This document shows, piece after piece, positions 1 to 64,000 of a stretch of DNA of 64,000 bases. This DNA comes from Calditrichia bacterium (GTDB taxonomy: Bacteria > Calditrichota > Calditrichia > RBG-13-44-9 > J075): positions 160,001-224,000 of the forward strand of contig JBOEGD010000018.1 in assembly GCA_050633245.1 (NCBI GenBank). Reading direction: 5' to 3'. A program made the position numbers and the translations under genes. The notes below the pieces were generated by a model. It saw only the letters and a program-made list of their open reading frames with translations. It ran no database searches and was not told the origin of the DNA. Position 1 is the first letter of the stretch. Each line of letters begins with the position of its first letter.

Positions 1-1200
1 ATTAGCAGGTTACACCTCATGCATTCGGTTGAGCACGGACAAACCTTACTAAAAATTAGTCAGCGACCCTCTTATCAACTCATTAACCCTGATGGCTTTA
101 TTAAAAAAGAATATCCTGCCAAGTTACAAGCGGACGTCTGGGCTGCAGGTATGAATTCGCAGTTTAATGAAGCCGGAGATACAGTGAGTGCCGAAAAAAA
201 TGGTTTGGCTCATTTCGGTTTCATGCATGAAACAATTGTTTCACTGAAAGAAAAAGTTTCTCTTTCGGAACTTTATGATCTTGATAGTGCAGCTTATGGT
301 TCATATTCTCTGGACGCAGATATTGAAAACTCCGGTTCACTGTCAATACCCGGGAGCTTGATTTCAGATAGTGACGTTCTGCTGGAAAATCTGGTTGTTG
401 AAGGGAATCTTGAGGTTAATACAGTCAAAGCTCTACCAATGTCAAAGGAGCCTTTTACTGTTTCCGTAAGCCGTAATATGGTCGTGAGAAACATTGCAAG
501 ATGTGATGTCTACTGCGAGTCAAAAGTAGCTGTTTTAGATCGGCTTTCAGATAGCCGTGTTCGGGCCCTAAAATGTGCTGCAGTCAGAGAGATAGTAAAT
601 TCAGAAGTGGTTGTCGGTAGAAGTTTATATGTGCGAAACGTTCTTGGTAAAAGCCATCTTAAGATTGGACAAAGTTTTGTTACTTCTCGAAAACTGAAAG
701 AACTCTGTTCCTTTAATGAAAAAATACTCCAAAAACATATTCTGCTGGATTTTGAGATTAAAGAATTGAGAGAAAAAATTGAAACGGCTCAAAATAAGCT
801 GAAGATGCAGTTAGTTAATGCCCAAAAAAGGGCAGCGAAAAATCAAAGAGTTGGTCTGATTCTTCGTAGGCTATATGAGGGTTTTCTCAACTATATCTCG
901 GAACTGGAAGTAAAGACACGGCTATTTGAAGTCAATTTTGATCTGCTGACTTATTTAGCAAGTCTTATTGATATTTATGAAAGTGATTTTAGTGAAGTCG
1001 AACCATCGGAAATACTGTGCTTTGGTACAATTGAACCAGGAGTCATTATATCCACTGAAAATCAAAGCTATACCGTCAATCGTACCCTGAAAGAAGTCTC
1101 AATCAAGGTCGACACCACTTTAGGAAGTTTTGAAATAGTGCCGCTGACGCCGGAACAGGTAGAACTCGAACAAAATGTTTCTGCTCAAGAAGAGGAGTAA
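1..1200 (+). CDS. FapA/DUF342-like flagellar assembly protein, divergent; frame is open from base 1, so probably 5'-truncated
   Basis: Beta-helix-like repeats (ADIENSGSLSIPGSL, LVVEGNLEV), a coiled-coil insertion and a C-terminal 'GTIEPGVIIS' segment typical of DUF342; located in a flagellar cluster. Confidence 0.55.
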   Translation: MSRLHLMHSVEHGQTLLKISQRPSYQLINPDGFIKKEYPAKLQADVWAAGMNSQFNEAGDTVSAEKNGLAHFGFMHETIVSLKEKVSLSELYDLDSAAYGSYSLDADIENSGSLSIPGSLISDSDVLLENLVVEGNLEVNTVKALPMSKEPFTVSVSRNMVVRNIARCDVYCESKVAVLDRLSDSRVRALKCAAVREIVNSEVVVGRSLYVRNVLGKSHLKIGQSFVTSRKLKELCSFNEKILQKHILLDFEIKELREKIETAQNKLKMQLVNAQKRAAKNQRVGLILRRLYEGFLNYISELEVKTRLFEVNFDLLTYLASLIDIYESDFSEVEPSEILCFGTIEPGVIISTENQSYTVNRTLKEVSIKVDTTLGSFEIVPLTPEQVELEQNVSAQEEE

Positions 1201-1206
1201 ATACGA

Positions 1207-1509
1207 ATGACTCGTCAGAATAAAAATCTTATGAATCTTGCCGGAATCCCGGTATTTGAATCGTCTGTTATACGGGGAAACTCAAATATTGTAAAAGAAG
1301 AAAGTCTTATTCAAATTCAAAATGCTTGTATAAATCATAACGGCAGTATCGAAAAGCCGGTTGTTAGCCCCATTGTCAGTAATGAAGATATTGTAGGCCT
1401 GGTTGTTTCCTGTACCTGCGGGTCTGAAACAAAGATTCTCTTTGATTCTGTTGCAACCAATCACCAAGCCCTCGAACAGCCTGCGTCTGAAGAAAATAGC
1501 GCGCAATAA
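1207..1509 (+). CDS. small hypothetical protein with CxC motif
   Basis: 100-aa ORF packed tightly between the FapA-like gene and motA; contains VVSCTCGSETKILF. Confidence 0.6.
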   Translation: MTRQNKNLMNLAGIPVFESSVIRGNSNIVKEESLIQIQNACINHNGSIEKPVVSPIVSNEDIVGLVVSCTCGSETKILFDSVATNHQALEQPASEENSAQ

Positions 1510-1532
1510 AATTATTGTCACAGGAGATACTT

Positions 1533-2294
1533 ATGTCTTCCACCACGCTCTTAGGCATATTCACTTCCGTCATTGTTCTGGTCTTTGCAACATCTTCACA
1601 AACCGTAACTGTTGATACACTTTTTAACCTTCCCGGTTTAGCAATCGTCCTCGGTGGAACTGCCGCTTCCATTCTCTTTAGCTATTCTACAAGCGATGTT
1701 GCAGGTGTGATGAGAGTTTTCTATATCGTTATTCGTAAGCAACAGATTCGTATGGAGCAATACGTACAAGAAATAGGGACATTTGCACTAAAGGCCCGCA
1801 AAAAAGGTTTATTGTCTCTTCAAAATGAAGTGCGTAATTACCATGATCCCTTTTTTAAAGATGGTTTGAACATGCTTATCGACGGATTTACAAGCCGGGA
1901 GGTACGGCGCATAATGCAACAGAGAATTCTAAATATGCAGTTGCGCGAAGAGGAAGAAGCTCAAATTTTCCGCACTATGGGGAAATTTGCTCCGGCATTT
2001 GGAATGTTGGGAACAGTTATTGGGTTGATTGCTATGTTACAACGTCTTTCGGGAAGTTCCATCGAAAATATTGGTTCGGGAATGGCCGTGGCCCTGGTTA
2101 CAACACTCTACGGCCTGATATTGGCAAATATGCTGTTTAATCCTATTGCGGAAAAGCTGGAAAGACAGACTCAGGAACGCGTTCGCTTAATGAGTATGAT
2201 TACCGAAGGGTTGACAATGATCGGTGACGAATGGCATCCCAATAAGATAAAGGAAGCTCTTAATGCTTTTCTTCCAGCTGGCAAACGACGCTAG
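1533..2294 (+). CDS. motA: flagellar stator A subunit (MotA/PomA), copy 1
   Basis: APAFGMLGTVIGLIAML and MAVALVTTLYG motifs; AGGAG SD before ATG 1533. Confidence 0.93.
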   Translation: MSSTTLLGIFTSVIVLVFATSSQTVTVDTLFNLPGLAIVLGGTAASILFSYSTSDVAGVMRVFYIVIRKQQIRMEQYVQEIGTFALKARKKGLLSLQNEVRNYHDPFFKDGLNMLIDGFTSREVRRIMQQRILNMQLREEEEAQIFRTMGKFAPAFGMLGTVIGLIAMLQRLSGSSIENIGSGMAVALVTTLYGLILANMLFNPIAEKLERQTQERVRLMSMITEGLTMIGDEWHPNKIKEALNAFLPAGKRR

Positions 2295-2309
2295 GGAGTG
2301 CAATAAAGC

Positions 2310-3029
2310 GTGAAAGAACATTCGAGCCAAAGTTATGGCAATGTTTCCACTCAGGATGCGGATAGTGTATTGCATCAATTGCGAAAATCAACAAAAAACG
2401 ATGCTGAAGAGAGCCTTTGGCTGGTTTCCTACGCAGATATGATGACGCTCTTACTAATCTTCTTTGTTCTACTCGTCTCAATCTCTGAAGTAGACTCCAG
2501 CCGGTTTGAAAAAGTTGCAGATGGCATCACCGAGGCAATTGGAAAGTCGAATAAGAAAAAAGTTTCTTTGAAAGATCTTGATCGCGAGATAAATGAGTTT
2601 ATTTCCCAATCCGGTCTGAATAGCGAGCTGAGTTCTGAAGTAACGCCGACCGGGGTTTCTGTCAGTATCGCAGGGGCTTATCTATTTGAATCCGGAAGTG
2701 CGAAACTGTCCGATAAGTCTGTACCGTTGCTCGAGAGAATGTCACACTTTGTTCATGATGTGCCGTATGATGTTGCCGTTGAAGGACACACTGATGATGT
2801 ACCGATTCGATCGACTCAATTCGATTCAAATTGGGAGTTGTCTGCAGCCAGAGCAAGTGGAATTGTGCGCCTCTTTATAAGGCAACGAGTTGCTCCCTCG
2901 CGTCTTCGCGCAATAGGTTTTGCTGATACCAAGCCAATTGCACCCGCCAGGGATGTCAATACAGGTAAGATCATTGCTGAAAATCGTGCCAAGAACCGAC
3001 GGGTTGTTATTCAGTTTCTGGCATATTAA
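2310..3029 (+). CDS. motB: flagellar stator B subunit (MotB/PomB), copy 1
   Basis: WLVSYADMMTLLLIFFVLL TM helix; OmpA-like domain motifs VEGHTD, NWELSAARA, NRRV. Confidence 0.93.
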   Translation: MKEHSSQSYGNVSTQDADSVLHQLRKSTKNDAEESLWLVSYADMMTLLLIFFVLLVSISEVDSSRFEKVADGITEAIGKSNKKKVSLKDLDREINEFISQSGLNSELSSEVTPTGVSVSIAGAYLFESGSAKLSDKSVPLLERMSHFVHDVPYDVAVEGHTDDVPIRSTQFDSNWELSAARASGIVRLFIRQRVAPSRLRAIGFADTKPIAPARDVNTGKIIAENRAKNRRVVIQFLAY

Positions 3030-3151
3030 AATTTTTTCCAGCTGATTTCAAAGCGATTCCCAACCTGATTTAACATATGAAATAATTAAGTTGGGTGACG
3101 AGTTTCAGGAATTTAAAGCAGAATGTTCAACTCAAAATACGATAGCAAAAA

Positions 3152-4522
3152 ATGAAACGAATACTCGTTGTAGACGACGACAATGCTTTGCGCATTGTAA
3201 TATGCAAAACACTAACCTCCACAGGATATGAAGTAGAATCTGCTTCGAATGGAGATGAGGCGCTCGAAATCCTTACAACCAAGTGTTTCGATCTGATGAT
3301 TACGGATTTATCTATGCCCGGGATGTCGGGAATTGAGCTTATAGAAAAGTGTCGAGAGTTATATCCGAATTTAGGATGCCTGATGATTACAGCGTATGCA
3401 TCCGTGGATAAAGCAGTTGCTGCTATGAAGCTGGGAACGGTAGACTTTATTACCAAGCCCTTTTCTTTAAAACAATTAGAAGAGCATCTTGATCATTTCT
3501 TTGAAGTACACCAGTTGCAAGTCGAGAATAAACAATCACCTGCTTCAGTAGAAGATAAAGATCATAAAGGGGAGCTTCTCGGTAATAGCACGGCTATTTC
3601 CAAAACGCTTGCGCTTGTAGATATTGTGGCACAAACAGAAGCGACGGTTCTTATTCTCGGTGAAAGCGGTACCGGTAAAGAGTTGATTGCAAGAGAAATC
3701 CATGCGCGTAGCCCGCGTGCAAATAAGCCATTTCTGAAAGTTAATTGCGCTGCGATTCCGGAAACTCTCTTTGAAAGCACGCTCTTTGGTCATGAAAAGG
3801 GATCTTTTAGTGGTGCGATTAAGGATGTAAATGGAATCTTTGAAGACAGTTGTGGGGGGACGCTGCTTTTAGATGAAATCAGTGAGATTTCAACTTCTAT
3901 GCAGGCAAAATTATTGCGTGTCTTACAGGAAAAGGTTATTCAGAAGGTTGGAACGAGTAGCGAAACCCCGGTGGATGTTCGGATTATTGCAACCAGCAAC
4001 CGAAATATGTCAACTATGGTAAAGGAACAGAAGTTCAGGGAAGATCTTTTCTTTCGGCTTAATGTCTTTCCCGTCTTACTGCCCCCACTTCGGGAGCGTG
4101 AGGATGATATTATCCTTTTGGCAAATCATTTTCTAAAATTTTACGCTGGAAAGTATTCGGCCACCGCTACCAGTTTTTCGCAAGATGCACTGGTGTTTCT
4201 GTCCTCTCAAAAATGGCCAGGCAATGTGCGCGAGTTAGAAAACCTGATCGAGCGAAGTATTTTACTAAATCGACTTGAACCTGTGATCGATGCCGCCGCA
4301 TTAAATTTTTCCGACTCTGGATCAGCTACAGAACTGTTAAATCCCGCTATGACCTTCAATTTAGAGGCTATTGAAAAGAAGCTGATTTTTGAAGCCCTTG
4401 AGGAAACAAACAATCATCGTTCCAAAGCGGCAGAACTCTTGGGAATCAGTATTCGAACGTTACGCAACAAACTAAATATTTATCGTTCAGAGGAAGAAAC
4501 AGAATCAATTGATGTCATCTGA
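3152..4522 (+). CDS. sigma54-dependent response regulator (REC-AAA+-Fis HTH), FleR/FlrC/FlgR-like
   Basis: Receiver domain (VVDDD, DLSMP, KPF), Walker A GESGTGKE, GSFSGA loop, LDEI, WPGNVRELEN, HTH AAELLGISIRTLRNKL. Confidence 0.93.
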   Translation: MKRILVVDDDNALRIVICKTLTSTGYEVESASNGDEALEILTTKCFDLMITDLSMPGMSGIELIEKCRELYPNLGCLMITAYASVDKAVAAMKLGTVDFITKPFSLKQLEEHLDHFFEVHQLQVENKQSPASVEDKDHKGELLGNSTAISKTLALVDIVAQTEATVLILGESGTGKELIAREIHARSPRANKPFLKVNCAAIPETLFESTLFGHEKGSFSGAIKDVNGIFEDSCGGTLLLDEISEISTSMQAKLLRVLQEKVIQKVGTSSETPVDVRIIATSNRNMSTMVKEQKFREDLFFRLNVFPVLLPPLREREDDIILLANHFLKFYAGKYSATATSFSQDALVFLSSQKWPGNVRELENLIERSILLNRLEPVIDAAALNFSDSGSATELLNPAMTFNLEAIEKKLIFEALEETNNHRSKAAELLGISIRTLRNKLNIYRSEEETESIDVI

Positions 4523-4528
4523 ATGAAT

Positions 4529-4565
4529 CGGTAATCCTTGCCGCTCAATCAGGTAAATTTTGCCG
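4529..4565 (+). promoter_or_regulatory. putative enhancer (UAS) pair for the sigma54 activator
   Basis: Imperfect palindromes CGGTAATCCTTGCCG (4529) and AGGTAAATTTTGCCG (4551), 22 bp apart; similar boxes lie upstream of flgF. Confidence 0.6.
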
Positions 4566-4600
4566 TATTACGTTCACTTATTGCGATAGATGCCTTTCCG

Positions 4601-4613
4601 TAAAGTGTTGTTT
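4601..4613. promoter_or_regulatory. possible IHF site
   Basis: TAAAGTGTTGTTT is close to YAANNNNTTGATW and lies between the UAS and the sigma54 core. Confidence 0.4.
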
Positions 4614-4664
4614 TAAAAGATTTAATAATGTTTTTTGTGTTGATTGAAATGCTTTTTTCTAATC

Positions 4665-4680
4665 TGGCATTTATTTTGCT
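4665..4680 (+). promoter_or_regulatory. sigma54 (-24/-12) promoter of the flgB operon
   Basis: TGGCAT-TTATT-TTGCT matches TGGCAC-N5-TTGCW. Confidence 0.88.
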
Positions 4681-4751
4681 TTATTACATGTGAAAAACAA
4701 TAGGTTCATAGGATATCTAAATTGGTAACGGTTTTAATTAAGGATGATAGT

Positions 4752-5120
4752 ATGAAGATGAACGGTGTTGCACCAGTTGAATTACTTAAGCGTTCCCTTA
4801 ACGTCTATACAAAGCAGCAGGGTGCAATTGCTGAAAACGTAGCGAATGCAAATAATCCAGATTATCAGCGCCTGGAGACGGATTTTACAAATGAACTACA
4901 TAATGCGCAGCAAAATCGGCTGAAAACGTCCAGCGGTCGTCATTTGGCAGGTGATAAATTGCCGGTCCCACAGAACGGCGCCGCAGCAGATGAGGCTGTA
5001 GATATTACTGTTGAAATGGCAGACCTTGCCGTTAATCAACTGCACTTTGAATTCAGCGCTCAGGCCTTACGCAGAAATTATAGTCTTTTATTATCCAGCA
5101 TTACTGGAAGGATGGTTTAA
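4752..5120 (+). CDS. flgB: basal-body rod protein FlgB
   Basis: IAENVANANNPDY; VDITVEMADLAVNQLHF. Confidence 0.92.
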   Translation: MKMNGVAPVELLKRSLNVYTKQQGAIAENVANANNPDYQRLETDFTNELHNAQQNRLKTSSGRHLAGDKLPVPQNGAAADEAVDITVEMADLAVNQLHFEFSAQALRRNYSLLLSSITGRMV

Positions 5121-5121
5121 A

Positions 5122-5613
5122 GTGGAAGTTAATGGAATTCTTACTGCGATACGCGTAACTCGCAAGGGACTCTCTACGCAAATGAAGCGTTTGGAAGTGA
5201 CTTCGGAAAACATTGCCCATGCCGATCGTTATCCGGATGCAAATGGTCAGGTATATCAACGAAAGTCACTGACCGTTACAGAGCCCAATAAGGCAGAAAA
5301 ATTACGCTTTGGCGAGCATCTTTCTCTCCGTCTACAGAAATCCAGCGGGACACACTTTTCGACTCCCGGCAGTGCCCGTCTTCTTCCGGAGGATAAAAAT
5401 GCACCCGCCTACGAAATTCAGGAAGATCGCAGTGAAAAACTCGTTTACGAACCGGATCATCCCCAGGCTGATGAGCAGGGGTATGTTCGGACATCAAATG
5501 TAAACCTTGTAGAGGAAATGATGAATTTAATGGCTGCCTCACGTGTATATGAAGCAAATGTTACTGTGATGAATTCAGCAAAGCAAATCGCAAAGAAAAG
5601 CTTTGAGCTATAA
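5122..5613 (+). CDS. flgC: basal-body rod protein FlgC
   Basis: YEPDHPQADEQGYV..NVNLVEEMMNLMAASRVYEAN; GTG start at 5122 is likely. Confidence 0.95.
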   Translation: MEVNGILTAIRVTRKGLSTQMKRLEVTSENIAHADRYPDANGQVYQRKSLTVTEPNKAEKLRFGEHLSLRLQKSSGTHFSTPGSARLLPEDKNAPAYEIQEDRSEKLVYEPDHPQADEQGYVRTSNVNLVEEMMNLMAASRVYEANVTVMNSAKQIAKKSFEL

Positions 5614-5655
5614 ACATCAGATACTCATTACACTTCTATTATTGGAGAACGACGT

Positions 5656-5946
5656 ATGAATATTAAAGCTGCCGCTGTCCAAGCGTATGGAGCAACAACA
5701 AAAATATCAGCTGCATTAGAAAATGGAGGAAATAACGCTGTTCCGAATGACCATCCGGCTAATGTTGAATCAGCAGTGTTTGCTGATTCTAATCTGGCGA
5801 CACATGTCCTGCCGGCGAATTCAATTATTACGGCTCAGGAGCAATTTGTTATCGACCTAATGTTTGGAACTGAAAATACTTCTCTATATGCTGGTCGCAT
5901 TTCAGACCAGATCAAAGTTGGACTCCTAACAGATGTGAAAGCATAG
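5656..5946 (+). CDS. hypothetical protein between flgC and fliE
   Basis: 96-aa ORF with GGAG SD, co-oriented within the operon. Confidence 0.65.
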   Translation: MNIKAAAVQAYGATTKISAALENGGNNAVPNDHPANVESAVFADSNLATHVLPANSIITAQEQFVIDLMFGTENTSLYAGRISDQIKVGLLTDVKA

Positions 5947-5955
5947 GAACGTATC

Positions 5956-6270
5956 ATGACTACAATTAATGAAATTCCATCAATTAAGCTTGGGCAACTA
6001 CTTCAACAACGTGATCAAGCTGCACTACAGCACAATAATAACCCGGTTGGCGTCAGCTTTGGCGAAACGATGCAAAACATGATGAATCAGGTGAATTCGG
6101 ATCAGATTGTTGCCGCAACTCAGGTAAGCGATGTCGTTCAGGGCAGGTCGGATAATCTGCACGAGGCTATGATTTCGATGACAGAAGCGAAAGTCAGTTT
6201 TCAGCTCATGCTGGAAGTTCGAAACCGTTTGCTGGATGCTTATAAAGATATTGAAAAAATGCCGATGTAA
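5956..6270 (+). CDS. fliE: hook-basal body protein FliE
   Basis: LHEAMISMTEAKVSFQLMLEVRNRLLDAYKDIEKMPM. Confidence 0.95.
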   Translation: MTTINEIPSIKLGQLLQQRDQAALQHNNNPVGVSFGETMQNMMNQVNSDQIVAATQVSDVVQGRSDNLHEAMISMTEAKVSFQLMLEVRNRLLDAYKDIEKMPM

Positions 6271-6276
6271 TCGCTC

Positions 6277-6312
6277 TGTAGGTGCCATCACTAAGATGGC
6301 ATCTGCAATTTT
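6277..6312 (+). terminator. hairpin after fliE (weak terminator or mRNA-stabilising stem)
   Basis: TGTAGGTGCCATC-ACTAA-GATGGCATCTGCA, a 13-bp stem with G-U pairs, followed by ATTTT. Confidence 0.5.
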
Positions 6313-6348
6313 CTCAACAGGATGAGTCTATAATTCAGGAAAGAAGCC

Positions 6349-7938
6349 ATGAATCCGTTTGTTGCTAATATCCAGCGTATGCTGGACCGCTATACCAGCC
6401 GTCAGAAAATCGTTATTGTCGCAGTTTTACTGGGATTTTTTTCATCGATGGTTGTACTGCTTCTTTGGGCAAATCGCCCCGACTATGAACTCCTTTACAG
6501 TAATTTGGATAGTGGTAGTGCCAATGCTATTGTCCAGGATTTGCGAGAGAACAATGTCGAGTACCAGATAGGTAATGGTGGTTCCTCGATCTATGTTCCG
6601 CGTGAATACGTTTCCGAGATGCGTTTGAAGTATGTGCAGTCGGACTATATGCAGGATGGCATTCAGGGATACGAATTGTTCGAAACCGGCAATATGGGTA
6701 TGACGACCTTTATGCAAAGGCTTAATATGAAGCGCGCACTTGAGGGAGAGCTTACCCGAACTATCGGTAATTTACCCGAAGTAAAATCTGCGCGAGTGCA
6801 TCTGGTCATTCCGGAAGACAGGTTGTTTCAGGATGATAAAAAAGGGTCTGCTTCCGTTGTGCTTCACGTAAGATCCGGCATTAACCTTGGTCGGAAACAG
6901 ATTAATGGGATTGTTGCTCTTGTCGCGAACAGCGTGGAGAATCTGAGTCCGGAAGATGTCGTTGTTCTGGGGTCAAATGGAGAATTATACAGCAAGACTC
7001 AAAATGAAGGTATCGTCGGTGAGGCCGGTGGGCGCTGGGAACTGCAATCTGCAGTGGAGGCTGACTATCGACGGAAAATAACCGAAATTGTTGAGGGAGT
7101 TGTTGGCTATCGCAACTCGGTTGTAAATGTGTCGGTGGACTTAAATTTTGATCAAATAGAGCGCACCATAGAAGAGGTAGACCCTGAGAAAGTAGCTTTA
7201 CTGAGTGAAGAGACTTATTCTGAGGCCGGCGCCGGTGGTGGTGGAAATGCCGAAAGAGTAACCTCCAATTATGAATTGACTAAAAAACTTGAACGCTTTG
7301 TTTCAAATACCGGCGATGTGAAGCGCGTTACGGTTGCGGTTCTTGTAAATGGTGTCTACGAAAAACCTGATGGAGCCGAGCCGGATGCTGTGGCCGAATA
7401 CCGAGAGCGCAGCCCCGAAGAGCTGGCTGAAATTGGCGCTCTGGTGCGAAGTTCAATCGGGTTTTCTGCAGAACGAAATGATGTGCTCGAGGTGAAAAAT
7501 CTGCCGTTTGAGAAAGATATCCTTACAACAGAACAGCAGTTGTACGACGAGCTTGAACAAAAAAGACAGTGGGAATATTACACATTATACGGTGTCGCAG
7601 CTATTGGCGGAATAATCGTGTTTTTCCTTTTACGAATGTTAATGAAAACAGGTTTTAAAGAGCTTTCCACAATTCCCCCGGTAGAGGCGCTTGGTGAAGG
7701 TGCAGAAGGTACAGAAGCGCTACCGGAAGGGACAGCTGCTGCGGCACTTGCTGACGGGGAGGCGGTTGAGCAGGAAGACTTGCGTGATAAATATCTTCAC
7801 AAATTATCGCCTGAAGCGAAGGGCAAGCAGGTTGCCAATGAATTTATGACAAAAGAAGTGGTTAATTTTGTTGAAGAATCACCGGAAGACGCATCCAAGC
7901 TATTGCGTTCCTGGTTAGTAATGGAGCAAGAAGGATGA
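6349..7938 (+). CDS. fliF: MS-ring protein FliF
   Basis: GYELFE, RALEGELTRTI, SARVHLVIPE, ASVVL; two TM helices. Confidence 0.96.
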   Translation: MNPFVANIQRMLDRYTSRQKIVIVAVLLGFFSSMVVLLLWANRPDYELLYSNLDSGSANAIVQDLRENNVEYQIGNGGSSIYVPREYVSEMRLKYVQSDYMQDGIQGYELFETGNMGMTTFMQRLNMKRALEGELTRTIGNLPEVKSARVHLVIPEDRLFQDDKKGSASVVLHVRSGINLGRKQINGIVALVANSVENLSPEDVVVLGSNGELYSKTQNEGIVGEAGGRWELQSAVEADYRRKITEIVEGVVGYRNSVVNVSVDLNFDQIERTIEEVDPEKVALLSEETYSEAGAGGGGNAERVTSNYELTKKLERFVSNTGDVKRVTVAVLVNGVYEKPDGAEPDAVAEYRERSPEELAEIGALVRSSIGFSAERNDVLEVKNLPFEKDILTTEQQLYDELEQKRQWEYYTLYGVAAIGGIIVFFLLRMLMKTGFKELSTIPPVEALGEGAEGTEALPEGTAAAALADGEAVEQEDLRDKYLHKLSPEAKGKQVANEFMTKEVVNFVEESPEDASKLLRSWLVMEQEG

Positions 7939-8948
7939 CAAATGTAAATCTGACAGAATTAACACCAGCGCAGAAATGTGCGGCCTTCCTCATTTTTGTT
8001 GGCGTGGAGCGTGCGGCAAAAATTCTTGGCGCAATGTCTGAGGCCGAGGCGACAATTATATCGCTTGAAATAGCGCAAATGGATAATCTCTCACCTGAAA
8101 CGTTGAATGGGGTGCTTCATGAGTATTATCAGATGATGATTTCCAATCAATACATTTCTCAAGGTGGGAAAGACTATACGCGGGATGTACTTGAGAAGGT
8201 ATGGGATACAGATAAGACCAATCGTTTTATGAAGCAGCTGAGTGCCGGAAAGACGGAAGATGTTTTTCAGCTTCTTGAAAAAATGGATGAAAAAGTTCTG
8301 GCAGGTCTTTTGGCAAATGAACACCCTCAGACAAATGCACTCATTCTCGCAAACTTGTCGCCGGCAAGATCTGCACAATTGCTTGAGGTTTTGCCAACAG
8401 ATAGTCAATATGAGGTTGCCTATCGCCTGGCTACCATGCAGCCGACATCTCCTGAACAGTTGAGTGATGTGAAGCTTGCACTAAAGGAGCAACTTAAGTT
8501 TGCTCTGCTCGATGATTCGGAAAGAATTGGCGGAGTTGAAGCTGTTGCAAATATTTTGAACTCTGTAAGTGGAACGATAGAAAAAACAATTATCGGTAGT
8601 TTACGCGAACGCCAACCGGAGTTGGCATCCGCTATATCGGAATTAATGTTCTCCTTTGATGATATTGTATTGCTTGATGATAAAATCGTTCAGCGTATTC
8701 TTAAAGATGTTGATTCGAAAAAACTCGCGCTGTCTTTAAAGGCTGCCAATGATGATCTACAGGAAAAGGTCTTCAAAAATATGTCGGAACGCGCCTCTAA
8801 AATGCTGCGGGATGATATTGAATTTCTTGGAGCTGTTCGCCTTAAAGAAGTAGAAGATGCGCAGCGAGAGGTAGTTGAAACGATTAAAAAACTGGAAGCA
8901 GCCGGTGAAATACAAATCACCCGCGGCGAAGAAGAATTGGTTGGCTAA
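7935..8948 (+). CDS. fliG: motor switch protein FliG
   Basis: QKCAAFLI, EHPQT, GGVEAVANIL, MFSFDD, NMSERA, VEDAQ. Confidence 0.96.
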   Translation: MTNVNLTELTPAQKCAAFLIFVGVERAAKILGAMSEAEATIISLEIAQMDNLSPETLNGVLHEYYQMMISNQYISQGGKDYTRDVLEKVWDTDKTNRFMKQLSAGKTEDVFQLLEKMDEKVLAGLLANEHPQTNALILANLSPARSAQLLEVLPTDSQYEVAYRLATMQPTSPEQLSDVKLALKEQLKFALLDDSERIGGVEAVANILNSVSGTIEKTIIGSLRERQPELASAISELMFSFDDIVLLDDKIVQRILKDVDSKKLALSLKAANDDLQEKVFKNMSERASKMLRDDIEFLGAVRLKEVEDAQREVVETIKKLEAAGEIQITRGEEELVG

Positions 8949-8950
8949 AG

Positions 8951-9631
8951 ATGACAATTCATACGTTACAGCTAAAAGAAACAGTACCCGATTTCAGGGC
9001 GAACAGGGATTGGATTGCCGGCGACAAAATTCAGCTCGAGGATCTTGAACGGGCTGACAAGCATCACGATAGCCGGGATAGCGCGTTGACCGGAAATTCG
9101 TCTACAGGTGCTGGTGGGGTGGATAGCGATGAACTTCGTAAACAAGCCTACGAAGAAGGGTTTCGAATTGGCCAGGAAGCAGGACGAAAAGCTTTGGAAG
9201 AAGAAGTTGAGCAGCTACGCGAAACGGTATCTTCTTTGAGTTCCGTTTTCCCTGAAGCGCTTAACGAGTTGGAAAATCCCCTTTTAGATATCGCAAAACG
9301 GTTGGCTGCAATAGTTCTGGGGGTTAGTGCATTTGATTCTGACCTTTTTCACAAAGCGATGTTGGAAAAATTGCGCGAAATGATCGGGCGACTTGCCGGA
9401 CAAAAGCGCTTTGTGCTGGAGCTAAACCCGGATACGCTCCTGCTCATCGACAAGCATAAACTATTCGCATCTCTGTCGGAGACGGCGATCCCGGAAGTTG
9501 TAATGTTGCCTGATAAACGTTTAAAGCCGGGCGAGTGCATTATAAAAACTGAAGACTTTTTGATTGATGGGACTTTTGGTAACCAAACCGATTTCCTGGT
9601 GGAGCAGCTTATTACCGAGGAAGCCGTATGA
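8951..9631 (+). CDS. fliH: flagellar assembly protein FliH
   Basis: AYEEGFRIGQEAG (GxxxG) repeats, C-terminal PGECII..IDG; between fliG and fliI. Confidence 0.85.
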   Translation: MTIHTLQLKETVPDFRANRDWIAGDKIQLEDLERADKHHDSRDSALTGNSSTGAGGVDSDELRKQAYEEGFRIGQEAGRKALEEEVEQLRETVSSLSSVFPEALNELENPLLDIAKRLAAIVLGVSAFDSDLFHKAMLEKLREMIGRLAGQKRFVLELNPDTLLLIDKHKLFASLSETAIPEVVMLPDKRLKPGECIIKTEDFLIDGTFGNQTDFLVEQLITEEAV

Positions 9632-10956
9632 GTGAATTATCTCAACGATTCGATACGCTGCTGAAAAAAATTGACACAATCGAACCGTTTGATGTTCAGG
9701 GACGGGTAAGCCGTTTAAATGGTATTCTGATTGAAGCGACAGCAATTGGTGGTTCCATCGGGAGTCTTTGTGAGATAGAAACTGCAACCGGCAGAAAAAT
9801 CGAAGCCGAAATTGTTGGTTTTAAAGATCAGATGATTCAGCTAATGGCACTGGGAACCACTTTGGGAATGGCGCCCGGGAATCCGGTTCGTATAAAGTCG
9901 CAGGAAATGACGATTAAAGTGGGCCCGGCGCTGCTCGGCAGGATAATTGACGGATTGGGGAAACCGCTGGATGGACTAGGTGAATTACAGGATGGTGTAG
10001 CTTGTTCGCTCTATAATTCTCCACCGGCATCTTTGGATCGCGAGCGGATATCATCGGTCTTTCCAACCGGAGTTCGCGCGATAGATGGTCTGATTACTTT
10101 TGGCCGGGGGCAGCGGGTTGGTATTTTTGCAGGGAGCGGCGTTGGTAAAAGCGTGCTATTGGGAATGTTGGCAAAACATGCTCAGGCAGAAATAAATGTG
10201 ATTGCGCTCATCGGAGAGCGGGGAAGAGAAGTCCGGGAGTTCATTGAGAGGGATCTTGGCGAAGAAGCTCTAAAACATTCGGTAGTTATTGTTTCTACAT
10301 CCGATAATCCGCCTTCCGTTCGCATAAAAGCTGCGCATTTGGCAACGAGCATCGCTGAGTACTTTCGCACGGCCGGCAAGGATGTGCTTTTAATGATGGA
10401 TTCATTAACCCGGGTTGCTATGGCTCAGCGTGAAATAGGCCTGGCGATCGGAGAACCTCCGACAACAAAAGGGTATACTCCATCTGTTTTTACCTTATTG
10501 CCGGGACTGCTTGAACGCGCCGGAACGGCAAAGACCGGCAGCATTACCGGAGTATATACCGTTTTGGTTGAGGGTGACGATATGGATGAGCCCATTAGCG
10601 ATGCGGCAAGATCTATTTTGGATGGCCACATTGTTTTGAAGCGGGATCTTGCGGTTCAGGGGCATTTCCCTGCAATTGACGTGCTCGAAAGTATCAGCCG
10701 GGTAAAGAATGATGTGCTCACTACCGAGCAGCAGCAAACAACGGTGAGAATACTTGAAAGGCTTGCTGTTTATAAACAGGCAGAGGATCTTATTCGAATC
10801 GGAGCATACAAGGGAGGAACAGATCCTCTCCTCGATCAAAGTATTGCTGCCCGGCCTGAAGTGCTGAAGTTTTTACGTCAGCAGCCTGATGAAGCGTCCG
10901 ACTTTCAGACAACGCAAGAGCAGCTGGCAAAGCTGGTAGCCGGAGGCCAGAAGTGA
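9628..10956 (+). CDS. fliI: flagellar export ATPase FliI
   Basis: GIFAGSGVGKS, ALIGERGREV, MDSLTR, GEPPTTKGY, LDGHIVL. Confidence 0.97.
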   Translation: MSELSQRFDTLLKKIDTIEPFDVQGRVSRLNGILIEATAIGGSIGSLCEIETATGRKIEAEIVGFKDQMIQLMALGTTLGMAPGNPVRIKSQEMTIKVGPALLGRIIDGLGKPLDGLGELQDGVACSLYNSPPASLDRERISSVFPTGVRAIDGLITFGRGQRVGIFAGSGVGKSVLLGMLAKHAQAEINVIALIGERGREVREFIERDLGEEALKHSVVIVSTSDNPPSVRIKAAHLATSIAEYFRTAGKDVLLMMDSLTRVAMAQREIGLAIGEPPTTKGYTPSVFTLLPGLLERAGTAKTGSITGVYTVLVEGDDMDEPISDAARSILDGHIVLKRDLAVQGHFPAIDVLESISRVKNDVLTTEQQQTTVRILERLAVYKQAEDLIRIGAYKGGTDPLLDQSIAARPEVLKFLRQQPDEASDFQTTQEQLAKLVAGGQK

Positions 10957-11417
10957 AGCGCTATAAATTTCGTTTGGAAAGCATTCAAAAGCTGCGTGAA
11001 CGTACCGTCCGGATGCGCCAGGTTGAACGTGCAAATGCGCAGGCTCTATTGATGCAACATGAAGATATATTGAAAAAATCTCTACAGGAAAAAGAACTCT
11101 ATCTGTCGAAGACTCAGCAAAGTCGCAAAAATAAAACATTTTTTACTGCTGTTCAACTACAACAACTGAGTGGTGATTTAAGCGTGCTCGATCAAAAAAT
11201 TTCCGAGCAGTTGGAAGTCGTGAAAGATCAGAAGGAACGGCTAAAGGAAATTGAACATCAGCTGTTGGAAGAAGAAAAAGAGCGAAAAATTATCGAAGAA
11301 TTACGTCAAAAGGATTATGACGACTTTCGGGAACAGCAAAAACGCAAAGTTGCCGAGGAAACGGATTTTATTGCCGAACGATTAATTGAGCGAAAAAGAG
11401 AATGGGAAGAAAACTAA
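10953..11417 (+). CDS. fliJ: flagellar export protein FliJ
   Basis: N-terminal YKFRLESI; coiled-coil; follows fliI. Confidence 0.88.
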   Translation: MKRYKFRLESIQKLRERTVRMRQVERANAQALLMQHEDILKKSLQEKELYLSKTQQSRKNKTFFTAVQLQQLSGDLSVLDQKISEQLEVVKDQKERLKEIEHQLLEEEKERKIIEELRQKDYDDFREQQKRKVAEETDFIAERLIERKREWEEN

Positions 11418-11418
11418 C

Positions 11419-11970
11419 ATGATAAAGTGGATACTGTTATCGCTTGGTACTATAACATTAGTTGCTACAATCGGATTGTATGTCACCCTCTCGCTCAATC
11501 CACCGCAAAAACCGGAAGCTGCTGATGAGGCTGCTGTAAATGCGGTAGCAGACTCTATGGTTGCTGACACTACCGTTGCCGATTCGCTGCTGACTGAAGA
11601 AGAGAAAACAAAGCGAACCATTCAGTCTTTAAAGGAGCAGCTGGCGGAGCAAACCAGAATTGCAGATAGTCTTCAGCTCTTAATTGCCTCATACGAAGAA
11701 CGCTTAAAGCTGTCGGAAGAAAACATAAATGAACAGAAGATGAGCATAGAAGCATTACAAAGGACCAATACAAATGTTGCAGATCTGGCAAAAACGTTTC
11801 AGAATATGAAAGTTGCTGAACTCAAGGCTATTCTACACAGCGTGGATGACAATGCGGCATTGAAAATATATGCAAATATGAACAATCGCTCTCGCAAAAA
11901 ACTGTTACTCGGACTTTCCGGGCAACGCGCAGCAAAATTGACGGAGAAAATTGTTAGCTCAGTGAATTAA
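11419..11970 (+). CDS. MotE/YlxF/FlbB-like protein (TM, coiled coil, MgtE_N-like domain)
   Basis: N-terminal TM helix, coiled coil, LAKTFQNMK..AIL repeats; between fliJ and fliK. Confidence 0.7.
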   Translation: MIKWILLSLGTITLVATIGLYVTLSLNPPQKPEAADEAAVNAVADSMVADTTVADSLLTEEEKTKRTIQSLKEQLAEQTRIADSLQLLIASYEERLKLSEENINEQKMSIEALQRTNTNVADLAKTFQNMKVAELKAILHSVDDNAALKIYANMNNRSRKKLLLGLSGQRAAKLTEKIVSSVN

Positions 11971-11985
11971 CATCGAGGGATAGAG

Positions 11986-14559
11986 ATGAAGACCCCGGGA
12001 TTGGGTCAGCAGACGACCAGTGCTTTGCATGCAAAGCAACAACATAATACTATAGGCAGCAAGTCAGAATTTGGTGGTTTAATGGGCTTTCTGCAACAAT
12101 CTGCAATGAAGCTACTTGCCGGTGCGACGCCAAAGACTCTTTCCGTGACGGAACCGACCCATCGCTTCGTCCAGAACAACTCTGACAAAGAGTCGGCAAA
12201 AGAGGGTGCTGAAAAAAAGATCCTTCCATCCGAACTTTTAAAGCAATCAGGGCACGATCTCTTGCGTCTTTCTTTTCCGACGGCCGAGTATCAGTCAATG
12301 ATGTTGAGCCCGGAGAACCTGTCGAGAAATCCTTCCGTCATTTTAACTGAAGACACGTCAGATAATTTGTTCACTGGCGTATCGGATGGAGATGACACGG
12401 ATGACGTTCAGGGAATCGTTCAAATTAAGAGCAAAAGCGAAGCCGGACCTTTACTACAATCGAGAGAGGAAATATCCGATACTCAGGCGGTTGAACAGAC
12501 GTTATTGCTTCCACCAGCGTTTTTCCCGCTATCTGATAGTCCTTCGGATGTTCAATTGCCTGATGAAAGCATACGGGAAATTTCACATGCAATAACAGCC
12601 ATTTTAAATCAGACAGACGGGGCAGCCTCAATAGAAGTGTCTGTGAAGGGGGCTTCACTTATTGCTATGGATATTCTGCCGCAACATAATAAACCACATC
12701 ATTTTGCAGTTGTGATGCGCCAAAATAATCTTGCAAAACCTGTGCAGCTGGTGAATAGAATAGCAAATGTTTTGGGAGCTTCTGTATCTCCAATATCCGA
12801 ATTACCCGCGAAAGCAAAGACTTTGGTTCGGGGTAACACGTATGTTGCTTCTGAGAGAAGGGGGAATGCTTCTACTGTCCAAAAATATGCACTGCCAAAT
12901 ATGATACAGGGACCCTCCTCACCTCGAAGTATAAAAAATAATTATGCTACGGGAGAAATACGCTCCGGCAATTCTTCACTTTCCGTTTCTAATTATATGG
13001 CGGATGAGGAATCCCCCAAATTAATATTACAGAATCGAATAGGGCAGAGTTCTCCGAAAGAGAAGAGTATTCTAAAAAACGATCTGGTTGCGAATCTTAC
13101 CGCGGAGAACAATGGAAATTCGCGTGAAAAATTATCGGGCATTGCAAAAGCGCAGATTGACAATGGTTTGAAAGCCGATCAGACCGCTTCGCAAAATAAC
13201 CGCCAGCCCAGATCGCTGAATGAAAAATATATAGCGAGGGCAAATCATGCGGTTGTTCCCGAGCAACCCGAACCAGATGCGCCTGGCAAAGTAGGGACTG
13301 TTTCTTCTGGAGTTTGGAATGAAGCAGTGAGGGAAAGGCCTTTTAATACTCAGCAAAATGTAGCAGCGCCAGTTGTCCGCTCAGGTTCTGAAACACCTTT
13401 TTCAATTGACGACACTGTGTTCTCAAACAAGGCTCCGATAACTGAAACCGAAGGTGTTGTAAAGCCTTCAAATAAGCAGAATGGTCTTGAACCCATATTT
13501 TCAGATAACGCAATACGGCATGCTCCCCGGCGTCAAACCGCTACGCAAAACCCGCGAAATGTCGCGGTCTCGGATCTCCTGGAAAAGCAGGATGTTTCAG
13601 CAAAAACACCACCACCTCCGCTGGAAACAGCAGGGATAGTAAGCTCACTGTCTGAAGCCATTGATATTCGTGTTTTCTATAAACAAAACAAGCGAAGCTA
13701 CAGCAGCAATGCTCATACGATTCAGCCAAAGAAAGAGCCTGAGATTATCCCATTGGGAAGTGATTTCGATAAGGTTGAGATAGAAAAAAATCAGCCTCTG
13801 CGTGTTTCTTCGGATGGTGCTTTTTCAGCAGTTCTTCCCAAAGCGAAACGGGTAAAACAGTTGACAAATGGGCACAAGACTAAAGACGGTATCCCCTTGG
13901 GTGGAATTAAAAAGGCGACGCATCTAAATGAACCTTTTGCAAACATTTCTACTCAGAACTCGCTACCGGAAGCGAGTCTAAATCCTGAAGTGGATCCGGG
14001 GCCGAAAAAGAAGGTGATGGCTGCTGAAAATAGTATTGATGTATCGACCGATCTGTCGGGGGCAACAAAAGAAGGGCGGGTAACGTCTCCCGAGAAAAGT
14101 CTCCCGGGCAGTGGGCCGGGCGCTCTTCCGGCAAAGGTTCGCTATGATTTTATGCGGGCGATTAAACAGGTTATTCATCGTTATCAACAAGAACAGAATC
14201 AAGAGCAGCTTCAGTCCAGCTTTCGGGTTCAAACCCAGGCACTGGGTAACTTGGATATTCACATTTTGGAAGATGAAGCGGGATTTCAAATTCAGATTTT
14301 CGCCGATCAGGAAGCTGCGCGAAGTCGTTTGGAAAAGGAATTGCCAGCGCTTGAAAAATCGCTGGATGAGTTAAACATCTCTCTTGGCAGCATCGCTGTT
14401 GATGTCGGTGGGCAGACGAATAATTTTCGTGAACCACCTCCACGAAAACGAGAGTCAGGGAATAACAACTTTGCAGATTCTGGTGCTTCGCCAGCAGAAG
14501 AGGCAACGATAAAAAACCAAAGGTTTGTTGGAACGAATACCATCGAAATATACGTGTAA
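11986..14559 (+). CDS. fliK: hook-length control protein FliK
   Basis: Long low-complexity N-terminal region; C-terminal T3S4-like domain (ALGNLDIHI..ARSRLEKELPALEKSL); immediately before flgD. Confidence 0.8.
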   Translation: MKTPGLGQQTTSALHAKQQHNTIGSKSEFGGLMGFLQQSAMKLLAGATPKTLSVTEPTHRFVQNNSDKESAKEGAEKKILPSELLKQSGHDLLRLSFPTAEYQSMMLSPENLSRNPSVILTEDTSDNLFTGVSDGDDTDDVQGIVQIKSKSEAGPLLQSREEISDTQAVEQTLLLPPAFFPLSDSPSDVQLPDESIREISHAITAILNQTDGAASIEVSVKGASLIAMDILPQHNKPHHFAVVMRQNNLAKPVQLVNRIANVLGASVSPISELPAKAKTLVRGNTYVASERRGNASTVQKYALPNMIQGPSSPRSIKNNYATGEIRSGNSSLSVSNYMADEESPKLILQNRIGQSSPKEKSILKNDLVANLTAENNGNSREKLSGIAKAQIDNGLKADQTASQNNRQPRSLNEKYIARANHAVVPEQPEPDAPGKVGTVSSGVWNEAVRERPFNTQQNVAAPVVRSGSETPFSIDDTVFSNKAPITETEGVVKPSNKQNGLEPIFSDNAIRHAPRRQTATQNPRNVAVSDLLEKQDVSAKTPPPPLETAGIVSSLSEAIDIRVFYKQNKRSYSSNAHTIQPKKEPEIIPLGSDFDKVEIEKNQPLRVSSDGAFSAVLPKAKRVKQLTNGHKTKDGIPLGGIKKATHLNEPFANISTQNSLPEASLNPEVDPGPKKKVMAAENSIDVSTDLSGATKEGRVTSPEKSLPGSGPGALPAKVRYDFMRAIKQVIHRYQQEQNQEQLQSSFRVQTQALGNLDIHILEDEAGFQIQIFADQEAARSRLEKELPALEKSLDELNISLGSIAVDVGGQTNNFREPPPRKRESGNNNFADSGASPAEEATIKNQRFVGTNTIEIYV

Positions 14560-14572
14560 TAAGGAGACGTTT

Positions 14573-15247
14573 ATGGAAATAACAAATGCATTGCAAAGTG
14601 CCGGTGTTGGCGGTAACCAAAGTGTATTCCAGGATTCACTGGGAGGAGAAGAGTTTCTACAATTGCTCGTTGCCCAGCTGCAGAATCAGGATCCGCTTTC
14701 GCCGATGGAGAGTCAGGAATTCGCGGCTGAATTGGCGCAATTCAGCTCGTTAGAAAAGCTGGCAAGTATCGACGATACTCTGGCTGAGTCAGTCAGCACA
14801 GATATCGTATTAACCCAGGCTATCAATAATACGTTGGCCTCTACGTTACTTGGTCAGGAAGTAACTGCTGTTGGAAATACGTTTGCGCTTTCTCCGGGGG
14901 AAGACACAGATCTAACGTTCCGGTTGGGAGATTATGCTGAAAGTGTCGACGTGGTTATCTATGATGGAAGTGGAAATGAAGTTCGGCGAATTGATGCGGG
15001 AAGCATGAATTCCGGCGAGCACACGATAGACTGGGATGGAAAAGGGCAGGACGGCAGAGAAATGCTTGCCGGCGACTATTCCTTTCAGGTCGAGGCAACA
15101 TCCGCTACTGGCGATCCGGTCTCTGCTATGACTTTGATTCGCGGGGCCATTAGCTCAATTCGATATGAAAATGGGGCAGCGGTTTTGATTATTAACGGAG
15201 GCGAAATCGCCTTTAGCAATGTTTTAGAAATTGCGACAGCACCATAA
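14573..15247 (+). CDS. flgD: hook capping protein FlgD
   Basis: FLQLLVAQLQNQDPLSPM, LAQFSSLE, WDGK; AAGGAG SD. Confidence 0.96.
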   Translation: MEITNALQSAGVGGNQSVFQDSLGGEEFLQLLVAQLQNQDPLSPMESQEFAAELAQFSSLEKLASIDDTLAESVSTDIVLTQAINNTLASTLLGQEVTAVGNTFALSPGEDTDLTFRLGDYAESVDVVIYDGSGNEVRRIDAGSMNSGEHTIDWDGKGQDGREMLAGDYSFQVEATSATGDPVSAMTLIRGAISSIRYENGAAVLIINGGEIAFSNVLEIATAP

Positions 15248-15357
15248 CAAAAAGCGGCAGTCCCTATGAATTGAAAGTTTGAGCGAATGCTCTTTACTCA
15301 AGGAAGGCCATAACAAGATTCAATAGTATTGTTGAATTTACCAGGAAGGGAGTAGTA

Positions 15358-17328
15358 ATGTTAAGATCACTCTATGCCGGTGTATCCGGTCTGAGAAATC
15401 ATCAAACGAAACTCGATGTTTTGGGTAATAATATTGCAAATGTGAATACGGTAGGCTTTAAATCCAGCCGGGTTGTTTTCTCGCAAGCACTTACCCAAGC
15501 ATTTTCCGAGTCTAAAAACAGCTCTGGTAACGGGTTTCTAAATCCAGTTCAAATCGGATTGGGTGTACAGGTTAACAGCATTGATCGCCTGTTTAACCAG
15601 GGAGCTTTTGAAAGCACCGGTAATATGACTGATATGGCGATTGAAGGAGATGGCTTTTTTATACTGTCGAATGGTGACAACTCCTTCTATTCACGTAGCG
15701 GCAACTTCTCGTTTGATCAGGCAGGAAATCTTGTTAATCCCAAGGGAATGACTGTACAAGGTTGGTTGCTTGACGGTAATGAAACGGCAATTGGTAGTGC
15801 CGGCCTGCAAGATATTCAGATTGATGACAGCATTATGTCTGATGCTCGAGCAACCAGTCGAATCGGTTTATCTGGAAATATAGATGCCAGCTTATCGCCA
15901 CGCGCTCAGGAATGGACGTTGAGTAATGCGTTAACCACTAAGGCGTTGCTTACCGGAAGCAGTGTTACTGCGCCACTTACTGTTACAGCAGGTGTAAACG
16001 ATGAGCTCAGTATTGCTCTGTCCGGTAATGGGGCTCCGGTAACTGAATCCTTAACGCTTTCCGCGAACACCTATGCTACGGTAGATGATGTAGTTACCGA
16101 ACTGAATGCACAGATCACTACTATAGCGGGGCTCGCCGGTTCGGTTGAAGCAGTAAACCGCGGTGGACAAATCACTTTTCGTTCACTGGATGGGGTCGAC
16201 TCGACGCGAATTGAAGTAGGTAGCGGCACCAATGATGTGCTTGGCGATCTTGGCTTTAGTGATGGTGATACTGCCACAGCCGGTTCAATTGCAACTGAAA
16301 CGACGGACATTAATGATCTGATCAATGTGAGTACCGACTTCATTACCGGGGATCGTCTTAATATTTCAGGTGCAAATATGGACGGTTCTCAGGTGAGCGG
16401 TGCATTTGCGTATGGAACTGACGGGACGACGCTCGCAGATTTTGTAAATTCATTATCTACAACATATTCATCTTCCACAGCCTCACTGGTGGATGGACAG
16501 ATTGTTTTAACTGATGATGCAGCAGGAGACAGTGAAACGATTATCACCATTATCAGCGATTCTACAAACACCGGTTCAATGAACTTTCCGGGTTTTAGCA
16601 GCACTGTTGATGGTTTTACCGGAATGGCTTCAACCTCCGTTCAGGTTTTTGATAGTCTTGGTGGTGGACATAATCTACTCCTGGAGTATACGAAAACCGA
16701 GAATCCCGGGGAATGGACCTGGGAAGTAACTGCCGGAGGAGATGAAGAAATTCTGAGTGGAGGCAGCGGACGCGTTCTCTTCAATGAGTTCGGAGAAATG
16801 GTGTCGTTTACCTACGATAATAGCGATACTTCTCTTCGAATTAATCCCGGCAATAGTGCTGCTGTTATGGAGATTGCGATTGAAGCAGATGGTGAAGATG
16901 GCTTTGCCGGTCTGTCGCAGTTCGACTCAGCATCAACTCTCTATGTTGCTGAGCAGGATGGTCGCACAACCGGACAGCTTCTTGGGCTAAATATTAGTCG
17001 TGAAGGAACTGTAAGCGGAGCTTTTTCCAATGGAGAGATCATGAATTTGGCACAGATCGCATTAGCTCGCTTTGGCAATAACAGTGGACTAATTGATTTG
17101 GGTGATGGTCTAAACGAAGAAAGCATCTCCTCGGGACAAGCTGAAATTACCGGTCTTGTCGACAATTCCGGGGTGAGTATTGCTGCAGGTGTGCTCGAGA
17201 TGTCGAATGTCGATTTGTCACGGGAATTTACTGAGCTGATTGTAGCTCAGCGAGGATTTCAGGCGAATGCTAAAGTAATTACTACAGCAGACACGATTCT
17301 TGACGAACTTATAAGACTCAAGAGATAA
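15358..17328 (+). CDS. flgE: hook protein FlgE with a large central insertion
   Basis: MLRSLYAGVSGL..GNNIANVNTVGFK; LEMSNVDLSREFTELIVAQRGFQAN. Confidence 0.96.
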   Translation: MLRSLYAGVSGLRNHQTKLDVLGNNIANVNTVGFKSSRVVFSQALTQAFSESKNSSGNGFLNPVQIGLGVQVNSIDRLFNQGAFESTGNMTDMAIEGDGFFILSNGDNSFYSRSGNFSFDQAGNLVNPKGMTVQGWLLDGNETAIGSAGLQDIQIDDSIMSDARATSRIGLSGNIDASLSPRAQEWTLSNALTTKALLTGSSVTAPLTVTAGVNDELSIALSGNGAPVTESLTLSANTYATVDDVVTELNAQITTIAGLAGSVEAVNRGGQITFRSLDGVDSTRIEVGSGTNDVLGDLGFSDGDTATAGSIATETTDINDLINVSTDFITGDRLNISGANMDGSQVSGAFAYGTDGTTLADFVNSLSTTYSSSTASLVDGQIVLTDDAAGDSETIITIISDSTNTGSMNFPGFSSTVDGFTGMASTSVQVFDSLGGGHNLLLEYTKTENPGEWTWEVTAGGDEEILSGGSGRVLFNEFGEMVSFTYDNSDTSLRINPGNSAAVMEIAIEADGEDGFAGLSQFDSASTLYVAEQDGRTTGQLLGLNISREGTVSGAFSNGEIMNLAQIALARFGNNSGLIDLGDGLNEESISSGQAEITGLVDNSGVSIAAGVLEMSNVDLSREFTELIVAQRGFQANAKVITTADTILDELIRLKR

Positions 17329-17343
17329 TAATTAGCTCATAAA

Positions 17344-17381
17344 TATGCTATCGGAAACAGGCTTCTGTTTCCGATAGCATA
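17344..17381 (+). terminator. perfect 17-bp stem-loop after flgE (no U-tract on + strand)
   Basis: TATGCTATCGGAAACAG-GCTT-CTGTTTCCGATAGCATA. Confidence 0.6.
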
Positions 17382-17408
17382 AAAGCTTAACTGTTAGGAG
17401 CATGCTCT

Positions 17409-18197
17409 GTGGATTTATCAACATTAATTGGGATTGTTTCAGGTGCTTTACTGGTTCTGATTTCCATTCTTCTTGGTGGAAGCGCAGCGATTTTCGTGCA
17501 CGTGCCTTCTATGCTTATGGTATTTGGTGGCGCACTTGCTGCTACTCTTATCAGCTATAAGATGGAGCATGTAACCGGTGTAATGAGCGTATTGCAGAAA
17601 ACGCTGAAAGTGAATCTGGCTGAAAACTCCGCTATTGTTGAACAGTTAACCGAGCTGGCGCGTTTGGTTAGGAAAGACGGAGCACTCGCCCTGGATGAAG
17701 AAGTTCGAAAAATTGACGATACTTTTTTACGTGGCGGCCTGGAAATGGTTATTGATGGGAGCGATACAGATACCGTTCGCGAAATTATGGAATTAGAACT
17801 TTCCTACCTTATGGAACGGCATAAGCTGGGGCAGGGGATTTTTAACGCATTGGGAATGTATGCGCCCGCTTTTGGAATGATTGGAACTTTGGTTGGGCTA
17901 ATTGCCATGCTTCAACAGTTGGATGACCCTTCAAATATCGGAGGTGGTATGGCCGTGGCTCTTATCACCACTTTTTATGGTGCACTGGGTTCGAACCTTA
18001 TTTTTATACCGCTGGCTAAAAAGCTGAAAACCAAGTCAAGTGAGGAAGTTATCTCGAAAGAGATGATTATTGAAGGCGTATTGTCAATTCAACGGGGTGA
18101 GCATCCAAATAATGTTAGTAGAAAGTTGTATAGCTTCCTACCGCCAAGTCTTCGCTCTGGAAGCACGGCTGAAGTTGAAGCTGCGAGCGTGGGGTAA
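17409..18197 (+). CDS. motA: flagellar stator A subunit (PomA/MotA), copy 2
   Basis: MDLSTLIG; APAFGMIGTLVGLIAML; MAVALITTFYG. Confidence 0.95.
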   Translation: MDLSTLIGIVSGALLVLISILLGGSAAIFVHVPSMLMVFGGALAATLISYKMEHVTGVMSVLQKTLKVNLAENSAIVEQLTELARLVRKDGALALDEEVRKIDDTFLRGGLEMVIDGSDTDTVREIMELELSYLMERHKLGQGIFNALGMYAPAFGMIGTLVGLIAMLQQLDDPSNIGGGMAVALITTFYGALGSNLIFIPLAKKLKTKSSEEVISKEMIIEGVLSIQRGEHPNNVSRKLYSFLPPSLRSGSTAEVEAASVG

Positions 18198-18203
18198 AAT
18201 TAA

Positions 18204-18899
18204 ATGAAGAAAAAAATTGAAGAAGACGAAGAGCTTACAGCCCCATTTTGGATGACAACCTACGGAGACATGGTTACCTTGATGCTGACGTTTTTTATCC
18301 TTTTGGTTTCCTATTCTACTATTGAGTTGGAAAAGTTTCGTGGGGCTATGGAATCGTTGAAGGGGGCACTTGGGATTTTTGAGGGGCACGAAAGCCCGCA
18401 AAAAAGCCCTTACCTCAACTTTGATACGAACAACTCCTCGCGTAGAGCCGATTTAAATGATCGAGCTAAGCAGATGGAGTCACTCATTCTGGCAGACAGC
18501 TTGCAGCATATTGTGGAATTTGAAATATTAGAAAGCGGTGTCTTGTTGCGTCTGGGGCAGGAAGTATTATTTGATGTTGGAAGCGTTGAACTGAAAGGTG
18601 AGGCTCATGAAATTCTTGCGATACTAAGTGAGATTCTTAAAGCTGATCTGAAAGAAATACAGGTGGAAGGGCACACGGATGATGTTCCTATTAGCACTAC
18701 TCGCTTTCCCTCGAACTGGGAGCTTTCTGCAGCAAGAGCACTTAGTGTGGTGCGCTACTTCTTTGAAGTAGAGGGAATCCCGGAGAAGCATCTGGTAGCT
18801 GTTGGTCGTGGAGAACATCGCCCACTTGTGGCAAATGATTCACGAGAAAACAGGCGTAAGAACCGCCGGGTTGAAATAATGATTAAATGGACAGACTGA
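18204..18899 (+). CDS. motB: flagellar stator B subunit (PomB/MotB), copy 2
   Basis: WMTTYGDMVTLMLTFFILL; VEGHTD; NWELSAARA; NRRVEI. Confidence 0.95.
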   Translation: MKKKIEEDEELTAPFWMTTYGDMVTLMLTFFILLVSYSTIELEKFRGAMESLKGALGIFEGHESPQKSPYLNFDTNNSSRRADLNDRAKQMESLILADSLQHIVEFEILESGVLLRLGQEVLFDVGSVELKGEAHEILAILSEILKADLKEIQVEGHTDDVPISTTRFPSNWELSAARALSVVRYFFEVEGIPEKHLVAVGRGEHRPLVANDSRENRRKNRRVEIMIKWTD

Positions 18900-18939
18900 A
18901 TTTTAAACATGTTCGCTGAAATAGAAGAGGCATTATCTC

Positions 18940-19440
18940 ATGGATGAAAATAATGTAGTTCAAGAGGGCAGTGAAGCCCCAAAAAAGAAGAAACCTATCT
19001 TGTTGTACGTCGCAATATTTGCGGCGCAAATAATTGCATCCCTTGCATTATTGTATTTCGTAGTTCTGCCGATGATGAATGGAGAGCCGGCAGAAGGTGA
19101 GACAGCCAGCGCTGAAGTAAAACCGACAGAAAAAAAACTTGAACACATATTCAGGCTGGATGGCTTAACCGTTAATCCCAAAAATTCCGGGGGAAAACGA
19201 TTTGCCGTTTTTGAAGTTGTTATGTCGGTTGATGCCCCTGAAACGGTTGAAACTCTAAAGAAACAAACACCAATTATTAAGGATCGATACATTCGTTACT
19301 TTCGATCGAAAACAATTGCCGAGCTCTCGGTTGAAACTGTTATGGAAAAAGGAAGAGATGAATTAAAGCAGCTAACGAATGAGCTTCTGGGCACAGAAAG
19401 CGTGAACGAAATTTACTTCACGCGCTTTGTCTTGCAATAA
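18940..19440 (+). CDS. fliL: basal body-associated protein FliL
   Basis: N-terminal TM helix, LTVNP, PIIKDRYI, IYFTRFVLQ end. Confidence 0.9.
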   Translation: MDENNVVQEGSEAPKKKKPILLYVAIFAAQIIASLALLYFVVLPMMNGEPAEGETASAEVKPTEKKLEHIFRLDGLTVNPKNSGGKRFAVFEVVMSVDAPETVETLKKQTPIIKDRYIRYFRSKTIAELSVETVMEKGRDELKQLTNELLGTESVNEIYFTRFVLQ

Positions 19441-19455
19441 TCAAAACAGGGAACA

Positions 19456-20427
19456 ATGAAGAAAATACTCTCTCAGGATGAAATAGATGCTTTAATGGAG
19501 AATGTTGCCGGAGGAACGGCAGACTTATCCAATGAAGTCGATGATGCCTCTCTATACGATTTTCACTTTCCAAACTTAATCTCCCGCAATCGCATGCGAG
19601 TGTTGGAGGAAGTGCATGAAAGCCTTTGTCGCAATGTAAGCGTACTGATTTCCAATCGGTTGACTACTATGGTGGAAATGGATTTGCTTTCTATCGAGCA
19701 AATACGTTTCTCTGGCTTTATGTCTTCCATCGCCACGCCAGGCTGCATATTTGAGTGCGAGATTGAAGCACAGGAAACGAGTTTATTACTGGACTTCTCG
19801 CCGCAGTTAGGAATTTATTTTGTAGAGCGAATGCTTGGCGGACGTGGAGATTTTCTGGAGAACGTTCGGGCTGTTTCTCCGGTTGAACAAACGGTAATGC
19901 GTCGTTTGATTAATCATATTTCTGAAGAAATTGCCAACTGTTGGTTAGATGTCGATACCTATAAATTCCAGGTCAAGCGTTTCGAAAGTAACCCGGAATT
20001 TGTACAAATCTTTCCTGTTGATGAACCGGTAGTAGTTGTTGCTATTGAAGTAAAAATTCAGGGTAGGTCAAGTTTATTCAATATCTGCTATCCTTTTACA
20101 TGGATCTCGCCGATAATCTCTACACCGGAAATACAACAAAAAATTCTACATGGAAAAAAGGACTTTTCCTCAGAAGAGGTGAAAACTGTTCGATCCAACC
20201 TGCTGAATATTCCAGTGCAGCTTAGGGCGGTATTGGGACATAATTCCATCTCGATAGGCGATTTTCTTGATCTAAAAACCAACGACTTTCTTAAGCTCTC
20301 GACGAAAATAGATGAACCGTTATCGGTGTTCGTAAATCAGCGACCGAGCTACGAAGCGGTTTTGGACTCCAGCGGTAAGAACTATTCGGTTCGCATTACC
20401 GGCGAAGTAGATAAGTTGTCTAAATAA
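19456..20427 (+). CDS. fliM: motor switch protein FliM
   Basis: LSQDEIDALM CheY-binding motif, YDF, LGG, ESNP. Confidence 0.95.
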   Translation: MKKILSQDEIDALMENVAGGTADLSNEVDDASLYDFHFPNLISRNRMRVLEEVHESLCRNVSVLISNRLTTMVEMDLLSIEQIRFSGFMSSIATPGCIFECEIEAQETSLLLDFSPQLGIYFVERMLGGRGDFLENVRAVSPVEQTVMRRLINHISEEIANCWLDVDTYKFQVKRFESNPEFVQIFPVDEPVVVVAIEVKIQGRSSLFNICYPFTWISPIISTPEIQQKILHGKKDFSSEEVKTVRSNLLNIPVQLRAVLGHNSISIGDFLDLKTNDFLKLSTKIDEPLSVFVNQRPSYEAVLDSSGKNYSVRITGEVDKLSK

Positions 20428-20501
20428 ACAAATTAGTATACAACACCAGGGTTTGAACAAATAGAATTGTTCAGCCACAATTCTAAAGCAGAGGATAAAA
20501 C

Positions 20502-20948
20502 GTGGCAACAGTAGAAGAGCCGGAAGCTATGGTTGATGAGCAAACAGAAAATAAGGGCACTGCGCCTTCAAATGGGCAAAACTCAAATGATGTTTCTGTT
20601 GCTCCACCTCCTGAGGTTTTAACTGAACAGGAAGATCCCCAAAGGGTATCTGAAGAAACGAGTTCGGAGGACTCTGAACATTTTGGTGAGCGCAATGTGT
20701 CGATGCTGATGGATGTAGAACTCAACGTTACTGTTGAGCTGGGTAGAAAGCAAATGTCCATAGCAGAGATCCTGAAGCTGGGCAAGGGAACGGTTATTGA
20801 ACTTGCAAAAGCGGCAGGTGAGCCGCTGGATATCTATATAAATGGTACTCGTATGGCGCGAGGGGAAGTCGTGGTAATTGATGAGCAATTTGCCGTCCGC
20901 ATTACGGAGTTGGCTTCTCCCAAAGAACGCATAAAGAGTCTTGGATGA
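20502..20948 (+). CDS. fliN: motor switch protein FliN
   Basis: DVELNVTVELG..GEPLDIYING..GEVVVIDEQFAVRITE. Confidence 0.95.
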   Translation: MATVEEPEAMVDEQTENKGTAPSNGQNSNDVSVAPPPEVLTEQEDPQRVSEETSSEDSEHFGERNVSMLMDVELNVTVELGRKQMSIAEILKLGKGTVIELAKAAGEPLDIYINGTRMARGEVVVIDEQFAVRITELASPKERIKSLG

Positions 20949-21457
20949 TGATAAAAGAATCTGCCCCAAATAGCATGAAATGGTTATTTACAATTGCACT
21001 GGTTCTCTTGATTGTGCCATTGTCTGAAACAGGAATTTGTCTACAGACAGATACTAGTGTCGAATTGACACCGGCAGACAGCGTCAGTGTTGCGCAGCTG
21101 GAAAGTGTGTCTTCTTCTGATCATGATTCTGCTATCTCGGCGTTTCTGTTTAAAGTAAGCTGGGTTACGTTGCTTTTACTCGGCTGCTTGGTCTTGGCTG
21201 CAAAACTCTATAAACGCTTTTTGTTCAGAGCCGGAAAAACGCAGTTAATGCAAATTCAGGGTAGGCAGTATCTGGGACCCCGACAAAGCCTGGTGGTAGT
21301 AGAACTGGAAGGACGCCGCTTCTTAATCGGCTGTACCGAGAAACATATCCAGCTTGTCTCAGAGCTCGACAGAGCCGAAGTACCATTCGAGTCAGAACAG
21401 AATTTTCCGGATGAAAGTACTGGCTTCTTACAAGATATTTCGAGGCTGCTGAAATGA
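20945..21457 (+). CDS. fliO: flagellar biosynthesis protein FliO
   Basis: TM helix followed by LGPRQSLVVVE..LIGCT..IQLVSEL. Confidence 0.85.
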   Translation: MMIKESAPNSMKWLFTIALVLLIVPLSETGICLQTDTSVELTPADSVSVAQLESVSSSDHDSAISAFLFKVSWVTLLLLGCLVLAAKLYKRFLFRAGKTQLMQIQGRQYLGPRQSLVVVELEGRRFLIGCTEKHIQLVSELDRAEVPFESEQNFPDESTGFLQDISRLLK

Positions 21458-22233
21458 CGGTAGGGCGACGCAAAAATAAATTTATGATGCTGCTTGTTCT
21501 GGTGTTTTGCCTGGTCATCTTACCGGCGGAGCTCATTGCACAAGGGAGTAACCCAACGCCTTTGCCGAAGGTCACGATAGGTATCGACCAAACGGATAAT
21601 CCCGAGGAGCTGGTTCCGGCGTTGCAAATACTCTTTTTGTTAACAGTGCTTAGCTTGGCGCCTTCAATTCTAGTCTTAATGACGTCTTTTACACGAATTG
21701 TAATCGTGTTTTATTTTTTGCGGCAGAGTTTGTCAACGCAAAGTGTGCCATCTAACCAGATTCTGATCGGTCTGGCACTTTTTTTAACTTTTTTTATTAT
21801 GCGTCCTGTAATCGATGAGGTTAACGAAAAAGCACTACAACCGTACTTGAATAATCAACATTCTCAACAGGTTGCATTCGAGAAAGCGTTAAAACCAATG
21901 CGAGCTTTTCTGCTAAAGCATGCTGAAGAAAAAGATATTCAGCTTTTTATCGATATGCAGGGGATCGCAGTGGTACAAGGTCCGGATGATATTCCGCTTA
22001 CCAGTCTTATTCCTGCATTTATTATAAGTGAATTAACCAGAGCGTTCAAGATAGGTTTTTTACTCTATTTACCAATGCTGCTGATCGATTTGGTTGTGGG
22101 AAGCATCTTGCTTTCGATGGGCATGATGATGTTGCCGCCGGTAATGATATCGATGCCGTTTAAAATTTTGTTATTCGTCCTTGTGGACGGCTGGTACTTA
22201 CTTATTGAATCACTCGTAAAAGGGTTCGGCTGA
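21454..22233 (+). CDS. fliP: export gate protein FliP
   Basis: TSFTRIVIV, LIPAFIISEL, MGMMMLPP, FVLVDGW. Confidence 0.97.
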   Translation: MTVGRRKNKFMMLLVLVFCLVILPAELIAQGSNPTPLPKVTIGIDQTDNPEELVPALQILFLLTVLSLAPSILVLMTSFTRIVIVFYFLRQSLSTQSVPSNQILIGLALFLTFFIMRPVIDEVNEKALQPYLNNQHSQQVAFEKALKPMRAFLLKHAEEKDIQLFIDMQGIAVVQGPDDIPLTSLIPAFIISELTRAFKIGFLLYLPMLLIDLVVGSILLSMGMMMLPPVMISMPFKILLFVLVDGWYLLIESLVKGFG

Positions 22234-22502
22234 TGACTTCAGATTACGTGCTCTATATAACGCGCGAAATGCTAATGACGGGAATCTATATTCTTCTACC
22301 GATTTTAGGCGTCACGCTGGTGGTAGGGGTTTTGATAGCCATTATGCAGTCGGTAACTCAAATTAATGAGATGACCCTGACATTTGTTCCTAAAGTTGGA
22401 GTCGTTGGATTACTGATTTTTCTTCTCTTGCCATGGTTCTTGGAGCTGCTCCGGGCGTTCATGCTGGAAATCTTCCAGCAAATTATTCTGATCGCTCAAT
22501 AA
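22233..22502 (+). CDS. fliQ: export gate protein FliQ
   Basis: QSVTQINEMTLTFVPK. Confidence 0.96.
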   Translation: MTSDYVLYITREMLMTGIYILLPILGVTLVVGVLIAIMQSVTQINEMTLTFVPKVGVVGLLIFLLLPWFLELLRAFMLEIFQQIILIAQ

Positions 22503-22508
22503 AGCACC

Positions 22509-23288
22509 ATGTTTCAGGCAATTGATATACTGCGGGAAATATTCCCGATCTATATGCTGGTCTTTACCAGAGTTTCAGGGATGCTATTAACACTGCCTGT
22601 TTTTGGCTACCAAACTGTGCCGGGCAAGGTGCGGTTAATGCTGTCTCTGGCAATTACATTGCTCATTGCCATGCCCTTGTCTAAAGAAATGACAATCGCT
22701 TATGATTCGCATTGGGAACTTTTTTCCATTATTGGTTCAGAACTTCTTATCGGCCTGATGATTGGGATTGGAGCCCGCTTTATTTTTGAGGCAGTAACGA
22801 TAGCCGGCTCTTTTATTAGCATGCAGGTTGGTATGGGAATGATGCAGGTGGTCGACCCGAACAGTAGTCAGCAACAGCCGATTGTCAGCCAACTACTGTT
22901 TATGGTGGTATTGGTTTACTTTTTAGCCCTGGATGGTCATCACATGCTGTTAGAGGCGCTTTTTAACAGTTTTAAACTGATCGTACCAGGTGCCGCAAGC
23001 TTTCAATCTGAACTTGGAGTGCATTTTATATCCGGGGGCTCATTGATGTATAATCTGGCCTTTAGGCTGGCGGCCCCGGCTCTGGTTTTCTTAATACTCA
23101 TAGACATTTCGCTGGCTTTTGTGACTCGAATGATGCCGCAAGCAAATATCTTCTTTATCAGCTTGCCACTAAAGCTTGGCGTAGGAATGGTTATTCTGAT
23201 CCTAACCTTAAACATAGTGCAATTGATGTTTGCCTACTTGATGCAGAATTTGGCATTGTTCCTAGATGAACTTCTTCAACTCTTATAA
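22509..23288 (+). CDS. fliR: export gate protein FliR
   Basis: ELLIG, AGSFISMQVG, LDGHH, RMMPQANIF..PLK. Confidence 0.95.
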   Translation: MFQAIDILREIFPIYMLVFTRVSGMLLTLPVFGYQTVPGKVRLMLSLAITLLIAMPLSKEMTIAYDSHWELFSIIGSELLIGLMIGIGARFIFEAVTIAGSFISMQVGMGMMQVVDPNSSQQQPIVSQLLFMVVLVYFLALDGHHMLLEALFNSFKLIVPGAASFQSELGVHFISGGSLMYNLAFRLAAPALVFLILIDISLAFVTRMMPQANIFFISLPLKLGVGMVILILTLNIVQLMFAYLMQNLALFLDELLQLL

Positions 23289-23305
23289 GACAGGAATGTT
23301 GATAA

Positions 23306-24388
23306 GTGTCTTCAAAAGACAGCAAAACAGAAAAGGCCACGCCCAAACGGCGTCAGGAAGCCGTTGAAAAAGGAGATGTTGCTCGCAGTATGGAAATAAA
23401 TACTGCTGCAGTTATGCTGAGTGTACTCATGGCTTTTTGGTTTGGCGGTGCAGGACTCTGGCACACGCTGAAACTGTATCTGCAAAGTGTTTTTGTCCTG
23501 TCGTCTTCAACAGATCTGACGATTGAAACGCTGCCGACTCTGTTAACAGATGCCGGATTAGTTGCCATGAAGCTGTTGGCACCTATTTTATTAACAATTA
23601 GCACCTTTAGCATTTTATCTAATATCTCGCAAACGGGACTGATTTTTTCTCAAAAGTCCTTAAAGCCGCAATTTGATAAGCTAAATCCGATGAATGGATT
23701 TAAGCGGTTATTCTCCAGTCGCTCGCTGATTGAGACATTAAAGGGGTTTCTGAAGATCGGTATTGTTGGCACTGTAGGCTATTTTGTTCTCATAAAATAC
23801 ATAGAAGAGTATCCGCTGCTTGCTCACCGGTCTATTCCTGAGATTGTCAGTTTCTTGTTTAGCGTAATATTTGAACTCAGTATCAAGGCTGTCTTGGCGA
23901 TATCAATTCTTGCAGTTATGGACCTGGCATACCAGCGGTGGGAGTATGCTCGAAAGCTGAAAATGTCAAAACAGGAAATAAAAGATGAGCATAAGCAAGC
24001 CGAAGGTGACCCGAAAGTTAAAGGTCAGCTTCAGGCGCAGCAGCGTGAACTTATCCGACACCGGATGATGTCCGCAGTACCGGAAGCGACAGTTGTAGTG
24101 ACGAACCCGACGCACATTGCTGTGGCATTAAAATATGATCCATCCTCGAAAAGCGATGCGCCACTTCTTGTCGCGAAGGGGCAAAACAAGATTGCAGAGC
24201 GGATCAAAGAAATAGCCGGTGAAAATAATATCCCGGTAATCGAGAATAAGCCGCTTGCAAGAAGCCTTTTTAAACTTGGTGAAATAAATATGGAAATACC
24301 GATTGAACATTATCAGGCAGTAGCGGAAATCCTGACGCTTATTTGGCAAGATCGCGATTTACCGTCAAACAGGAAGGATCAGAACTAA
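23306..24388 (+). CDS. flhB: export switch protein FlhB
   Basis: KTEKATPKR, EGDP, NPTH autocleavage motif. Confidence 0.97.
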   Translation: MSSKDSKTEKATPKRRQEAVEKGDVARSMEINTAAVMLSVLMAFWFGGAGLWHTLKLYLQSVFVLSSSTDLTIETLPTLLTDAGLVAMKLLAPILLTISTFSILSNISQTGLIFSQKSLKPQFDKLNPMNGFKRLFSSRSLIETLKGFLKIGIVGTVGYFVLIKYIEEYPLLAHRSIPEIVSFLFSVIFELSIKAVLAISILAVMDLAYQRWEYARKLKMSKQEIKDEHKQAEGDPKVKGQLQAQQRELIRHRMMSAVPEATVVVTNPTHIAVALKYDPSSKSDAPLLVAKGQNKIAERIKEIAGENNIPVIENKPLARSLFKLGEINMEIPIEHYQAVAEILTLIWQDRDLPSNRKDQN

Positions 24389-26479
24389 ATGTCTGATACT
24401 GGAAGCGCATGGAACATTCGCGGTATGGACAGCAACTCGATGCTGGCAATGGGGGTGATCCTCATTTTGGCGGTGATGATATTGCCGCTACCTGCTTTTT
24501 TGCTGGATATGTTATTGGTAATGAACATTACCAGTGCTCTGGTTATTATGTTTGTTGCACTTTATGTTATGCGTCCTGTCGATTTTTCCGTATTTCCCGG
24601 AATCCTGTTAATTCTGACTCTCTTTCGCTTATCACTAAATATTGCTTCAACACGTCTTATTCTGGGAGATGGATATTCCGGAGAAATAATTGAGGCTTTC
24701 GGTAATGTTGTTGTCGGTGGGAATTTTGTGGTTGGTGGCGTCATCTTCCTGATTCTGGTACTCATTAACTTTATTGTGATTACGAAAGGTGCGACGCGTA
24801 TTGCCGAGGTTTCAGCACGGTTTACTCTGGACGCCATGCCGGGAAAACAGATGTCTATTGATGCCGACCTAAATGCCGGTCTGATTGATGATCAGGAAGC
24901 AAAACTGCGCCGAGAAATTATTTCACAGGAAGCAGACTTTTATGGAGCTATGGATGGGGCAAGTAAATTTGTACGTGGAGATGCGGTTGCAGGTCTGTTG
25001 ATTACCGTGGTAAACCTGGTTGGTGGTTTGCTTATTGGGGTACTTCAGATGGGGCTGCCATTACTGGAAGCGGCAACTCAATACACGCTTCTGACGATTG
25101 GAGACGGTTTGATTGCTCAGATTCCGGCACTAATAATCTCAACCGCTGCCGGAATTGTTATTAGCCGGGCCTCTTCGGCTTCGAATCTGGGAACTGATAT
25201 TCAAAAGCAGATAACGCGCGAACCAAAGGCCATTTTGGTAACAGCACTTATTCTGATGTTTTTAGCAGTAATGCCCGGAATGCCGTTTTTACCATTTTTC
25301 ACAATGGCATTAATCATGGGGTTACTCGGCTCTCAGGTCGTGAAGGCGCATAAGCAAGAGCTGGAATTGGCTGAAGCGCCTGTGATCGAAGAAATACCGG
25401 AAGAAAAGGTAGAAGAACGGATTGAAGAGTTCCTTCATCCCGATGCATTTGAAATAGAAATAGGCTATGGATTAATTCCGATGGTGGATACCGAGCGTGG
25501 TGGCAATCTGCTAAATCGCATTACGATGATCCGGAAATCGTTTGCCATCGAAATGGGTGTCATCGTACCGCCAATTCGTATTCGGGATAATATCCAAATG
25601 AGTGCAAATGCCTATTGTTTCAAGGTCTATGGTGTAGAAGTCGCCTCCGGAGACGTGATGGCTGAGCATTATATGATTGTGAACCCCGACCCGTCTCAAG
25701 GACTCCGCGGTATAGAAATGACTGAACCTACTTTTGGCTTACCTGCACTTTGGGTAAATAAACAGGAAAAAGAACAAGCCGAAATGTTTGGGAATACTGT
25801 TGTGGAAGCGGAGGCTGTAATTGCCACTCACCTGATGGAAACGCTAAAGAAAAATTGCTATAAACTGTTGGACAGACAAGAAGTTCAGCGGATGCTGGAG
25901 CACTTGAAAGAAACACACTCGGCACTCATTGAGGAACTGGTACCAAATCTGGTTACGCTTGGGATTATTCAAAAAGTATTAAAAAACCTGCTCAAAGAAA
26001 GTATTCCGATTCGAAATTTGGTAATGATCCTCGAGACTATTGCCGATTATTCTGTCCATTCAAAGGATGCTGAAGTTTTAACAGAATACGTGAGAAGTTC
26101 TCTTGCGGAAACAATTACGGATTTAGTTAAAAATGACAATGATGTTGTTGTGGTTGCCACTCTGGAGCCACAGTTAGAGAGTCATTTTATTCAAAACGTC
26201 AAGGCAGGAAAAACCGTTGCCCAAAACCTTGGCTTTATGCCTGATCAGGTGAATAACCTATTTAAAAAATTGGGTGATATGATTGAAAAAGCTGTAGGTA
26301 TGGGGGAGAATCCGGTGTTGCTGGTTTCACCTTTATTCCGACGGCACATGAAAAGTTTTGTTGAACCTGTTTTTCCAAATCTAACGGTGTTGTCCTTCTC
26401 TGAACTTAGAATGGATACTGAGATTAAATCAATAGATATGGTGGGCTACCCGCATGCAAACGAAAACGTACTGGGGTGA
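24389..26479 (+). CDS. flhA: export protein FlhA
   Basis: RIAEVSARFTLDAMPGKQMSIDADL, FYGAMDGASKFVRGDA. Confidence 0.97.
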   Translation: MSDTGSAWNIRGMDSNSMLAMGVILILAVMILPLPAFLLDMLLVMNITSALVIMFVALYVMRPVDFSVFPGILLILTLFRLSLNIASTRLILGDGYSGEIIEAFGNVVVGGNFVVGGVIFLILVLINFIVITKGATRIAEVSARFTLDAMPGKQMSIDADLNAGLIDDQEAKLRREIISQEADFYGAMDGASKFVRGDAVAGLLITVVNLVGGLLIGVLQMGLPLLEAATQYTLLTIGDGLIAQIPALIISTAAGIVISRASSASNLGTDIQKQITREPKAILVTALILMFLAVMPGMPFLPFFTMALIMGLLGSQVVKAHKQELELAEAPVIEEIPEEKVEERIEEFLHPDAFEIEIGYGLIPMVDTERGGNLLNRITMIRKSFAIEMGVIVPPIRIRDNIQMSANAYCFKVYGVEVASGDVMAEHYMIVNPDPSQGLRGIEMTEPTFGLPALWVNKQEKEQAEMFGNTVVEAEAVIATHLMETLKKNCYKLLDRQEVQRMLEHLKETHSALIEELVPNLVTLGIIQKVLKNLLKESIPIRNLVMILETIADYSVHSKDAEVLTEYVRSSLAETITDLVKNDNDVVVVATLEPQLESHFIQNVKAGKTVAQNLGFMPDQVNNLFKKLGDMIEKAVGMGENPVLLVSPLFRRHMKSFVEPVFPNLTVLSFSELRMDTEIKSIDMVGYPHANENVLG

Positions 26480-27800
26480 TACCCTTTCTCAGGCAATTGA
26501 AAAAGCCCGGGAAGAATGGGGAAAAGGTATTATTCTCCTCGAATCGCAAAAGATGGCCAATAGTGAACAGAATGCATCTTCCACTTATAAGATTACGGTT
26601 GGTGTAGATGAACTTACACAACGGATGAGAGCCTGGCGTCCGCCTACTATTGCCAGTAAGAGTCAACAGCGAATTATTAAGCAAGATGGTAGTGGTGGGT
26701 TTAAACAGGTTTTTAAAGAACCCACACCGGATGTTAAAACTAACGCATTTGAAAAGCGCCTGGTCGATGAGATTGCTGCTCTGCGCGCTGAAATGTTGGA
26801 GATGCGTGAGAGGACAGGGAAGTTGGTTGCCACAAACCAGCATCTGTCAACGATGCACCAGGAAAAGGATTCTGATGTGCTCAGTAATGCCATTGAGAAA
26901 GTTGTAAGTAGTGTATCCGACTGGAAAGATCGAGAAACAGCAGTAATGGATGAACTGAATGCTCTGCGTCACCAAATTAAACAGCTTAAGCAACAGAACA
27001 CATCCGATGTCTCAGCTATTACTGAACCATTTGCTTTCACATTGGAGAGGATTTGTGATTCCGGTGTTGATAGTGACTTAGCTGAGAGGGTTGTCCGATT
27101 GGCAATGCTGAAGATAGAAAACCACGCGACGGTAAAAAATGCTGAAATTCAAGAAGTCGTTATGTCGAACCTTGCGAAGCTCGTTCGTACCTATACCTTT
27201 CCGCCAGGTCTTTCAAATAAGCAACAAACTATTTTTCTGGTAGGGCCGACTGGGAGTGGAAAATCTTCTATGGCTTTCAAAGCGGCAATTCACTGGAAAA
27301 ATGAAGCAAATCGTGATGCCTGCGTAATTTCAGTTGGCAGATCTAAGTTACCCGAGGAGCTGAGCGTACTCGCAGAGCAATCTGGTGTTGAAATACAGCA
27401 GGTGCGAACGATTGCCGAATTTGATCTTGCCAGAGAAAAATTTCAAAACAAATCTCTTGTGTTTATTGATATGCCGGGAAGAAGTCCGTTTGCCTTTGGA
27501 AGTTTAAATGAGATGGAAATTTATATTAAGCGAGTACCCTCTTCCGAAGTTTTTTTGGTACTGAGTGCAACGTCCGATATGCGTGATTCCTTATTGGCCT
27601 GTGGACTCTACCTGCTTGTAGATCCGACAGGGCTTATTCTTACCAAGTTTGATGAAACAACCCGACCAGGTAAAATATTCTCAATTTTAAATGAAATCAA
27701 TTTGCCTCTGGTCAGCTTTTCTGATAGCGATAAAATGAATGTCGATATCATTCCGGCTAATGTAGACTACTTGTTCGACAGACTTTTTAACTCACATTGA
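26454..27800 (+). CDS. flhF: SRP-family GTPase FlhF, with divergent motifs
   Basis: GPTGSGKS, DMPGRS, TKFDE; between flhA and flhG. Confidence 0.88.
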   Translation: MQTKTYWGDTLSQAIEKAREEWGKGIILLESQKMANSEQNASSTYKITVGVDELTQRMRAWRPPTIASKSQQRIIKQDGSGGFKQVFKEPTPDVKTNAFEKRLVDEIAALRAEMLEMRERTGKLVATNQHLSTMHQEKDSDVLSNAIEKVVSSVSDWKDRETAVMDELNALRHQIKQLKQQNTSDVSAITEPFAFTLERICDSGVDSDLAERVVRLAMLKIENHATVKNAEIQEVVMSNLAKLVRTYTFPPGLSNKQQTIFLVGPTGSGKSSMAFKAAIHWKNEANRDACVISVGRSKLPEELSVLAEQSGVEIQQVRTIAEFDLAREKFQNKSLVFIDMPGRSPFAFGSLNEMEIYIKRVPSSEVFLVLSATSDMRDSLLACGLYLLVDPTGLILTKFDETTRPGKIFSILNEINLPLVSFSDSDKMNVDIIPANVDYLFDRLFNSH

Positions 27801-27801
27801 G

Positions 27802-28674
27802 GTGAAGCAAATGCTAAACAGTCTTTTAGCAAATAAACGCACGGATGCGCATAAGTTGAATGCTCCCAAAATCGTCGCTATAACTAGTGGCAAGGGAGGT
27901 GTAGGGAAAACGGTGTTTAGCGTTAATCTGGCTCTCGCCTTACAGCAGCTCGGTAAACGCGTGCTATTAATTGATGCGGACGTGTATCTTGGTAGTGTGG
28001 GTATGATGCTGGGTGTTAGTCCGAGGCTTACCCTTGCCGACGTGCTATCAAGTAAAATAAATGTACAAGATGCTATTTTTACTATTTCCGATGGATTGGA
28101 TTTTATTCCTGCCTGTGGGGGAGCAAATGAACTGTTCGATTTTAACGACAGTATTTTCAGACGTTTCTCAACGGCATTTAAAAATATTGAGGGTAATTAT
28201 GATTACGTATTGCTCGACACCGGAGCAGGTATTGTTTCAGAAGTGACGTCATTTGTTTTGGCCGCCGATGCCGCAGTGGTACTGGTAACGCCTGATCCGG
28301 CTGCTATATCTGATTCATATGCCATGTTAAAGGTAAGCAAGCGATATTGCCCGGGGCAAACATTGTTTTTGGCCTGTAACATGGTCGATTCGTTAGATCA
28401 GGGTGAGGTTTTATTTAACAAAATGAACCTGTTAGTTCGAAAGTTTCTGAATGGATCGGTTACAATGGCCGGTATTATCCCCAAAGATAAGCAGCTTCAA
28501 GCTTCTGTTCGCGCTCAAAACCCACTGGTTTCAAAAAATCCTCAAGCTGATTTGTCTCGCCGTTTTCGATTAATGGCCAGCAGAATTGACGCACACCTCT
28601 CTCGGGTGAAGTTTAACGAAGAGCCATTTTTCGAACGAATTAGTCATAGTCGCTCTCTGAGTCTGGAGTTTTAA
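27802..28674 (+). CDS. flhG: MinD-like ATPase FlhG/FleN
   Basis: SGKGGVGKT, IDAD, DTGAG, TPDPAAISDSYAMLK. Confidence 0.92.
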   Translation: MKQMLNSLLANKRTDAHKLNAPKIVAITSGKGGVGKTVFSVNLALALQQLGKRVLLIDADVYLGSVGMMLGVSPRLTLADVLSSKINVQDAIFTISDGLDFIPACGGANELFDFNDSIFRRFSTAFKNIEGNYDYVLLDTGAGIVSEVTSFVLAADAAVVLVTPDPAAISDSYAMLKVSKRYCPGQTLFLACNMVDSLDQGEVLFNKMNLLVRKFLNGSVTMAGIIPKDKQLQASVRAQNPLVSKNPQADLSRRFRLMASRIDAHLSRVKFNEEPFFERISHSRSLSLEF

Positions 28675-28676
28675 GG

Positions 28677-28946
28677 ATGAAAAAAATGGTATACCTGACG
28701 TCGGCACTATTGGCTTCTCTTACTTTGATGTTTTCTGTGATTAACGGGAAACGTTTTGTAATTGCGTTTGAGCGAAGTGCAATTGTTTTCCTGAGTACTC
28801 TCGCCCTGGTTGTTTTGTTTGCTCATTTGTTAAGTTGGGGGCTAAAAATGACGTCACTAAAAGCTAAGGATAATAAAAGTCAAATGTTGGCAAAAGATAG
28901 CGCATTAGAAAATGAACGCACTGGCAGTGAAAATACAGCAACATGA
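28677..28946 (+). CDS. hypothetical 2-TM membrane protein
   Basis: Two hydrophobic helices; overlaps the fliA start by 35 nt. Confidence 0.65.
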   Translation: MKKMVYLTSALLASLTLMFSVINGKRFVIAFERSAIVFLSTLALVVLFAHLLSWGLKMTSLKAKDNKSQMLAKDSALENERTGSENTAT

Positions 28947-29697
28947 AGAAGATAAGGTCGCGGAATATCTTCAAACCGGAGACCCTGCGATCAAAGATCA
29001 AATTATCGAGGATTATTCCCGATACGTTTATCATATCGCGCATCGACTGATCATACCCTCTCATGCTGTCGTAGATCGTCAGGATTTATATCAATGTGGT
29101 ATCATTGGATTACTGTATGCCCTTGAAAAATTTGATCCTTCACGCGGAGTAAAATTTAAAACATTTGCTTATCCTCGTATTCGTGGAGAAATGTTGGATG
29201 TTTTACAAAGAGAAGGATGTCTTACTCGCCTAATGCGTGAGAAGCTGAACAAAATAGAAAAGGCGGTATCCAAACTTTATCACTCTTTATTACGCGAGCC
29301 TTCAGTAGATGAAATTTGCGCTGCAGTCGGTATGGACGGTGAAGAGTATTATCGAGTTACAGATGCTGCCGGTCTTATCTATTCGGCCAGAAAATCTTCT
29401 GTCGAAGATAATCTCGCACATATCATGGAGGATGAGAATTCTCGCCCCGACAATATTTTGCTTAATAAATCTTTAAAAAAGCTCGTTAAAACTGCGATTA
29501 AACAGCTACCGGAGCGCGAAAGCCTTATTCTCAGCCTTTATTTCATGGAGGATCTAACGTTGCGACAAATCGGTGAAGTTCTCAATTTAACTGAGGCACG
29601 AGTTTCTCAACTGTTAAATCAAACTATTTTTCGCATACGTACCACAATTGAAGGAATTGAACAATTTACAAACAGTGGTGTGATGGATGATCATTGA
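28912..29697 (+). CDS. fliA: RNA polymerase sigma28 (FliA/WhiG family)
   Basis: DLYQCGIIGL..FDPSRGVKFKTFA..RIRG; region 4 LTLRQIGEVLNLTEARVSQL; follows flhG. Confidence 0.9.
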   Translation: MNALAVKIQQHEEDKVAEYLQTGDPAIKDQIIEDYSRYVYHIAHRLIIPSHAVVDRQDLYQCGIIGLLYALEKFDPSRGVKFKTFAYPRIRGEMLDVLQREGCLTRLMREKLNKIEKAVSKLYHSLLREPSVDEICAAVGMDGEEYYRVTDAAGLIYSARKSSVEDNLAHIMEDENSRPDNILLNKSLKKLVKTAIKQLPERESLILSLYFMEDLTLRQIGEVLNLTEARVSQLLNQTIFRIRTTIEGIEQFTNSGVMDDH

Positions 29698-29950
29698 TGC
29701 ATCGCCTTCTTTTCGCAAGCGCTTTGAAAAGGGTGAGCGGGTTTCTGGGCATGTGTTGCGTGAACTCCCCGACAATCAGGTAATTCTTCGCCTGAAGGGC
29801 AGCAATGTTATTGTGAGTTCAACTCTGAATATCAGAACCGGCATGCAATTGACAATGCGAGTAACACGCATTGGCGATACGTTGGAACTGAGTATAGAAA
29901 AAACGATACAAAAGCAAGACTTGCAGCCACCATTTTCCATCACTATTTAA
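29687..29950 (+). CDS. small beta-rich hypothetical protein
   Basis: 87 aa, overlaps the fliA stop; GERVSGHV..GMQLTMRV pattern. Confidence 0.6.
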   Translation: MIIDASPSFRKRFEKGERVSGHVLRELPDNQVILRLKGSNVIVSSTLNIRTGMQLTMRVTRIGDTLELSIEKTIQKQDLQPPFSITI

Positions 29951-29977
29951 CCTGTAACTACCAGCCATAACGTCAGG

Positions 29978-31135
29978 TTGTCTTGCATGAACACCGATTT
30001 ACTTCTGAATTCAATAGACCTTTTTGAACGATTCCCCGATATGCTTTTTATCTTTGATGAAGCAGGCGGCCTTCTGCGTCATAACAAAGCTGCATCAGAT
30101 ATGTGCGGTCTGGCTTCAACTAATATACCTCATATAACGTTCGAGGCACTTTTTAAAATGCAGGTGTGGCCGGAAGAATTTCCGGGTACTATCATCGATA
30201 AACAACCCGGACAAACCCTTACCATCCCGGCGCGAATCAGTGTTACCAGTATTCCATTGCCGGTTACATTGGTTTTGCAAAGCCTTAAATCAGCAGATGA
30301 TTCACAGAAGGGAATGCTGGTTGTCGCATATGACAATCGTATGCTCCGTGATCGCCATTTGAAAGACAGGAAGCAAATGTGGCATAGTCATCTGGCGAAG
30401 CGTATGCAGTTGCACCAGGATATTGCCTGCCTTACAGCACATGAATTTTCGCAACCGGTTGCTGTTCTGCGTCTTGAAGTTGATGGTATTTTGGCAAAAC
30501 TACACAATAGCGAGATGGATCAAAACAGTTACCAACTCATTCGATCATTAGATCCGATTCTATTAACACTTGAGCACTTGATTGCAGATCGTCGACAACA
30601 GCACGGAACTATATCTGAACATGGCTTTGAGGCCTTTGATTTATGTCCGATCTTACTTCAGGTTGAACACTTTTATCAGCATAGATTTCAGGCAAATAGC
30701 CTAAATTTTGTCTTTCAGCGAACTTTAAAAGAGGCTTTGATTTATGCAAATAGCCGGGTGCTATTGCATGTCATCATTGAAATTGTCAGTTTCTTTGAAA
30801 GAAAGGCATCCTTAAACCAATTTGCTACAGGTTCTACTCTCACACTGGGACTGACTGAATCAGACAACGGTTGCTTTATATTGGACATTCGTATGGAACG
30901 CGACTGTTTGACATGTTCGACTGAAATTAACACGGTATGGTCTGTTGAGCTGGAGTTGCTGATTGAAGGGAGTAAGGAGCTAATGGCAGCATTTGGAATC
31001 CTGGTTTATAGCACGAATGCTCAAAAGTGTTCCACGGTCGTTTTATCGCTGCCACAACACTTTACTGACGAACGTGAACATCTTAATTCAATGGTTGGTG
31101 AGATTGCCGAATACTGCGATACGGAAGGTGAATAA
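29978..31135 (+). CDS. PAS + DHp (H-box) protein with degenerate HATPase domain; pseudo-histidine kinase or phosphotransferase
   Basis: PAS start (FERFPDMLFIFDEAG..NKAA), H-box TAHEFSQP; N/G1/F/G2 boxes not recognisable. Confidence 0.6.
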   Translation: MSCMNTDLLLNSIDLFERFPDMLFIFDEAGGLLRHNKAASDMCGLASTNIPHITFEALFKMQVWPEEFPGTIIDKQPGQTLTIPARISVTSIPLPVTLVLQSLKSADDSQKGMLVVAYDNRMLRDRHLKDRKQMWHSHLAKRMQLHQDIACLTAHEFSQPVAVLRLEVDGILAKLHNSEMDQNSYQLIRSLDPILLTLEHLIADRRQQHGTISEHGFEAFDLCPILLQVEHFYQHRFQANSLNFVFQRTLKEALIYANSRVLLHVIIEIVSFFERKASLNQFATGSTLTLGLTESDNGCFILDIRMERDCLTCSTEINTVWSVELELLIEGSKELMAAFGILVYSTNAQKCSTVVLSLPQHFTDEREHLNSMVGEIAEYCDTEGE

Positions 31136-31136
31136 C

Positions 31137-31850
31137 ATGACAAAACCGGAAGCAATTTCTTCTGCTCGTCTCAAAGACCTCTCAATAAAACTTCAGGATC
31201 TTTCACGGAAACCTGGGCAGGATTTTTGGAAAGCGCTTATTAAGGCCGTTCGCAACTATATTCCATATGATTGCTGCACGCTAACGGGTTTGGAAGGTTT
31301 GGAACATTCGGACTTTGTCGTGCTTAGTCAGTGGGGAGAAAAAGCTGTAGAATTCCTCGATTCGAATGATACCTTCAGTTCCGAAAAAGGCATTGCATAT
31401 GCGTTACGCTGTGGCAACCCAATTGTTATAAATTCCGAAGCTATCGGTGCCGGGCAATTTTGCTCTACACTGTTTTTACCTCTTCTGTTTGCGAAGATGC
31501 CTTTGGGAATTTTGAAATTCGGTTCCTACCTCACAGGCACGTATTCTATGGTTTTGCGCGAGAGCTATTTACAAACAGCTACAGGAATAGCCTCGGCATC
31601 ATACTGTTACTATCTTCACCAACAGCTTAACTCGCGCGAAAAACAGGTGGATAGTTTACTATTACGCATTAACAACTCTCAACCGGAACCTGCTTCCCTG
31701 ACTCCATCCTCACAGCTTTTGGCGGTGCAAAAACTTACTGCGCTGTTACCCCATATTGTAGAGAGCCGCAATCAAAAAAAATTGCGTCAGGTGGCTCAGT
31801 TGCTTTCAAAAAGCGTAGATAAAATAATGCTTGAAGCCGCTACCGAGTAG
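31137..31850 (+). CDS. GAF-domain protein
   Basis: IPYDCCTL, GIAYALRCGNPIVIN, STLFLPL..LGILKFGS..YS; ATG follows the upstream stop by 1 nt. Confidence 0.65.
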   Translation: MTKPEAISSARLKDLSIKLQDLSRKPGQDFWKALIKAVRNYIPYDCCTLTGLEGLEHSDFVVLSQWGEKAVEFLDSNDTFSSEKGIAYALRCGNPIVINSEAIGAGQFCSTLFLPLLFAKMPLGILKFGSYLTGTYSMVLRESYLQTATGIASASYCYYLHQQLNSREKQVDSLLLRINNSQPEPASLTPSSQLLAVQKLTALLPHIVESRNQKKLRQVAQLLSKSVDKIMLEAATE

Positions 31851-31898
31851 CTTCCTTTACATCACTTTATAGAAAATACTTCCTACCGACTACCCAAC

Positions 31899-31957
31899 CG
31901 GACAGTTTTTCCTCCAGAGCGGCAAAAAGTGCAGTACAGATGCGGCAATATTGCATG
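31899..31957 (+). promoter_or_regulatory. putative enhancer boxes upstream of flgF
   Basis: CGGACAGTTTTTCCT (31899), CGGCAAAAAGTGCAG (31920), CGGCAATATTGCATG (31943); 21-23 bp spacing. Confidence 0.5.
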
Positions 31958-32024
31958 AGCTTGTTCATTTCTTTTGCTCTAAGGTTCTTTTAAACAGTGG
32001 TTTAGGTTGTTTTGTGTCTTCCTC

Positions 32025-32040
32025 TGGCATAGAGCTTGCT
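32025..32040 (+). promoter_or_regulatory. sigma54 promoter of the flgF operon
   Basis: TGGCAT-AGAGC-TTGCT. Confidence 0.88.
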
Positions 32041-32062
32041 CTAAAGCAGATAGAATAACCAA

Positions 32063-32794
32063 ATGCCGAAAGACATGCGTATGAACATGGAACTTGCAAA
32101 GTTGAAGGCCTCGCTGATCGGGCAGGTACGCAAAAATGAAATTGTGGCTAATAATTTAGCCAACATTAATACCACCGGTTTTAAGAAGGATCGCCTATTC
32201 CTTGAACTGCTGGAGGGCGATGAAACTGCCGGCGAAAAGGTTAATTTTCGCACTGATTTTCGCACCGGTCAGCTTCAAACAACTGATAACCCTCTGGATG
32301 TGGCAATCGCCGGAGAAGGTTACCTTGTTGTTGAAGAGGACTCCGGAGAAACCGCTTTAACAAGAAACGGACATCTGCGAATATCAGCAGATGGTCGGCT
32401 TGAAACTGCTGATGGCAAGCCGGTTCTTGGAGAAAACGGCTGGATTCAGGTTACAAGCCCTGATGCAATCCTGGCAGATTTTACGATTACTCAAAGTGGT
32501 GAAATTTATGCAAACGAGCAGTTTTTGGATCGGTTGCAACTGGTAAATTATGAGAACCCTGAATCATTGATAAAGCTGGGTGGTAATTTATTTCAAGCTA
32601 CGGATGAGTCTGTGCCCATGTTGATTGGGGATTCGCAGGTTCAGCAGGGATTTTTAGAAAATTCCAATGTAAACCCGGTTGAGGAAATGGTGCAATTGGT
32701 AGAACTTCAGCGGCAGTTCGAAAGCGTACAACGAATGGTTCGGTCGCTCGATGACACATTTAAACTTGCTGCAAATCAGGTAGGAAAAGTCTAA
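32063..32794 (+). CDS. flgF: basal-body rod protein FlgF
   Basis: ANNLANINTTGFKKD, TDNPLDVAI.GEG, LENSNVNPVEEM; precedes flgG. Confidence 0.9.
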   Translation: MPKDMRMNMELAKLKASLIGQVRKNEIVANNLANINTTGFKKDRLFLELLEGDETAGEKVNFRTDFRTGQLQTTDNPLDVAIAGEGYLVVEEDSGETALTRNGHLRISADGRLETADGKPVLGENGWIQVTSPDAILADFTITQSGEIYANEQFLDRLQLVNYENPESLIKLGGNLFQATDESVPMLIGDSQVQQGFLENSNVNPVEEMVQLVELQRQFESVQRMVRSLDDTFKLAANQVGKV

Positions 32795-32811
32795 ATCGAA
32801 AGGGAAACAGG

Positions 32812-33600
32812 ATGTTCCGCGCACTAAAGACATCAGCTCTGGGCATGACAGCTCAACAATTAAATGTCGATGTAATTGCTAATAATTTGGCAAATGTCAA
32901 TACAACGGGTTTTAAAAAAAGCAGTATTGAATTTCAGGATCTTTTATATGAAACAGCCCAGGCAGGTAGCGAAATCTCTCAGCAGGGTTTTGAGAAGCCG
33001 TCCAGCGTCCAGGTTGGGCTTGGAAATCGCCCGATTTCAACATTCCGTTCCTTTTCACAGGGCAATGTAAGTCAAACGGATAATCCTCTGGATGTGGCGA
33101 TTAGCGGTAAAGGCTTCTTTCAGGTTTTGAAGCCGGATGGAACGGTTATGTATACTCGTGATGGTGCCTTCAAAATCAATGCATCCGGGAACTTGGTAAC
33201 GAATTCCGGCCTGCGCGTATTTCCGGAAATTACTGTATCTCAAAGTGCTGTTCGCCTGTCCATAGGGCAAGACGGTATGGTTTACGCAGAATATGCCGGG
33301 AATGTCGAAGCAGAAGAACTCGGACAGATAGAATTAGCAGGATTTATGAACCCGGCAGGTCTCAGAGCCGTTGGGGGAAATCTGTATGAGGCAACGGAAG
33401 CTTCCGGAGATCCGATCTCGGAGGTTCCCGGTGCAGATGATATGGGGCTTCTCCTTCAAGGGCATCTGGAGAAATCGAACGTAGATGTTGCGCAGGAGAT
33501 GATTGACCTTATTGTGGCACAACGCGCGTTTGAGGTAAATACTAAAGCAATTAAGACTGCAGACGAAATGTTAGCTATGACCAACAATTTGAAGCGATAA
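32812..33600 (+). CDS. flgG: distal rod protein FlgG
   Basis: ANNLANVNTTGFKK..FQDLLY, YTRDGAF, LEKSNVD..AQRAFE.N. Confidence 0.96.
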   Translation: MFRALKTSALGMTAQQLNVDVIANNLANVNTTGFKKSSIEFQDLLYETAQAGSEISQQGFEKPSSVQVGLGNRPISTFRSFSQGNVSQTDNPLDVAISGKGFFQVLKPDGTVMYTRDGAFKINASGNLVTNSGLRVFPEITVSQSAVRLSIGQDGMVYAEYAGNVEAEELGQIELAGFMNPAGLRAVGGNLYEATEASGDPISEVPGADDMGLLLQGHLEKSNVDVAQEMIDLIVAQRAFEVNTKAIKTADEMLAMTNNLKR

Positions 33601-33647
33601 GATAATGCAGCCTCAGGGAGATTCGAGGCTGAGAATTAATAGGGATA

Positions 33648-34391
33648 TTGATGACATTTTTAAAGCAAATAAAGGTTGGTTGGTCACCGAGCCGATCGCT
33701 TTTGCAAAAAATATTTTTTTTGTTGATTGGCTGTTGCTCTTGGCAACTGCATGCTGATCAGGCGCTCGATAAACGCGTCTTGGGCTTGTTGAAGCCACAA
33801 CTTGCAAAAAATCTCTCCGTCCACCCGGGCAAAATTGAGCTCACGTTGCTCCGCTCGTCACCTACTTCGCTGGGGTTTACACCTACAGATGAGATCTCAT
33901 TTATAGCAAAGCAAAAGCGTTCTGAGGCCGGGCAACAGGTCTATGAAGTGCATTTGGTACATCTCGACCGAGCGGTCAGCACCTTTATAGTCATCATAAA
34001 AGTGGCGCTGTGGCGTCGTGCAGTTATTGCAAAACGTGAGATCCTGCCGGGTGAAATTCTTCAACAGGATATGCTGACTATTCAGGATGTTCTGATGGAT
34101 AGGAAAAGCAGTGCAGCAAGTGATTCGCTGGCTCTATTTCTCGGGAAAAAATCTCTGGCGCGAATTCGTATGGGAGAGCTTGTGCCGAAAAATATGATAC
34201 GTACACCGCCATTAATACAGAGAGGCGATGAAGTTGTCGCTGAATTTAAGCATGGCAATCTTACGATTTCTGCAATAGCAATTGCACGAAAAAGTGGGAG
34301 GTTGGGAGATAAAATAGATCTGACTTGTAAAGATACCGGACAACGTTTGAGGGGAATTATCAGAAGTGCAAATCAGGTCGTAATCAATTAA
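33648..34391 (+). CDS. flgA: P-ring chaperone FlgA
   Basis: SAF domain (VIAKREILPGEIL), PPLIQRGDEV..G..GDKI. Confidence 0.85.
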   Translation: MMTFLKQIKVGWSPSRSLLQKIFFLLIGCCSWQLHADQALDKRVLGLLKPQLAKNLSVHPGKIELTLLRSSPTSLGFTPTDEISFIAKQKRSEAGQQVYEVHLVHLDRAVSTFIVIIKVALWRRAVIAKREILPGEILQQDMLTIQDVLMDRKSSAASDSLALFLGKKSLARIRMGELVPKNMIRTPPLIQRGDEVVAEFKHGNLTISAIAIARKSGRLGDKIDLTCKDTGQRLRGIIRSANQVVIN

Positions 34392-34401
34392 GGAGCACAG
34401 T

Positions 34402-35019
34402 ATGAAACGCGTACCATGCATCGCATTGCTATTTCTTGCTTTGAATTTAAATTCGCTTACCGCGCAACAGACATCCTTGTATTCAGATGTCAAGGCCCAT
34501 CAGGTCGGCGACATAATAACCGTTATAATTGTTGAATCATCTGCTGCTCAGCGAGGATCGAGCAAAAACAACTCTACCGATGCAAGTGCGAAGGTTCGTG
34601 GCTCTGTGAGCGGTGATGTCTTTGGGAGTTCACCATCACTGGGAATATCCAGCTCACGAGGCTCCGCATACGATCAGCAAGAGATGAGCGATCAACAGGA
34701 GCAGCTTAGCGGACGGATCGCCGTTCAAATTCTGGAAAAAACCGATGGTGGTCTATTGCGAATTCAAGGTGAAAGAAAAATTGAAGTTAATGGCGAGACG
34801 AATGCTATCCGACTGACCGGATTCGTACGCCCTCGCGATATCGCTGCGACCAATCATGTTTATTCGTATCACATCGCAGATGCAAAAATAGCCTATCAGC
34901 GTCCCGGGATAAAAAAGAAATTCGGTGGTTTTTTTAGTTCGCTTATCCGCCCTGCTGTATGGGGTGTTGTTATTGCCGCAGCAATTGGCAGTCTTAGTTT
35001 CGCCGCTGCGGCTCAATAA
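34402..35019 (+). CDS. flgH: L-ring protein FlgH, atypical termini
   Basis: LYSDVKAHQVGDIITVII.E, G.VRPRDI..N.V.S..IADA.I.Y. Confidence 0.9.
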   Translation: MKRVPCIALLFLALNLNSLTAQQTSLYSDVKAHQVGDIITVIIVESSAAQRGSSKNNSTDASAKVRGSVSGDVFGSSPSLGISSSRGSAYDQQEMSDQQEQLSGRIAVQILEKTDGGLLRIQGERKIEVNGETNAIRLTGFVRPRDIAATNHVYSYHIADAKIAYQRPGIKKKFGGFFSSLIRPAVWGVVIAAAIGSLSFAAAAQ

Positions 35020-35042
35020 TCATTTGGTAATGGAAGTGGGAT

Positions 35043-36173
35043 ATGAAGCATATACTCATTGTTAGTTTATTGTCGTTCTTAGTGGCCGGGCTTTTTGCTC
35101 AGAGTCCTGTACGAATAAAAGATATTGCAACGGTGGAAACGACCGGCAGCATTTCTCTAATCGGATACGGATTGGTTGTTGGTCTCGACGGGAGTGGAGA
35201 TCGCAGCGGTGGGAGGCGCGGATCTATATTTACAGTGCAGTCAATAAGCAACATGTTGGAGAAGTTTGGAATCACGGTACCCGCTGCACAGCTTCGTACA
35301 CGTAATGCTGCCTCGGTAATGGTAACGGCTACTGTTCCACCCTTTGCCAGAAGTGGTGTGCCGTTTGATGTGACCATATCCTCACTCGGTGATGCAAAAA
35401 GCCTTGAAGGAGGCATTCTTCTGATGACGCCCCTGATGTCCGGTGAGGGAAAGCAATACGGAATGGCTCAGGGCGCCGTTAGTATCGGCGGATATAATAT
35501 CGTTACAGGAGCAGGGGAACGGGTTAAGAAAAACCATGCGCTGGTTGGACGCCTGCCGGGCGGTGGCGTATTAACGATACCAACTGCACCATCGGCTGAT
35601 GCTGTGGATGGCCCTCTTTTTATGAATTTGGAAATACCTGATTTTGTTACAGCCAGCCGCGTTGCCCAAGCAGTAAATGACGCAATATCTACTGCAGATA
35701 ATGAACTGGCGAAAGCCATTAGTCCGCGAACAGTTGAGATTTCTTTGCCCGATTCGGTGAACGAACAGTCCGGATTAATTAATTTAATAGCAATGATCGA
35801 ATTACTAACCGTGCAGCCGGACGTTGAAGCGAAAGTTGTTATAAATGAGCGAACCGGTACTATCGTTGCGGGAGGAAATGTTACGGTGGGAGAAGTACTC
35901 ATCTCGCATGGTAACCTGACCATTCACACCCGCCGTTCTCCGGTGATTTCACAACCTGCAGCTTTTGGAGGTGGTCAGACAGTTGTTGATCAGATTACCG
36001 AAACGACGGCTGAAGAAGATGGAAACCCGGCAGTTGTTGTGCCGGAAAACACAACTGTCAGCGACCTTGCTGCCTCACTTAATCGTTTGGGAGTGAAACC
36101 AAGAGACCTAATCGCAATTTTTCAGGCAATAGACCATGCCGGAGCACTTCGTGCAAAATTGGAAATATTTTAG
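35043..36173 (+). CDS. flgI: P-ring protein FlgI
   Basis: RIKDIA, LIGYGLVVGLDGSGD, GDAKSLEGG.LL.TPL, INERTGTIV. Confidence 0.96.
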   Translation: MKHILIVSLLSFLVAGLFAQSPVRIKDIATVETTGSISLIGYGLVVGLDGSGDRSGGRRGSIFTVQSISNMLEKFGITVPAAQLRTRNAASVMVTATVPPFARSGVPFDVTISSLGDAKSLEGGILLMTPLMSGEGKQYGMAQGAVSIGGYNIVTGAGERVKKNHALVGRLPGGGVLTIPTAPSADAVDGPLFMNLEIPDFVTASRVAQAVNDAISTADNELAKAISPRTVEISLPDSVNEQSGLINLIAMIELLTVQPDVEAKVVINERTGTIVAGGNVTVGEVLISHGNLTIHTRRSPVISQPAAFGGGQTVVDQITETTAEEDGNPAVVVPENTTVSDLAASLNRLGVKPRDLIAIFQAIDHAGALRAKLEIF

Positions 36174-36180
36174 AGGAACT

Positions 36181-36531
36181 ATGAAGATAGACAATTCACT
36201 TCCGATAATTAATACACTACAAATCAGAAATACCGGTGAACAGGGACGCTCGAAAGAAGCCGGTGAAAAGCTGGAGAGTGTATTTATTGCAATGCTGGTC
36301 AAGGCAATGGAGAAGACACTTCCGGGAGGTTCGTTTGCAGGATCTTCCTCAGGGCTTGCCGGAATGATGTTTGCCAACACATTGGCAGATGCCATAGCCA
36401 GTCAAGGAGGATTGGGATTTGCTGATTCTGTAGCTGAGTCGATGAATTTAAATAACGTCGAGACGCTGAACGAACTTGAAGTGCCGGCCACAATGCGAGC
36501 GTTAAGGCAGTTAAACGGTAATATGCCATGA
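36181..36531 (+). CDS. flgJ: FlgJ, rod-binding domain only (no muramidase)
   Basis: KLESVFIAMLVKAM..LADAIA..GGLGFAD; 116 aa; GAGG SD. Confidence 0.85.
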   Translation: MKIDNSLPIINTLQIRNTGEQGRSKEAGEKLESVFIAMLVKAMEKTLPGGSFAGSSSGLAGMMFANTLADAIASQGGLGFADSVAESMNLNNVETLNELEVPATMRALRQLNGNMP

Positions 36532-36544
36532 AAGGCTGAATACT

Positions 36545-37054
36545 ATGAAACGACAAGGACGTGATCAGAACGATTGGGTAAAGGCTATTTCTCTCCTGAA
36601 GAAGATTGTACAGGATAATCAGGCTTTGCTCAGATTGATTGAGCAAAAACGTGAGGTTTTGCTCCGCGGTGATGTGAAAGAACTACGTCAGATAGCAGCA
36701 AAGGAAGAGGGGCTTCTTGTAACCCTAAGCACAAAACTTCGCGATTATCGCGACAGTCCGGATTTACCCGGTGCCATAAGCTCTGATGAGGCTGTGCAAT
36801 TGTCGAAGCGCTTTAGTAATGCTCCACCAGAGGTGAAAAAGGCTGGTGAGGAAAATCAGCAGGAACTATCAAAGGTTGTATCGAGAATTAATTTTATAAA
36901 TCGCCAGAATCGCGATCTGCTTAGAGTATCTATGGAAGTAACCGGTAATGTGTTGGATGCACTGAACCCCATGAGACATTCATCGACGATGTATGAATCC
37001 AGCGGTAACATGCAATATGGTATCAAAAAAGGAATTTTGGACAAAATAACTTGA
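36545..37054 (+). CDS. flgN: flagellar chaperone FlgN
   Basis: Helical protein with N..NR.LL motif and C-terminal Y...G; precedes flgK. Confidence 0.8.
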   Translation: MKRQGRDQNDWVKAISLLKKIVQDNQALLRLIEQKREVLLRGDVKELRQIAAKEEGLLVTLSTKLRDYRDSPDLPGAISSDEAVQLSKRFSNAPPEVKKAGEENQQELSKVVSRINFINRQNRDLLRVSMEVTGNVLDALNPMRHSSTMYESSGNMQYGIKKGILDKIT

Positions 37055-37061
37055 GGGAACT

Positions 37062-38408
37062 ATGGCAATATCAAGATTACTTGAGGTAGGGAAGCGCTCA
37101 CTGATCTCTTCACAGAGTGCGATCAATACGACAGCAAATAATATTGCGAACGTTAATACTCCCGGCTATACGCGTCGCAGGACTAATTTATATAATGTAA
37201 CGCTGAACGGGCAAATTGGCATCGGTGTTTCTGCCGACGATATTAGTCGAATTCATCAGGGCTTTGTTGATCAACAATTATGGAAAGAGAATCACGGCCT
37301 GGGCAATTATGAAACCCGTTCACGAGTATTAAGTCAGATGGAAGCGGCTTTCGCCGATTCTTCTGATGCCGGTATTCGAACTGCGCTGGAAGAGTTTTGG
37401 AGTAGTTGGAACGATTTAGCCGACGATCCGGAAAGTGGCGCTGCACGTGAAATTGTTCGGAGCCATGGGGAAAAACTGGCTCGTTCGTTTAACAATACTC
37501 ACAGTAGTCTGCGTACGCAGCAACAGCAATCTGTTCGGGAACTGGAATTGCAAATTGATGATGTAAATCTTCTGACAAGCCGGATTGCCTCACTCAATAC
37601 TGAAATCACAAGATCTAACACCCCCGATCTGCTTGACGAGAGGGACCGCTTGATTTCCGATTTGTCTGCAAAGATTAATATAAACGTGCGTGAAGGTGAT
37701 AACGGCGCACTTAATCTTTCTGTTAACGGAATCAATTTGGTAAGCGGTGGTGAGTCTCTTGATTTACATTCGACAACACAAAGCGAGAATGGTCTTTTGA
37801 GTACAGCTATAACCGTTGCCGATTTTGAGAAACCATTAGAAGGACTATCCGGAGAAGCCGGCGCATTGCTGGATCTGGTAAATAATCAAATTTCGGGGTA
37901 TTTGCAAAAATTGGATACCCTTGCAAGTGGAGTAGCAGAAAGTGTGAACGCACTTCATGTTAATGGAATGAATTTGGATGATATAACCGGATTGAACTTT
38001 TTCGCCAATGCCGCAAATGGGGCAGCAGCAATCGAGGTGGCCCCGGAAATTTTGGCAGATGCCGGACTTATTGCCACGCGAACCGCCGGTAGCGGCAGCG
38101 GGAATAATGACATTGCAAGACAAATAAATGAATTGCAGTACGATAACAGCTTTGATAGTCAAACTGCCGCCGGTTTTTTCTCGGAAATGCTTAGCGGGCT
38201 TGGGAACCAACTTCAGGAGTCTCGTGCCCAGGAAAATAGCCAGCAGCTGATAACCGGCGAACTTTTGAGTCAAAAGACCTCGATCTCTGGTGTCTCTCTG
38301 GATGAAGAAATGACCCAACTTGTGCAATACGAACAGTCCTATGAGGCCGCGGCACGATTAGTTAGAACTGTTGATGAGCTCATGGATACGCTGCTAAGCA
38401 TTGTATAA
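37062..38408 (+). CDS. flgK: hook-associated protein FlgK
   Basis: NNIANVNTPGYTR, LLDERD.LI..LS, SGVSLDEEM..L..Y. Confidence 0.95.
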   Translation: MAISRLLEVGKRSLISSQSAINTTANNIANVNTPGYTRRRTNLYNVTLNGQIGIGVSADDISRIHQGFVDQQLWKENHGLGNYETRSRVLSQMEAAFADSSDAGIRTALEEFWSSWNDLADDPESGAAREIVRSHGEKLARSFNNTHSSLRTQQQQSVRELELQIDDVNLLTSRIASLNTEITRSNTPDLLDERDRLISDLSAKININVREGDNGALNLSVNGINLVSGGESLDLHSTTQSENGLLSTAITVADFEKPLEGLSGEAGALLDLVNNQISGYLQKLDTLASGVAESVNALHVNGMNLDDITGLNFFANAANGAAAIEVAPEILADAGLIATRTAGSGSGNNDIARQINELQYDNSFDSQTAAGFFSEMLSGLGNQLQESRAQENSQQLITGELLSQKTSISGVSLDEEMTQLVQYEQSYEAAARLVRTVDELMDTLLSIV

Positions 38409-38446
38409 CAGGAATATTTATAACCTTAAGGATTGAGGAAAATAAA

Positions 38447-39328
38447 ATGCGTGTAACACAACAAAATATGGTTCGTCAGGCCTTGTTGCGGCTGGAAGAG
38501 CGCAATGAAAATATGGATCGGCTCTCCCGGGCAATTTCAACGGGAAAAGACGTTGTCAACCCGTCTGATTCGCCCAATAGATATCATCGTTCGGCGCGGA
38601 TGAAAGAAACATTAATGCAGCACGAACAGCATTCGAAAACAATACAAAATTCTCTTGCCTGGTTACAAACCTCTGAAGAAGCTCTGGTGACGTTGAATGA
38701 CCTTGCATTAGAGGCAAGGGATATTGCATTTAAAGGAGCGGATGCAACTACCGACGATTCTGTCCTTGCAAGTCTGGCCGAAAGAATTGGTGGTATTCTC
38801 GATGAGACGATTGACGTTTTTAATAGCAACTATCTTGGCAAAGCCGTTTTCGCCGGAAGTGATACAGATTTGAGTACGCCGTTTGAACTGACAAATGGAC
38901 AAGTTGGCTATGCCGGTAATGGTGATGGTTTACAGCGTTCGGTTGGCAGCAGCATGAAAGTAATGATCAATGTGTCGGGTGAAGAGCTTCTGAATACCGG
39001 GTTGTCGACAGCCTTATTAGACTTACAGGCGGCGCTGCAAAGCCAGGATCGAACGGCTATAAGTGAGACAATTGATGGCTTAAAGAATGCTTCAGAAAGT
39101 GTGTTGTCGCTTTCGGCATCGGTTGGCTCACGTCAATCTATTCTTAATTCGACGCTTCGTCGTATTGAATCAATAGACCTAAATCTGGCTTCGTTTATTT
39201 CCGATGAAGAAGATACAGACCTGGCCGAAGCAATAGTGAAGCTGGAGTCTGAACAAAATGCCTATAGTGCAGCGCTAAGAACAACAGCTGATATTACGCA
39301 GCTAAACATCATGCAATACTTCAGATAA
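38447..39328 (+). CDS. flgL: hook-associated protein FlgL
   Basis: MRVTQ, STGK.V..PSDSP, G..VFAG, EDTDLAEAI, Y.AAL. Confidence 0.93.
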   Translation: MRVTQQNMVRQALLRLEERNENMDRLSRAISTGKDVVNPSDSPNRYHRSARMKETLMQHEQHSKTIQNSLAWLQTSEEALVTLNDLALEARDIAFKGADATTDDSVLASLAERIGGILDETIDVFNSNYLGKAVFAGSDTDLSTPFELTNGQVGYAGNGDGLQRSVGSSMKVMINVSGEELLNTGLSTALLDLQAALQSQDRTAISETIDGLKNASESVLSLSASVGSRQSILNSTLRRIESIDLNLASFISDEEDTDLAEAIVKLESEQNAYSAALRTTADITQLNIMQYFR

Positions 39329-39354
39329 TCTGATTGGAACCGGGAATTGCAAAA

Positions 39355-40251
39355 ATGAACGGGTACGCAAATGAGCAATATGCCGCTTCCCTGTCGGAAT
39401 TTGGTAGTTTACTACATTTGCCTGCTGCCGGTGGCTGGCTGATAAAAAGAGAAATACCGGAAACGAATTATTCTGATGCGATGGGTTTGTATCCGCTGTT
39501 TCAATGCAACGATTGGCAGGCTCTGGAAAAAGACTTTGAATGGTTGAGGGAAGTGGTTTCGAGTATCGTCTTGGTGTGTGATCCCCTCGAACAGGTATCG
39601 GTTGAGCAACTCAAAGACCTATTTCCGGATTGCTGCAATGCGTTTAAACAACACTTTCTTATCGATCTTAATCTGAAACCGGAGAATTTTGTTTCTTCTC
39701 ATCATCGGTATTATTCCCGGTATGCCACGAAACGATGCAGCATACAACGTGAACCGTATTCAGCAGAATGCCTGACAGATTGGATGGCTCTGTATCAAAA
39801 CTTGATCACGCGCCAGAATATCATCGGAATCCAGTGTTTCTCGGAAGAAGCGTTTCGGCAGCAGCTTCAAATGGAAGACATAGACATCTTTACTGCACGT
39901 GCAAATGGCAGCGTGGTAGGTATGCAGCTTTGGATTCGCCATCAAGACAGGGCATATCATCATCTGAGCGCATATAGCGAAGCTGGATATGCGAATCGTT
40001 GCTCTTATGGATTGTTGTGGAGGGCAATTCAAGAGTATAAAAAAGCAGATTATAGCTGGTTAAACCTGGGGGGAACGGCAGGTGCTGTTGCTTCTCAGAA
40101 TGGACTGGCGGCATTTAAAAAAGGATGGTCTACAACTGCAGAAACGGCCTGGCTGTGCGGCAAAATTCTTTGCGCTGACTCCTACCGGCGGCTTATGGAT
40201 CGAAGAGGTACTAAAGCAACATCATATTTCCCTGCTTACCGTGCAGGGTAA
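39355..40251 (+). CDS. GNAT/FemAB-like acyltransferase
   Basis: AYHHLSAYS..GY, LNLGG, GLAAFKKGW (Fem-type C-terminal motif); alternative TTG start at 39334. Confidence 0.7.
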   Translation: MNGYANEQYAASLSEFGSLLHLPAAGGWLIKREIPETNYSDAMGLYPLFQCNDWQALEKDFEWLREVVSSIVLVCDPLEQVSVEQLKDLFPDCCNAFKQHFLIDLNLKPENFVSSHHRYYSRYATKRCSIQREPYSAECLTDWMALYQNLITRQNIIGIQCFSEEAFRQQLQMEDIDIFTARANGSVVGMQLWIRHQDRAYHHLSAYSEAGYANRCSYGLLWRAIQEYKKADYSWLNLGGTAGAVASQNGLAAFKKGWSTTAETAWLCGKILCADSYRRLMDRRGTKATSYFPAYRAG

Positions 40252-40277
40252 ACTTAATCGGGAGTAAAGAATACAGC

Positions 40278-41309
40278 ATGGCAGTTCGCGTACCACAATT
40301 TTCCCGCAATGTTTTGCTAGAGCGGTTGTTGAATAGATTGAACAGTGAAATCGTTCGCTTGCCGGACGATGACTATGATGCAAAAAGCCGATTTAAGCAT
40401 CCGCTTGTGTTTTTGGTCGGTTGTCCAAGAAGTGGTAGCACTCTAATGCTTCAATGGCTTGCGTCATCCGGGAAGTTTGCCTTCCCTGATAACTTCATGT
40501 CGAGATTTTATAAGGCACCGTTTGTTGCCCTGTTAATTCAGGATATGTTGTTTAATCCTGCCTATCAGTTTCGTAATGAATTTTCCGACTTTAACGTACA
40601 AACCTCCGACTTTGCTTCTGTTTTAGGAAAAACCAGCGGTTCTCTTTCGGTCAATGAATTCTATTACTTTTGGCGTAACTATCTGCCTGCTTCATGTGAA
40701 TACCCATCCGCTGAGGAGATGCAGCGTTTTCAGTTAAGGAACGCCAGATTCGAGATCAGTCGTATTCTCGATTATCAAAATCGACCATTTGTTTGCAAGG
40801 GGCTGCTGTTCAATCACGTTCTGCCTGAGATTGCAAGTTTCTTTCCGGAAGCTGTTTTTATCAATATTGAACGGGATCCCTTTTTTACTGCGCAGTCTCT
40901 ACTACAGGCACGTGAAACATACTGGGGAGAACGCAACTCATGGTACTCATTTGCCATTCCGGAAAAACAGTCTTTACTGAGTAAAAATCCACTGGAGCAG
41001 GTGGCGGGACAAGTCTTATTAACTAAAGAAGCTGTGAAGCGTGGACTAGCGCGGATTTCGCCGGGAAGGCAGTTGACCGTAGCATATGAAGAACTGTGTG
41101 ATTCTCCGAAAAAAGTTTGGAAGAAAATCATGCCGTTATTGTCCCTTGATTGTTCGAAACAAAGCCTGCATTATTCGGGGCCGGACGGTTACGAAAACGG
41201 AAACTTTCTGCGATTTTCCGTGCAGGAAAGGGAAGAGCTGTGCACCTATCTTGGGAAATTTACCAGGGACATGACGCATAAAAAAAAGGTATTTGAAGAT
41301 GCAATATAA
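40278..41309 (+). CDS. PAPS-dependent sulfotransferase 1
   Basis: 5'-PSB loop GCPRSGST; 3'-PB motif RDPFFTAQS; YEEL..P. Confidence 0.88.
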   Translation: MAVRVPQFSRNVLLERLLNRLNSEIVRLPDDDYDAKSRFKHPLVFLVGCPRSGSTLMLQWLASSGKFAFPDNFMSRFYKAPFVALLIQDMLFNPAYQFRNEFSDFNVQTSDFASVLGKTSGSLSVNEFYYFWRNYLPASCEYPSAEEMQRFQLRNARFEISRILDYQNRPFVCKGLLFNHVLPEIASFFPEAVFINIERDPFFTAQSLLQARETYWGERNSWYSFAIPEKQSLLSKNPLEQVAGQVLLTKEAVKRGLARISPGRQLTVAYEELCDSPKKVWKKIMPLLSLDCSKQSLHYSGPDGYENGNFLRFSVQEREELCTYLGKFTRDMTHKKKVFEDAI

Positions 41310-42303
41310 CTTTCTGATTTGCTCTGAACGCTCAGGAAGCAATCTCTTTACGCGTTTAATGAACGGTCATTCGCAAGTCTGTGGGCCTTCACCGACACAT
41401 CTTTGCCGTCACTTATGGGAAAATCGATCTGCTTATTGCGCTCTCGATGAGGATGAAAACTGGCAGCGGTTAACAGAAGACGGCGAATCACTTTTCCGTA
41501 CGATGACCGGCGTTTGGAAATCCGACTGGGCAACGGATAGGATTAATGCACTCACAAAGCGTTCACTCGCCGAACTGTTGCGAACGGTGTTTCAGCACGA
41601 AGGACAGGCTAACAATAAATCTACTGTGCTAATAAAGGAAAACCACGCCTGGCGAATGCTTGATCTGCTGTGGGATATTCAGCATGATGCGCGGTTTATC
41701 TGGTTGGTGCGCGATCCCCGTGATATGGCATTGTCCTGGAAACGTTCTCCCATATTGCGTCGCGGGGTAATTCGCGCCGGGCAGATCTGGAAGGAAGATC
41801 AGCAGCAAATGTTGTTGTTAGCCGACCGGGTTTTTACAACAGAAAATTTGATTCAAGTCCACTATGAAAAACTGGTTTCTGCACCTGAAGAAACGCTTAC
41901 ACGCGTTTGCGATTTTTTAAATTTGAATTTTGAGCCGTCTATGCTAACGAAAAGCTCTCGGGCAGGTAATACCCTGCTTGCTTCCCGAGCGACGGACTGG
42001 AAAAATCTTGCTGGCCCATTGTTAAGTAATAATTTCGGAAAATATCGCACGGGTCTTACAGAAGAGGAAATATGCTATCTGGAGCAACTTTGTGGTGATG
42101 AAATGGTACAGCTCGGATACTCGCTTGATATGGATAAGGGGATGAATGTTGAAGATCTGGAACAACTGATATCGCCGCTTGAGCTTTATGATAAACCCGG
42201 CTACCAGAATGTGCCAGAGGAAGAAAAGCAGATACGATTGGCACGTGCTGAAGTTGTGGGCAAGATAAAAAAGCGAGCACTAACACTGGAAATGGCAACA
42301 TGA
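41299..42303 (+). CDS. PAPS-dependent sulfotransferase 2
   Basis: SERSGSN loop; LVRDPRDMALSW; YEKLVSAPEETL.RVCDFL; alternative TTG start at 41293. Confidence 0.88.
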   Translation: MQYNFLICSERSGSNLFTRLMNGHSQVCGPSPTHLCRHLWENRSAYCALDEDENWQRLTEDGESLFRTMTGVWKSDWATDRINALTKRSLAELLRTVFQHEGQANNKSTVLIKENHAWRMLDLLWDIQHDARFIWLVRDPRDMALSWKRSPILRRGVIRAGQIWKEDQQQMLLLADRVFTTENLIQVHYEKLVSAPEETLTRVCDFLNLNFEPSMLTKSSRAGNTLLASRATDWKNLAGPLLSNNFGKYRTGLTEEEICYLEQLCGDEMVQLGYSLDMDKGMNVEDLEQLISPLELYDKPGYQNVPEEEKQIRLARAEVVGKIKKRALTLEMAT

Positions 42304-43265
42304 AGACGGCTGTCGGAGGATATTTTGAGCTAACGCTACCTCATCGTCAGGATTATCATCAGCGGGCGTTGAAATTGAACAGTGCGCGTAATGCGCTGCG
42401 TTATTATCTGGCACGAAAAAAAATCGATAAAATATTCCTTCCTTACTACATCTGCGATTCTCTTATCGAAGGACTGCGCAAAGATGGTGTAGAGTGCAGC
42501 TTTTTTAAGATCGACACGTTTCTCAGACCGATTCTACCTGCAGGTATTCATGCAAGAAAACCGGCACTAATCGTCAATTATTTCGGACTTAATATCTCCG
42601 ATTCTGTCGAAGAAGAGCATATCATAATCGATAACTCTCAAGCCTTTTTTACTCAACCTGCGCGAAAAACAATTTCTATATACTCCCCAAGAAAATTCTT
42701 TGGGCTTGCCGATGGTGGATTTCTGATTGGACAAGAGATGCATAGAGCGAAGCTTCGCGCATCGGTGTCATGGGAGCACTATCAGGCCCCACTCATGCGA
42801 ATTGAGTTACCGGCGGATGAAGGACTTTCGGCGTTTCGAAGAAATGAAAGGCGTCTCGCAAACGAACCGATTGCAGCAATGTCCCCTCTGACGGAGACGT
42901 TGTTGAAGAGCATCGATTACGAAGATTGTCGTAAGAGAAGAGAGTATAACTTCTCATGCTTACATCGGCGTTTAAAACACATTAACCAGTTAGAAATTAC
43001 TGATGAGGAACCGAAGGGGCCCCTGGCTTATCCGTTTTTATTCAACCGTCCCGGATTAACGGAATGGTTACGCCGGCAAAGAATTTTTTGCGCGGCCTAC
43101 TGGCCTGGGGTTTCAGACCGCGCGGCGAATAATAGCTGGGAAGCAAAGCTGGCGGCCTGCCTTACTCCTTTGCCGATAGATCATCGTTGGACTGATTCAG
43201 ATATGTCCAGAGTCTGTCTTGCCGTTGAAGCATTTCTTGCAAAAACCGGAGAAGAACATGTTTAA
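42300..43265 (+). CDS. divergent, shortened DegT/DnrJ-like PLP-fold protein
   Basis: VGGYFEL, SARNAL, LPYYICDS, VNYFG, IDNSQAFF, YSPRKFF..DGG. Confidence 0.65.
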   Translation: MKTAVGGYFELTLPHRQDYHQRALKLNSARNALRYYLARKKIDKIFLPYYICDSLIEGLRKDGVECSFFKIDTFLRPILPAGIHARKPALIVNYFGLNISDSVEEEHIIIDNSQAFFTQPARKTISIYSPRKFFGLADGGFLIGQEMHRAKLRASVSWEHYQAPLMRIELPADEGLSAFRRNERRLANEPIAAMSPLTETLLKSIDYEDCRKRREYNFSCLHRRLKHINQLEITDEEPKGPLAYPFLFNRPGLTEWLRRQRIFCAAYWPGVSDRAANNSWEAKLAACLTPLPIDHRWTDSDMSRVCLAVEAFLAKTGEEHV

Positions 43266-44535
43266 CAAGCAAAAGGCTTCTGATCTTGCCTATTTGGGAG
43301 GAGATCCGCTTTTTCATGAGAAGCTGCATGTTGGTGCTCCGAATCTTGGCAGTAAAGAGGCATTGTTTCAGCGGATCGAAGAACTTTATCGTACGAAGCG
43401 CCTGGCAAACCGTGGACCTTTTGTTCGCGAGCTGGAAGCTCGTTTGGCAGAGGAGATGGGGGTTAAACATTGTATTGCGATGTGCAATGGAACCATTGCA
43501 CTTGAGATTGCGATTCGTGCTTTGGGTATGTCCGGGGAGGTAATTCTTCCTTCTTTTACCTTTATTGCAACAGCCCATGCCTTGCAGTGGCAGGAGATAA
43601 CCCCGGTATTCTGCGATGTTGAGAAAGAGAACTATACCATCGACCCCCTAAAGGTTGAAGCCCTGATCACTCCCAAAACAAGTGGGATTATTGGTGTTCA
43701 CCTGTGGGCCCGGGCTTGCAAAATAGAGGCGCTTCAGGAAATAGCCAATCATCATAACCTGTGCCTGCTCTTTGACGCTGCGCATGCATTTAAGTGCAGT
43801 TACAAAAAACAAATGATCGGCAGTTTTGGCGATGCAGAGGTGTTCAGTTTTCATGCCACCAAGTTCTTTAATACGTTCGAGGGTGGAGCTATTGCAACAA
43901 ACAGTGAAGAACTTGCTGAGAAGATCAGATTTATGCAAAACTTCGGATTTGTAAGCAAGGATCAGGTCGACTATCTCGGAATCAATGGTAAAATGAGTGA
44001 AATATCTGCTGCAATGGGACTCACCTCTCTGGAAAGTGTAGACTTATTTGTCGCGGTAAATAAACGAAACTACCAGCTTTATAAACAGGGGCTTGCTGGT
44101 TTGTCGGGCGTGCGCTTGCTCTCCTTCAGTGAAGATGAGTTGAGCAACAAACAATATATTGTATTGGAAATTGACGCAGCTGAATTTGGGCTTGGAAGGG
44201 ATTGTACTGTAAGTCTTCTGGAATCTGAAGGGGTTCTTGCAAGGCGCTACTTCTATCCCGGATGTCATCAGATGGAGCCCTATCGCTCGTATTTCCCCAA
44301 TGCCGGCTTGCTTTTGCCCGAAACCGAGCGCCTGGCAAAACGTACGCTTTGTTTACCAACCGGGATGGCAATCGATGCCGATCATATCTCCGGCATTTGC
44401 AAACTCCTGCACTTTTTCCAGGCACATCATCAGGAAATTACAGCCGAGTCCGGCGATCAGGGACATAAAATAACCCCATCATTTGCGGAATACGAACGGC
44501 GGATTAGCCGCGACACATATATTGAGGAGCTATAA
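43258..44535 (+). CDS. DegT/DnrJ/EryC1/StrS sugar aminotransferase (VioA/DesI-like)
   Basis: CNGT.AL, PSFTFIATAHA, FDAAHAF, SFHATKFFNTFEGG (PLP lysine), GINGKMSE. Confidence 0.92.
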   Translation: MFNKQKASDLAYLGGDPLFHEKLHVGAPNLGSKEALFQRIEELYRTKRLANRGPFVRELEARLAEEMGVKHCIAMCNGTIALEIAIRALGMSGEVILPSFTFIATAHALQWQEITPVFCDVEKENYTIDPLKVEALITPKTSGIIGVHLWARACKIEALQEIANHHNLCLLFDAAHAFKCSYKKQMIGSFGDAEVFSFHATKFFNTFEGGAIATNSEELAEKIRFMQNFGFVSKDQVDYLGINGKMSEISAAMGLTSLESVDLFVAVNKRNYQLYKQGLAGLSGVRLLSFSEDELSNKQYIVLEIDAAEFGLGRDCTVSLLESEGVLARRYFYPGCHQMEPYRSYFPNAGLLLPETERLAKRTLCLPTGMAIDADHISGICKLLHFFQAHHQEITAESGDQGHKITPSFAEYERRISRDTYIEEL

Positions 44536-44537
44536 CA

Positions 44538-47500
44538 ATGCAAGACGAACTAGCCAATAAAATGATATTGCTGAATATCGGCAGCGGGAGTCATAAATTG
44601 CCCGGCTTTATAAATATCGACCTCGAAAATGGAGCGGATATTGTTTGGGATGTTAGAAAAGAGCTCCCATTTGACGATGCAAGCGTTGATGGAATTTATA
44701 GTGAGCACCTAATTGAACATCTAACTCAAGCTGAAGGTGCACGATTTTTACGCGAATGTCGACGAATATTAAAACCCGGCAGGCAAATGCGGTTGGCGGC
44801 ATCGGACCTTGATCACATAATTCCACAATACGGACAAGAAGAATGGCGTGCTGAAAGTACAATGATTCAACGCCAAGGCTGGAACTGGGTAGACAATACC
44901 TGTGAACAGCTAAATTTGTTGATGCGTTCCGGACGGCATCAATGGATATACAATGAAGAGGAGATGCGCAGGCTTGCAGAAACCGCGGGTTTTAAGTTTT
45001 CCTGTAGATGCGAATACGGTAAATCTGAAGAGAGTGTGTTTCAAAATCTGGAACAGCGGGCAGAATCGCTTCTTATTTGCGAATTTCAGAGACCGGAATT
45101 TCAAATTTCAGATACTCCGGGATTGGTTAGTATACTTATCCCTGCTTATAAAGCAGACTTTTTTGCTGCATGTCTGTCCAGTGCTCTGGAGCAGGACTAT
45201 CCTTCGCTTGAAATCATTATTTGTGATGATAGTGAAGGAGGTGAAGTTGAGCAGCTTGTAAAACAGAACGATGACGAGCGTATTCGCTATGTAAAGAATG
45301 AGGTGAATATTGGGGGGCGCAAAAATTATTTGCAGTGTTTTGATCTCGCCAGGGGCGATTATATAAAATTTCTCAATGACGATGATATCCTGTTACCCGG
45401 TTGTGTAAGCAAAATGGTCGCAGCGATTGAAGAGTATCCGCAAGCGACACTGATAACTTCCCACCGTCAACTAATTGATGAATCCGGCCAATCGCTACCG
45501 GATAAACGGTATAATAAAAGGCCGGTTGAAACCTCGGCATTAATAACCGGTGTTTCCGCAGTAGATACGCTTCTCACGTCTTCCCTTAATTACATAGGCG
45601 AACCGACTACTACCTTGTTCCGACGATCGGATATCGATGGAACGAAACCGAACATTTTTAGCTTTGGCGGGCGGGAAGCGCTGCGAAACGGCGATGTAAC
45701 GATGTGGGTAAGCTTGCTTAGCAAGGGAGATTTGATCTATCTGCACGAAACCCTAAGCTATTTCCGTTTACATGATAAGCAGGTTCAGTGCTCGCAAGAG
45801 TATCTTTCCAAAGCTGCCAAAGCCTGGGAACAAATCCGCTTTGACGCAACCCGTATGGGATTTTTGCATCCTGAATGGAGCACGGTGCTGGAAATTAGTG
45901 AATTAGCGACTTTGCAGCATGAAGCAAAGCTTAATGGAATTCCGGATGCAGAGCAAACCGGACTTCCGAAACTGATTCTTCTTCCGACCGAAGGACAGGT
46001 TCAACCGGATCGCCCGGAAAAATTACAGCAGTTATTAACGGATGGAGCTCTCCCGACAGCTGTCCGGGAAGACTGTGAATTGAGCAGTGAACAGGAAAAT
46101 GAACTGTCGGAATGTATTGAAAAATTGCTGAATGGAGAGATTGATAATGCTCTTGAGAAGATAATGGGTTTGCTGCGACAAAAACCGGCTTCCAAGGATG
46201 TGCTTTATGCGATGTTTAATATCTTAAAGCAGCTGAACTCAGTTAGCAAGGCGCTGACTTATTTAAACAAGCTGATTATACTTCACCCGGATTTTGCACC
46301 GGCATTTGATGAAGTCGGTTTGCTACAGCAGGCAGACGATCGATTTGAAACGGCTGTAGAGTGGTTCCACCATTCGATTTCCCTTGATCCAGACTGCCGT
46401 GAAACGAAACTGCACTACGCAGATTGCTTATTGCATTTGGGTAGGGGAGAGGAAGGATTGAGGCTTCTGGAAAGCCTGGCAAATAATGGCGATGATACCG
46501 ACGCTGCAGCGCTGCTGCTGGTAGACTGGTATGCTCGCTTAAAGCGCTTTACATCGGCAGTGAACAAGATCCAGGAAGTGTTAACAAAGAACCCCGATAA
46601 TCAAGCTGCTATAGAGCTGTTGTTGAAATTAGATCAGCAGCTGGATGAGCATCAAAGCACCCAGGCGTCTCCCGTTCAATCTGTTAACAATACAACTTTA
46701 TCACTGTCTAAATCGGCTGCCGGCTCGAACGCTACGGACAAGAATGACGGGCCGATTTTTGTAGTAGGGTCGCCGCGCTCGGGAACCAGTGTTTTGTCAC
46801 AGTCGCTCGGTAAACATTCTCAAACCGGTCTTGGACCGGAATCAAACTTCCTGCGACCATTGGTTCAAGCTTTTGATATTGCTTACGATTTATCAACCAA
46901 ACGAGGCATTCACCATTGGTTGTCTAATAAAGGTGTGAGCAAGGAAGAGTTTTTCGAAAAGCTGGGTACAGGTGTAGACCTGCTTTTTAAAAGTAAATTA
47001 GACCAGCAACGGTGGATCGATCAAACACCTGAGTACACTCGCTGTCTAAGCGAGTTGAACATGTTATTGCCAACCGCTCACTTTGTTCACATTGTTCGGG
47101 ACGGTCGTAAAGTTGTGCACTCCATGATGAATAGTGGTTTCGATTCACCATGGTCTTCTGATTTTAAAGCAGCCTGCCTTACCTGGAAAGAGTTTGTGTT
47201 GAATGGGCTGGAGTTTGAACGCACCCATCCCGAAAGAATTATTCGGGTTTATAATGAATCAATAACACAAGAGCCTGCCGGAGAATTGGCAACGATTCAG
47301 CGTAAATTGGCATTGCCCTTCGAGGAAGCGACAACCCATTTTTACTCATCTGGTATTAAAATTAATTCATCGTTTGGCGGAGATGAGGAAGAAAAGGCTG
47401 ACTGGCGTACAAAATGGAGCGCTCAGCAACGGTCGGTTTTTAATGAAATTGCCGGCAGCTTGCTGATAGCTCTGGGGTATGAGGCAGATGCTTCATGGGT

Positions 47501-50500
47501 ATCTGGGCCGCAGAAAGAGGAGCCGCCTTTCCTACAGTCTCATAAATCACTGCAAGAGATTGTCGCTGATTTACATACTCAATCGGAGACCATCAAACCT
47601 GCAAATGAGCCTGTGGAAGAACAACGAAAAAAAGTCAGCATTGTAATACCGGTATTTAATAAGCTGGAGCTTACACATGCCTGTTTAAAGACTGTGTTAG
47701 AGCATACTGCGTATCCTAACTATGAAGTTATTGTTGTAGACAATGGTTCAACGGATGATACCGCAAACTATTTGAAGAAGGTATCTGAACCGCGGATAAG
47801 TTCTGTTTTTTCTTCCGAAAATAATGGTTATGTGGGTGGTTGTAATGCTGGCGCAGAGGTAGCCAAGGGCGATTTCTTACTCTTCTTGAATAATGATACA
47901 GAAGTAGAACCTGGTTGGTTGACTGCACTTGTAGATACAATGGATGACCATTCAGATTGTGGTGCTGTAGGGTCTAAACTGGTGTATCCAAACGGAGCTC
48001 TACAGGAAGCAGGTGGTATCATCTTCTCGGATGGCAACGGATGGAATTTTGGCAGAAATATGCTTGCTGAAGATCCACGATTTAACTACTTACGCGAGGT
48101 AGATTACTGCTCGGGTGCAGCGCTTATGGTACGTCGTAATTTGTGGGATGAGTTGGGCGGTTTTGATGAACGTTACGCGCCGGCATATTATGAGGATACT
48201 GACCTATGCTTTGGTGTGCGCAAGTTGGGCTACAAAGTATATTATCAACCCAACAGTGTCGTTGTGCATCTTGAGGGACAAACTGCCGGTGTTGATTTAC
48301 AGAGTGGATTTAAGAAATATCAGGTGATCAACAAGCAAAAGTTTGTAGAGAAGTGGAAGCATGAACTGGCAAATCAGTATAGCAATGACCCAAAGAATGT
48401 GCTTCACGCCGCGAATCGTGGAAGTCGCCAGAGCATTTTGATTGTCGATCCAACCTTGCCTTTCTTTGATCGTGCCTCTGGCGGGCTGCGCCTGTTTCAA
48501 ATAGTTGAAATGTTGCTGGAGATGAATTTTCATGTCTCCTTTCTCTCAATTAGTCCGGGTATGAGACAAACCTATCGTCCTATTTTACAAAATATGGGAG
48601 TTGAAGTCTTTGCCGGATACTGGAAAACGCCGCGTAAATGTGGATTTGAATATGAGGATAACGATCCCTCTGAATTCTATCAGAAATTTTTGGCAGAACG
48701 GCAATACGACTATGCTATGCTGAACTTCTGGGAGGTTGGTGAAAAGTTTATTCCGGCTATTCGCGAATTCTCACCAACGACCCGTATCTTTGTAGACAGT
48801 GTCGACATTCACTTTGTGCGCGAGTTGCGTGAGGCTGAGTTAAACGAAGATCCAGCGGCGACACAAAGAGCATTAGCGAAGAAGGAACTCGAACTGGCTG
48901 TGTACCGGCAGGCAGATCGTTTGTTGGTTGTAACCGAAACCGATCGCCAAGCCGTGGAAGAGCAGCTGGAAGGTATCCCGATAGATATTGTACCGAATAT
49001 TCACCGGCAAATTGATGTTGCGAAAAATTATGCTGATAGTGCTAATTTACTTTTTGTTGGAAATTTTCATCATCCGCCCAATAAGGATGCTGTGGAATTT
49101 TTCTGTGCCGAGGCTTTCCCGAAAATACTCCGGGAACAACCCGATATCAAGCTTTTCATTGTCGGGAACGGCTCCCAAAACGCCGTTGGACATCTCGAAT
49201 CTTCCAATGTACTGGTTCTTGGATATGTTGAAGATTTAGGAGTATTGTTAAAGAAAGCACGTATCTCGGTAAATCCATTGCGATTTGGAGCGGGCATGAA
49301 GGGGAAAATCGGTGAGGCTCTCTCCTGGGGATTGCCGGTCGTGACCACACATGTTGGCGCAGAAGGCATGAAGCTGGAAGATGAACATCACGCATTGATT
49401 GCCGATTCGGCAGAGGAATTTGCCGATGCGGTGCTACGTTTATATAATGACGAAAATCTGTGGAAAAGACTCTCTGTCGGCGGGCGCGAGCATGTGAAAG
49501 CCAACTGGGGAAAAGGACATACCTTCAGAAAGCTACAGGAGGTATTCAGCGTCGCTCCAGAAAAGGAAATGCGTGTTGTCACTACTGCTTCTGCTAAAAA
49601 GCCGCTTGTTTCTATTGTTATACTAACGTGTAATGCACTCGAATATACAATGCAATGTGTCGAGTCTATCCGGAAGACAACCTCTGTTGATCATGAAATA
49701 ATCTTTGTTGATAATAAGTCTACCGACAGTACGGTGGATTACTTGCAGAAGCTTACTGAAGAGAATGCCCACTACAAACTGATATGCAATGAGGAAAACC
49801 GTGGCTTTGCGGCCGGAAACAATCAGGCCGTTGCTGTGGCAAGCGGGCGATATGTACTTCTGCTAAACAATGACGTTGTGGTTAACGGTGGTTGGCTGGA
49901 AGGGTTAGTAGAGAGTATTGAAATGGATGAGCTGATAGGTACGGTTGGTCCGATAACCAATCGCATCAGCGGTAAGCAAATGGTGGCAGAGGTTCCGTAT
50001 GAAGATCTTACCGGCTTTCCCGGCTTTGCTGAACAGGTTCGACGGGCAAATAAAGGAAAAGTGACTCCCCGCCGTCGAATTGCCGGTTTTGCTATGCTGA
50101 TGAAAAAAGAACTCTATAATGAGCTTGGTGGATTTGATGAAGATTTCGGAAACGGCAACTTTGAAGACGATGATCTTTGTCTGCGTATACGGGAAAAAGG
50201 TTATGCGGTAATGGTTGATGAGAGCATTTACATTCATCATTTTGGTAGCAGAACTTTCATCGCAAATAATATGGATTATCAGGCTTCATTGCAGGAAAAA
50301 GAAGACGTGTTTAAGCAAAAATGGCCCGCTGTAGATTACCAGAACCTCCTTGAACGAGATCGATCCTTAGCAGAAGAACACAACATAGTTTTGGAAGATG
50401 CTACCGGGCTTTTAGCAAAAGGCGACCTACAACCGGCTGAGCTGCTTTTTAAAAATGTCTTGGCAGAAAACCCACTCAATATTGATGCGCTGTACGGACT

Positions 50501-50945
50501 GTCAATTATAGAAAAGTGGCAGCAAAATACCGATGATGCTTTAGAAAAATTAGAGCGAATTGTTCGGCTGGATGTGCGTTTTGCGCCAGCCTATAACGAT
50601 ATCGGGGTTATCTTCAAGGAGCGCGATCAACTATCTGAAGCGCTTGAGATGTTTAAAAAGTCTCTGGAGATTGAGCCGAATTTTACCGAAGCCAAATTGA
50701 ATGTCAGTGAGACGCTTATTTTGCGAGATGAGTACGAAAACGGTATCCAGGTGCTGTATGCAATTTTAGCGGAGCAGCCGGATAATAGTTCTGCCTTGCT
50801 GTATCTTGCACAAATCTATCTTGCAATAGAGCAGTATGGGGAAGCTGAAAAACAAATTCGTCGAGTGCTGGAACTTGAACCTGATAATACCTGGGGCAAA
50901 GAGTTGCAACTCCAGTTGGAAAGCAACGCAGGTATAGCAAAATGA
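44538..50945 (+). CDS. 2135-aa multidomain enzyme: SAM methyltransferase, GT2, TPR, sulfotransferase, GT2, GT4, GT2, TPR
   Basis: LNIGSG..SEHLIEHL; VSILIPAY..CDDS; TPRs; PIFVVGSPRSGTS..VRDGR; VSIVIPVFN..DNGS; GAGMKGKIGEALSWGLPVVTT; VSIVIL..DNKS..FEDDD; TPRs. Confidence 0.9.
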   Translation: MQDELANKMILLNIGSGSHKLPGFINIDLENGADIVWDVRKELPFDDASVDGIYSEHLIEHLTQAEGARFLRECRRILKPGRQMRLAASDLDHIIPQYGQEEWRAESTMIQRQGWNWVDNTCEQLNLLMRSGRHQWIYNEEEMRRLAETAGFKFSCRCEYGKSEESVFQNLEQRAESLLICEFQRPEFQISDTPGLVSILIPAYKADFFAACLSSALEQDYPSLEIIICDDSEGGEVEQLVKQNDDERIRYVKNEVNIGGRKNYLQCFDLARGDYIKFLNDDDILLPGCVSKMVAAIEEYPQATLITSHRQLIDESGQSLPDKRYNKRPVETSALITGVSAVDTLLTSSLNYIGEPTTTLFRRSDIDGTKPNIFSFGGREALRNGDVTMWVSLLSKGDLIYLHETLSYFRLHDKQVQCSQEYLSKAAKAWEQIRFDATRMGFLHPEWSTVLEISELATLQHEAKLNGIPDAEQTGLPKLILLPTEGQVQPDRPEKLQQLLTDGALPTAVREDCELSSEQENELSECIEKLLNGEIDNALEKIMGLLRQKPASKDVLYAMFNILKQLNSVSKALTYLNKLIILHPDFAPAFDEVGLLQQADDRFETAVEWFHHSISLDPDCRETKLHYADCLLHLGRGEEGLRLLESLANNGDDTDAAALLLVDWYARLKRFTSAVNKIQEVLTKNPDNQAAIELLLKLDQQLDEHQSTQASPVQSVNNTTLSLSKSAAGSNATDKNDGPIFVVGSPRSGTSVLSQSLGKHSQTGLGPESNFLRPLVQAFDIAYDLSTKRGIHHWLSNKGVSKEEFFEKLGTGVDLLFKSKLDQQRWIDQTPEYTRCLSELNMLLPTAHFVHIVRDGRKVVHSMMNSGFDSPWSSDFKAACLTWKEFVLNGLEFERTHPERIIRVYNESITQEPAGELATIQRKLALPFEEATTHFYSSGIKINSSFGGDEEEKADWRTKWSAQQRSVFNEIAGSLLIALGYEADASWVSGPQKEEPPFLQSHKSLQEIVADLHTQSETIKPANEPVEEQRKKVSIVIPVFNKLELTHACLKTVLEHTAYPNYEVIVVDNGSTDDTANYLKKVSEPRISSVFSSENNGYVGGCNAGAEVAKGDFLLFLNNDTEVEPGWLTALVDTMDDHSDCGAVGSKLVYPNGALQEAGGIIFSDGNGWNFGRNMLAEDPRFNYLREVDYCSGAALMVRRNLWDELGGFDERYAPAYYEDTDLCFGVRKLGYKVYYQPNSVVVHLEGQTAGVDLQSGFKKYQVINKQKFVEKWKHELANQYSNDPKNVLHAANRGSRQSILIVDPTLPFFDRASGGLRLFQIVEMLLEMNFHVSFLSISPGMRQTYRPILQNMGVEVFAGYWKTPRKCGFEYEDNDPSEFYQKFLAERQYDYAMLNFWEVGEKFIPAIREFSPTTRIFVDSVDIHFVRELREAELNEDPAATQRALAKKELELAVYRQADRLLVVTETDRQAVEEQLEGIPIDIVPNIHRQIDVAKNYADSANLLFVGNFHHPPNKDAVEFFCAEAFPKILREQPDIKLFIVGNGSQNAVGHLESSNVLVLGYVEDLGVLLKKARISVNPLRFGAGMKGKIGEALSWGLPVVTTHVGAEGMKLEDEHHALIADSAEEFADAVLRLYNDENLWKRLSVGGREHVKANWGKGHTFRKLQEVFSVAPEKEMRVVTTASAKKPLVSIVILTCNALEYTMQCVESIRKTTSVDHEIIFVDNKSTDSTVDYLQKLTEENAHYKLICNEENRGFAAGNNQAVAVASGRYVLLLNNDVVVNGGWLEGLVESIEMDELIGTVGPITNRISGKQMVAEVPYEDLTGFPGFAEQVRRANKGKVTPRRRIAGFAMLMKKELYNELGGFDEDFGNGNFEDDDLCLRIREKGYAVMVDESIYIHHFGSRTFIANNMDYQASLQEKEDVFKQKWPAVDYQNLLERDRSLAEEHNIVLEDATGLLAKGDLQPAELLFKNVLAENPLNIDALYGLSIIEKWQQNTDDALEKLERIVRLDVRFAPAYNDIGVIFKERDQLSEALEMFKKSLEIEPNFTEAKLNVSETLILRDEYENGIQVLYAILAEQPDNSSALLYLAQIYLAIEQYGEAEKQIRRVLELEPDNTWGKELQLQLESNAGIAK

Positions 50946-52315
50946 GAGTCGAAACTTCGCAAAGTAGAAATACCTTATCTGTTTGCATGATTGTTAAGAA
51001 CGAGGAGCGATATCTTGGAGATTGCCTCTCGAGCATACAGGCAGTCGCAGATCAACTTATAGTCGTCGATACCGGCTCTGCAGATAACACCATTGCAATT
51101 GCGGCTGATTTTGAAGCGGAGGTCTATCACTTTAAATGGTGTGATGATTTTGCTAAAGCCCGCAATGAGTCTATTCAATATGCAACCTGTGATTGGATTC
51201 TCTGGCTGGATGCGGATGAAAAACTTTCGTCAGAATCGATCTCTGAGCTTCGCTCACTTATGAAGAAGGAAAGTGGTCCGGTTGCGTACAATATTCAGAT
51301 TGACAGCGTAGTAAAAGGTGCCAGTCATTTGTCTACTGCACATCGATTGTTTACCAATAACTATGGGATTTCATTTGAAGGAAGAATCCACGAGCAAATT
51401 TCCTATAGTCTGTTTGCGCTTGGAGGAGAGGAGCGTTTTTCAACCGTACTGTTGCAACATATAGGATATGATAATGCCTATGTAGAGCAGGCTGGAAAGG
51501 CAAAGCGCAATCTCAGCCTTCTGAAAAAAATGATTGCCGACGATCCTGCCAATCGCTATGCCCACTATACTCTTGGACAGCAATATGGTTTACTGAGAGA
51601 TCATAAATCGGCTGTAAAGCATTTTCGTAAGGCAATGCGTGGAAACGTTTTTGAAAAGGCTATGCGTGTGTCATTATTAAATGCTATGGCAGAATCGCTG
51701 ATGGAACTCAAACAATTCGATGAAGCCGGGATTCTGTGTAAAAAATCGCAAGGCCTGGTTGCCGAGCAGGTCGGTGTCTATTTAATTGATTATCGCCTTG
51801 CGCTTCGTCAGGAAAACTATAGTGAAGCATTAGTGAAATTGAAAAGGCTCGCAGAAAAAAATCAGCTGCAATCTCATCAGAGAAAGTCTATCTCTACCGA
51901 TGTGAAAATACCTGAAATTAAGGTACTCCAGGAATTCACGGAATTATATAAACGGCTGGGATTAAAAGAAGAGCTTGAGGCTAACCTTGATAAACTACTA
52001 AGCTGCGACCCGGTAAATGAAAAGGCGTTGGCGATGCGCATTCAGCTGGACGTGGAATGCGGTCGGTTTAATGATGCAGAAAATTGGCTTTTGAAGCTCC
52101 ATAGCATCAACAAGGCACATCCTCTGTATCGCAACCTTATGGGAGCTGTACTTATTAAATTGCAGAAGTTTGAGCAGGCAATCGACTTTTATGAGCGGGA
52201 GCTGGAGGAGCAACCCGGCGACGTGCTGTTGATAAAGAGGCTTGTTGGACTACATGCGAAATTGGGACATGTTGGAGTTGCGAATACACTGGCACTTCAA
52301 CTTACGCCGGAGTAA
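50942..52315 (+). CDS. GT2 + TPR glycosyltransferase (GmaR/SunS-like protein glycosyltransferase)
   Basis: LSVCMIVKNEE, VDTGSADNT, WCDDFAKARN, WLDADE, FEGRIHEQ, H.GY; C-terminal TPRs. Confidence 0.9.
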   Translation: MRVETSQSRNTLSVCMIVKNEERYLGDCLSSIQAVADQLIVVDTGSADNTIAIAADFEAEVYHFKWCDDFAKARNESIQYATCDWILWLDADEKLSSESISELRSLMKKESGPVAYNIQIDSVVKGASHLSTAHRLFTNNYGISFEGRIHEQISYSLFALGGEERFSTVLLQHIGYDNAYVEQAGKAKRNLSLLKKMIADDPANRYAHYTLGQQYGLLRDHKSAVKHFRKAMRGNVFEKAMRVSLLNAMAESLMELKQFDEAGILCKKSQGLVAEQVGVYLIDYRLALRQENYSEALVKLKRLAEKNQLQSHQRKSISTDVKIPEIKVLQEFTELYKRLGLKEELEANLDKLLSCDPVNEKALAMRIQLDVECGRFNDAENWLLKLHSINKAHPLYRNLMGAVLIKLQKFEQAIDFYERELEEQPGDVLLIKRLVGLHAKLGHVGVANTLALQLTPE

Positions 52316-52502
52316 TCTCATTAACGATCTGGTCCAGAATGTCATCGAACATTTTATCTAAATGAGACCGTTTTACTTTCCATTGCCCACCTAATTTTAT
52401 CGCCGGAATTTTACGCTGTTGCACCATGCGATAAACGGTTTGTTCATTTAACTGCAAGTAAGCAGCGACATCCTTTATAGACATAATTTCATTTTCAGGC
52501 AT
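52302..52502 (-). CDS. Xis/BldC-like helix-turn-helix DNA-binding protein (HTH_17)
   Basis: MSIKDVAAYLQLNEQTVYRMV...IPAIKLGGQWK. Confidence 0.88.
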   Translation of the reverse strand: MPENEIMSIKDVAAYLQLNEQTVYRMVQQRKIPAIKLGGQWKVKRSHLDKMFDDILDQIVNEITPA

Positions 52503-52685
52503 ACCGGCCTCGATGCAAATATTGACTCATAGTAGCTAATGGACTTTTATACTATTATCGTCCGAGGAAGCACCAGCATAAGTGGATTTGCCAATATTAT
52601 CTGCAGTTTATTGCCCTATCGTTTCCAGAAGTTAGTAATTTCCAAATGGATTAGTAAATGTAAACAACATGCGCTAAGTTTTACG

Positions 52686-54245
52686 ATGCGAACACCAAAG
52701 TTACTCCACGTCTGTCTTATCCTTTTCTTATGTAAATCCCTGTTTTACTGCAATGAGTTTGTTGATGAACCAATCGTTGAACAATCTACAATGGATCAAA
52801 CGGCAAATGGTTTACCAGAGATCAAGCGTGAATTCCGCGCTGCGTGGGTTGCCACGGTAGACAATATCGACTGGCCGACTGAGCCGGGTTTATCCGCCGG
52901 AATGCAGCGCAAGGAAGCAGTGGCTATTCTTGATACTCTGATTATGCTAAACATGAATGCTGTTATTTTGCAGGTGCGCCCGCAGTGCGATGCAATTTAT
53001 CCCAGTGAGCTGGAACCGTGGAGTTATTATTTAACGGGCGAGCAGGGGCTAGGGCCCGAGGATGGATACGATCCCCTGGCTTTCTGGATTAGCGAGGCGC
53101 ATAAGCGCGGTATTGAGCTGCACGCATGGTTTAATCCATATCGGGCACATCATCCAAAAGGCGGGACAATCGGTCGTTCATCAATTGTCAAACAGCGTGC
53201 AGATTTGGTTCGTGATGTAGGCAAAGGATATCACTGGTTGAACCCGACGTCTGCTGAGGTGCAAGATTATTCCCTGAGCGTTGTTATGGATGTCGTGGAG
53301 CGCTACGATATCGACGGCGTGCATTTTGATGATTATTTCTATCCCTACGGCGATGGCTCCTTCCCCGATGATGATACCTGGCAGGCCTATCGGCAGTCTG
53401 GTGGCAAGCTTTCTCGCAAAGATTGGCGCCGCGATGCTGTGAATAGTTTTGTCGAGCGCGTCTACACAGAAATTAAATTCAAAAAGACTCAGGTAAAATT
53501 TGGTATTAGCCCATTTGGCATTTGGCGTCCGGAAAACCCGCCGTCAATAAAAGGATTCGATCAGTACGATATGCTTTATGCTGATGCACGTTTATGGTTG
53601 CAGGAAGGCTGGGTAGATTACTGGACGCCTCAATTGTACTGGTCTATCAGGCAAGTGCCGCAGAGTTATCCGGTGCTATTGCGCTGGTGGCAGGATCAGA
53701 ATATTAAGAAACGACATCTCTGGCCGGGAATGCATACGCGCCGTTTTACCGGTAGAAAAGATCCGAATGAGGTGTTGAATCAGATTATGATTTCGCGTGG
53801 CTTTGAGAAGAATAACCCGGGCCATATTCATTTCAGTATGAAAGCCTTTTTAGGTAATGAGGCGGGTCTTAACAATAAGCTAAAGCAGCAAATTTATCAC
53901 GAACAGGCATTAGCCCCGGCAACGCCATGGCTGGATAGTTTGCCGCCGGCCCAACCGGCTGGTGAGCTTCAGCGCGCGGGTGATTCGCTTCGTATTCGCT
54001 GGAAAGATCACGATCCGTCCGATGTCTTTAAACGTATCGCATGGCTACGTTATCGCGAGAATTGGCAAAGCATTATCCTGCCGGCTACTGAAAGTGAATT
54101 GACAGTTGCAGCTGCAGATAGCGTAATTATACCGCCATGGCGACGTAAACCGCTTAAAAGGCTTTTGCCGCTGCAGGAAGTGGCGCTCGTTGTTGTAGAC
54201 AGAAACGGAAATGAAAGTTTGCCTGTTTTTATCAAGCCGAAGTAA
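52686..54245 (+). CDS. glycosyl hydrolase-like 10 (YddW/DigH family), secreted
   Basis: REFRAAWVATV.NIDWP, QVRP..DA.YPS..EPWS, HAWFNPYR, YDIDGVHFDDYFYPY; signal peptide from Met at 52686. Confidence 0.9.
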   Translation: MRTPKLLHVCLILFLCKSLFYCNEFVDEPIVEQSTMDQTANGLPEIKREFRAAWVATVDNIDWPTEPGLSAGMQRKEAVAILDTLIMLNMNAVILQVRPQCDAIYPSELEPWSYYLTGEQGLGPEDGYDPLAFWISEAHKRGIELHAWFNPYRAHHPKGGTIGRSSIVKQRADLVRDVGKGYHWLNPTSAEVQDYSLSVVMDVVERYDIDGVHFDDYFYPYGDGSFPDDDTWQAYRQSGGKLSRKDWRRDAVNSFVERVYTEIKFKKTQVKFGISPFGIWRPENPPSIKGFDQYDMLYADARLWLQEGWVDYWTPQLYWSIRQVPQSYPVLLRWWQDQNIKKRHLWPGMHTRRFTGRKDPNEVLNQIMISRGFEKNNPGHIHFSMKAFLGNEAGLNNKLKQQIYHEQALAPATPWLDSLPPAQPAGELQRAGDSLRIRWKDHDPSDVFKRIAWLRYRENWQSIILPATESELTVAAADSVIIPPWRRKPLKRLLPLQEVALVVVDRNGNESLPVFIKPK

Positions 54246-54296
54246 CTTAATACCGCAATTCTGTTTGATGAACGATATGTAAAAGAGAGATATGAG

Positions 54297-54650
54297 ATGA
54301 AGGCTATTTACTGGGCATCGACCTCGCTGGTTGCGTTGATGATATTTGTCAGTGCGATGACTTATTTATTTCACAAAGGAACGATTGATGGCGTGAAAGA
54401 ACTGGGCTTTCCGGATTTCTTCAGAGTGCAATTGGCTGTTTTAAAGATCATTGGCGTTGCAATGCTCGTTCTTCCCCAGATGCCGCTACAGGTTAAAGAA
54501 TGGGCGTATGCCGGAATCGGGCTTTTTTATATAACAGCAATAGTTGCTCATTCTGCGCATGGCGATCCGATAGCGTTATCGCTTATATCAGTCTTCTTTT
54601 TTGCATTGCTGGTAGTTTCCAATGTCTACCTGCATAAAATGTCCTTCTAA
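54297..54650 (+). CDS. DoxX-like membrane protein
   Basis: YW.ST.L, LGFPDFFR..L...K..G, KEWAYAG, AH..HGD. Confidence 0.85.
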   Translation: MKAIYWASTSLVALMIFVSAMTYLFHKGTIDGVKELGFPDFFRVQLAVLKIIGVAMLVLPQMPLQVKEWAYAGIGLFYITAIVAHSAHGDPIALSLISVFFFALLVVSNVYLHKMSF

Positions 54651-54692
54651 AAAAAATCCTCTTATCCCGAATTGCAGTCGGAATAAGAAGAT
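54649..54692 (-). terminator. intrinsic terminator of the minus-strand AhpD-like gene
   Basis: Minus strand reads ATCTTCTTATTCCGA-CTGCAAT-TCGGGATAAGAGGAT followed by a T-run; pairs fully when G-U is allowed. Confidence 0.75.
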
Positions 54693-54724
54693 AGGTAATG
54701 GCAAATCTACTAGAAGGCTGGAAG

Positions 54725-55279
54725 TTACCCTGCTTTGCGAACGCTTTCTGTGCTGACATGCGGGAAGTCGACTTCGGTCTTAAACGTTTCGTTGAAGTAG
54801 TTTGTGAAAACGTTTAATGCAACGTGAGCAACTATTTCAATGGCATCTTCGCGGCTGAAGCCCGCCTTAAGAACGGCAGCCAGATCTCCTTCGATAACGC
54901 GACCACGCGTCTCCACCAGCTTTGCTGCAAACACCAAGGCGGCCTGAGTCTTTATGTCTTCAGACTGTCCACGCATATTTCTTTCGAGCTCTTCAGCGTT
55001 TAAGCCTGTTCTTTCTCCTAAATACGTATGCGCTGATGCGCAGTAGTTACAGCCATTCAATCCAGCGACGGTAAGTGCAATTTGCTCACGCAACCGAGAG
55101 CTAAGTGAACCGGCACTTAGAGCGCCATTTAGTTTGAGATAGCCATCAAGGGCTGCCGGAGCATTTGCCATTGTGGTAAAGATGTTCGGTGTAGCTCCCA
55201 TTGCTTGTTTTACACCAGTTAGTAATTCTTTTGCTTTGCCTTCGGCATTGGTCAATTCTACGGGGTTTAAACGTGACAT
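54725..55279 (-). CDS. AhpD/carboxymuconolactone decarboxylase-family peroxidase
   Basis: REQIALTVAGLNGCNYCASAH (CxxC..H), PNIF, FTNYFN. Confidence 0.9.
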   Translation of the reverse strand: MSRLNPVELTNAEGKAKELLTGVKQAMGATPNIFTTMANAPAALDGYLKLNGALSAGSLSSRLREQIALTVAGLNGCNYCASAHTYLGERTGLNAEELERNMRGQSEDIKTQAALVFAAKLVETRGRVIEGDLAAVLKAGFSREDAIEIVAHVALNVFTNYFNETFKTEVDFPHVSTESVRKAG

Positions 55280-55318
55280 TTGTATTCTCCTAATAGGTTA
55301 GTGTATTTACTTTTTTTG

Positions 55319-55336
55319 GGAAACAGATCTGTTTCC
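55319..55336. promoter_or_regulatory. TetR operator (perfect palindrome)
   Basis: GGAAACAGATCTGTTTCC; degenerate copies at 55351 and 55448. Confidence 0.75.
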
Positions 55337-55349
55337 TTTTTTTTGAACA

Positions 55350-55378
55350 AGTATACAGCTCTGTTTCCTTTAAGTCAA
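55350..55378 (-). promoter_or_regulatory. sigma70 promoter of the AhpD-like gene
   Basis: Minus strand TTGACT-17 bp-TATACT, overlapped by the second operator copy. Confidence 0.75.
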
Positions 55379-55483
55379 GGGAAAAGTGGATTTTTCTCAA
55401 AAAATATTTCTTAAGCTTTGTTTTTAGACGAAAAACTCCTATTTTATGTACACAGAATTGTTTCTTTAATGGGGGAGTTTATC

Positions 55484-56044
55484 ATGCCAAGAGCTAGTCG
55501 ACGTGAACATCTGGTAGATATTGCGATATCGCTTTTCGGTGAGCATGGCTTTCATGCAACCGGAATAGATCTGTTGTTACAGGAAGCCGGTGTTTCCAAA
55601 AAAACGATGTATCGCTATTTCCGCTCGAAGGAAGAGCTTATCTATGCCGCTTTAAAAAAGAAGGACGGTATTTTTCGAAATGAGTTTATGAAGGCTGTGG
55701 AAGCGTCTGGTATAACGCCGAAAGAAAAGCTGATGGCAATTTTTGATGTCGCAGAGAAGTGGTTCCGGGAAGACTCTTTTTTCGGTTGCATGTTCGTAAG
55801 TGCTATTGCAGAATATTCCTCTGATGATTCTCCGATCAGAGAAATTTGTAAACAGTTTAAAAAGCAAATGTGGGATTATATCTATAATCTGGCAGTGCAG
55901 AGTGGAGCAGAGAATCCAAAAGAGCTCGCAGATGAGCTGGCTCTATTACTCGATGGTGCCACCTCGATTGCGCAGGTCTCGCAAAAACCACAGGCTGCCA
56001 AGACTGCCAGTAAAATTGCGCGGGTGTTGATTGAAGAGAGTTAG
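55484..56044 (+). CDS. TetR/AcrR-family regulator (NemR-like GC.F motif)
   Basis: LFGEHGFHATGIDLLLQEAGVSKKTMYRYFRSKEEL; FFGCMF; GGGAG SD before 55484. Confidence 0.92.
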   Translation: MPRASRREHLVDIAISLFGEHGFHATGIDLLLQEAGVSKKTMYRYFRSKEELIYAALKKKDGIFRNEFMKAVEASGITPKEKLMAIFDVAEKWFREDSFFGCMFVSAIAEYSSDDSPIREICKQFKKQMWDYIYNLAVQSGAENPKELADELALLLDGATSIAQVSQKPQAAKTASKIARVLIEES

Positions 56045-56862
56045 TATAATCCGAATAAACTATGATTATTTGTTACAAATCTAGCAGCTCCCGCATATTC
56101 ACTCGAATCGTCGATAAAACTTTGTAATAGATTTTGCTCAAGCTGATCTGCTGCTTCAATATGGTTATCCGTTCTGAGCTCATTGATAACTTTGATTAAC
56201 TCAATTACCCGCTTGACTGCGATAAGTCTATTCACAATTAACCTGCGTCTATTAAGATTACAGACAGCTATTGTTGCTTTCCCACGCGTGTTGTTGTTTA
56301 TTTCATAGATTTCTCCAAGTAAGTTAAAGCCCAAATATTCTTCAGGGCTATCATTGCAAGGATCTAACAGCAGTGGTTCCTCATTATTTAAGTTCGAGTT
56401 CGGCATCATAGCGCGATTCTGCTCGTCGACTATTGGAAATTGATCCAGTTTTCCAGCGGCAGGTCCTTGTGCAAGATCTCCCCAACGGGCTTTATCCGTG
56501 CGACGTTGATTGCAATGTTGGCAAGAAGGATATAAGTTGTCCCATGTGTAAGCAAGCCAATAGTATCCCGGATGATTGTCTCGTTCAGCTACGCGCCCTT
56601 TAGGGCGATAATGTTCAACATCCCAGTCTGCTCCTGGGTTCATCTTCCATTCGCAATAAGCACATTTATCATAGAAGAGCTCCTCAAGGGCAACACGCAC
56701 TTGAGTGTCCTTATAGAGATTAGAAACACTATGAGCAGCCCCTTCTCGGATTGCAGTTTGTGTAGCAGTTGCTGCACTTCTAACCCATTGCTGGTTAGGT
56801 CGAATGGGTGTGCCATTTTCATTAGCGCGGTTTCGGTCGATTCTTATCATGGAATGTTTCAA
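56041..56862 (-). CDS. HNH endonuclease, PtuB-like
   Basis: KCAYCE, DVEHYRPK, YWLAYTWDNLYPSCQHCN, K..QFP, LLDP. Confidence 0.85.
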   Translation of the reverse strand: MKHSMIRIDRNRANENGTPIRPNQQWVRSAATATQTAIREGAAHSVSNLYKDTQVRVALEELFYDKCAYCEWKMNPGADWDVEHYRPKGRVAERDNHPGYYWLAYTWDNLYPSCQHCNQRRTDKARWGDLAQGPAAGKLDQFPIVDEQNRAMMPNSNLNNEEPLLLDPCNDSPEEYLGFNLLGEIYEINNNTRGKATIAVCNLNRRRLIVNRLIAVKRVIELIKVINELRTDNHIEAADQLEQNLLQSFIDDSSEYAGAARFVTNNHSLFGLY

Positions 56863-58124
56863 ATATTATATTTTTTTCGGATATCACGAAGTTCAGCTAA
56901 AATGGGGTCTTCTTCGAGCACAGGCTTTTGAAGCTGTTTTAAGTCCTTAACAAGTTTTGAAAGTTTTTTCTTTTGGTTATCTGTTCTTGATTCCGGGGAC
57001 TCCTTAAGAATTTTTCGATAATCCTCCAACTTCTTATTTAGGTCTGGCTTATGGACACCAGTATTAAAATAGTCTTCATCGAGAAGAATGTCTTCAGCAG
57101 AATACCACTCTGAATTAGGCAAATCCGTTATTGCTTCGATACGATTATTGTTTCGTTTAAAACTTATTATTTCCTCTGCCTTCGCGCCAAGGGTTAATAA
57201 TGGGCTATGTGTTGTCATAAGAAGTTGAACCTTTGGAAAAAGCTTTTTGAGCTTTAGAGGGAGGGTTGCCTGTAATTCGGGATGTAAATGCTGTTCAAGT
57301 TCATCAATAAGCAGGATTCCGTGAATATCGCCATTTTCATCGATAGCGTCCGCTCGCATTGCCCAAGCGTAAAAGTCCATAATCCAGGTAAAAGTTTTCA
57401 AATATCCATCTGCCCAGGCATTAAGAGGAATATCGATGCCTGTTGAAGGGGTGCTTATGATAATGCCCCCTCCTTTGGGGAGTTTAATCGAGTCTTTGGT
57501 TTTTAATCCCAAAACATTTTTAATTTTTTTGAGTATAGATTTGTAAAAAGCTGAATCTCTAAAATCCTGAAGTCTTCTAAGCGTCAATTCTGTATCAATC
57601 AAGGGAGTGGAATAATCAAATAAAGTTGATACAGAGTCGGCTATTCTATACGGACGAAAATTATCTGAACTTGCCCCTGAGCGGCCGGCTCCATAAGCAC
57701 ATACAAACAAGTCGGAGGATTGCAGATACTCGGCTGTGTCTTCTTTTATCTGAAGATGTTCCCCGCCTACAAGAGTTTCCCGAGAAATACCCGAAACAAC
57801 ACTTTTACCTGATACGTTTTTTAAGAATGCTTTATGAATTATTTTGTCACTAAAGCCATATTTGCATATCGTGATAGTGATTAATGCTTCTTCTGAGCCT
57901 TCACGAATAAGTGCGCCGATATCTTCTGCCAATAATGCATTACCATCAGCTGCGTCGCATAAACCAATAACGATTGACCTGAGCAGCGTCGTTTTTCCGG
58001 TACCGTTTTTTCCGATAAATAACGTTTGTGTCGGCGTCTTTTGGGATTCCTTGTCTCCCAGAACCAGATGCAGGTCTTTAAAGCCACGAATGTTCTTCAA
58101 AGATATTTCAGAAATATAGGCCAT
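56859..58124 (-). CDS. ABC/AAA_21-type ATPase, PtuA-like
   Basis: NIRGF, Walker A GKNGTGKTT, YGAGR, ADGY signature, Walker B LLIDELEQHLHP, TTHSP. Confidence 0.85.
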   Translation of the reverse strand: MAYISEISLKNIRGFKDLHLVLGDKESQKTPTQTLFIGKNGTGKTTLLRSIVIGLCDAADGNALLAEDIGALIREGSEEALITITICKYGFSDKIIHKAFLKNVSGKSVVSGISRETLVGGEHLQIKEDTAEYLQSSDLFVCAYGAGRSGASSDNFRPYRIADSVSTLFDYSTPLIDTELTLRRLQDFRDSAFYKSILKKIKNVLGLKTKDSIKLPKGGGIIISTPSTGIDIPLNAWADGYLKTFTWIMDFYAWAMRADAIDENGDIHGILLIDELEQHLHPELQATLPLKLKKLFPKVQLLMTTHSPLLTLGAKAEEIISFKRNNNRIEAITDLPNSEWYSAEDILLDEDYFNTGVHKPDLNKKLEDYRKILKESPESRTDNQKKKLSKLVKDLKQLQKPVLEEDPILAELRDIRKKYNI

Positions 58125-58235
58125 TATTATCTTTCATGTTTTTCTGAACCTTTCCCATAATAGGCTTTTTGTAATGCAAAATCAATTCCAACTTTCCTAT
58201 TGTCAATCGAAATTGCAAATTCTTTACTGGCATTT

Positions 58236-58250
58236 ATGAACAGTGTTCAT
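58236..58250. promoter_or_regulatory. palindromic operator upstream of the fatty-acid operon
   Basis: ATGAAC-AGT-GTTCAT. Confidence 0.5.
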
Positions 58251-58312
58251 TATCTTGAAAAATCGAACGCGTAGTCAAATAAATGTTTTACCCAGACCCA
58301 CCGGAGGCAACA

Positions 58313-60124
58313 ATGGCAGATAAATATATTCGCATGGAAGAACTAAAATTTTTACTCCATGAGGTTCACAGTCTTGAGGAACTACTGCAGCACGAGCGAT
58401 TTCAGGATTATGACTCTGAGTCCATTGACATTCTTTTGCAGTCCGTTAAAGAATTTGCCGACACCGAGATGTTCCCATATATCCAGGAAATGGATGAGAA
58501 GCCCGCCCGCTATGAAGACGGCAAAATTATTGTTCACCCGCAGATAAAGACCATGATGGAACAGGGTGGAGAAATGGGTCTGATTGGCGCCACTTTCGAT
58601 GAGGCCGACGGCGGAATGCAGCTTCCAACAACGGTTGATGTGCTGGCACATACCATTATGGAGTCTGCAAACAATCACATGACCGGCTACATTGGTCTAA
58701 CCGCCGGTGCCGCGCATTTGATCGCTTCTTTTGGCAGCGACGAACTGAAAGAACGTTTTATTCCAGACATGCTCGCAGGTAAATGGGGCGGGACCATGGC
58801 GCTTACCGAGCCACAGGCCGGTAGTTCACTGTCCGATATCACGACTTCAGCAACTCCCAATGAAGATGGTTCTTACAACATCATCGGGCAGAAGATATTT
58901 ATCTCCGGCGGCGATCATGAATACAGCGAAAACTTTGTTCATCTAACGCTGGTTCGCATTGATGGTGCACCAGCCGGAACGAAAGGCATTTCACTCTTCG
59001 CAATTCCAAAAAATCGCAAGACAGCTGACGGCACTTTGGAATGGAATGATGTGGTTACGGCAGCAGACTTCCAAAAAATGGGGCAGCGCGGCTATTGCAC
59101 GACGCACCTCTCGTTTGGCGAGAACAATGATTGTCGCGGTTGGCTTGTAGGGCAGCCAAATCGTGGACTAAGCTATATGTTTCAGATGATGAACGGCGCT
59201 CGCATTGCTGTAGGCAATTCCGCAACCAGTGTAACGATCGCCGCCTACTACGCATCATTGCAGTATGCGCTTGAGCGTCCGCAGGGACGCCGCCTGAGCA
59301 ATGGTGGAAGCAAAGATTTGAATCAAGATCAAACGTTGATTATCAATCACCCGGATGTACGACGCATGCTGCTACTTCAGAAATCCATCTGGATGGGGGC
59401 ACTAAGCCTGGTTCTGCAAGCGGCGCGCTATCAGGACATGAAGAGCGTTACTGATGGTGATGAGAAAGAAATGTACGACCTGCTGTTGGAAATTCTGACC
59501 CCTATTGCTAAAACATTTCCTTCCGAGATGGGGCAAGTTGCAGTAAGCAATGGTGTGCAGGTGCTTGGTGGCTACGGATATTGCACCGATTTCATTCTGC
59601 AACAGTATTATCGCGACGTACGTATTATGGCGATTTATGAGGGAACTACCGGAATACAATCTTTGGATTTACTCGGTCGAAAGATCACCATGCATAATGG
59701 TAAAGCCATGAAGCTGCTGGCCAAACAAATGATGGAAACCATCAGTGAAGCAACGACTTATGATGAATTGAAACCATATGCCGCAGATCTGGGTGAGAAG
59801 CTCGCCTTAAATAAGCAGGTTCTGGAAACGCTGATTCCGTTTGCTGTTGAAGGCGACCATGAACGCTTTCTTGCCGACGCTTCTGTTTATATGGAATTCC
59901 TGTCTACCCTTGTTGTGGGCTGGCAGTGGTTGAAGATGGCCACGACGGCAAAACGTGCTGAAGTGCTGGGCACAAAGGCATCGACAGAGGACATTTATGA
60001 GGGAGCGATTCATACCATGCGTTTTTACTTCAAATATGAGATGACCAAAACCACCGGATTGGCGCAAACATTAATGGATCCAAATGTCCTGACCGTTCTT
60101 TCTTCAAAAGAAATGATTCAATAA
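58313..60124 (+). CDS. acyl-CoA dehydrogenase (long FadE5-like type)
   Basis: GTMALTEPQAGSSL, GQKIFISGGDH, GTKGISLF, QVLGGYGY, IYEGTTGIQ; GGAGG SD. Confidence 0.95.
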   Translation: MADKYIRMEELKFLLHEVHSLEELLQHERFQDYDSESIDILLQSVKEFADTEMFPYIQEMDEKPARYEDGKIIVHPQIKTMMEQGGEMGLIGATFDEADGGMQLPTTVDVLAHTIMESANNHMTGYIGLTAGAAHLIASFGSDELKERFIPDMLAGKWGGTMALTEPQAGSSLSDITTSATPNEDGSYNIIGQKIFISGGDHEYSENFVHLTLVRIDGAPAGTKGISLFAIPKNRKTADGTLEWNDVVTAADFQKMGQRGYCTTHLSFGENNDCRGWLVGQPNRGLSYMFQMMNGARIAVGNSATSVTIAAYYASLQYALERPQGRRLSNGGSKDLNQDQTLIINHPDVRRMLLLQKSIWMGALSLVLQAARYQDMKSVTDGDEKEMYDLLLEILTPIAKTFPSEMGQVAVSNGVQVLGGYGYCTDFILQQYYRDVRIMAIYEGTTGIQSLDLLGRKITMHNGKAMKLLAKQMMETISEATTYDELKPYAADLGEKLALNKQVLETLIPFAVEGDHERFLADASVYMEFLSTLVVGWQWLKMATTAKRAEVLGTKASTEDIYEGAIHTMRFYFKYEMTKTTGLAQTLMDPNVLTVLSSKEMIQ

Positions 60125-60885
60125 TGACTAATTTCGATTTTAGCGATAAGGTTGTTCTGATAACCGGCGCCGGCTCCGGTATCGGTCGCGCAGCGGCCAT
60201 TGCTTTTGCCCGGGCCGGAGCGAAGGTTATGGCCACCGACATCAATGGCGACTCGGCTGCCAAAACTGTTGCAGATATTGTTGCTGATGGCAGCCAGGCG
60301 TTTTCAGCTACACTCGATGTTGCCAATCATGCGGATGTAAAAAAAACTGTCGAAGCGACGGTTGCACAACTTGGTCGTCTTGACATTGCTCTGAATAACG
60401 CTGGTATTGGCGGTGAGGTTCGTCGAACTTCTGATGTTACACTGGAAGATTGGGATCGCGTAATAGCTGTGAATCAAACCGGTGTTTTCTACTGTATGCG
60501 TGAAGAACTAAAGCAGATGCAGCAGCAGGAAAGCGGCGTAATCGTTAACGTTGCCTCGATCGCCGGAATGAAGGCGCTTCCCAAACAAATGGCCTATACG
60601 GCAAGCAAGCATGCGGTTATTGGTATGACGAAAGCCGCTGCTCTGGAATACGCTCAACGCAATATCCGTATCAATGCGGTTTGTCCGGTATTCACCCGTT
60701 CTGCATTGCTGGAAGAGCTTTTTTCTCATCGCGAAGGAATTGAGCAACAATTACTGCGTGGTATTCCGGTCGGGCGCTTCGGCGAACCTGCAGATATCGT
60801 CAATGCTATTCTTTGGCTTTCTGCGGAACAGTCTTCCTTTATTACAGGACTCAGTTTACCTGTTGATGGCGGACAAACCGCTTAG
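60124..60885 (+). CDS. SDR-family oxidoreductase
   Basis: TGAGSGIG, NNAG, YTASK, VDGG. Confidence 0.95.
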   Translation: MTNFDFSDKVVLITGAGSGIGRAAAIAFARAGAKVMATDINGDSAAKTVADIVADGSQAFSATLDVANHADVKKTVEATVAQLGRLDIALNNAGIGGEVRRTSDVTLEDWDRVIAVNQTGVFYCMREELKQMQQQESGVIVNVASIAGMKALPKQMAYTASKHAVIGMTKAAALEYAQRNIRINAVCPVFTRSALLEELFSHREGIEQQLLRGIPVGRFGEPADIVNAILWLSAEQSSFITGLSLPVDGGQTA

Positions 60886-60966
60886 ACTTCCTTGCACCTT
60901 TCGGTTTTTTTTGTAGCTTAGACTATCGACTTTTCTTTTGTGCACTTATTCTAAAGGAATTCCACT

Positions 60967-62514
60967 ATGCTCAATCTTTCCGTTATTCTGGAAGATAGCG
61001 CTCGTCGCTATCCAGATAGTTCCGCGTTTACTTTCGGCGATACCACGCTCAACTTTATGCAGATAAATGCAGCTGCCAATCAGGTCGCTAATGGCCTGAT
61101 AAGTCGTGGAATAAAACCAGGGGATAAGGTTGCACTAAGTTGTTTAAACCTGCCCTATTTTCCCATCGTTTATTTTGGCATTCTTAAAGCCGGCGCCGCG
61201 GTTGTGCCGCTAAGCGTGCTGTTAAAAAAAGATGAGATTGCCTATCACCTGAAAGATAGCGATGCGAAGGCCTACTTCTGCTTTGTGGGAACAGAAGATT
61301 TGCCGATGGGCAGTATGGGATACGCCGGCTTTCAAGAAGCTGATGCATGCGAGCAATTTTACATGATCATGCCTACTCCTGACATGCCATCACCAATTGA
61401 AGGGGCTGCCACGCTCGCATCCTTAATGACGGGGCAACCCCCAACCTGTGATGTCGTTGAAACTGCTGCCGATGATACTGCATTAATCATCTACACCTCC
61501 GGGACAACCGGTACGCCAAAAGGAGCCGAGTTAACCCACACCGGTTTGCTGACAAATGCGATTCTCTCTGCCGAACTGATGCAGCTGCTAAAGGATGACA
61601 GGCAGTTGATCGTACTGCCGCTATTCCATATTTTTGCCATGACTGTGCTGATGAACGCCGGCATCTACCGTGGAGCGCATAGCGTACTGCTGCCTCGTTT
61701 TGATGCAAAGGCCGTTTTTGGACTTCTTCAAAAACATCAAATTACAATATATGCCGGCGTACCAACTATGTATTGGGGACTGCTGAACTACACGGCTGAT
61801 GACTTTGATTATGATGCGATCAGCAAAAACCTACGCATCTGTGTTTCCGGTGGCGCTTCATTGCCGGTTACTGTTCTGGAAGATTTTGAAAAGCGTTTTA
61901 ACGTGCCGATTCTGGAAGGCTACGGAATGTCTGAAGGCTCTCCGGTTGTTACGTTCAACCACCTGTACCAAGAGCGTAAGCCCGGCTCTATCGGAACGCC
62001 GGTTTGGGGTTGCGAAGTGAAGCTGGTAGATGATAATGACAATGAAGTTCCTGTTGGCGAAAAGGGTGAGCTGCTTTATCGCGGGCCAAATGTTATGAAG
62101 GGCTACTACAAAAAGCCGGAAGCCAATGCAGAGACACTGAGAGGCGGCTGGCTGCATTCCGGTGATGTTGCGGTAAAAGATGAAGATGGTTACTTTTATA
62201 TTGTTGATCGTACCAAAGATATGATTATTCGCGGAGGTCTGAATATCTATCCTCGTGAGGTTGAGGACGTGATGATGAAGCATGAGGCCGTTTCAATGGT
62301 AGCTGTTGTTGGCATGCCACACGACGAGTTTGGTGAAGAAGTGAAGGCCTTTGTGGTGTTGAAAGACGGCACCTCGGTTTCTGATGAGACACTCATCGCA
62401 TGGACAAAGGAGCATATCGCTGCCTATAAGTATCCCCGGGAAGTGGCAATTGTGGACGCCTTACCAATGAGTGCTACCGGTAAGATCCTCAAAAAAGAGC
62501 TACGACGTATCTGA
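60967..62514 (+). CDS. long-chain-fatty-acid--CoA ligase (FadD/LcfA-like)
   Basis: YTSGTTGTPKG, EGYGMSE, GWLHSGD, DRTKDMIIRGG.NIYPREVE, TGKILK. Confidence 0.95.
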   Translation: MLNLSVILEDSARRYPDSSAFTFGDTTLNFMQINAAANQVANGLISRGIKPGDKVALSCLNLPYFPIVYFGILKAGAAVVPLSVLLKKDEIAYHLKDSDAKAYFCFVGTEDLPMGSMGYAGFQEADACEQFYMIMPTPDMPSPIEGAATLASLMTGQPPTCDVVETAADDTALIIYTSGTTGTPKGAELTHTGLLTNAILSAELMQLLKDDRQLIVLPLFHIFAMTVLMNAGIYRGAHSVLLPRFDAKAVFGLLQKHQITIYAGVPTMYWGLLNYTADDFDYDAISKNLRICVSGGASLPVTVLEDFEKRFNVPILEGYGMSEGSPVVTFNHLYQERKPGSIGTPVWGCEVKLVDDNDNEVPVGEKGELLYRGPNVMKGYYKKPEANAETLRGGWLHSGDVAVKDEDGYFYIVDRTKDMIIRGGLNIYPREVEDVMMKHEAVSMVAVVGMPHDEFGEEVKAFVVLKDGTSVSDETLIAWTKEHIAAYKYPREVAIVDALPMSATGKILKKELRRI

Positions 62515-62538
62515 TAGTCATCACTTGCTAAATGTTTT

Positions 62539-62588
62539 AAGTCCCCGTATGTTATGGTTCTACTAACCAGATATACGGGGACTTTTTT
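62539..62588 (+). terminator. intrinsic terminator after the CoA ligase
   Basis: AAGTCCCCGTATGT...ATATACGGGGACTT followed by a T-run. Confidence 0.75.
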
Positions 62589-64000
62589 ATGCGTCTAATG
62601 ATAATGCTCTTTGTTGCCCTAGTTCTATTTTCTTCCTGTAAACCCACAATGGTCGACACAATGGAGAGAGACCTCCGTCGTGCGCTGCTGGATCCTGATT
62701 CCAGTGGACGTCTGCTGGTCGATTTACATGTACGCCAGGCGGAAACGAATCGTCCGATAGAAGGTGCTATTCTCTATCTAAAGAACGAACGGGTAGCCTC
62801 AAGGAGTGATTTAAAAGGAAAAGTGTATTTCCGAGGCCGGACGATGGATGAGCTATTAGCCGATACGTTAGTAGTAACAGCTAAGAATCATACGACACAG
62901 CGTTTCAGCATGCGTGATGTGTTGGGGAAATCCGAAACAGATACTTTTGCCGATACAGCACTTTTTCTTCCCTACAATGCAGACCTGGTGAACCCGGTGG
63001 AAGCAGCGATGCAGTTTACCAAAGCAGATACGCTGCGCGGCAGCTATGGAGCGCTTCGCATTAACACGGATATAAAGCATTATGATTTACGGATTCGTCT
63101 TGATGTTGAGAAGAAATATCTCTCAGGAAATAACGTAATCACCTTTTTAATGTTGCGACCGGCAACGCGCATTCAGATCGATCTCTTCGACAACATGGCG
63201 GTAGACAGTATTTTATTCAATGGAGAAAAACTCAGTTATAAGAGGAAATTTAATGCGGTATTTGTCGATTTCCCGCAACAACTTCAGATTGGCATGACCT
63301 ACAGCATTGATTTTCATTATTCGGGACATCCACTTGAAACCGGGCGCTTTGGTGGAATTGCCTACAAGGCCGACTCGCTTGGGAATCCCTGGATTTACAC
63401 GGCGTGTCAGGGCACTGGCGCCAGCCTTTGGTGGCCGAACAAAGACCAGGCCCCAGATGAGCCAGACAGCATGCGAATGCGGGTTATTGTACCTTCAGAT
63501 CTCGTAGATGCTTCAAACGGCAGGCTGCAAAAAGTAACCGACCTCGGTGACGGAACCAGCGAATACGATTGGAAAATTCACTATCCGATAAACAACTATT
63601 GCGTTTCGCTGAACATTGGAAAATATACGCACTATGAGGAATCGCTGGGAGATGTTAGCATTGATTATTATGTGCAGCCCTATCATCTGGAGCAGGCAAA
63701 ACGTCAGTTTGCCCAGGTTAAACCGATGCTAAAATGTTTTGAAGAAAAGTTTGGTCCCTATCCATTTCCCAAAGATGGCTTTAAGCTAATCGAAGTGCCA
63801 TATTCCGGAATGGAACATCAAAGTGCCGTAACCTATGGGAATCTGTTTAAGAACGGTTATCTGGGGCGAGACTGGACCGGCGTGGGTGTGAGCATGAAGT
63901 TTGACTTTATTATAATTCACGAATCCGGGCATGAGTGGTTTGGCAACAGTATAACTGCAAATGACGTTTCCGATGCCTGGATTCAGGAAGGTTGGACAAC
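62589..64000 (+). CDS. M1-family Zn aminopeptidase, likely lipoprotein; runs off the window end and is absent from the ORF track
   Basis: My translation: MRLMIMLFVALVLFSSC (lipobox-like), TLRG, GMEHQS, HESGHEWFGN (HExxH at 63918), WIQEG. Confidence 0.9.
   Translation, partial: MRLMIMLFVALVLFSSCKPTMVDTMERDLRRALLDPDSSGRLLVDLHVRQAETNRPIEGAILYLKNERVASRSDLKGKVYFRGRTMDELLADTLVVTAKNHTTQRFSMRDVLGKSETDTFADTALFLPYNADLVNPVEAAMQFTKADTLRGSYGALRINTDIKHYDLRIRLDVEKKYLSGNNVITFLMLRPATRIQIDLFDNMAVDSILFNGEKLSYKRKFNAVFVDFPQQLQIGMTYSIDFHYSGHPLETGRFGGIAYKADSLGNPWIYTACQGTGASLWWPNKDQAPDEPDSMRMRVIVPSDLVDASNGRLQKVTDLGDGTSEYDWKIHYPINNYCVSLNIGKYTHYEESLGDVSIDYYVQPYHLEQAKRQFAQVKPMLKCFEEKFGPYPFPKDGFKLIEVPYSGMEHQSAVTYGNLFKNGYLGRDWTGVGVSMKFDFIIIHESGHEWFGNSITANDVSDAWIQEGWT

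Follow-up and report, generated by a model that had tools for sequence, protein, structure and literature searches.

A candidate sulfated-glycan island directly downstream of flgL in a Calditrichia bacterium

Results

Layout of the island and its flagellar neighbours

The window, meaning the whole 64-kb stretch of DNA that was analysed, carries directly after flgK and flgL an island (39355–52315) of seven co-oriented + strand open reading frames, g1 to g7, delimited from the ORF listing and the sequence. The features of the locus are:

32025–32039, +, sigma-54-like promoter motif TGGCA-N7-TTGC, 24 nt upstream of flgF
37062–38408, +, flgK, hook-associated protein 1 (TIGR02492, 314.7 bits, cut-off 170.75; Pfam FlgK_D1)
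38447–39328, +, flgL, hook-filament junction protein (NCBIfam TIGR02550, 155.1 bits, cut-off 127.2)
39355–40251, +, g1, FemX-like/Acetyltransf_6 GNAT-fold transferase (PF13480, 41.5 bits, cut-off 22)
40278–41309, +, g2 (ST1), stand-alone PAPS-type sulfotransferase (Sulfotransfer_3 PF13469, 62.1 bits)
41299–42303, +, g3 (ST2), stand-alone PAPS-type sulfotransferase (PF13469, 81.5 bits)
42300–43265, +, g4, short (321 aa), divergent DegT-like fold-type-I PLP protein (profile-profile comparison and structural neighbours)
43258–44535, +, g5, DesI/VioA-like nucleotide-sugar 4-aminotransferase (DegT_DnrJ_EryC1 PF01041, 341.2 bits)
44538–50945, +, g6, soluble multi-enzyme protein of 2135 aa without membrane segment (Pfam domains)
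50942–52315, +, g7, GmaR/SunS-like GT2 with C-terminal TPR (Pfam GT2 and TPR)
52302–52502, -, convergent HTH_17 gene, 66 aa (PF12728, 57.1 bits, cut-off 27)

The flgL stop codon (TAA) ends at 39328 and the g1 ATG lies at 39355, leaving a spacer of 26 nt. The largest gap inside the island is also 26 nt (g1/g2), the other junctions being tighter (2 nt at g5/g6) or overlapping (11 nt at g2/g3, 4 nt at g3/g4, 8 nt at g4/g5 and 4 nt at g6/g7); these coordinates, with overlaps at four of the six junctions, agree with the tightly packed, mostly overlapping arrangement described in an earlier, sequence-only reading of this DNA. Coding starts at ATG 41299 in g3 (alternative TTG 41293) and at ATG 43258 in g5, while the downstream end of the island is marked by the HTH_17 gene, which overlaps the g7 stop by 14 nt. 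Because all seven proteins have homologues in related loci (E 1e-60 to 0), the island is more than a chance arrangement and is confirmed as a genuine feature.

The same reading had seen no obvious promoter or terminator between the genes, and this held: in the region 36000–55500 sigma-70-like sites occur at chance level (31 found, 31.8 ± 7.6 expected), and terminator-like hairpins, which over this whole region exceed chance (35 found, 18.9 ± 4.5 expected), are absent from the island gene junctions on the + strand, all lying within coding sequence. A scan with a loose sigma-54-like pattern gave 13 matches against 9.1 expected, two of which (32025 and 4665) are intergenic and just upstream of flagellar operons, and from flgF to 52315 the only further + strand match is a weak one inside flgL (39076). 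The motif at 32025 is a candidate start for a transcription unit running from flgF to g7, and the spacing of the genes, taken with this one loosely matched motif, suggests that the island is probably co-transcribed with flgFGAHIJ-flgN-flgKL.

Amino-sugar and sulfotransferase genes

For g1 the FemAB Pfam match (19.4 bits) is under the cut-off of 24, the family profile matches FemX structures at E 1.1e-11 (C-terminal domain), and the Atlas neighbours are GNAT/FemAB clusters, some with fused PglD-like or formyltransferase domains. We propose that it is an N-acyl or N-aminoacyl transferase for the 4-amino sugar, which may transfer an amino acid instead of an acetyl group.

Each of the three sulfotransferase domains of the island, including the one in g6, exceeds the Pfam cut-off and has retained the residues of the PAPS loop. 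Invariant residues are G48, R51, S52, G53 and T55 (loop GCPRSGSTL), R199 and S207 in ST1, and E10, R11, G13, R138, D139, P140, R141, D142 and S146 in ST2. The best solved relatives are in both cases the CurM sulfotransferase (E 2.4e-07 for ST1, 1.1e-18 for ST2) and TPST (5.6e-05 and 1.6e-10).

Searches of Pfam, NCBIfam and, with the single sequence, PDB gave no match for g4; hhalign aligned it to the DegT aminotransferase family (96.75% probability, E 3.1e-10, 284 columns), with K132 (SPRK) at the Schiff-base lysine and D111 (DNSQAF) at DAAHAF. Its invariant residues are S129, R131, K132, G135 and G139, and its structural neighbours in the Atlas carry the name DegT family (TM 0.91). The g5 protein matches PDB 2po3 over its full length (residues 5–400, E 8e-113), perosamine synthetase coming second (2.7e-53), and reaches 481 bits with TIGR04427 (PLP_DesI), under the equivalog cut-off of 650; its predicted product is dTDP-4-amino-4,6-dideoxy-D-glucose.

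The giant fusion g6 and the GT2-TPR protein g7

In Pfam terms the domain order of g6 is methyltransferase-GT2-TPR-sulfotransferase-GT2-GT4-GT2-TPR, with the following domains, all on the + strand:

44559–45092, +, aa ~8–185, class I SAM methyltransferase (Methyltransf_11, 33.9–36.5 bits; Methyltransf_23)
45120–45947, +, aa ~195–470, GT2a (Pfam)
46185–46667, +, aa ~550–710, TPR block a (TPR_19, TPR_14)
46752–47327, +, aa 739–930, third sulfotransferase, ST3 (Sulfotransfer_3 PF13469, 91.7–94.6 bits)
47634–48323, +, aa 1033–1262, GT2b (PF00535, 108.5 bits)
48435–49577, +, aa ~1300–1680, GT-B of GT1/GT4 type (Glyco_trans_1_4, 100.1 bits, aa 1503–1638)
49605–50282, +, aa ~1690–1915, GT2c (PF00535, 81.1 bits)
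50355–50942, +, aa ~1940–2135, TPR block b (TPR_19, TPR_2, TPR_1)

The methyltransferase domain is whole, since motif I (LNIGSG) is present at aa 12–17, and ST3 carries the motifs GSPRSGTSV and HIVRDGRKVVHS. The Pfam match of the GT-B domain is confined to its C-terminal half, and the full-length domain is conserved in loci L001 and L011. Homologues of g6 in Calditrichota loci have shuffled architectures, being 1802 aa without a sulfotransferase domain in L001, at least 2907 aa with one in L011, and 1391 aa in L003. Domains resembling GT2a (E 1e-65 to 1e-79) adjoin AT, FemX-like, ST1 and ST2 genes in nine loci (L005, L006, L009, L012, L013, L017, L025, L029 and L038), a C-terminal TPR being matched by Pfam only in L025; GT2a is thus the glycosyltransferase type that in other phyla is co-inherited with the amino-sugar/sulfotransferase cassette.

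Among proteins of solved structure, g7 comes closest to Listeria GmaR (22ao_A; E 1e-29 across aa 9–199), and the peptide glycosyltransferase SunS follows at E 7.4e-24, the score with the SunS family model (94.6 bits) being under the cut-off. In L066, and also in L046 and L052, flagellin genes have a g7 homologue as their immediate neighbour, and we propose that g7 is an initiating protein O-glycosyltransferase.

No 19-residue segment with hydrophobicity of at least 1.6 was found in g1–g7 (controls: FlhA 8, MotA 4 and FliP 7 segments). Pfam and homology queries of the window returned no Wzx, Wzy, Wzz, ABC exporter, initiating phosphoglycosyl transferase or synthase-type membrane GT2, and 39 queries plus Pfam found no homologue of RmlA/B, WbqC or CysNC/D/Q, so that genes for rmlA, rmlB and PAPS synthesis were not found there. 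The sequence-only reading, which had called g1 a Fem/GNAT acyltransferase, g2, g3 and a part of g6 sulfotransferases, g4 and g5 PLP aminotransferase-like proteins and g7 a GT2-TPR of flagellin type, and had expected a 4-amino sugar, methylation and a cytoplasmic pathway without export, is supported in that all of its sequence-testable elements came out as predicted, g5 being recognised by Pfam and PDB and g4 only by profile-profile comparison and Atlas neighbours.

The cassette in other genomes

Synteny was scanned with the g3 (ST2) family as query (489 relatives at E ≤ 1e-3), and counts are given for 80 loci. A sugar aminotransferase accompanies ST2 in 57 of these and a FemX-like or WbqC gene in 63, which makes the presence of an N-linked side chain probable; g4, found in 15, is an optional member of the cassette.

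The whole island lies 3' of flgL in four of the six Calditrichota loci, the other two contigs being too short to tell, with the common order flgF...flgK-flgL-g1-ST1-ST2-(g4)-g5-giant-(g7) in the metagenome-assembled genomes L001, L002, L003 and L011. In a gammaproteobacterial one (L018) it sits between flgL and flagellin, in the order flgK-flgL-[PPTase]-g1-ST2-g4-ST1-g5-giant-like GT-flagellin-flaG-fliD. The cassette stands beside flagellin, fliD or fliS in 17/80 loci from several phyla (flagellar context in 13 of the 39 loci whose flanks reach 8 kb or more on each side), and 16 of the 17 have a TPR-linked or HMW1C-like transferase; as flagellar genes were detected by phmmer with a few query proteins, the flagellar and Wzx/Wzz counts are lower bounds. 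Outside Calditrichota and L018 there are 12 loci in which flagellin, flaG, fliD or fliS borders the cassette directly. Flagellar contexts include Neptuniibacter (L056, L057, L068; fleQ / rmlB rmlA AT WbqC ST ST2 / GT41-TPR fliS fliD flaG flagellin), Marinobacter mangrovi (L060), Pontibacillus salicampi (L066; flagellin, a g7-like GT2-TPR, the cassette, then flaG fliD fliS), Balneolaceae including Fodinibius roseus DSM 21986 (L044, L045, L059; cassette adjoining giant TPR-GT41-MT-GT2-GT1 fusions and flagellins), Ideonella (L046, L052), L048 and Arenimonas (L070). CysNC (APS kinase) genes adjoin the cassette in L043, L055 and L065, together with cysQ in the latter two and, in L065, with cysD and an adjacent sulfate symporter.

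Wzx/Wzz polysaccharide loci hold the cassette in 13/80 (L030, L037, L049, L053, L055, L064, L065, L067, L069, L072, L075, L077 and L079), none of the 80 combines Wzx/Wzz with flagellar genes, and in 50 neither kind was detected, non-flagellated Bacteroidota being among these. Loci of the Krumholzibacteria/Fibrobacteraceae type (g1, AT, GT2a-like GT, ST1 and ST2) lack flagellar genes over a distance of 10 kb, so the target may be another protein. Since the cassette occurs in both flagellar and polysaccharide loci, and these contexts interleave on the ST2 tree with at least six switches (L065 and L066 being sisters, 99% SH-aLRT), it is not flagellum-specific and looks like a portable sugar-modifying module.

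Discussion

The reading we prefer, with a probability of roughly 0.6, is that the island glycosylates a flagellar protein, most likely flagellin, with a cytoplasmically assembled, O-linked sulfated oligosaccharide, and that it is probably co-transcribed with flgFGAHIJ-flgN-flgKL. We infer both the chemistry and the identity of the target, the latter from the neighbourhood because the 64-kb window contains no flagellin, fliD or fliS gene. The comparative sequence data support a flagellar target. The sequence-only reading had named, as a finding that would speak against it, homologous islands in LPS loci unlinked to flagella, and here the outcome was mixed yet favourable: the whole island keeps its flagellar synteny, but Wzx/Wzz loci also contain the cassette by itself (17/80 flagellar against 13/80 polysaccharide loci), and the sugar cassette is portable and not specific to flagella.

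The lack of a flagellin gene in the window also leaves room for other acceptors, such as hook-associated or hook proteins, pilins, an S-layer, an adhesin or general cytoplasmic O-glycosylation, in which case shared regulation, or an insertion by chance at an operon end, would account for the site after flgL. TPR-glycosyltransferase substrates do go beyond flagellin, and GT2a-like cassettes have no flagellar neighbours in L005, L006, L009, L012, L013, L017, L025 and L029; we nevertheless consider this unlikely, given that the island is 3' of flgL in all four Calditrichota loci whose flanks are long enough, stands between flgL and flagellin in L018, is matched by 12 more directly flanked cassettes, and encodes in g7 a protein whose nearest solved relative is a flagellin transferase. 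The chance that the product is instead a sulfated surface polysaccharide (O-antigen, capsule or EPS), its flagellar linkage being incidental, appears slim: AT, WbqC/FemX-like, ST and ST2 genes do adjoin Wzx flippases, Wzz or GT4s in the 13 loci above, and the interleaved tree speaks for such switching, but the window has none of the export and initiation machinery searched for, g1–g7 lack membrane segments, no locus mixes the two contexts, and TPR-fused, GmaR/SunS-like transferases indicate a protein acceptor.

It is similarly improbable that the sulfotransferases act elsewhere than on a sugar hydroxyl, be it the hydroxyl of an N-linked hydroxyacyl or Ser/Thr side chain of the amino sugar (CurM-like), the 4-amino group (giving a sulfamate) or tyrosines of flagellar proteins (TPST-like). 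The best solved relatives of ST1 and ST2 are a beta-hydroxyacyl sulfotransferase and tyrosylprotein sulfotransferases, not known carbohydrate sulfotransferases, and the FemX-like or WbqC gene found so often with ST2 fits a side-chain acceptor; to our knowledge, however, acceptor specificity in this superfamily is not fixed by fold relatives, and tyrosine sulfation would leave unexplained why ST2 is co-inherited with a sugar aminotransferase in flagellar and Wzx loci alike. Sulfation of the side chain or of the amino group would still agree with the reading we prefer, only the acceptor atom being different.

Among characterised systems, the type B flagellin locus of C. difficile comes closest to such an island and is a precedent for its parts list: it encodes GT2s, one further GT2 joined to a PF08241 methyltransferase, and FemAB-like, ATP-grasp and DegT-type aminotransferase proteins, and its product is a sulfonated peptidylamido glycan in which Ala, Gly and taurine cap an amino-6-deoxyhexose (PMC5207246, PMC5207245). 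No description of sulfotransferases in a bacterial flagellin island was found in the searchable literature, and a sulfated sugar chain on bacterial flagella would be a modification not yet described.

For glycosylation of a flagellar protein we propose a route in which RmlA/RmlB, encoded elsewhere, would supply dTDP-4-keto-6-deoxyglucose, the DesI-like g5 would aminate C4, and g1 would acylate, or possibly aminoacylate, the 4-amino group. ST1 and ST2 would then transfer sulfate from PAPS to the sugar or its N-acyl side chain, probably at the nucleotide-sugar stage because the cassette genes travel together between flagellar and polysaccharide loci, and g4 may provide an accessory step. The GmaR-like g7 would start the chain on Ser/Thr of an unfolded flagellar protein, which g6 would hold by its TPR blocks while extending the chain via three GT2 domains and one GT4, methylating it and using its own sulfotransferase domain to add a third sulfate. 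If this route is true, the surface of the filament would be expected to be strongly anionic and sulfated.

Layout and setting of the island

The plus strand of the window carries a near-complete flagellar regulon as annotated by Pfam, which runs through motAB, a sigma-54 activator, flgBC, fliF-K, flgDE, a second motAB and fliL-R, and then through flhBAFG, fliA, two family-less ORFs, flgFGAHIJ, flgN, flgK and flgL. Both of the last two genes pass their NCBIfam equivalog models (flgK with 314.7 bits against a cut-off of 170.75, flgL with 155.1 against 127.2), and the island of seven genes (g1–g7) follows directly. The sequence-only reading had described these genes as co-oriented and tightly packed behind flgL, and its description proved accurate in ORF coordinates, junctions and flgL spacer.

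Features of the island and its borders

4665–4679, intergenic, just upstream of flgB: sigma-54-type motif TGGCA-N7-TTGC
32025–32039, intergenic, just upstream of flgF: sigma-54-type motif TGGCA-N7-TTGC
39328, plus strand: flgL stop, separated by a 26-nt spacer from the first island ATG at 39355
39355–52315, plus strand: seven co-oriented ORFs, g1–g7 (from the ORF listing and the sequence)
39355–40251, plus strand: g1, GNAT-fold Acetyltransf_6 protein (41.5 bits against a cut-off of 22)
42300–43265, plus strand: g4, divergent DegT-like PLP protein
43258–44535, plus strand: g5, DegT enzyme (PF01041, 341.2 bits)
44538–50945, plus strand: g6, 2135 aa, methyltransferase-GT2-TPR-sulfotransferase-GT2-GT4-GT2-TPR
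50942–52315, plus strand: g7, GT2-TPR protein
Junctions: g1/g2 +26 nt, g2/g3 −11 nt, g3/g4 −4 nt, g4/g5 −8 nt, g5/g6 +2 nt, g6/g7 −4 nt
52302–52502, minus strand: HTH_17 (excisionase-type helix-turn-helix) gene, 66 aa, convergent, overlapping the g7 stop by 14 nt
52539, plus strand: start of the next plus-strand gene, a GHL10-family protein

The GC content of the island does not stand out from that of the DNA around it (0.43–0.47 throughout). Within the 19.5-kb region scanned around the island, sigma-70-like sites occur at chance level (31 found, 31.8 expected) and terminator-like hairpins are over-represented (35 found, 18.9 expected), with none of the latter at any island gene junction. The sigma-28 pattern TAAA-N14-16-CCGATA gave zero matches in the window, so that no class III promoter can be assigned. 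From flgF (32063) through to g1 all gaps are shorter than 50 nt. The sigma-54-type motif near flgB lies directly downstream of the sigma-54 response-regulator activator gene (3152–4522), the pattern itself being a loose one with 13 matches against 9.1 expected. A single transcript of ~20 kb from flgF to g7 would be plausible, and downstream the island unit is closed by the HTH_17 gene.

A phmmer survey of window ORFs of at least 50 aa, using 39 query proteins at E≤1e-3, returned no homologue of flagellin (except flgL itself), FliD, FliS or FlaG, which places the filament genes elsewhere in the genome, away from the island. The same survey returned no RmlA, RmlB, WbqC, CysNC, CysD or CysQ homologue in the window, and none of Wzx or Wzz among all ORFs of this size. 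Pfam annotation of the window ORFs likewise found no lipid-carrier pathway, that is, no Wzx, Wzy, Wzz or ABC exporter and no initiating phosphoglycosyl transferase.

Several other features of the window were recorded. The flagellar cluster contains two separate motA-motB stator pairs (1515–3029 and 17409–18899, by Pfam). Between fliA and flgF, at 29978–31850 on the plus strand, there are two ORFs of 385 and 285 aa with TTG starts and a 143-nt overlap, which match no Pfam or NCBIfam family apart from a weak PAS_8 match (E 4e-4) and could be either flagellar genes peculiar to this lineage or a single gene that was called wrongly. Beyond the island, a Septu-type anti-phage pair occupies 56041–58124 on the minus strand, its two genes overlapping by 4 nt:

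56859–58124, minus strand: PtuA-like AAA_15/AAA_21 ATPase (PADLOC PtuA, 183.5 bits)
56041–56862, minus strand: PtuB-like HNH nuclease (PADLOC PtuB, 215.2 bits)

Amino-sugar enzymes

The g5 product is predicted to be a DesI/VioA-like 4-aminotransferase. Its best NCBIfam model is DesI (TIGR04427, 481 bits, under the equivalog cut-off of 650), the next being PseC with 194 bits, and among solved structures it comes closest to 2po3 (E 8e-113, residues 5–400, the full length), presumably DesI (named "4-dehydrase" by its depositors), followed by perosamine synthetases at 2.7e-53.

The second PLP aminotransferase-like protein of the sequence-only reading, g4, is a more difficult case, with no match in Pfam (PF01041 included), NCBIfam or a single-sequence PDB search, and with a family profile that reaches PLP enzymes in the PDB at E ~0.3 only, which is unusable alone. 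When the profile of 16 members was compared by hhalign with the DegT aminotransferase family, a probability of 96.75% was obtained (E 3.1e-10, 284 columns); the invariant K132 aligns with the Schiff-base lysine and D111 with the cofactor-binding aspartate of that family, and the structural neighbours of g4 in the Atlas are named DegT family (TM 0.91). The label therefore stands, with g4 as a remote, shortened DegT relative.

Besides its Acetyltransf_6 match, a family which we take to belong to the same clan as FemAB, g1 scores below the Pfam FemAB (PF02388) cut-off (19.4 against 24 bits), and a single-sequence PDB search gave nothing significant. A profile of 13 family members matches solved FemX (E 1.1e-11) in the C-terminal GNAT domain only. 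The Atlas neighbours of g1 belong to GNAT/FemAB clusters, those annotated as FemAB lying at TM 0.87, and some are fused to PglD-like or formyltransferase domains acting on sugar amines, which is a lead only.

Sulfotransferases and glycosyltransferases

Three Sulfotransfer_3 (PF13469) domains are present, in g2 (ST1, 62.1 bits), in g3 (ST2, 81.5 bits) and inside g6 (ST3, 91.7–94.6 bits), all against a cut-off of 27. An RSG(S/T) loop and an R...S motif are invariant in the family alignments of ST1 and ST2 and are present in ST3, where they are retained as GSPRSGTSV and RDGRKVVHS. With both the domain and the PAPS loop in place, all three are predicted to be PAPS-dependent sulfotransferases. The nearest solved relatives of ST1 and ST2 are the CurM sulfotransferase and tyrosylprotein sulfotransferases. 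The CurM/OLS domains and the tyrosylprotein enzymes share with ST1/ST2 the PRSGS-type loop, which we take to be the 5'-phosphosulfate loop, and the RDP...S motif, presumably the 3'-phosphate motif. They differ in that the known enzymes act on acyl-ACP or protein tyrosine, whereas the partners of ST1 and ST2 are sugar-nucleotide enzymes.

Truncation of the g6 methyltransferase domain was considered, as Pfam matched the second half of the model only, and rejected, motif I (LNIGSG) being found at aa 12–17 of a whole domain. Among solved structures g7 is nearest to GmaR, which transfers O-GlcNAc to flagellin in Listeria (E 1e-29, aa 9–199), and next nearest to the peptide S-glycosyltransferase SunS (7.4e-24). 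None of the g1–g7 products contains a hydrophobic 19-mer of ≥1.6, against 8 in FlhA, 4 in MotA and 7 in FliP; g7 is a soluble, protein-directed glycosyltransferase of the flagellin-acting type, and TPR blocks occur in both g6 and g7.

The whole island in related genomes

At E≤1e-3, ST2 matches 489 relatives, of which the closest is 51% identical. An alignment of 35 ST2 sequences, run against a single genome for each species, gave 176 confirmed matches, from which 80 loci (L001–L080) were kept and searched with the window proteins and then with flagellin, FliD, FliS, FlaG, WbqC, RmlA/B, Wzx, Wzz and Cys queries, these added queries being taken from loci annotated by Pfam.

The position of the island behind flgL recurs in four Calditrichota MAGs (L001, L002, L003 and L011), where the order is flgF-G-A-H-I-J-(N)-K-L-g1-ST1-ST2-(g4)-g5-giant-(g7), and in a gammaproteobacterial MAG (L018), where it is flgK, flgL, PPTase (on the opposite strand), g1, ST2, g4, ST1, g5, multi-GT2 (1562 aa), flagellin, flaG and fliD, with flgL scoring 298 bits (TIGR02550). 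The synteny of flgL and island looked for in related genomes was thereby recovered. Two further Calditrichota contigs (L004 and L010, of 2.6 and 3.4 kb) are too short for flgL context to be judged. The island proteins of L018 are 34–55% identical to those of the window and the Calditrichota ones 35–68%, whereas L018 FlgG and FlgK (46% and 29%) are much more distant than those of Calditrichota (FlgG 66–71%). By these FlgG identities the window comes from a Calditrichota-like organism whose species has no representative among the loci. Near island proteins combined with distant FlgG and FlgK in L018 suggest that the island was transferred between phyla.

A single stop-free ORF of ~670 aa holds both the FemX-like and the ST1-like sequence in two MAGs of Calditrichaceae (L002:7969–9981 and L003:7958–9979), possibly a natural acyl transferase-sulfotransferase fusion.

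A portable cassette in flagellar and polysaccharide loci

Beyond the whole island, a smaller unit of a sugar aminotransferase (AT), a FemX-like or WbqC gene and two sulfotransferase genes (ST) is found in many of the 80 loci. All counts that follow are lower bounds, because phmmer detection used few queries. An AT lies within 7 kb of ST2 in 57/80 loci and a second sulfotransferase gene within 3 kb in 52; a WbqC-family gene is present in 43 and a FemX-like gene in 20, either one in 63 and both in none; the g4 family is found in 15. Flagellar structural genes were detected in 17 loci (13/39 among those flanked by 8 kb or more on each side), Wzx/Wzz in 13 (6/39 on the same basis), the two together in 0/80 and neither in 50.

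Loci in which the cassette adjoins flagellar or polysaccharide genes

L056, L057, L068, Neptuniibacter: fleQ, rmlB, rmlA, AT, WbqC, ST, ST2, GT41-TPR, fliS, fliD, flaG, flagellin
L060, Marinobacter mangrovi: cassette by flagellin genes, with an HMW1C-like transferase
L066, Pontibacillus salicampi: flagellin, g7-like GT2-TPR, GT2, WbqC, ST, ST2, rmlA, AT, rmlB, flaG, fliD, fliS
L044, L045, L059 (Fodinibius roseus), Balneolaceae: TPR-GT41-MT-GT2-GT1 fusions of 1264 to more than 2000 aa, by flagellin genes
L046, L052 (Ideonella), L048, L070 (Arenimonas): cassette by flagellin genes
L072, Marinobacter santoriniensis, polysaccharide locus: Wzz, rmlB, GT56, hexapeptide acyltransferase, rmlA, AT, WbqC, ST1, ST2, Wzx flippase, GT2/GT4
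L065, Aquibacillus sediminis, polysaccharide locus: Wzx, AT, rmlAB, WbqC, ST, ST2, then cysD, cysNC, sulfate symporter, cysQ

The cassette is also carried by non-flagellated Bacteroidota (Tamlana, Flavobacterium, Crocinitomicaceae), and in loci of the Krumholzibacteria/Fibrobacteraceae type g1, AT, a GT2a-like transferase (GT2a being the first GT2 domain of g6), ST1 and ST2 sit amid unrelated genes; genes in the Krumholzibacteria-type loci were called crudely, by greedily taking the longest ORFs of a high-GC sequence, and many of their family-less ORFs are probably spurious. In Shewanella waksmanii (L054:14031–20840) the cassette consists of WbqC, g4, ST1, ST2 and a Sulfotransfer_4 gene and adjoins a protein of more than 2270 aa that is built from Ig-like, He_PIG and FG-GAP repeats. 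Neither flagellar genes nor Wzx were detected in this locus, where the repeat protein may be another glycoprotein target.

In a quick maximum-likelihood tree built from 81 sequences of ST2, the window pairs with L001 (97% SH-aLRT) and polysaccharide and flagellar contexts interleave, the 31 labelled rows requiring 6 switches or more; the Bacillaceae loci L065 (with Wzx) and L066 (flagellar) are sisters (99% SH-aLRT). Since the same cassette occurs in polysaccharide and flagellar loci whose contexts interleave, it is a portable sugar-modifying unit. Whether the island belongs to flagella or to LPS-type synthesis receives a mixed answer that leans towards flagella: the flagellar linkage assumed by the sequence-only reading stands for the whole island in the four Calditrichota loci and L018, and the cassette is not confined to flagellar loci, being present in the Wzx/Wzz loci too. 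The window version is flagellar by its position and by its soluble, TPR-bearing, GmaR-like transferases.

WbqC and FemX-like g1 were also compared as remote homologues, which was rejected (hhalign probability 0.45%), and the WbqC-family profile has no PDB relative. Being mutually exclusive, without detectable homology and represented by one or the other in 63/80 loci, WbqC (PF08889) and the FemX-like protein suggest two unrelated solutions for the same step. The corresponding slot is occupied in L045 by an ATP-grasp gene.

A cysNC (APS kinase) gene adjoins the cassette in L043, L055 and L065, cysQ in L055 and L065, and cysD in L065, neighbours which fit the use of PAPS by the cassette. The cysD-like gene, cysN/cysC (APS kinase), symporter and cysQ-like phosphatase at L065:11007–16442 make up a complete local set for PAPS supply and recycling.

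Comparison with known systems

The islands of Pseudomonas aeruginosa and P. syringae lie between flgL and fliC and combine a VioA-type viosamine pathway with Fgt glycosyltransferases; Pseudomonas flagellin glycosylation islands were reportedly described by Arora and colleagues in 2001. The window island resembles them in its place after flgL, its cytoplasmic O-glycosylation logic and its lack of lipid-carrier export genes, in having a predicted dTDP-4-keto-6-deoxyglucose 4-aminotransferase (here g5) and proposed amino-sugar N-acylation and O-methylation, and, in L018, in the order flgL-island-flagellin. It differs in its sulfotransferases, of which none is known in the Pseudomonas flagellin islands and none came up there in the literature searched, in the fusion of transferases into a 2135-aa protein and in a FemX-like protein instead of VioB-type acetyltransferases. 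Listeria monocytogenes GmaR is both a flagellin O-GlcNAc transferase and the MogR anti-repressor; g7 shares its GT2 catalytic domain and has a C-terminal TPR region, but GmaR adds a single GlcNAc, whereas g7 is one of five transferase domains for a proposed oligosaccharide.

A full-text search of the open literature brought up, among the matches listed, no bacterial flagellin island described as having sulfotransferases and no account of sulfate esters on bacterial flagellin, the relevant matches being on archaeal N-glycans; it also returned nothing relevant on Calditrichota flagella and nothing useful on WbqC. The closest characterised parts list is that of the Clostridioides difficile type B flagellin locus (RT027/RT023), which comprises several GT2s (one of them joined to a methyltransferase of PF08241), one protein each of the FemAB superfamily and the ATP-grasp kind, a sugar aminotransferase of the DegT type and genes for rhamnose (dTDP-sugar) (PMC5207246). 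Its O-linked glycan is given there as Fuc3N-Rha-Rha3OMe-GlcNAc-Ser capped with taurine, alanine and glycine, the amine of the terminal amino-6-deoxyhexose (Fuc3N) bearing these groups (PMC5207246, PMC5207245), and according to the authors the locus lacks a glycosulfotransferase (PMC5207246). C. difficile uses a sulfonate (taurine) and a 3-aminotransferase, while the window has three PAPS-type sulfotransferase domains and a 4-aminotransferase; ATP-grasp and ornithine cyclodeaminase genes belong to the type B locus and are both missing from the window island. Dedicated sulfotransferases in Halobacterium salinarum are described as placing sulfate esters on S-layer and archaellin N-glycans (PMC11980604). 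The two systems would be alike in a sulfated glycan on a motility-filament protein; unlike the window island, the archaeal one is N-linked, assembled on a lipid carrier and directed to an unrelated filament, the archaellum.

Proposed pathway and its significance

In the proposed pathway g5 would turn dTDP-4-keto-6-deoxyglucose into a 4-amino sugar, which g1 would N-acylate or N-aminoacylate and ST1 and ST2 would then sulfate, candidate acceptors being a sugar hydroxyl, a side-chain hydroxyl or the amine; g7 would begin the chain on a flagellar protein, and g6 would extend it, methylate it and sulfate it further. As AT, WbqC or FemX-like protein and the sulfotransferase pair are passed jointly from one pathway to another while transferases and carriers differ, the cassette most likely completes a nucleotide-activated sugar in the cytoplasm, where PAPS too is located. 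In other phyla the cassette is accompanied by transferases similar to GT2a (E 1e-65 to 1e-79), and since this type travels with it, GT2a of g6 is likely the transferase for the modified sugar.

The description that fits best is that of a flagellar glycosylation island which carries a sulfation cassette. Sequence and synteny, as far as they reach, support the sulfated flagellar glycan put forward by the sequence-only reading, and we put the probability of a product in which a flagellar protein bears a sulfated glycan at about 60%. A broader proposal is more doubtful and is offered tentatively: that the filaments of Calditrichota and at least four other lineages (Balneolota, Gamma- and Betaproteobacteria, Bacillota) bear sulfate esters, by way of a horizontally mobile four-gene cassette (4-aminotransferase, FemX-like/WbqC, two PAPS sulfotransferases) that would act on nucleotide sugars and be interchangeable between flagellin O-glycosylation and O-antigen pathways, its FemX-like version aminoacylating from aminoacyl-tRNA before sulfation. 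If true, neither sulfated flagellins of bacteria nor sulfotransferases acting on nucleotide sugars would have a precedent, and a Fem-type enzyme would be active outside peptidoglycan.

Flagellin glycans influence the assembly and surface charge of filaments, the adsorption of phages and recognition by the immune system, and those known from bacteria are neutral, carboxylated (nonulosonic acids), phosphorylated or sulfonated (C. difficile); sulfate esters on motility-filament glycans appear in the literature searched as archaeal cases only. The pathway, if true, would add a strongly anionic modification to the range of bacterial flagella and would define a cassette that can be recognised as such and that has carriers in culture (Fodinibius roseus DSM 21986, Neptuniibacter marinus, Marinobacter mangrovi and Pontibacillus salicampi). 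Its soluble sugar sulfotransferases and its Fem-like amino-sugar acylase would be of practical interest to glyco-engineering. The repeated switching of the cassette between flagellin and O-antigen loci represents a clear modular exchange between the two main surface-glycan systems.
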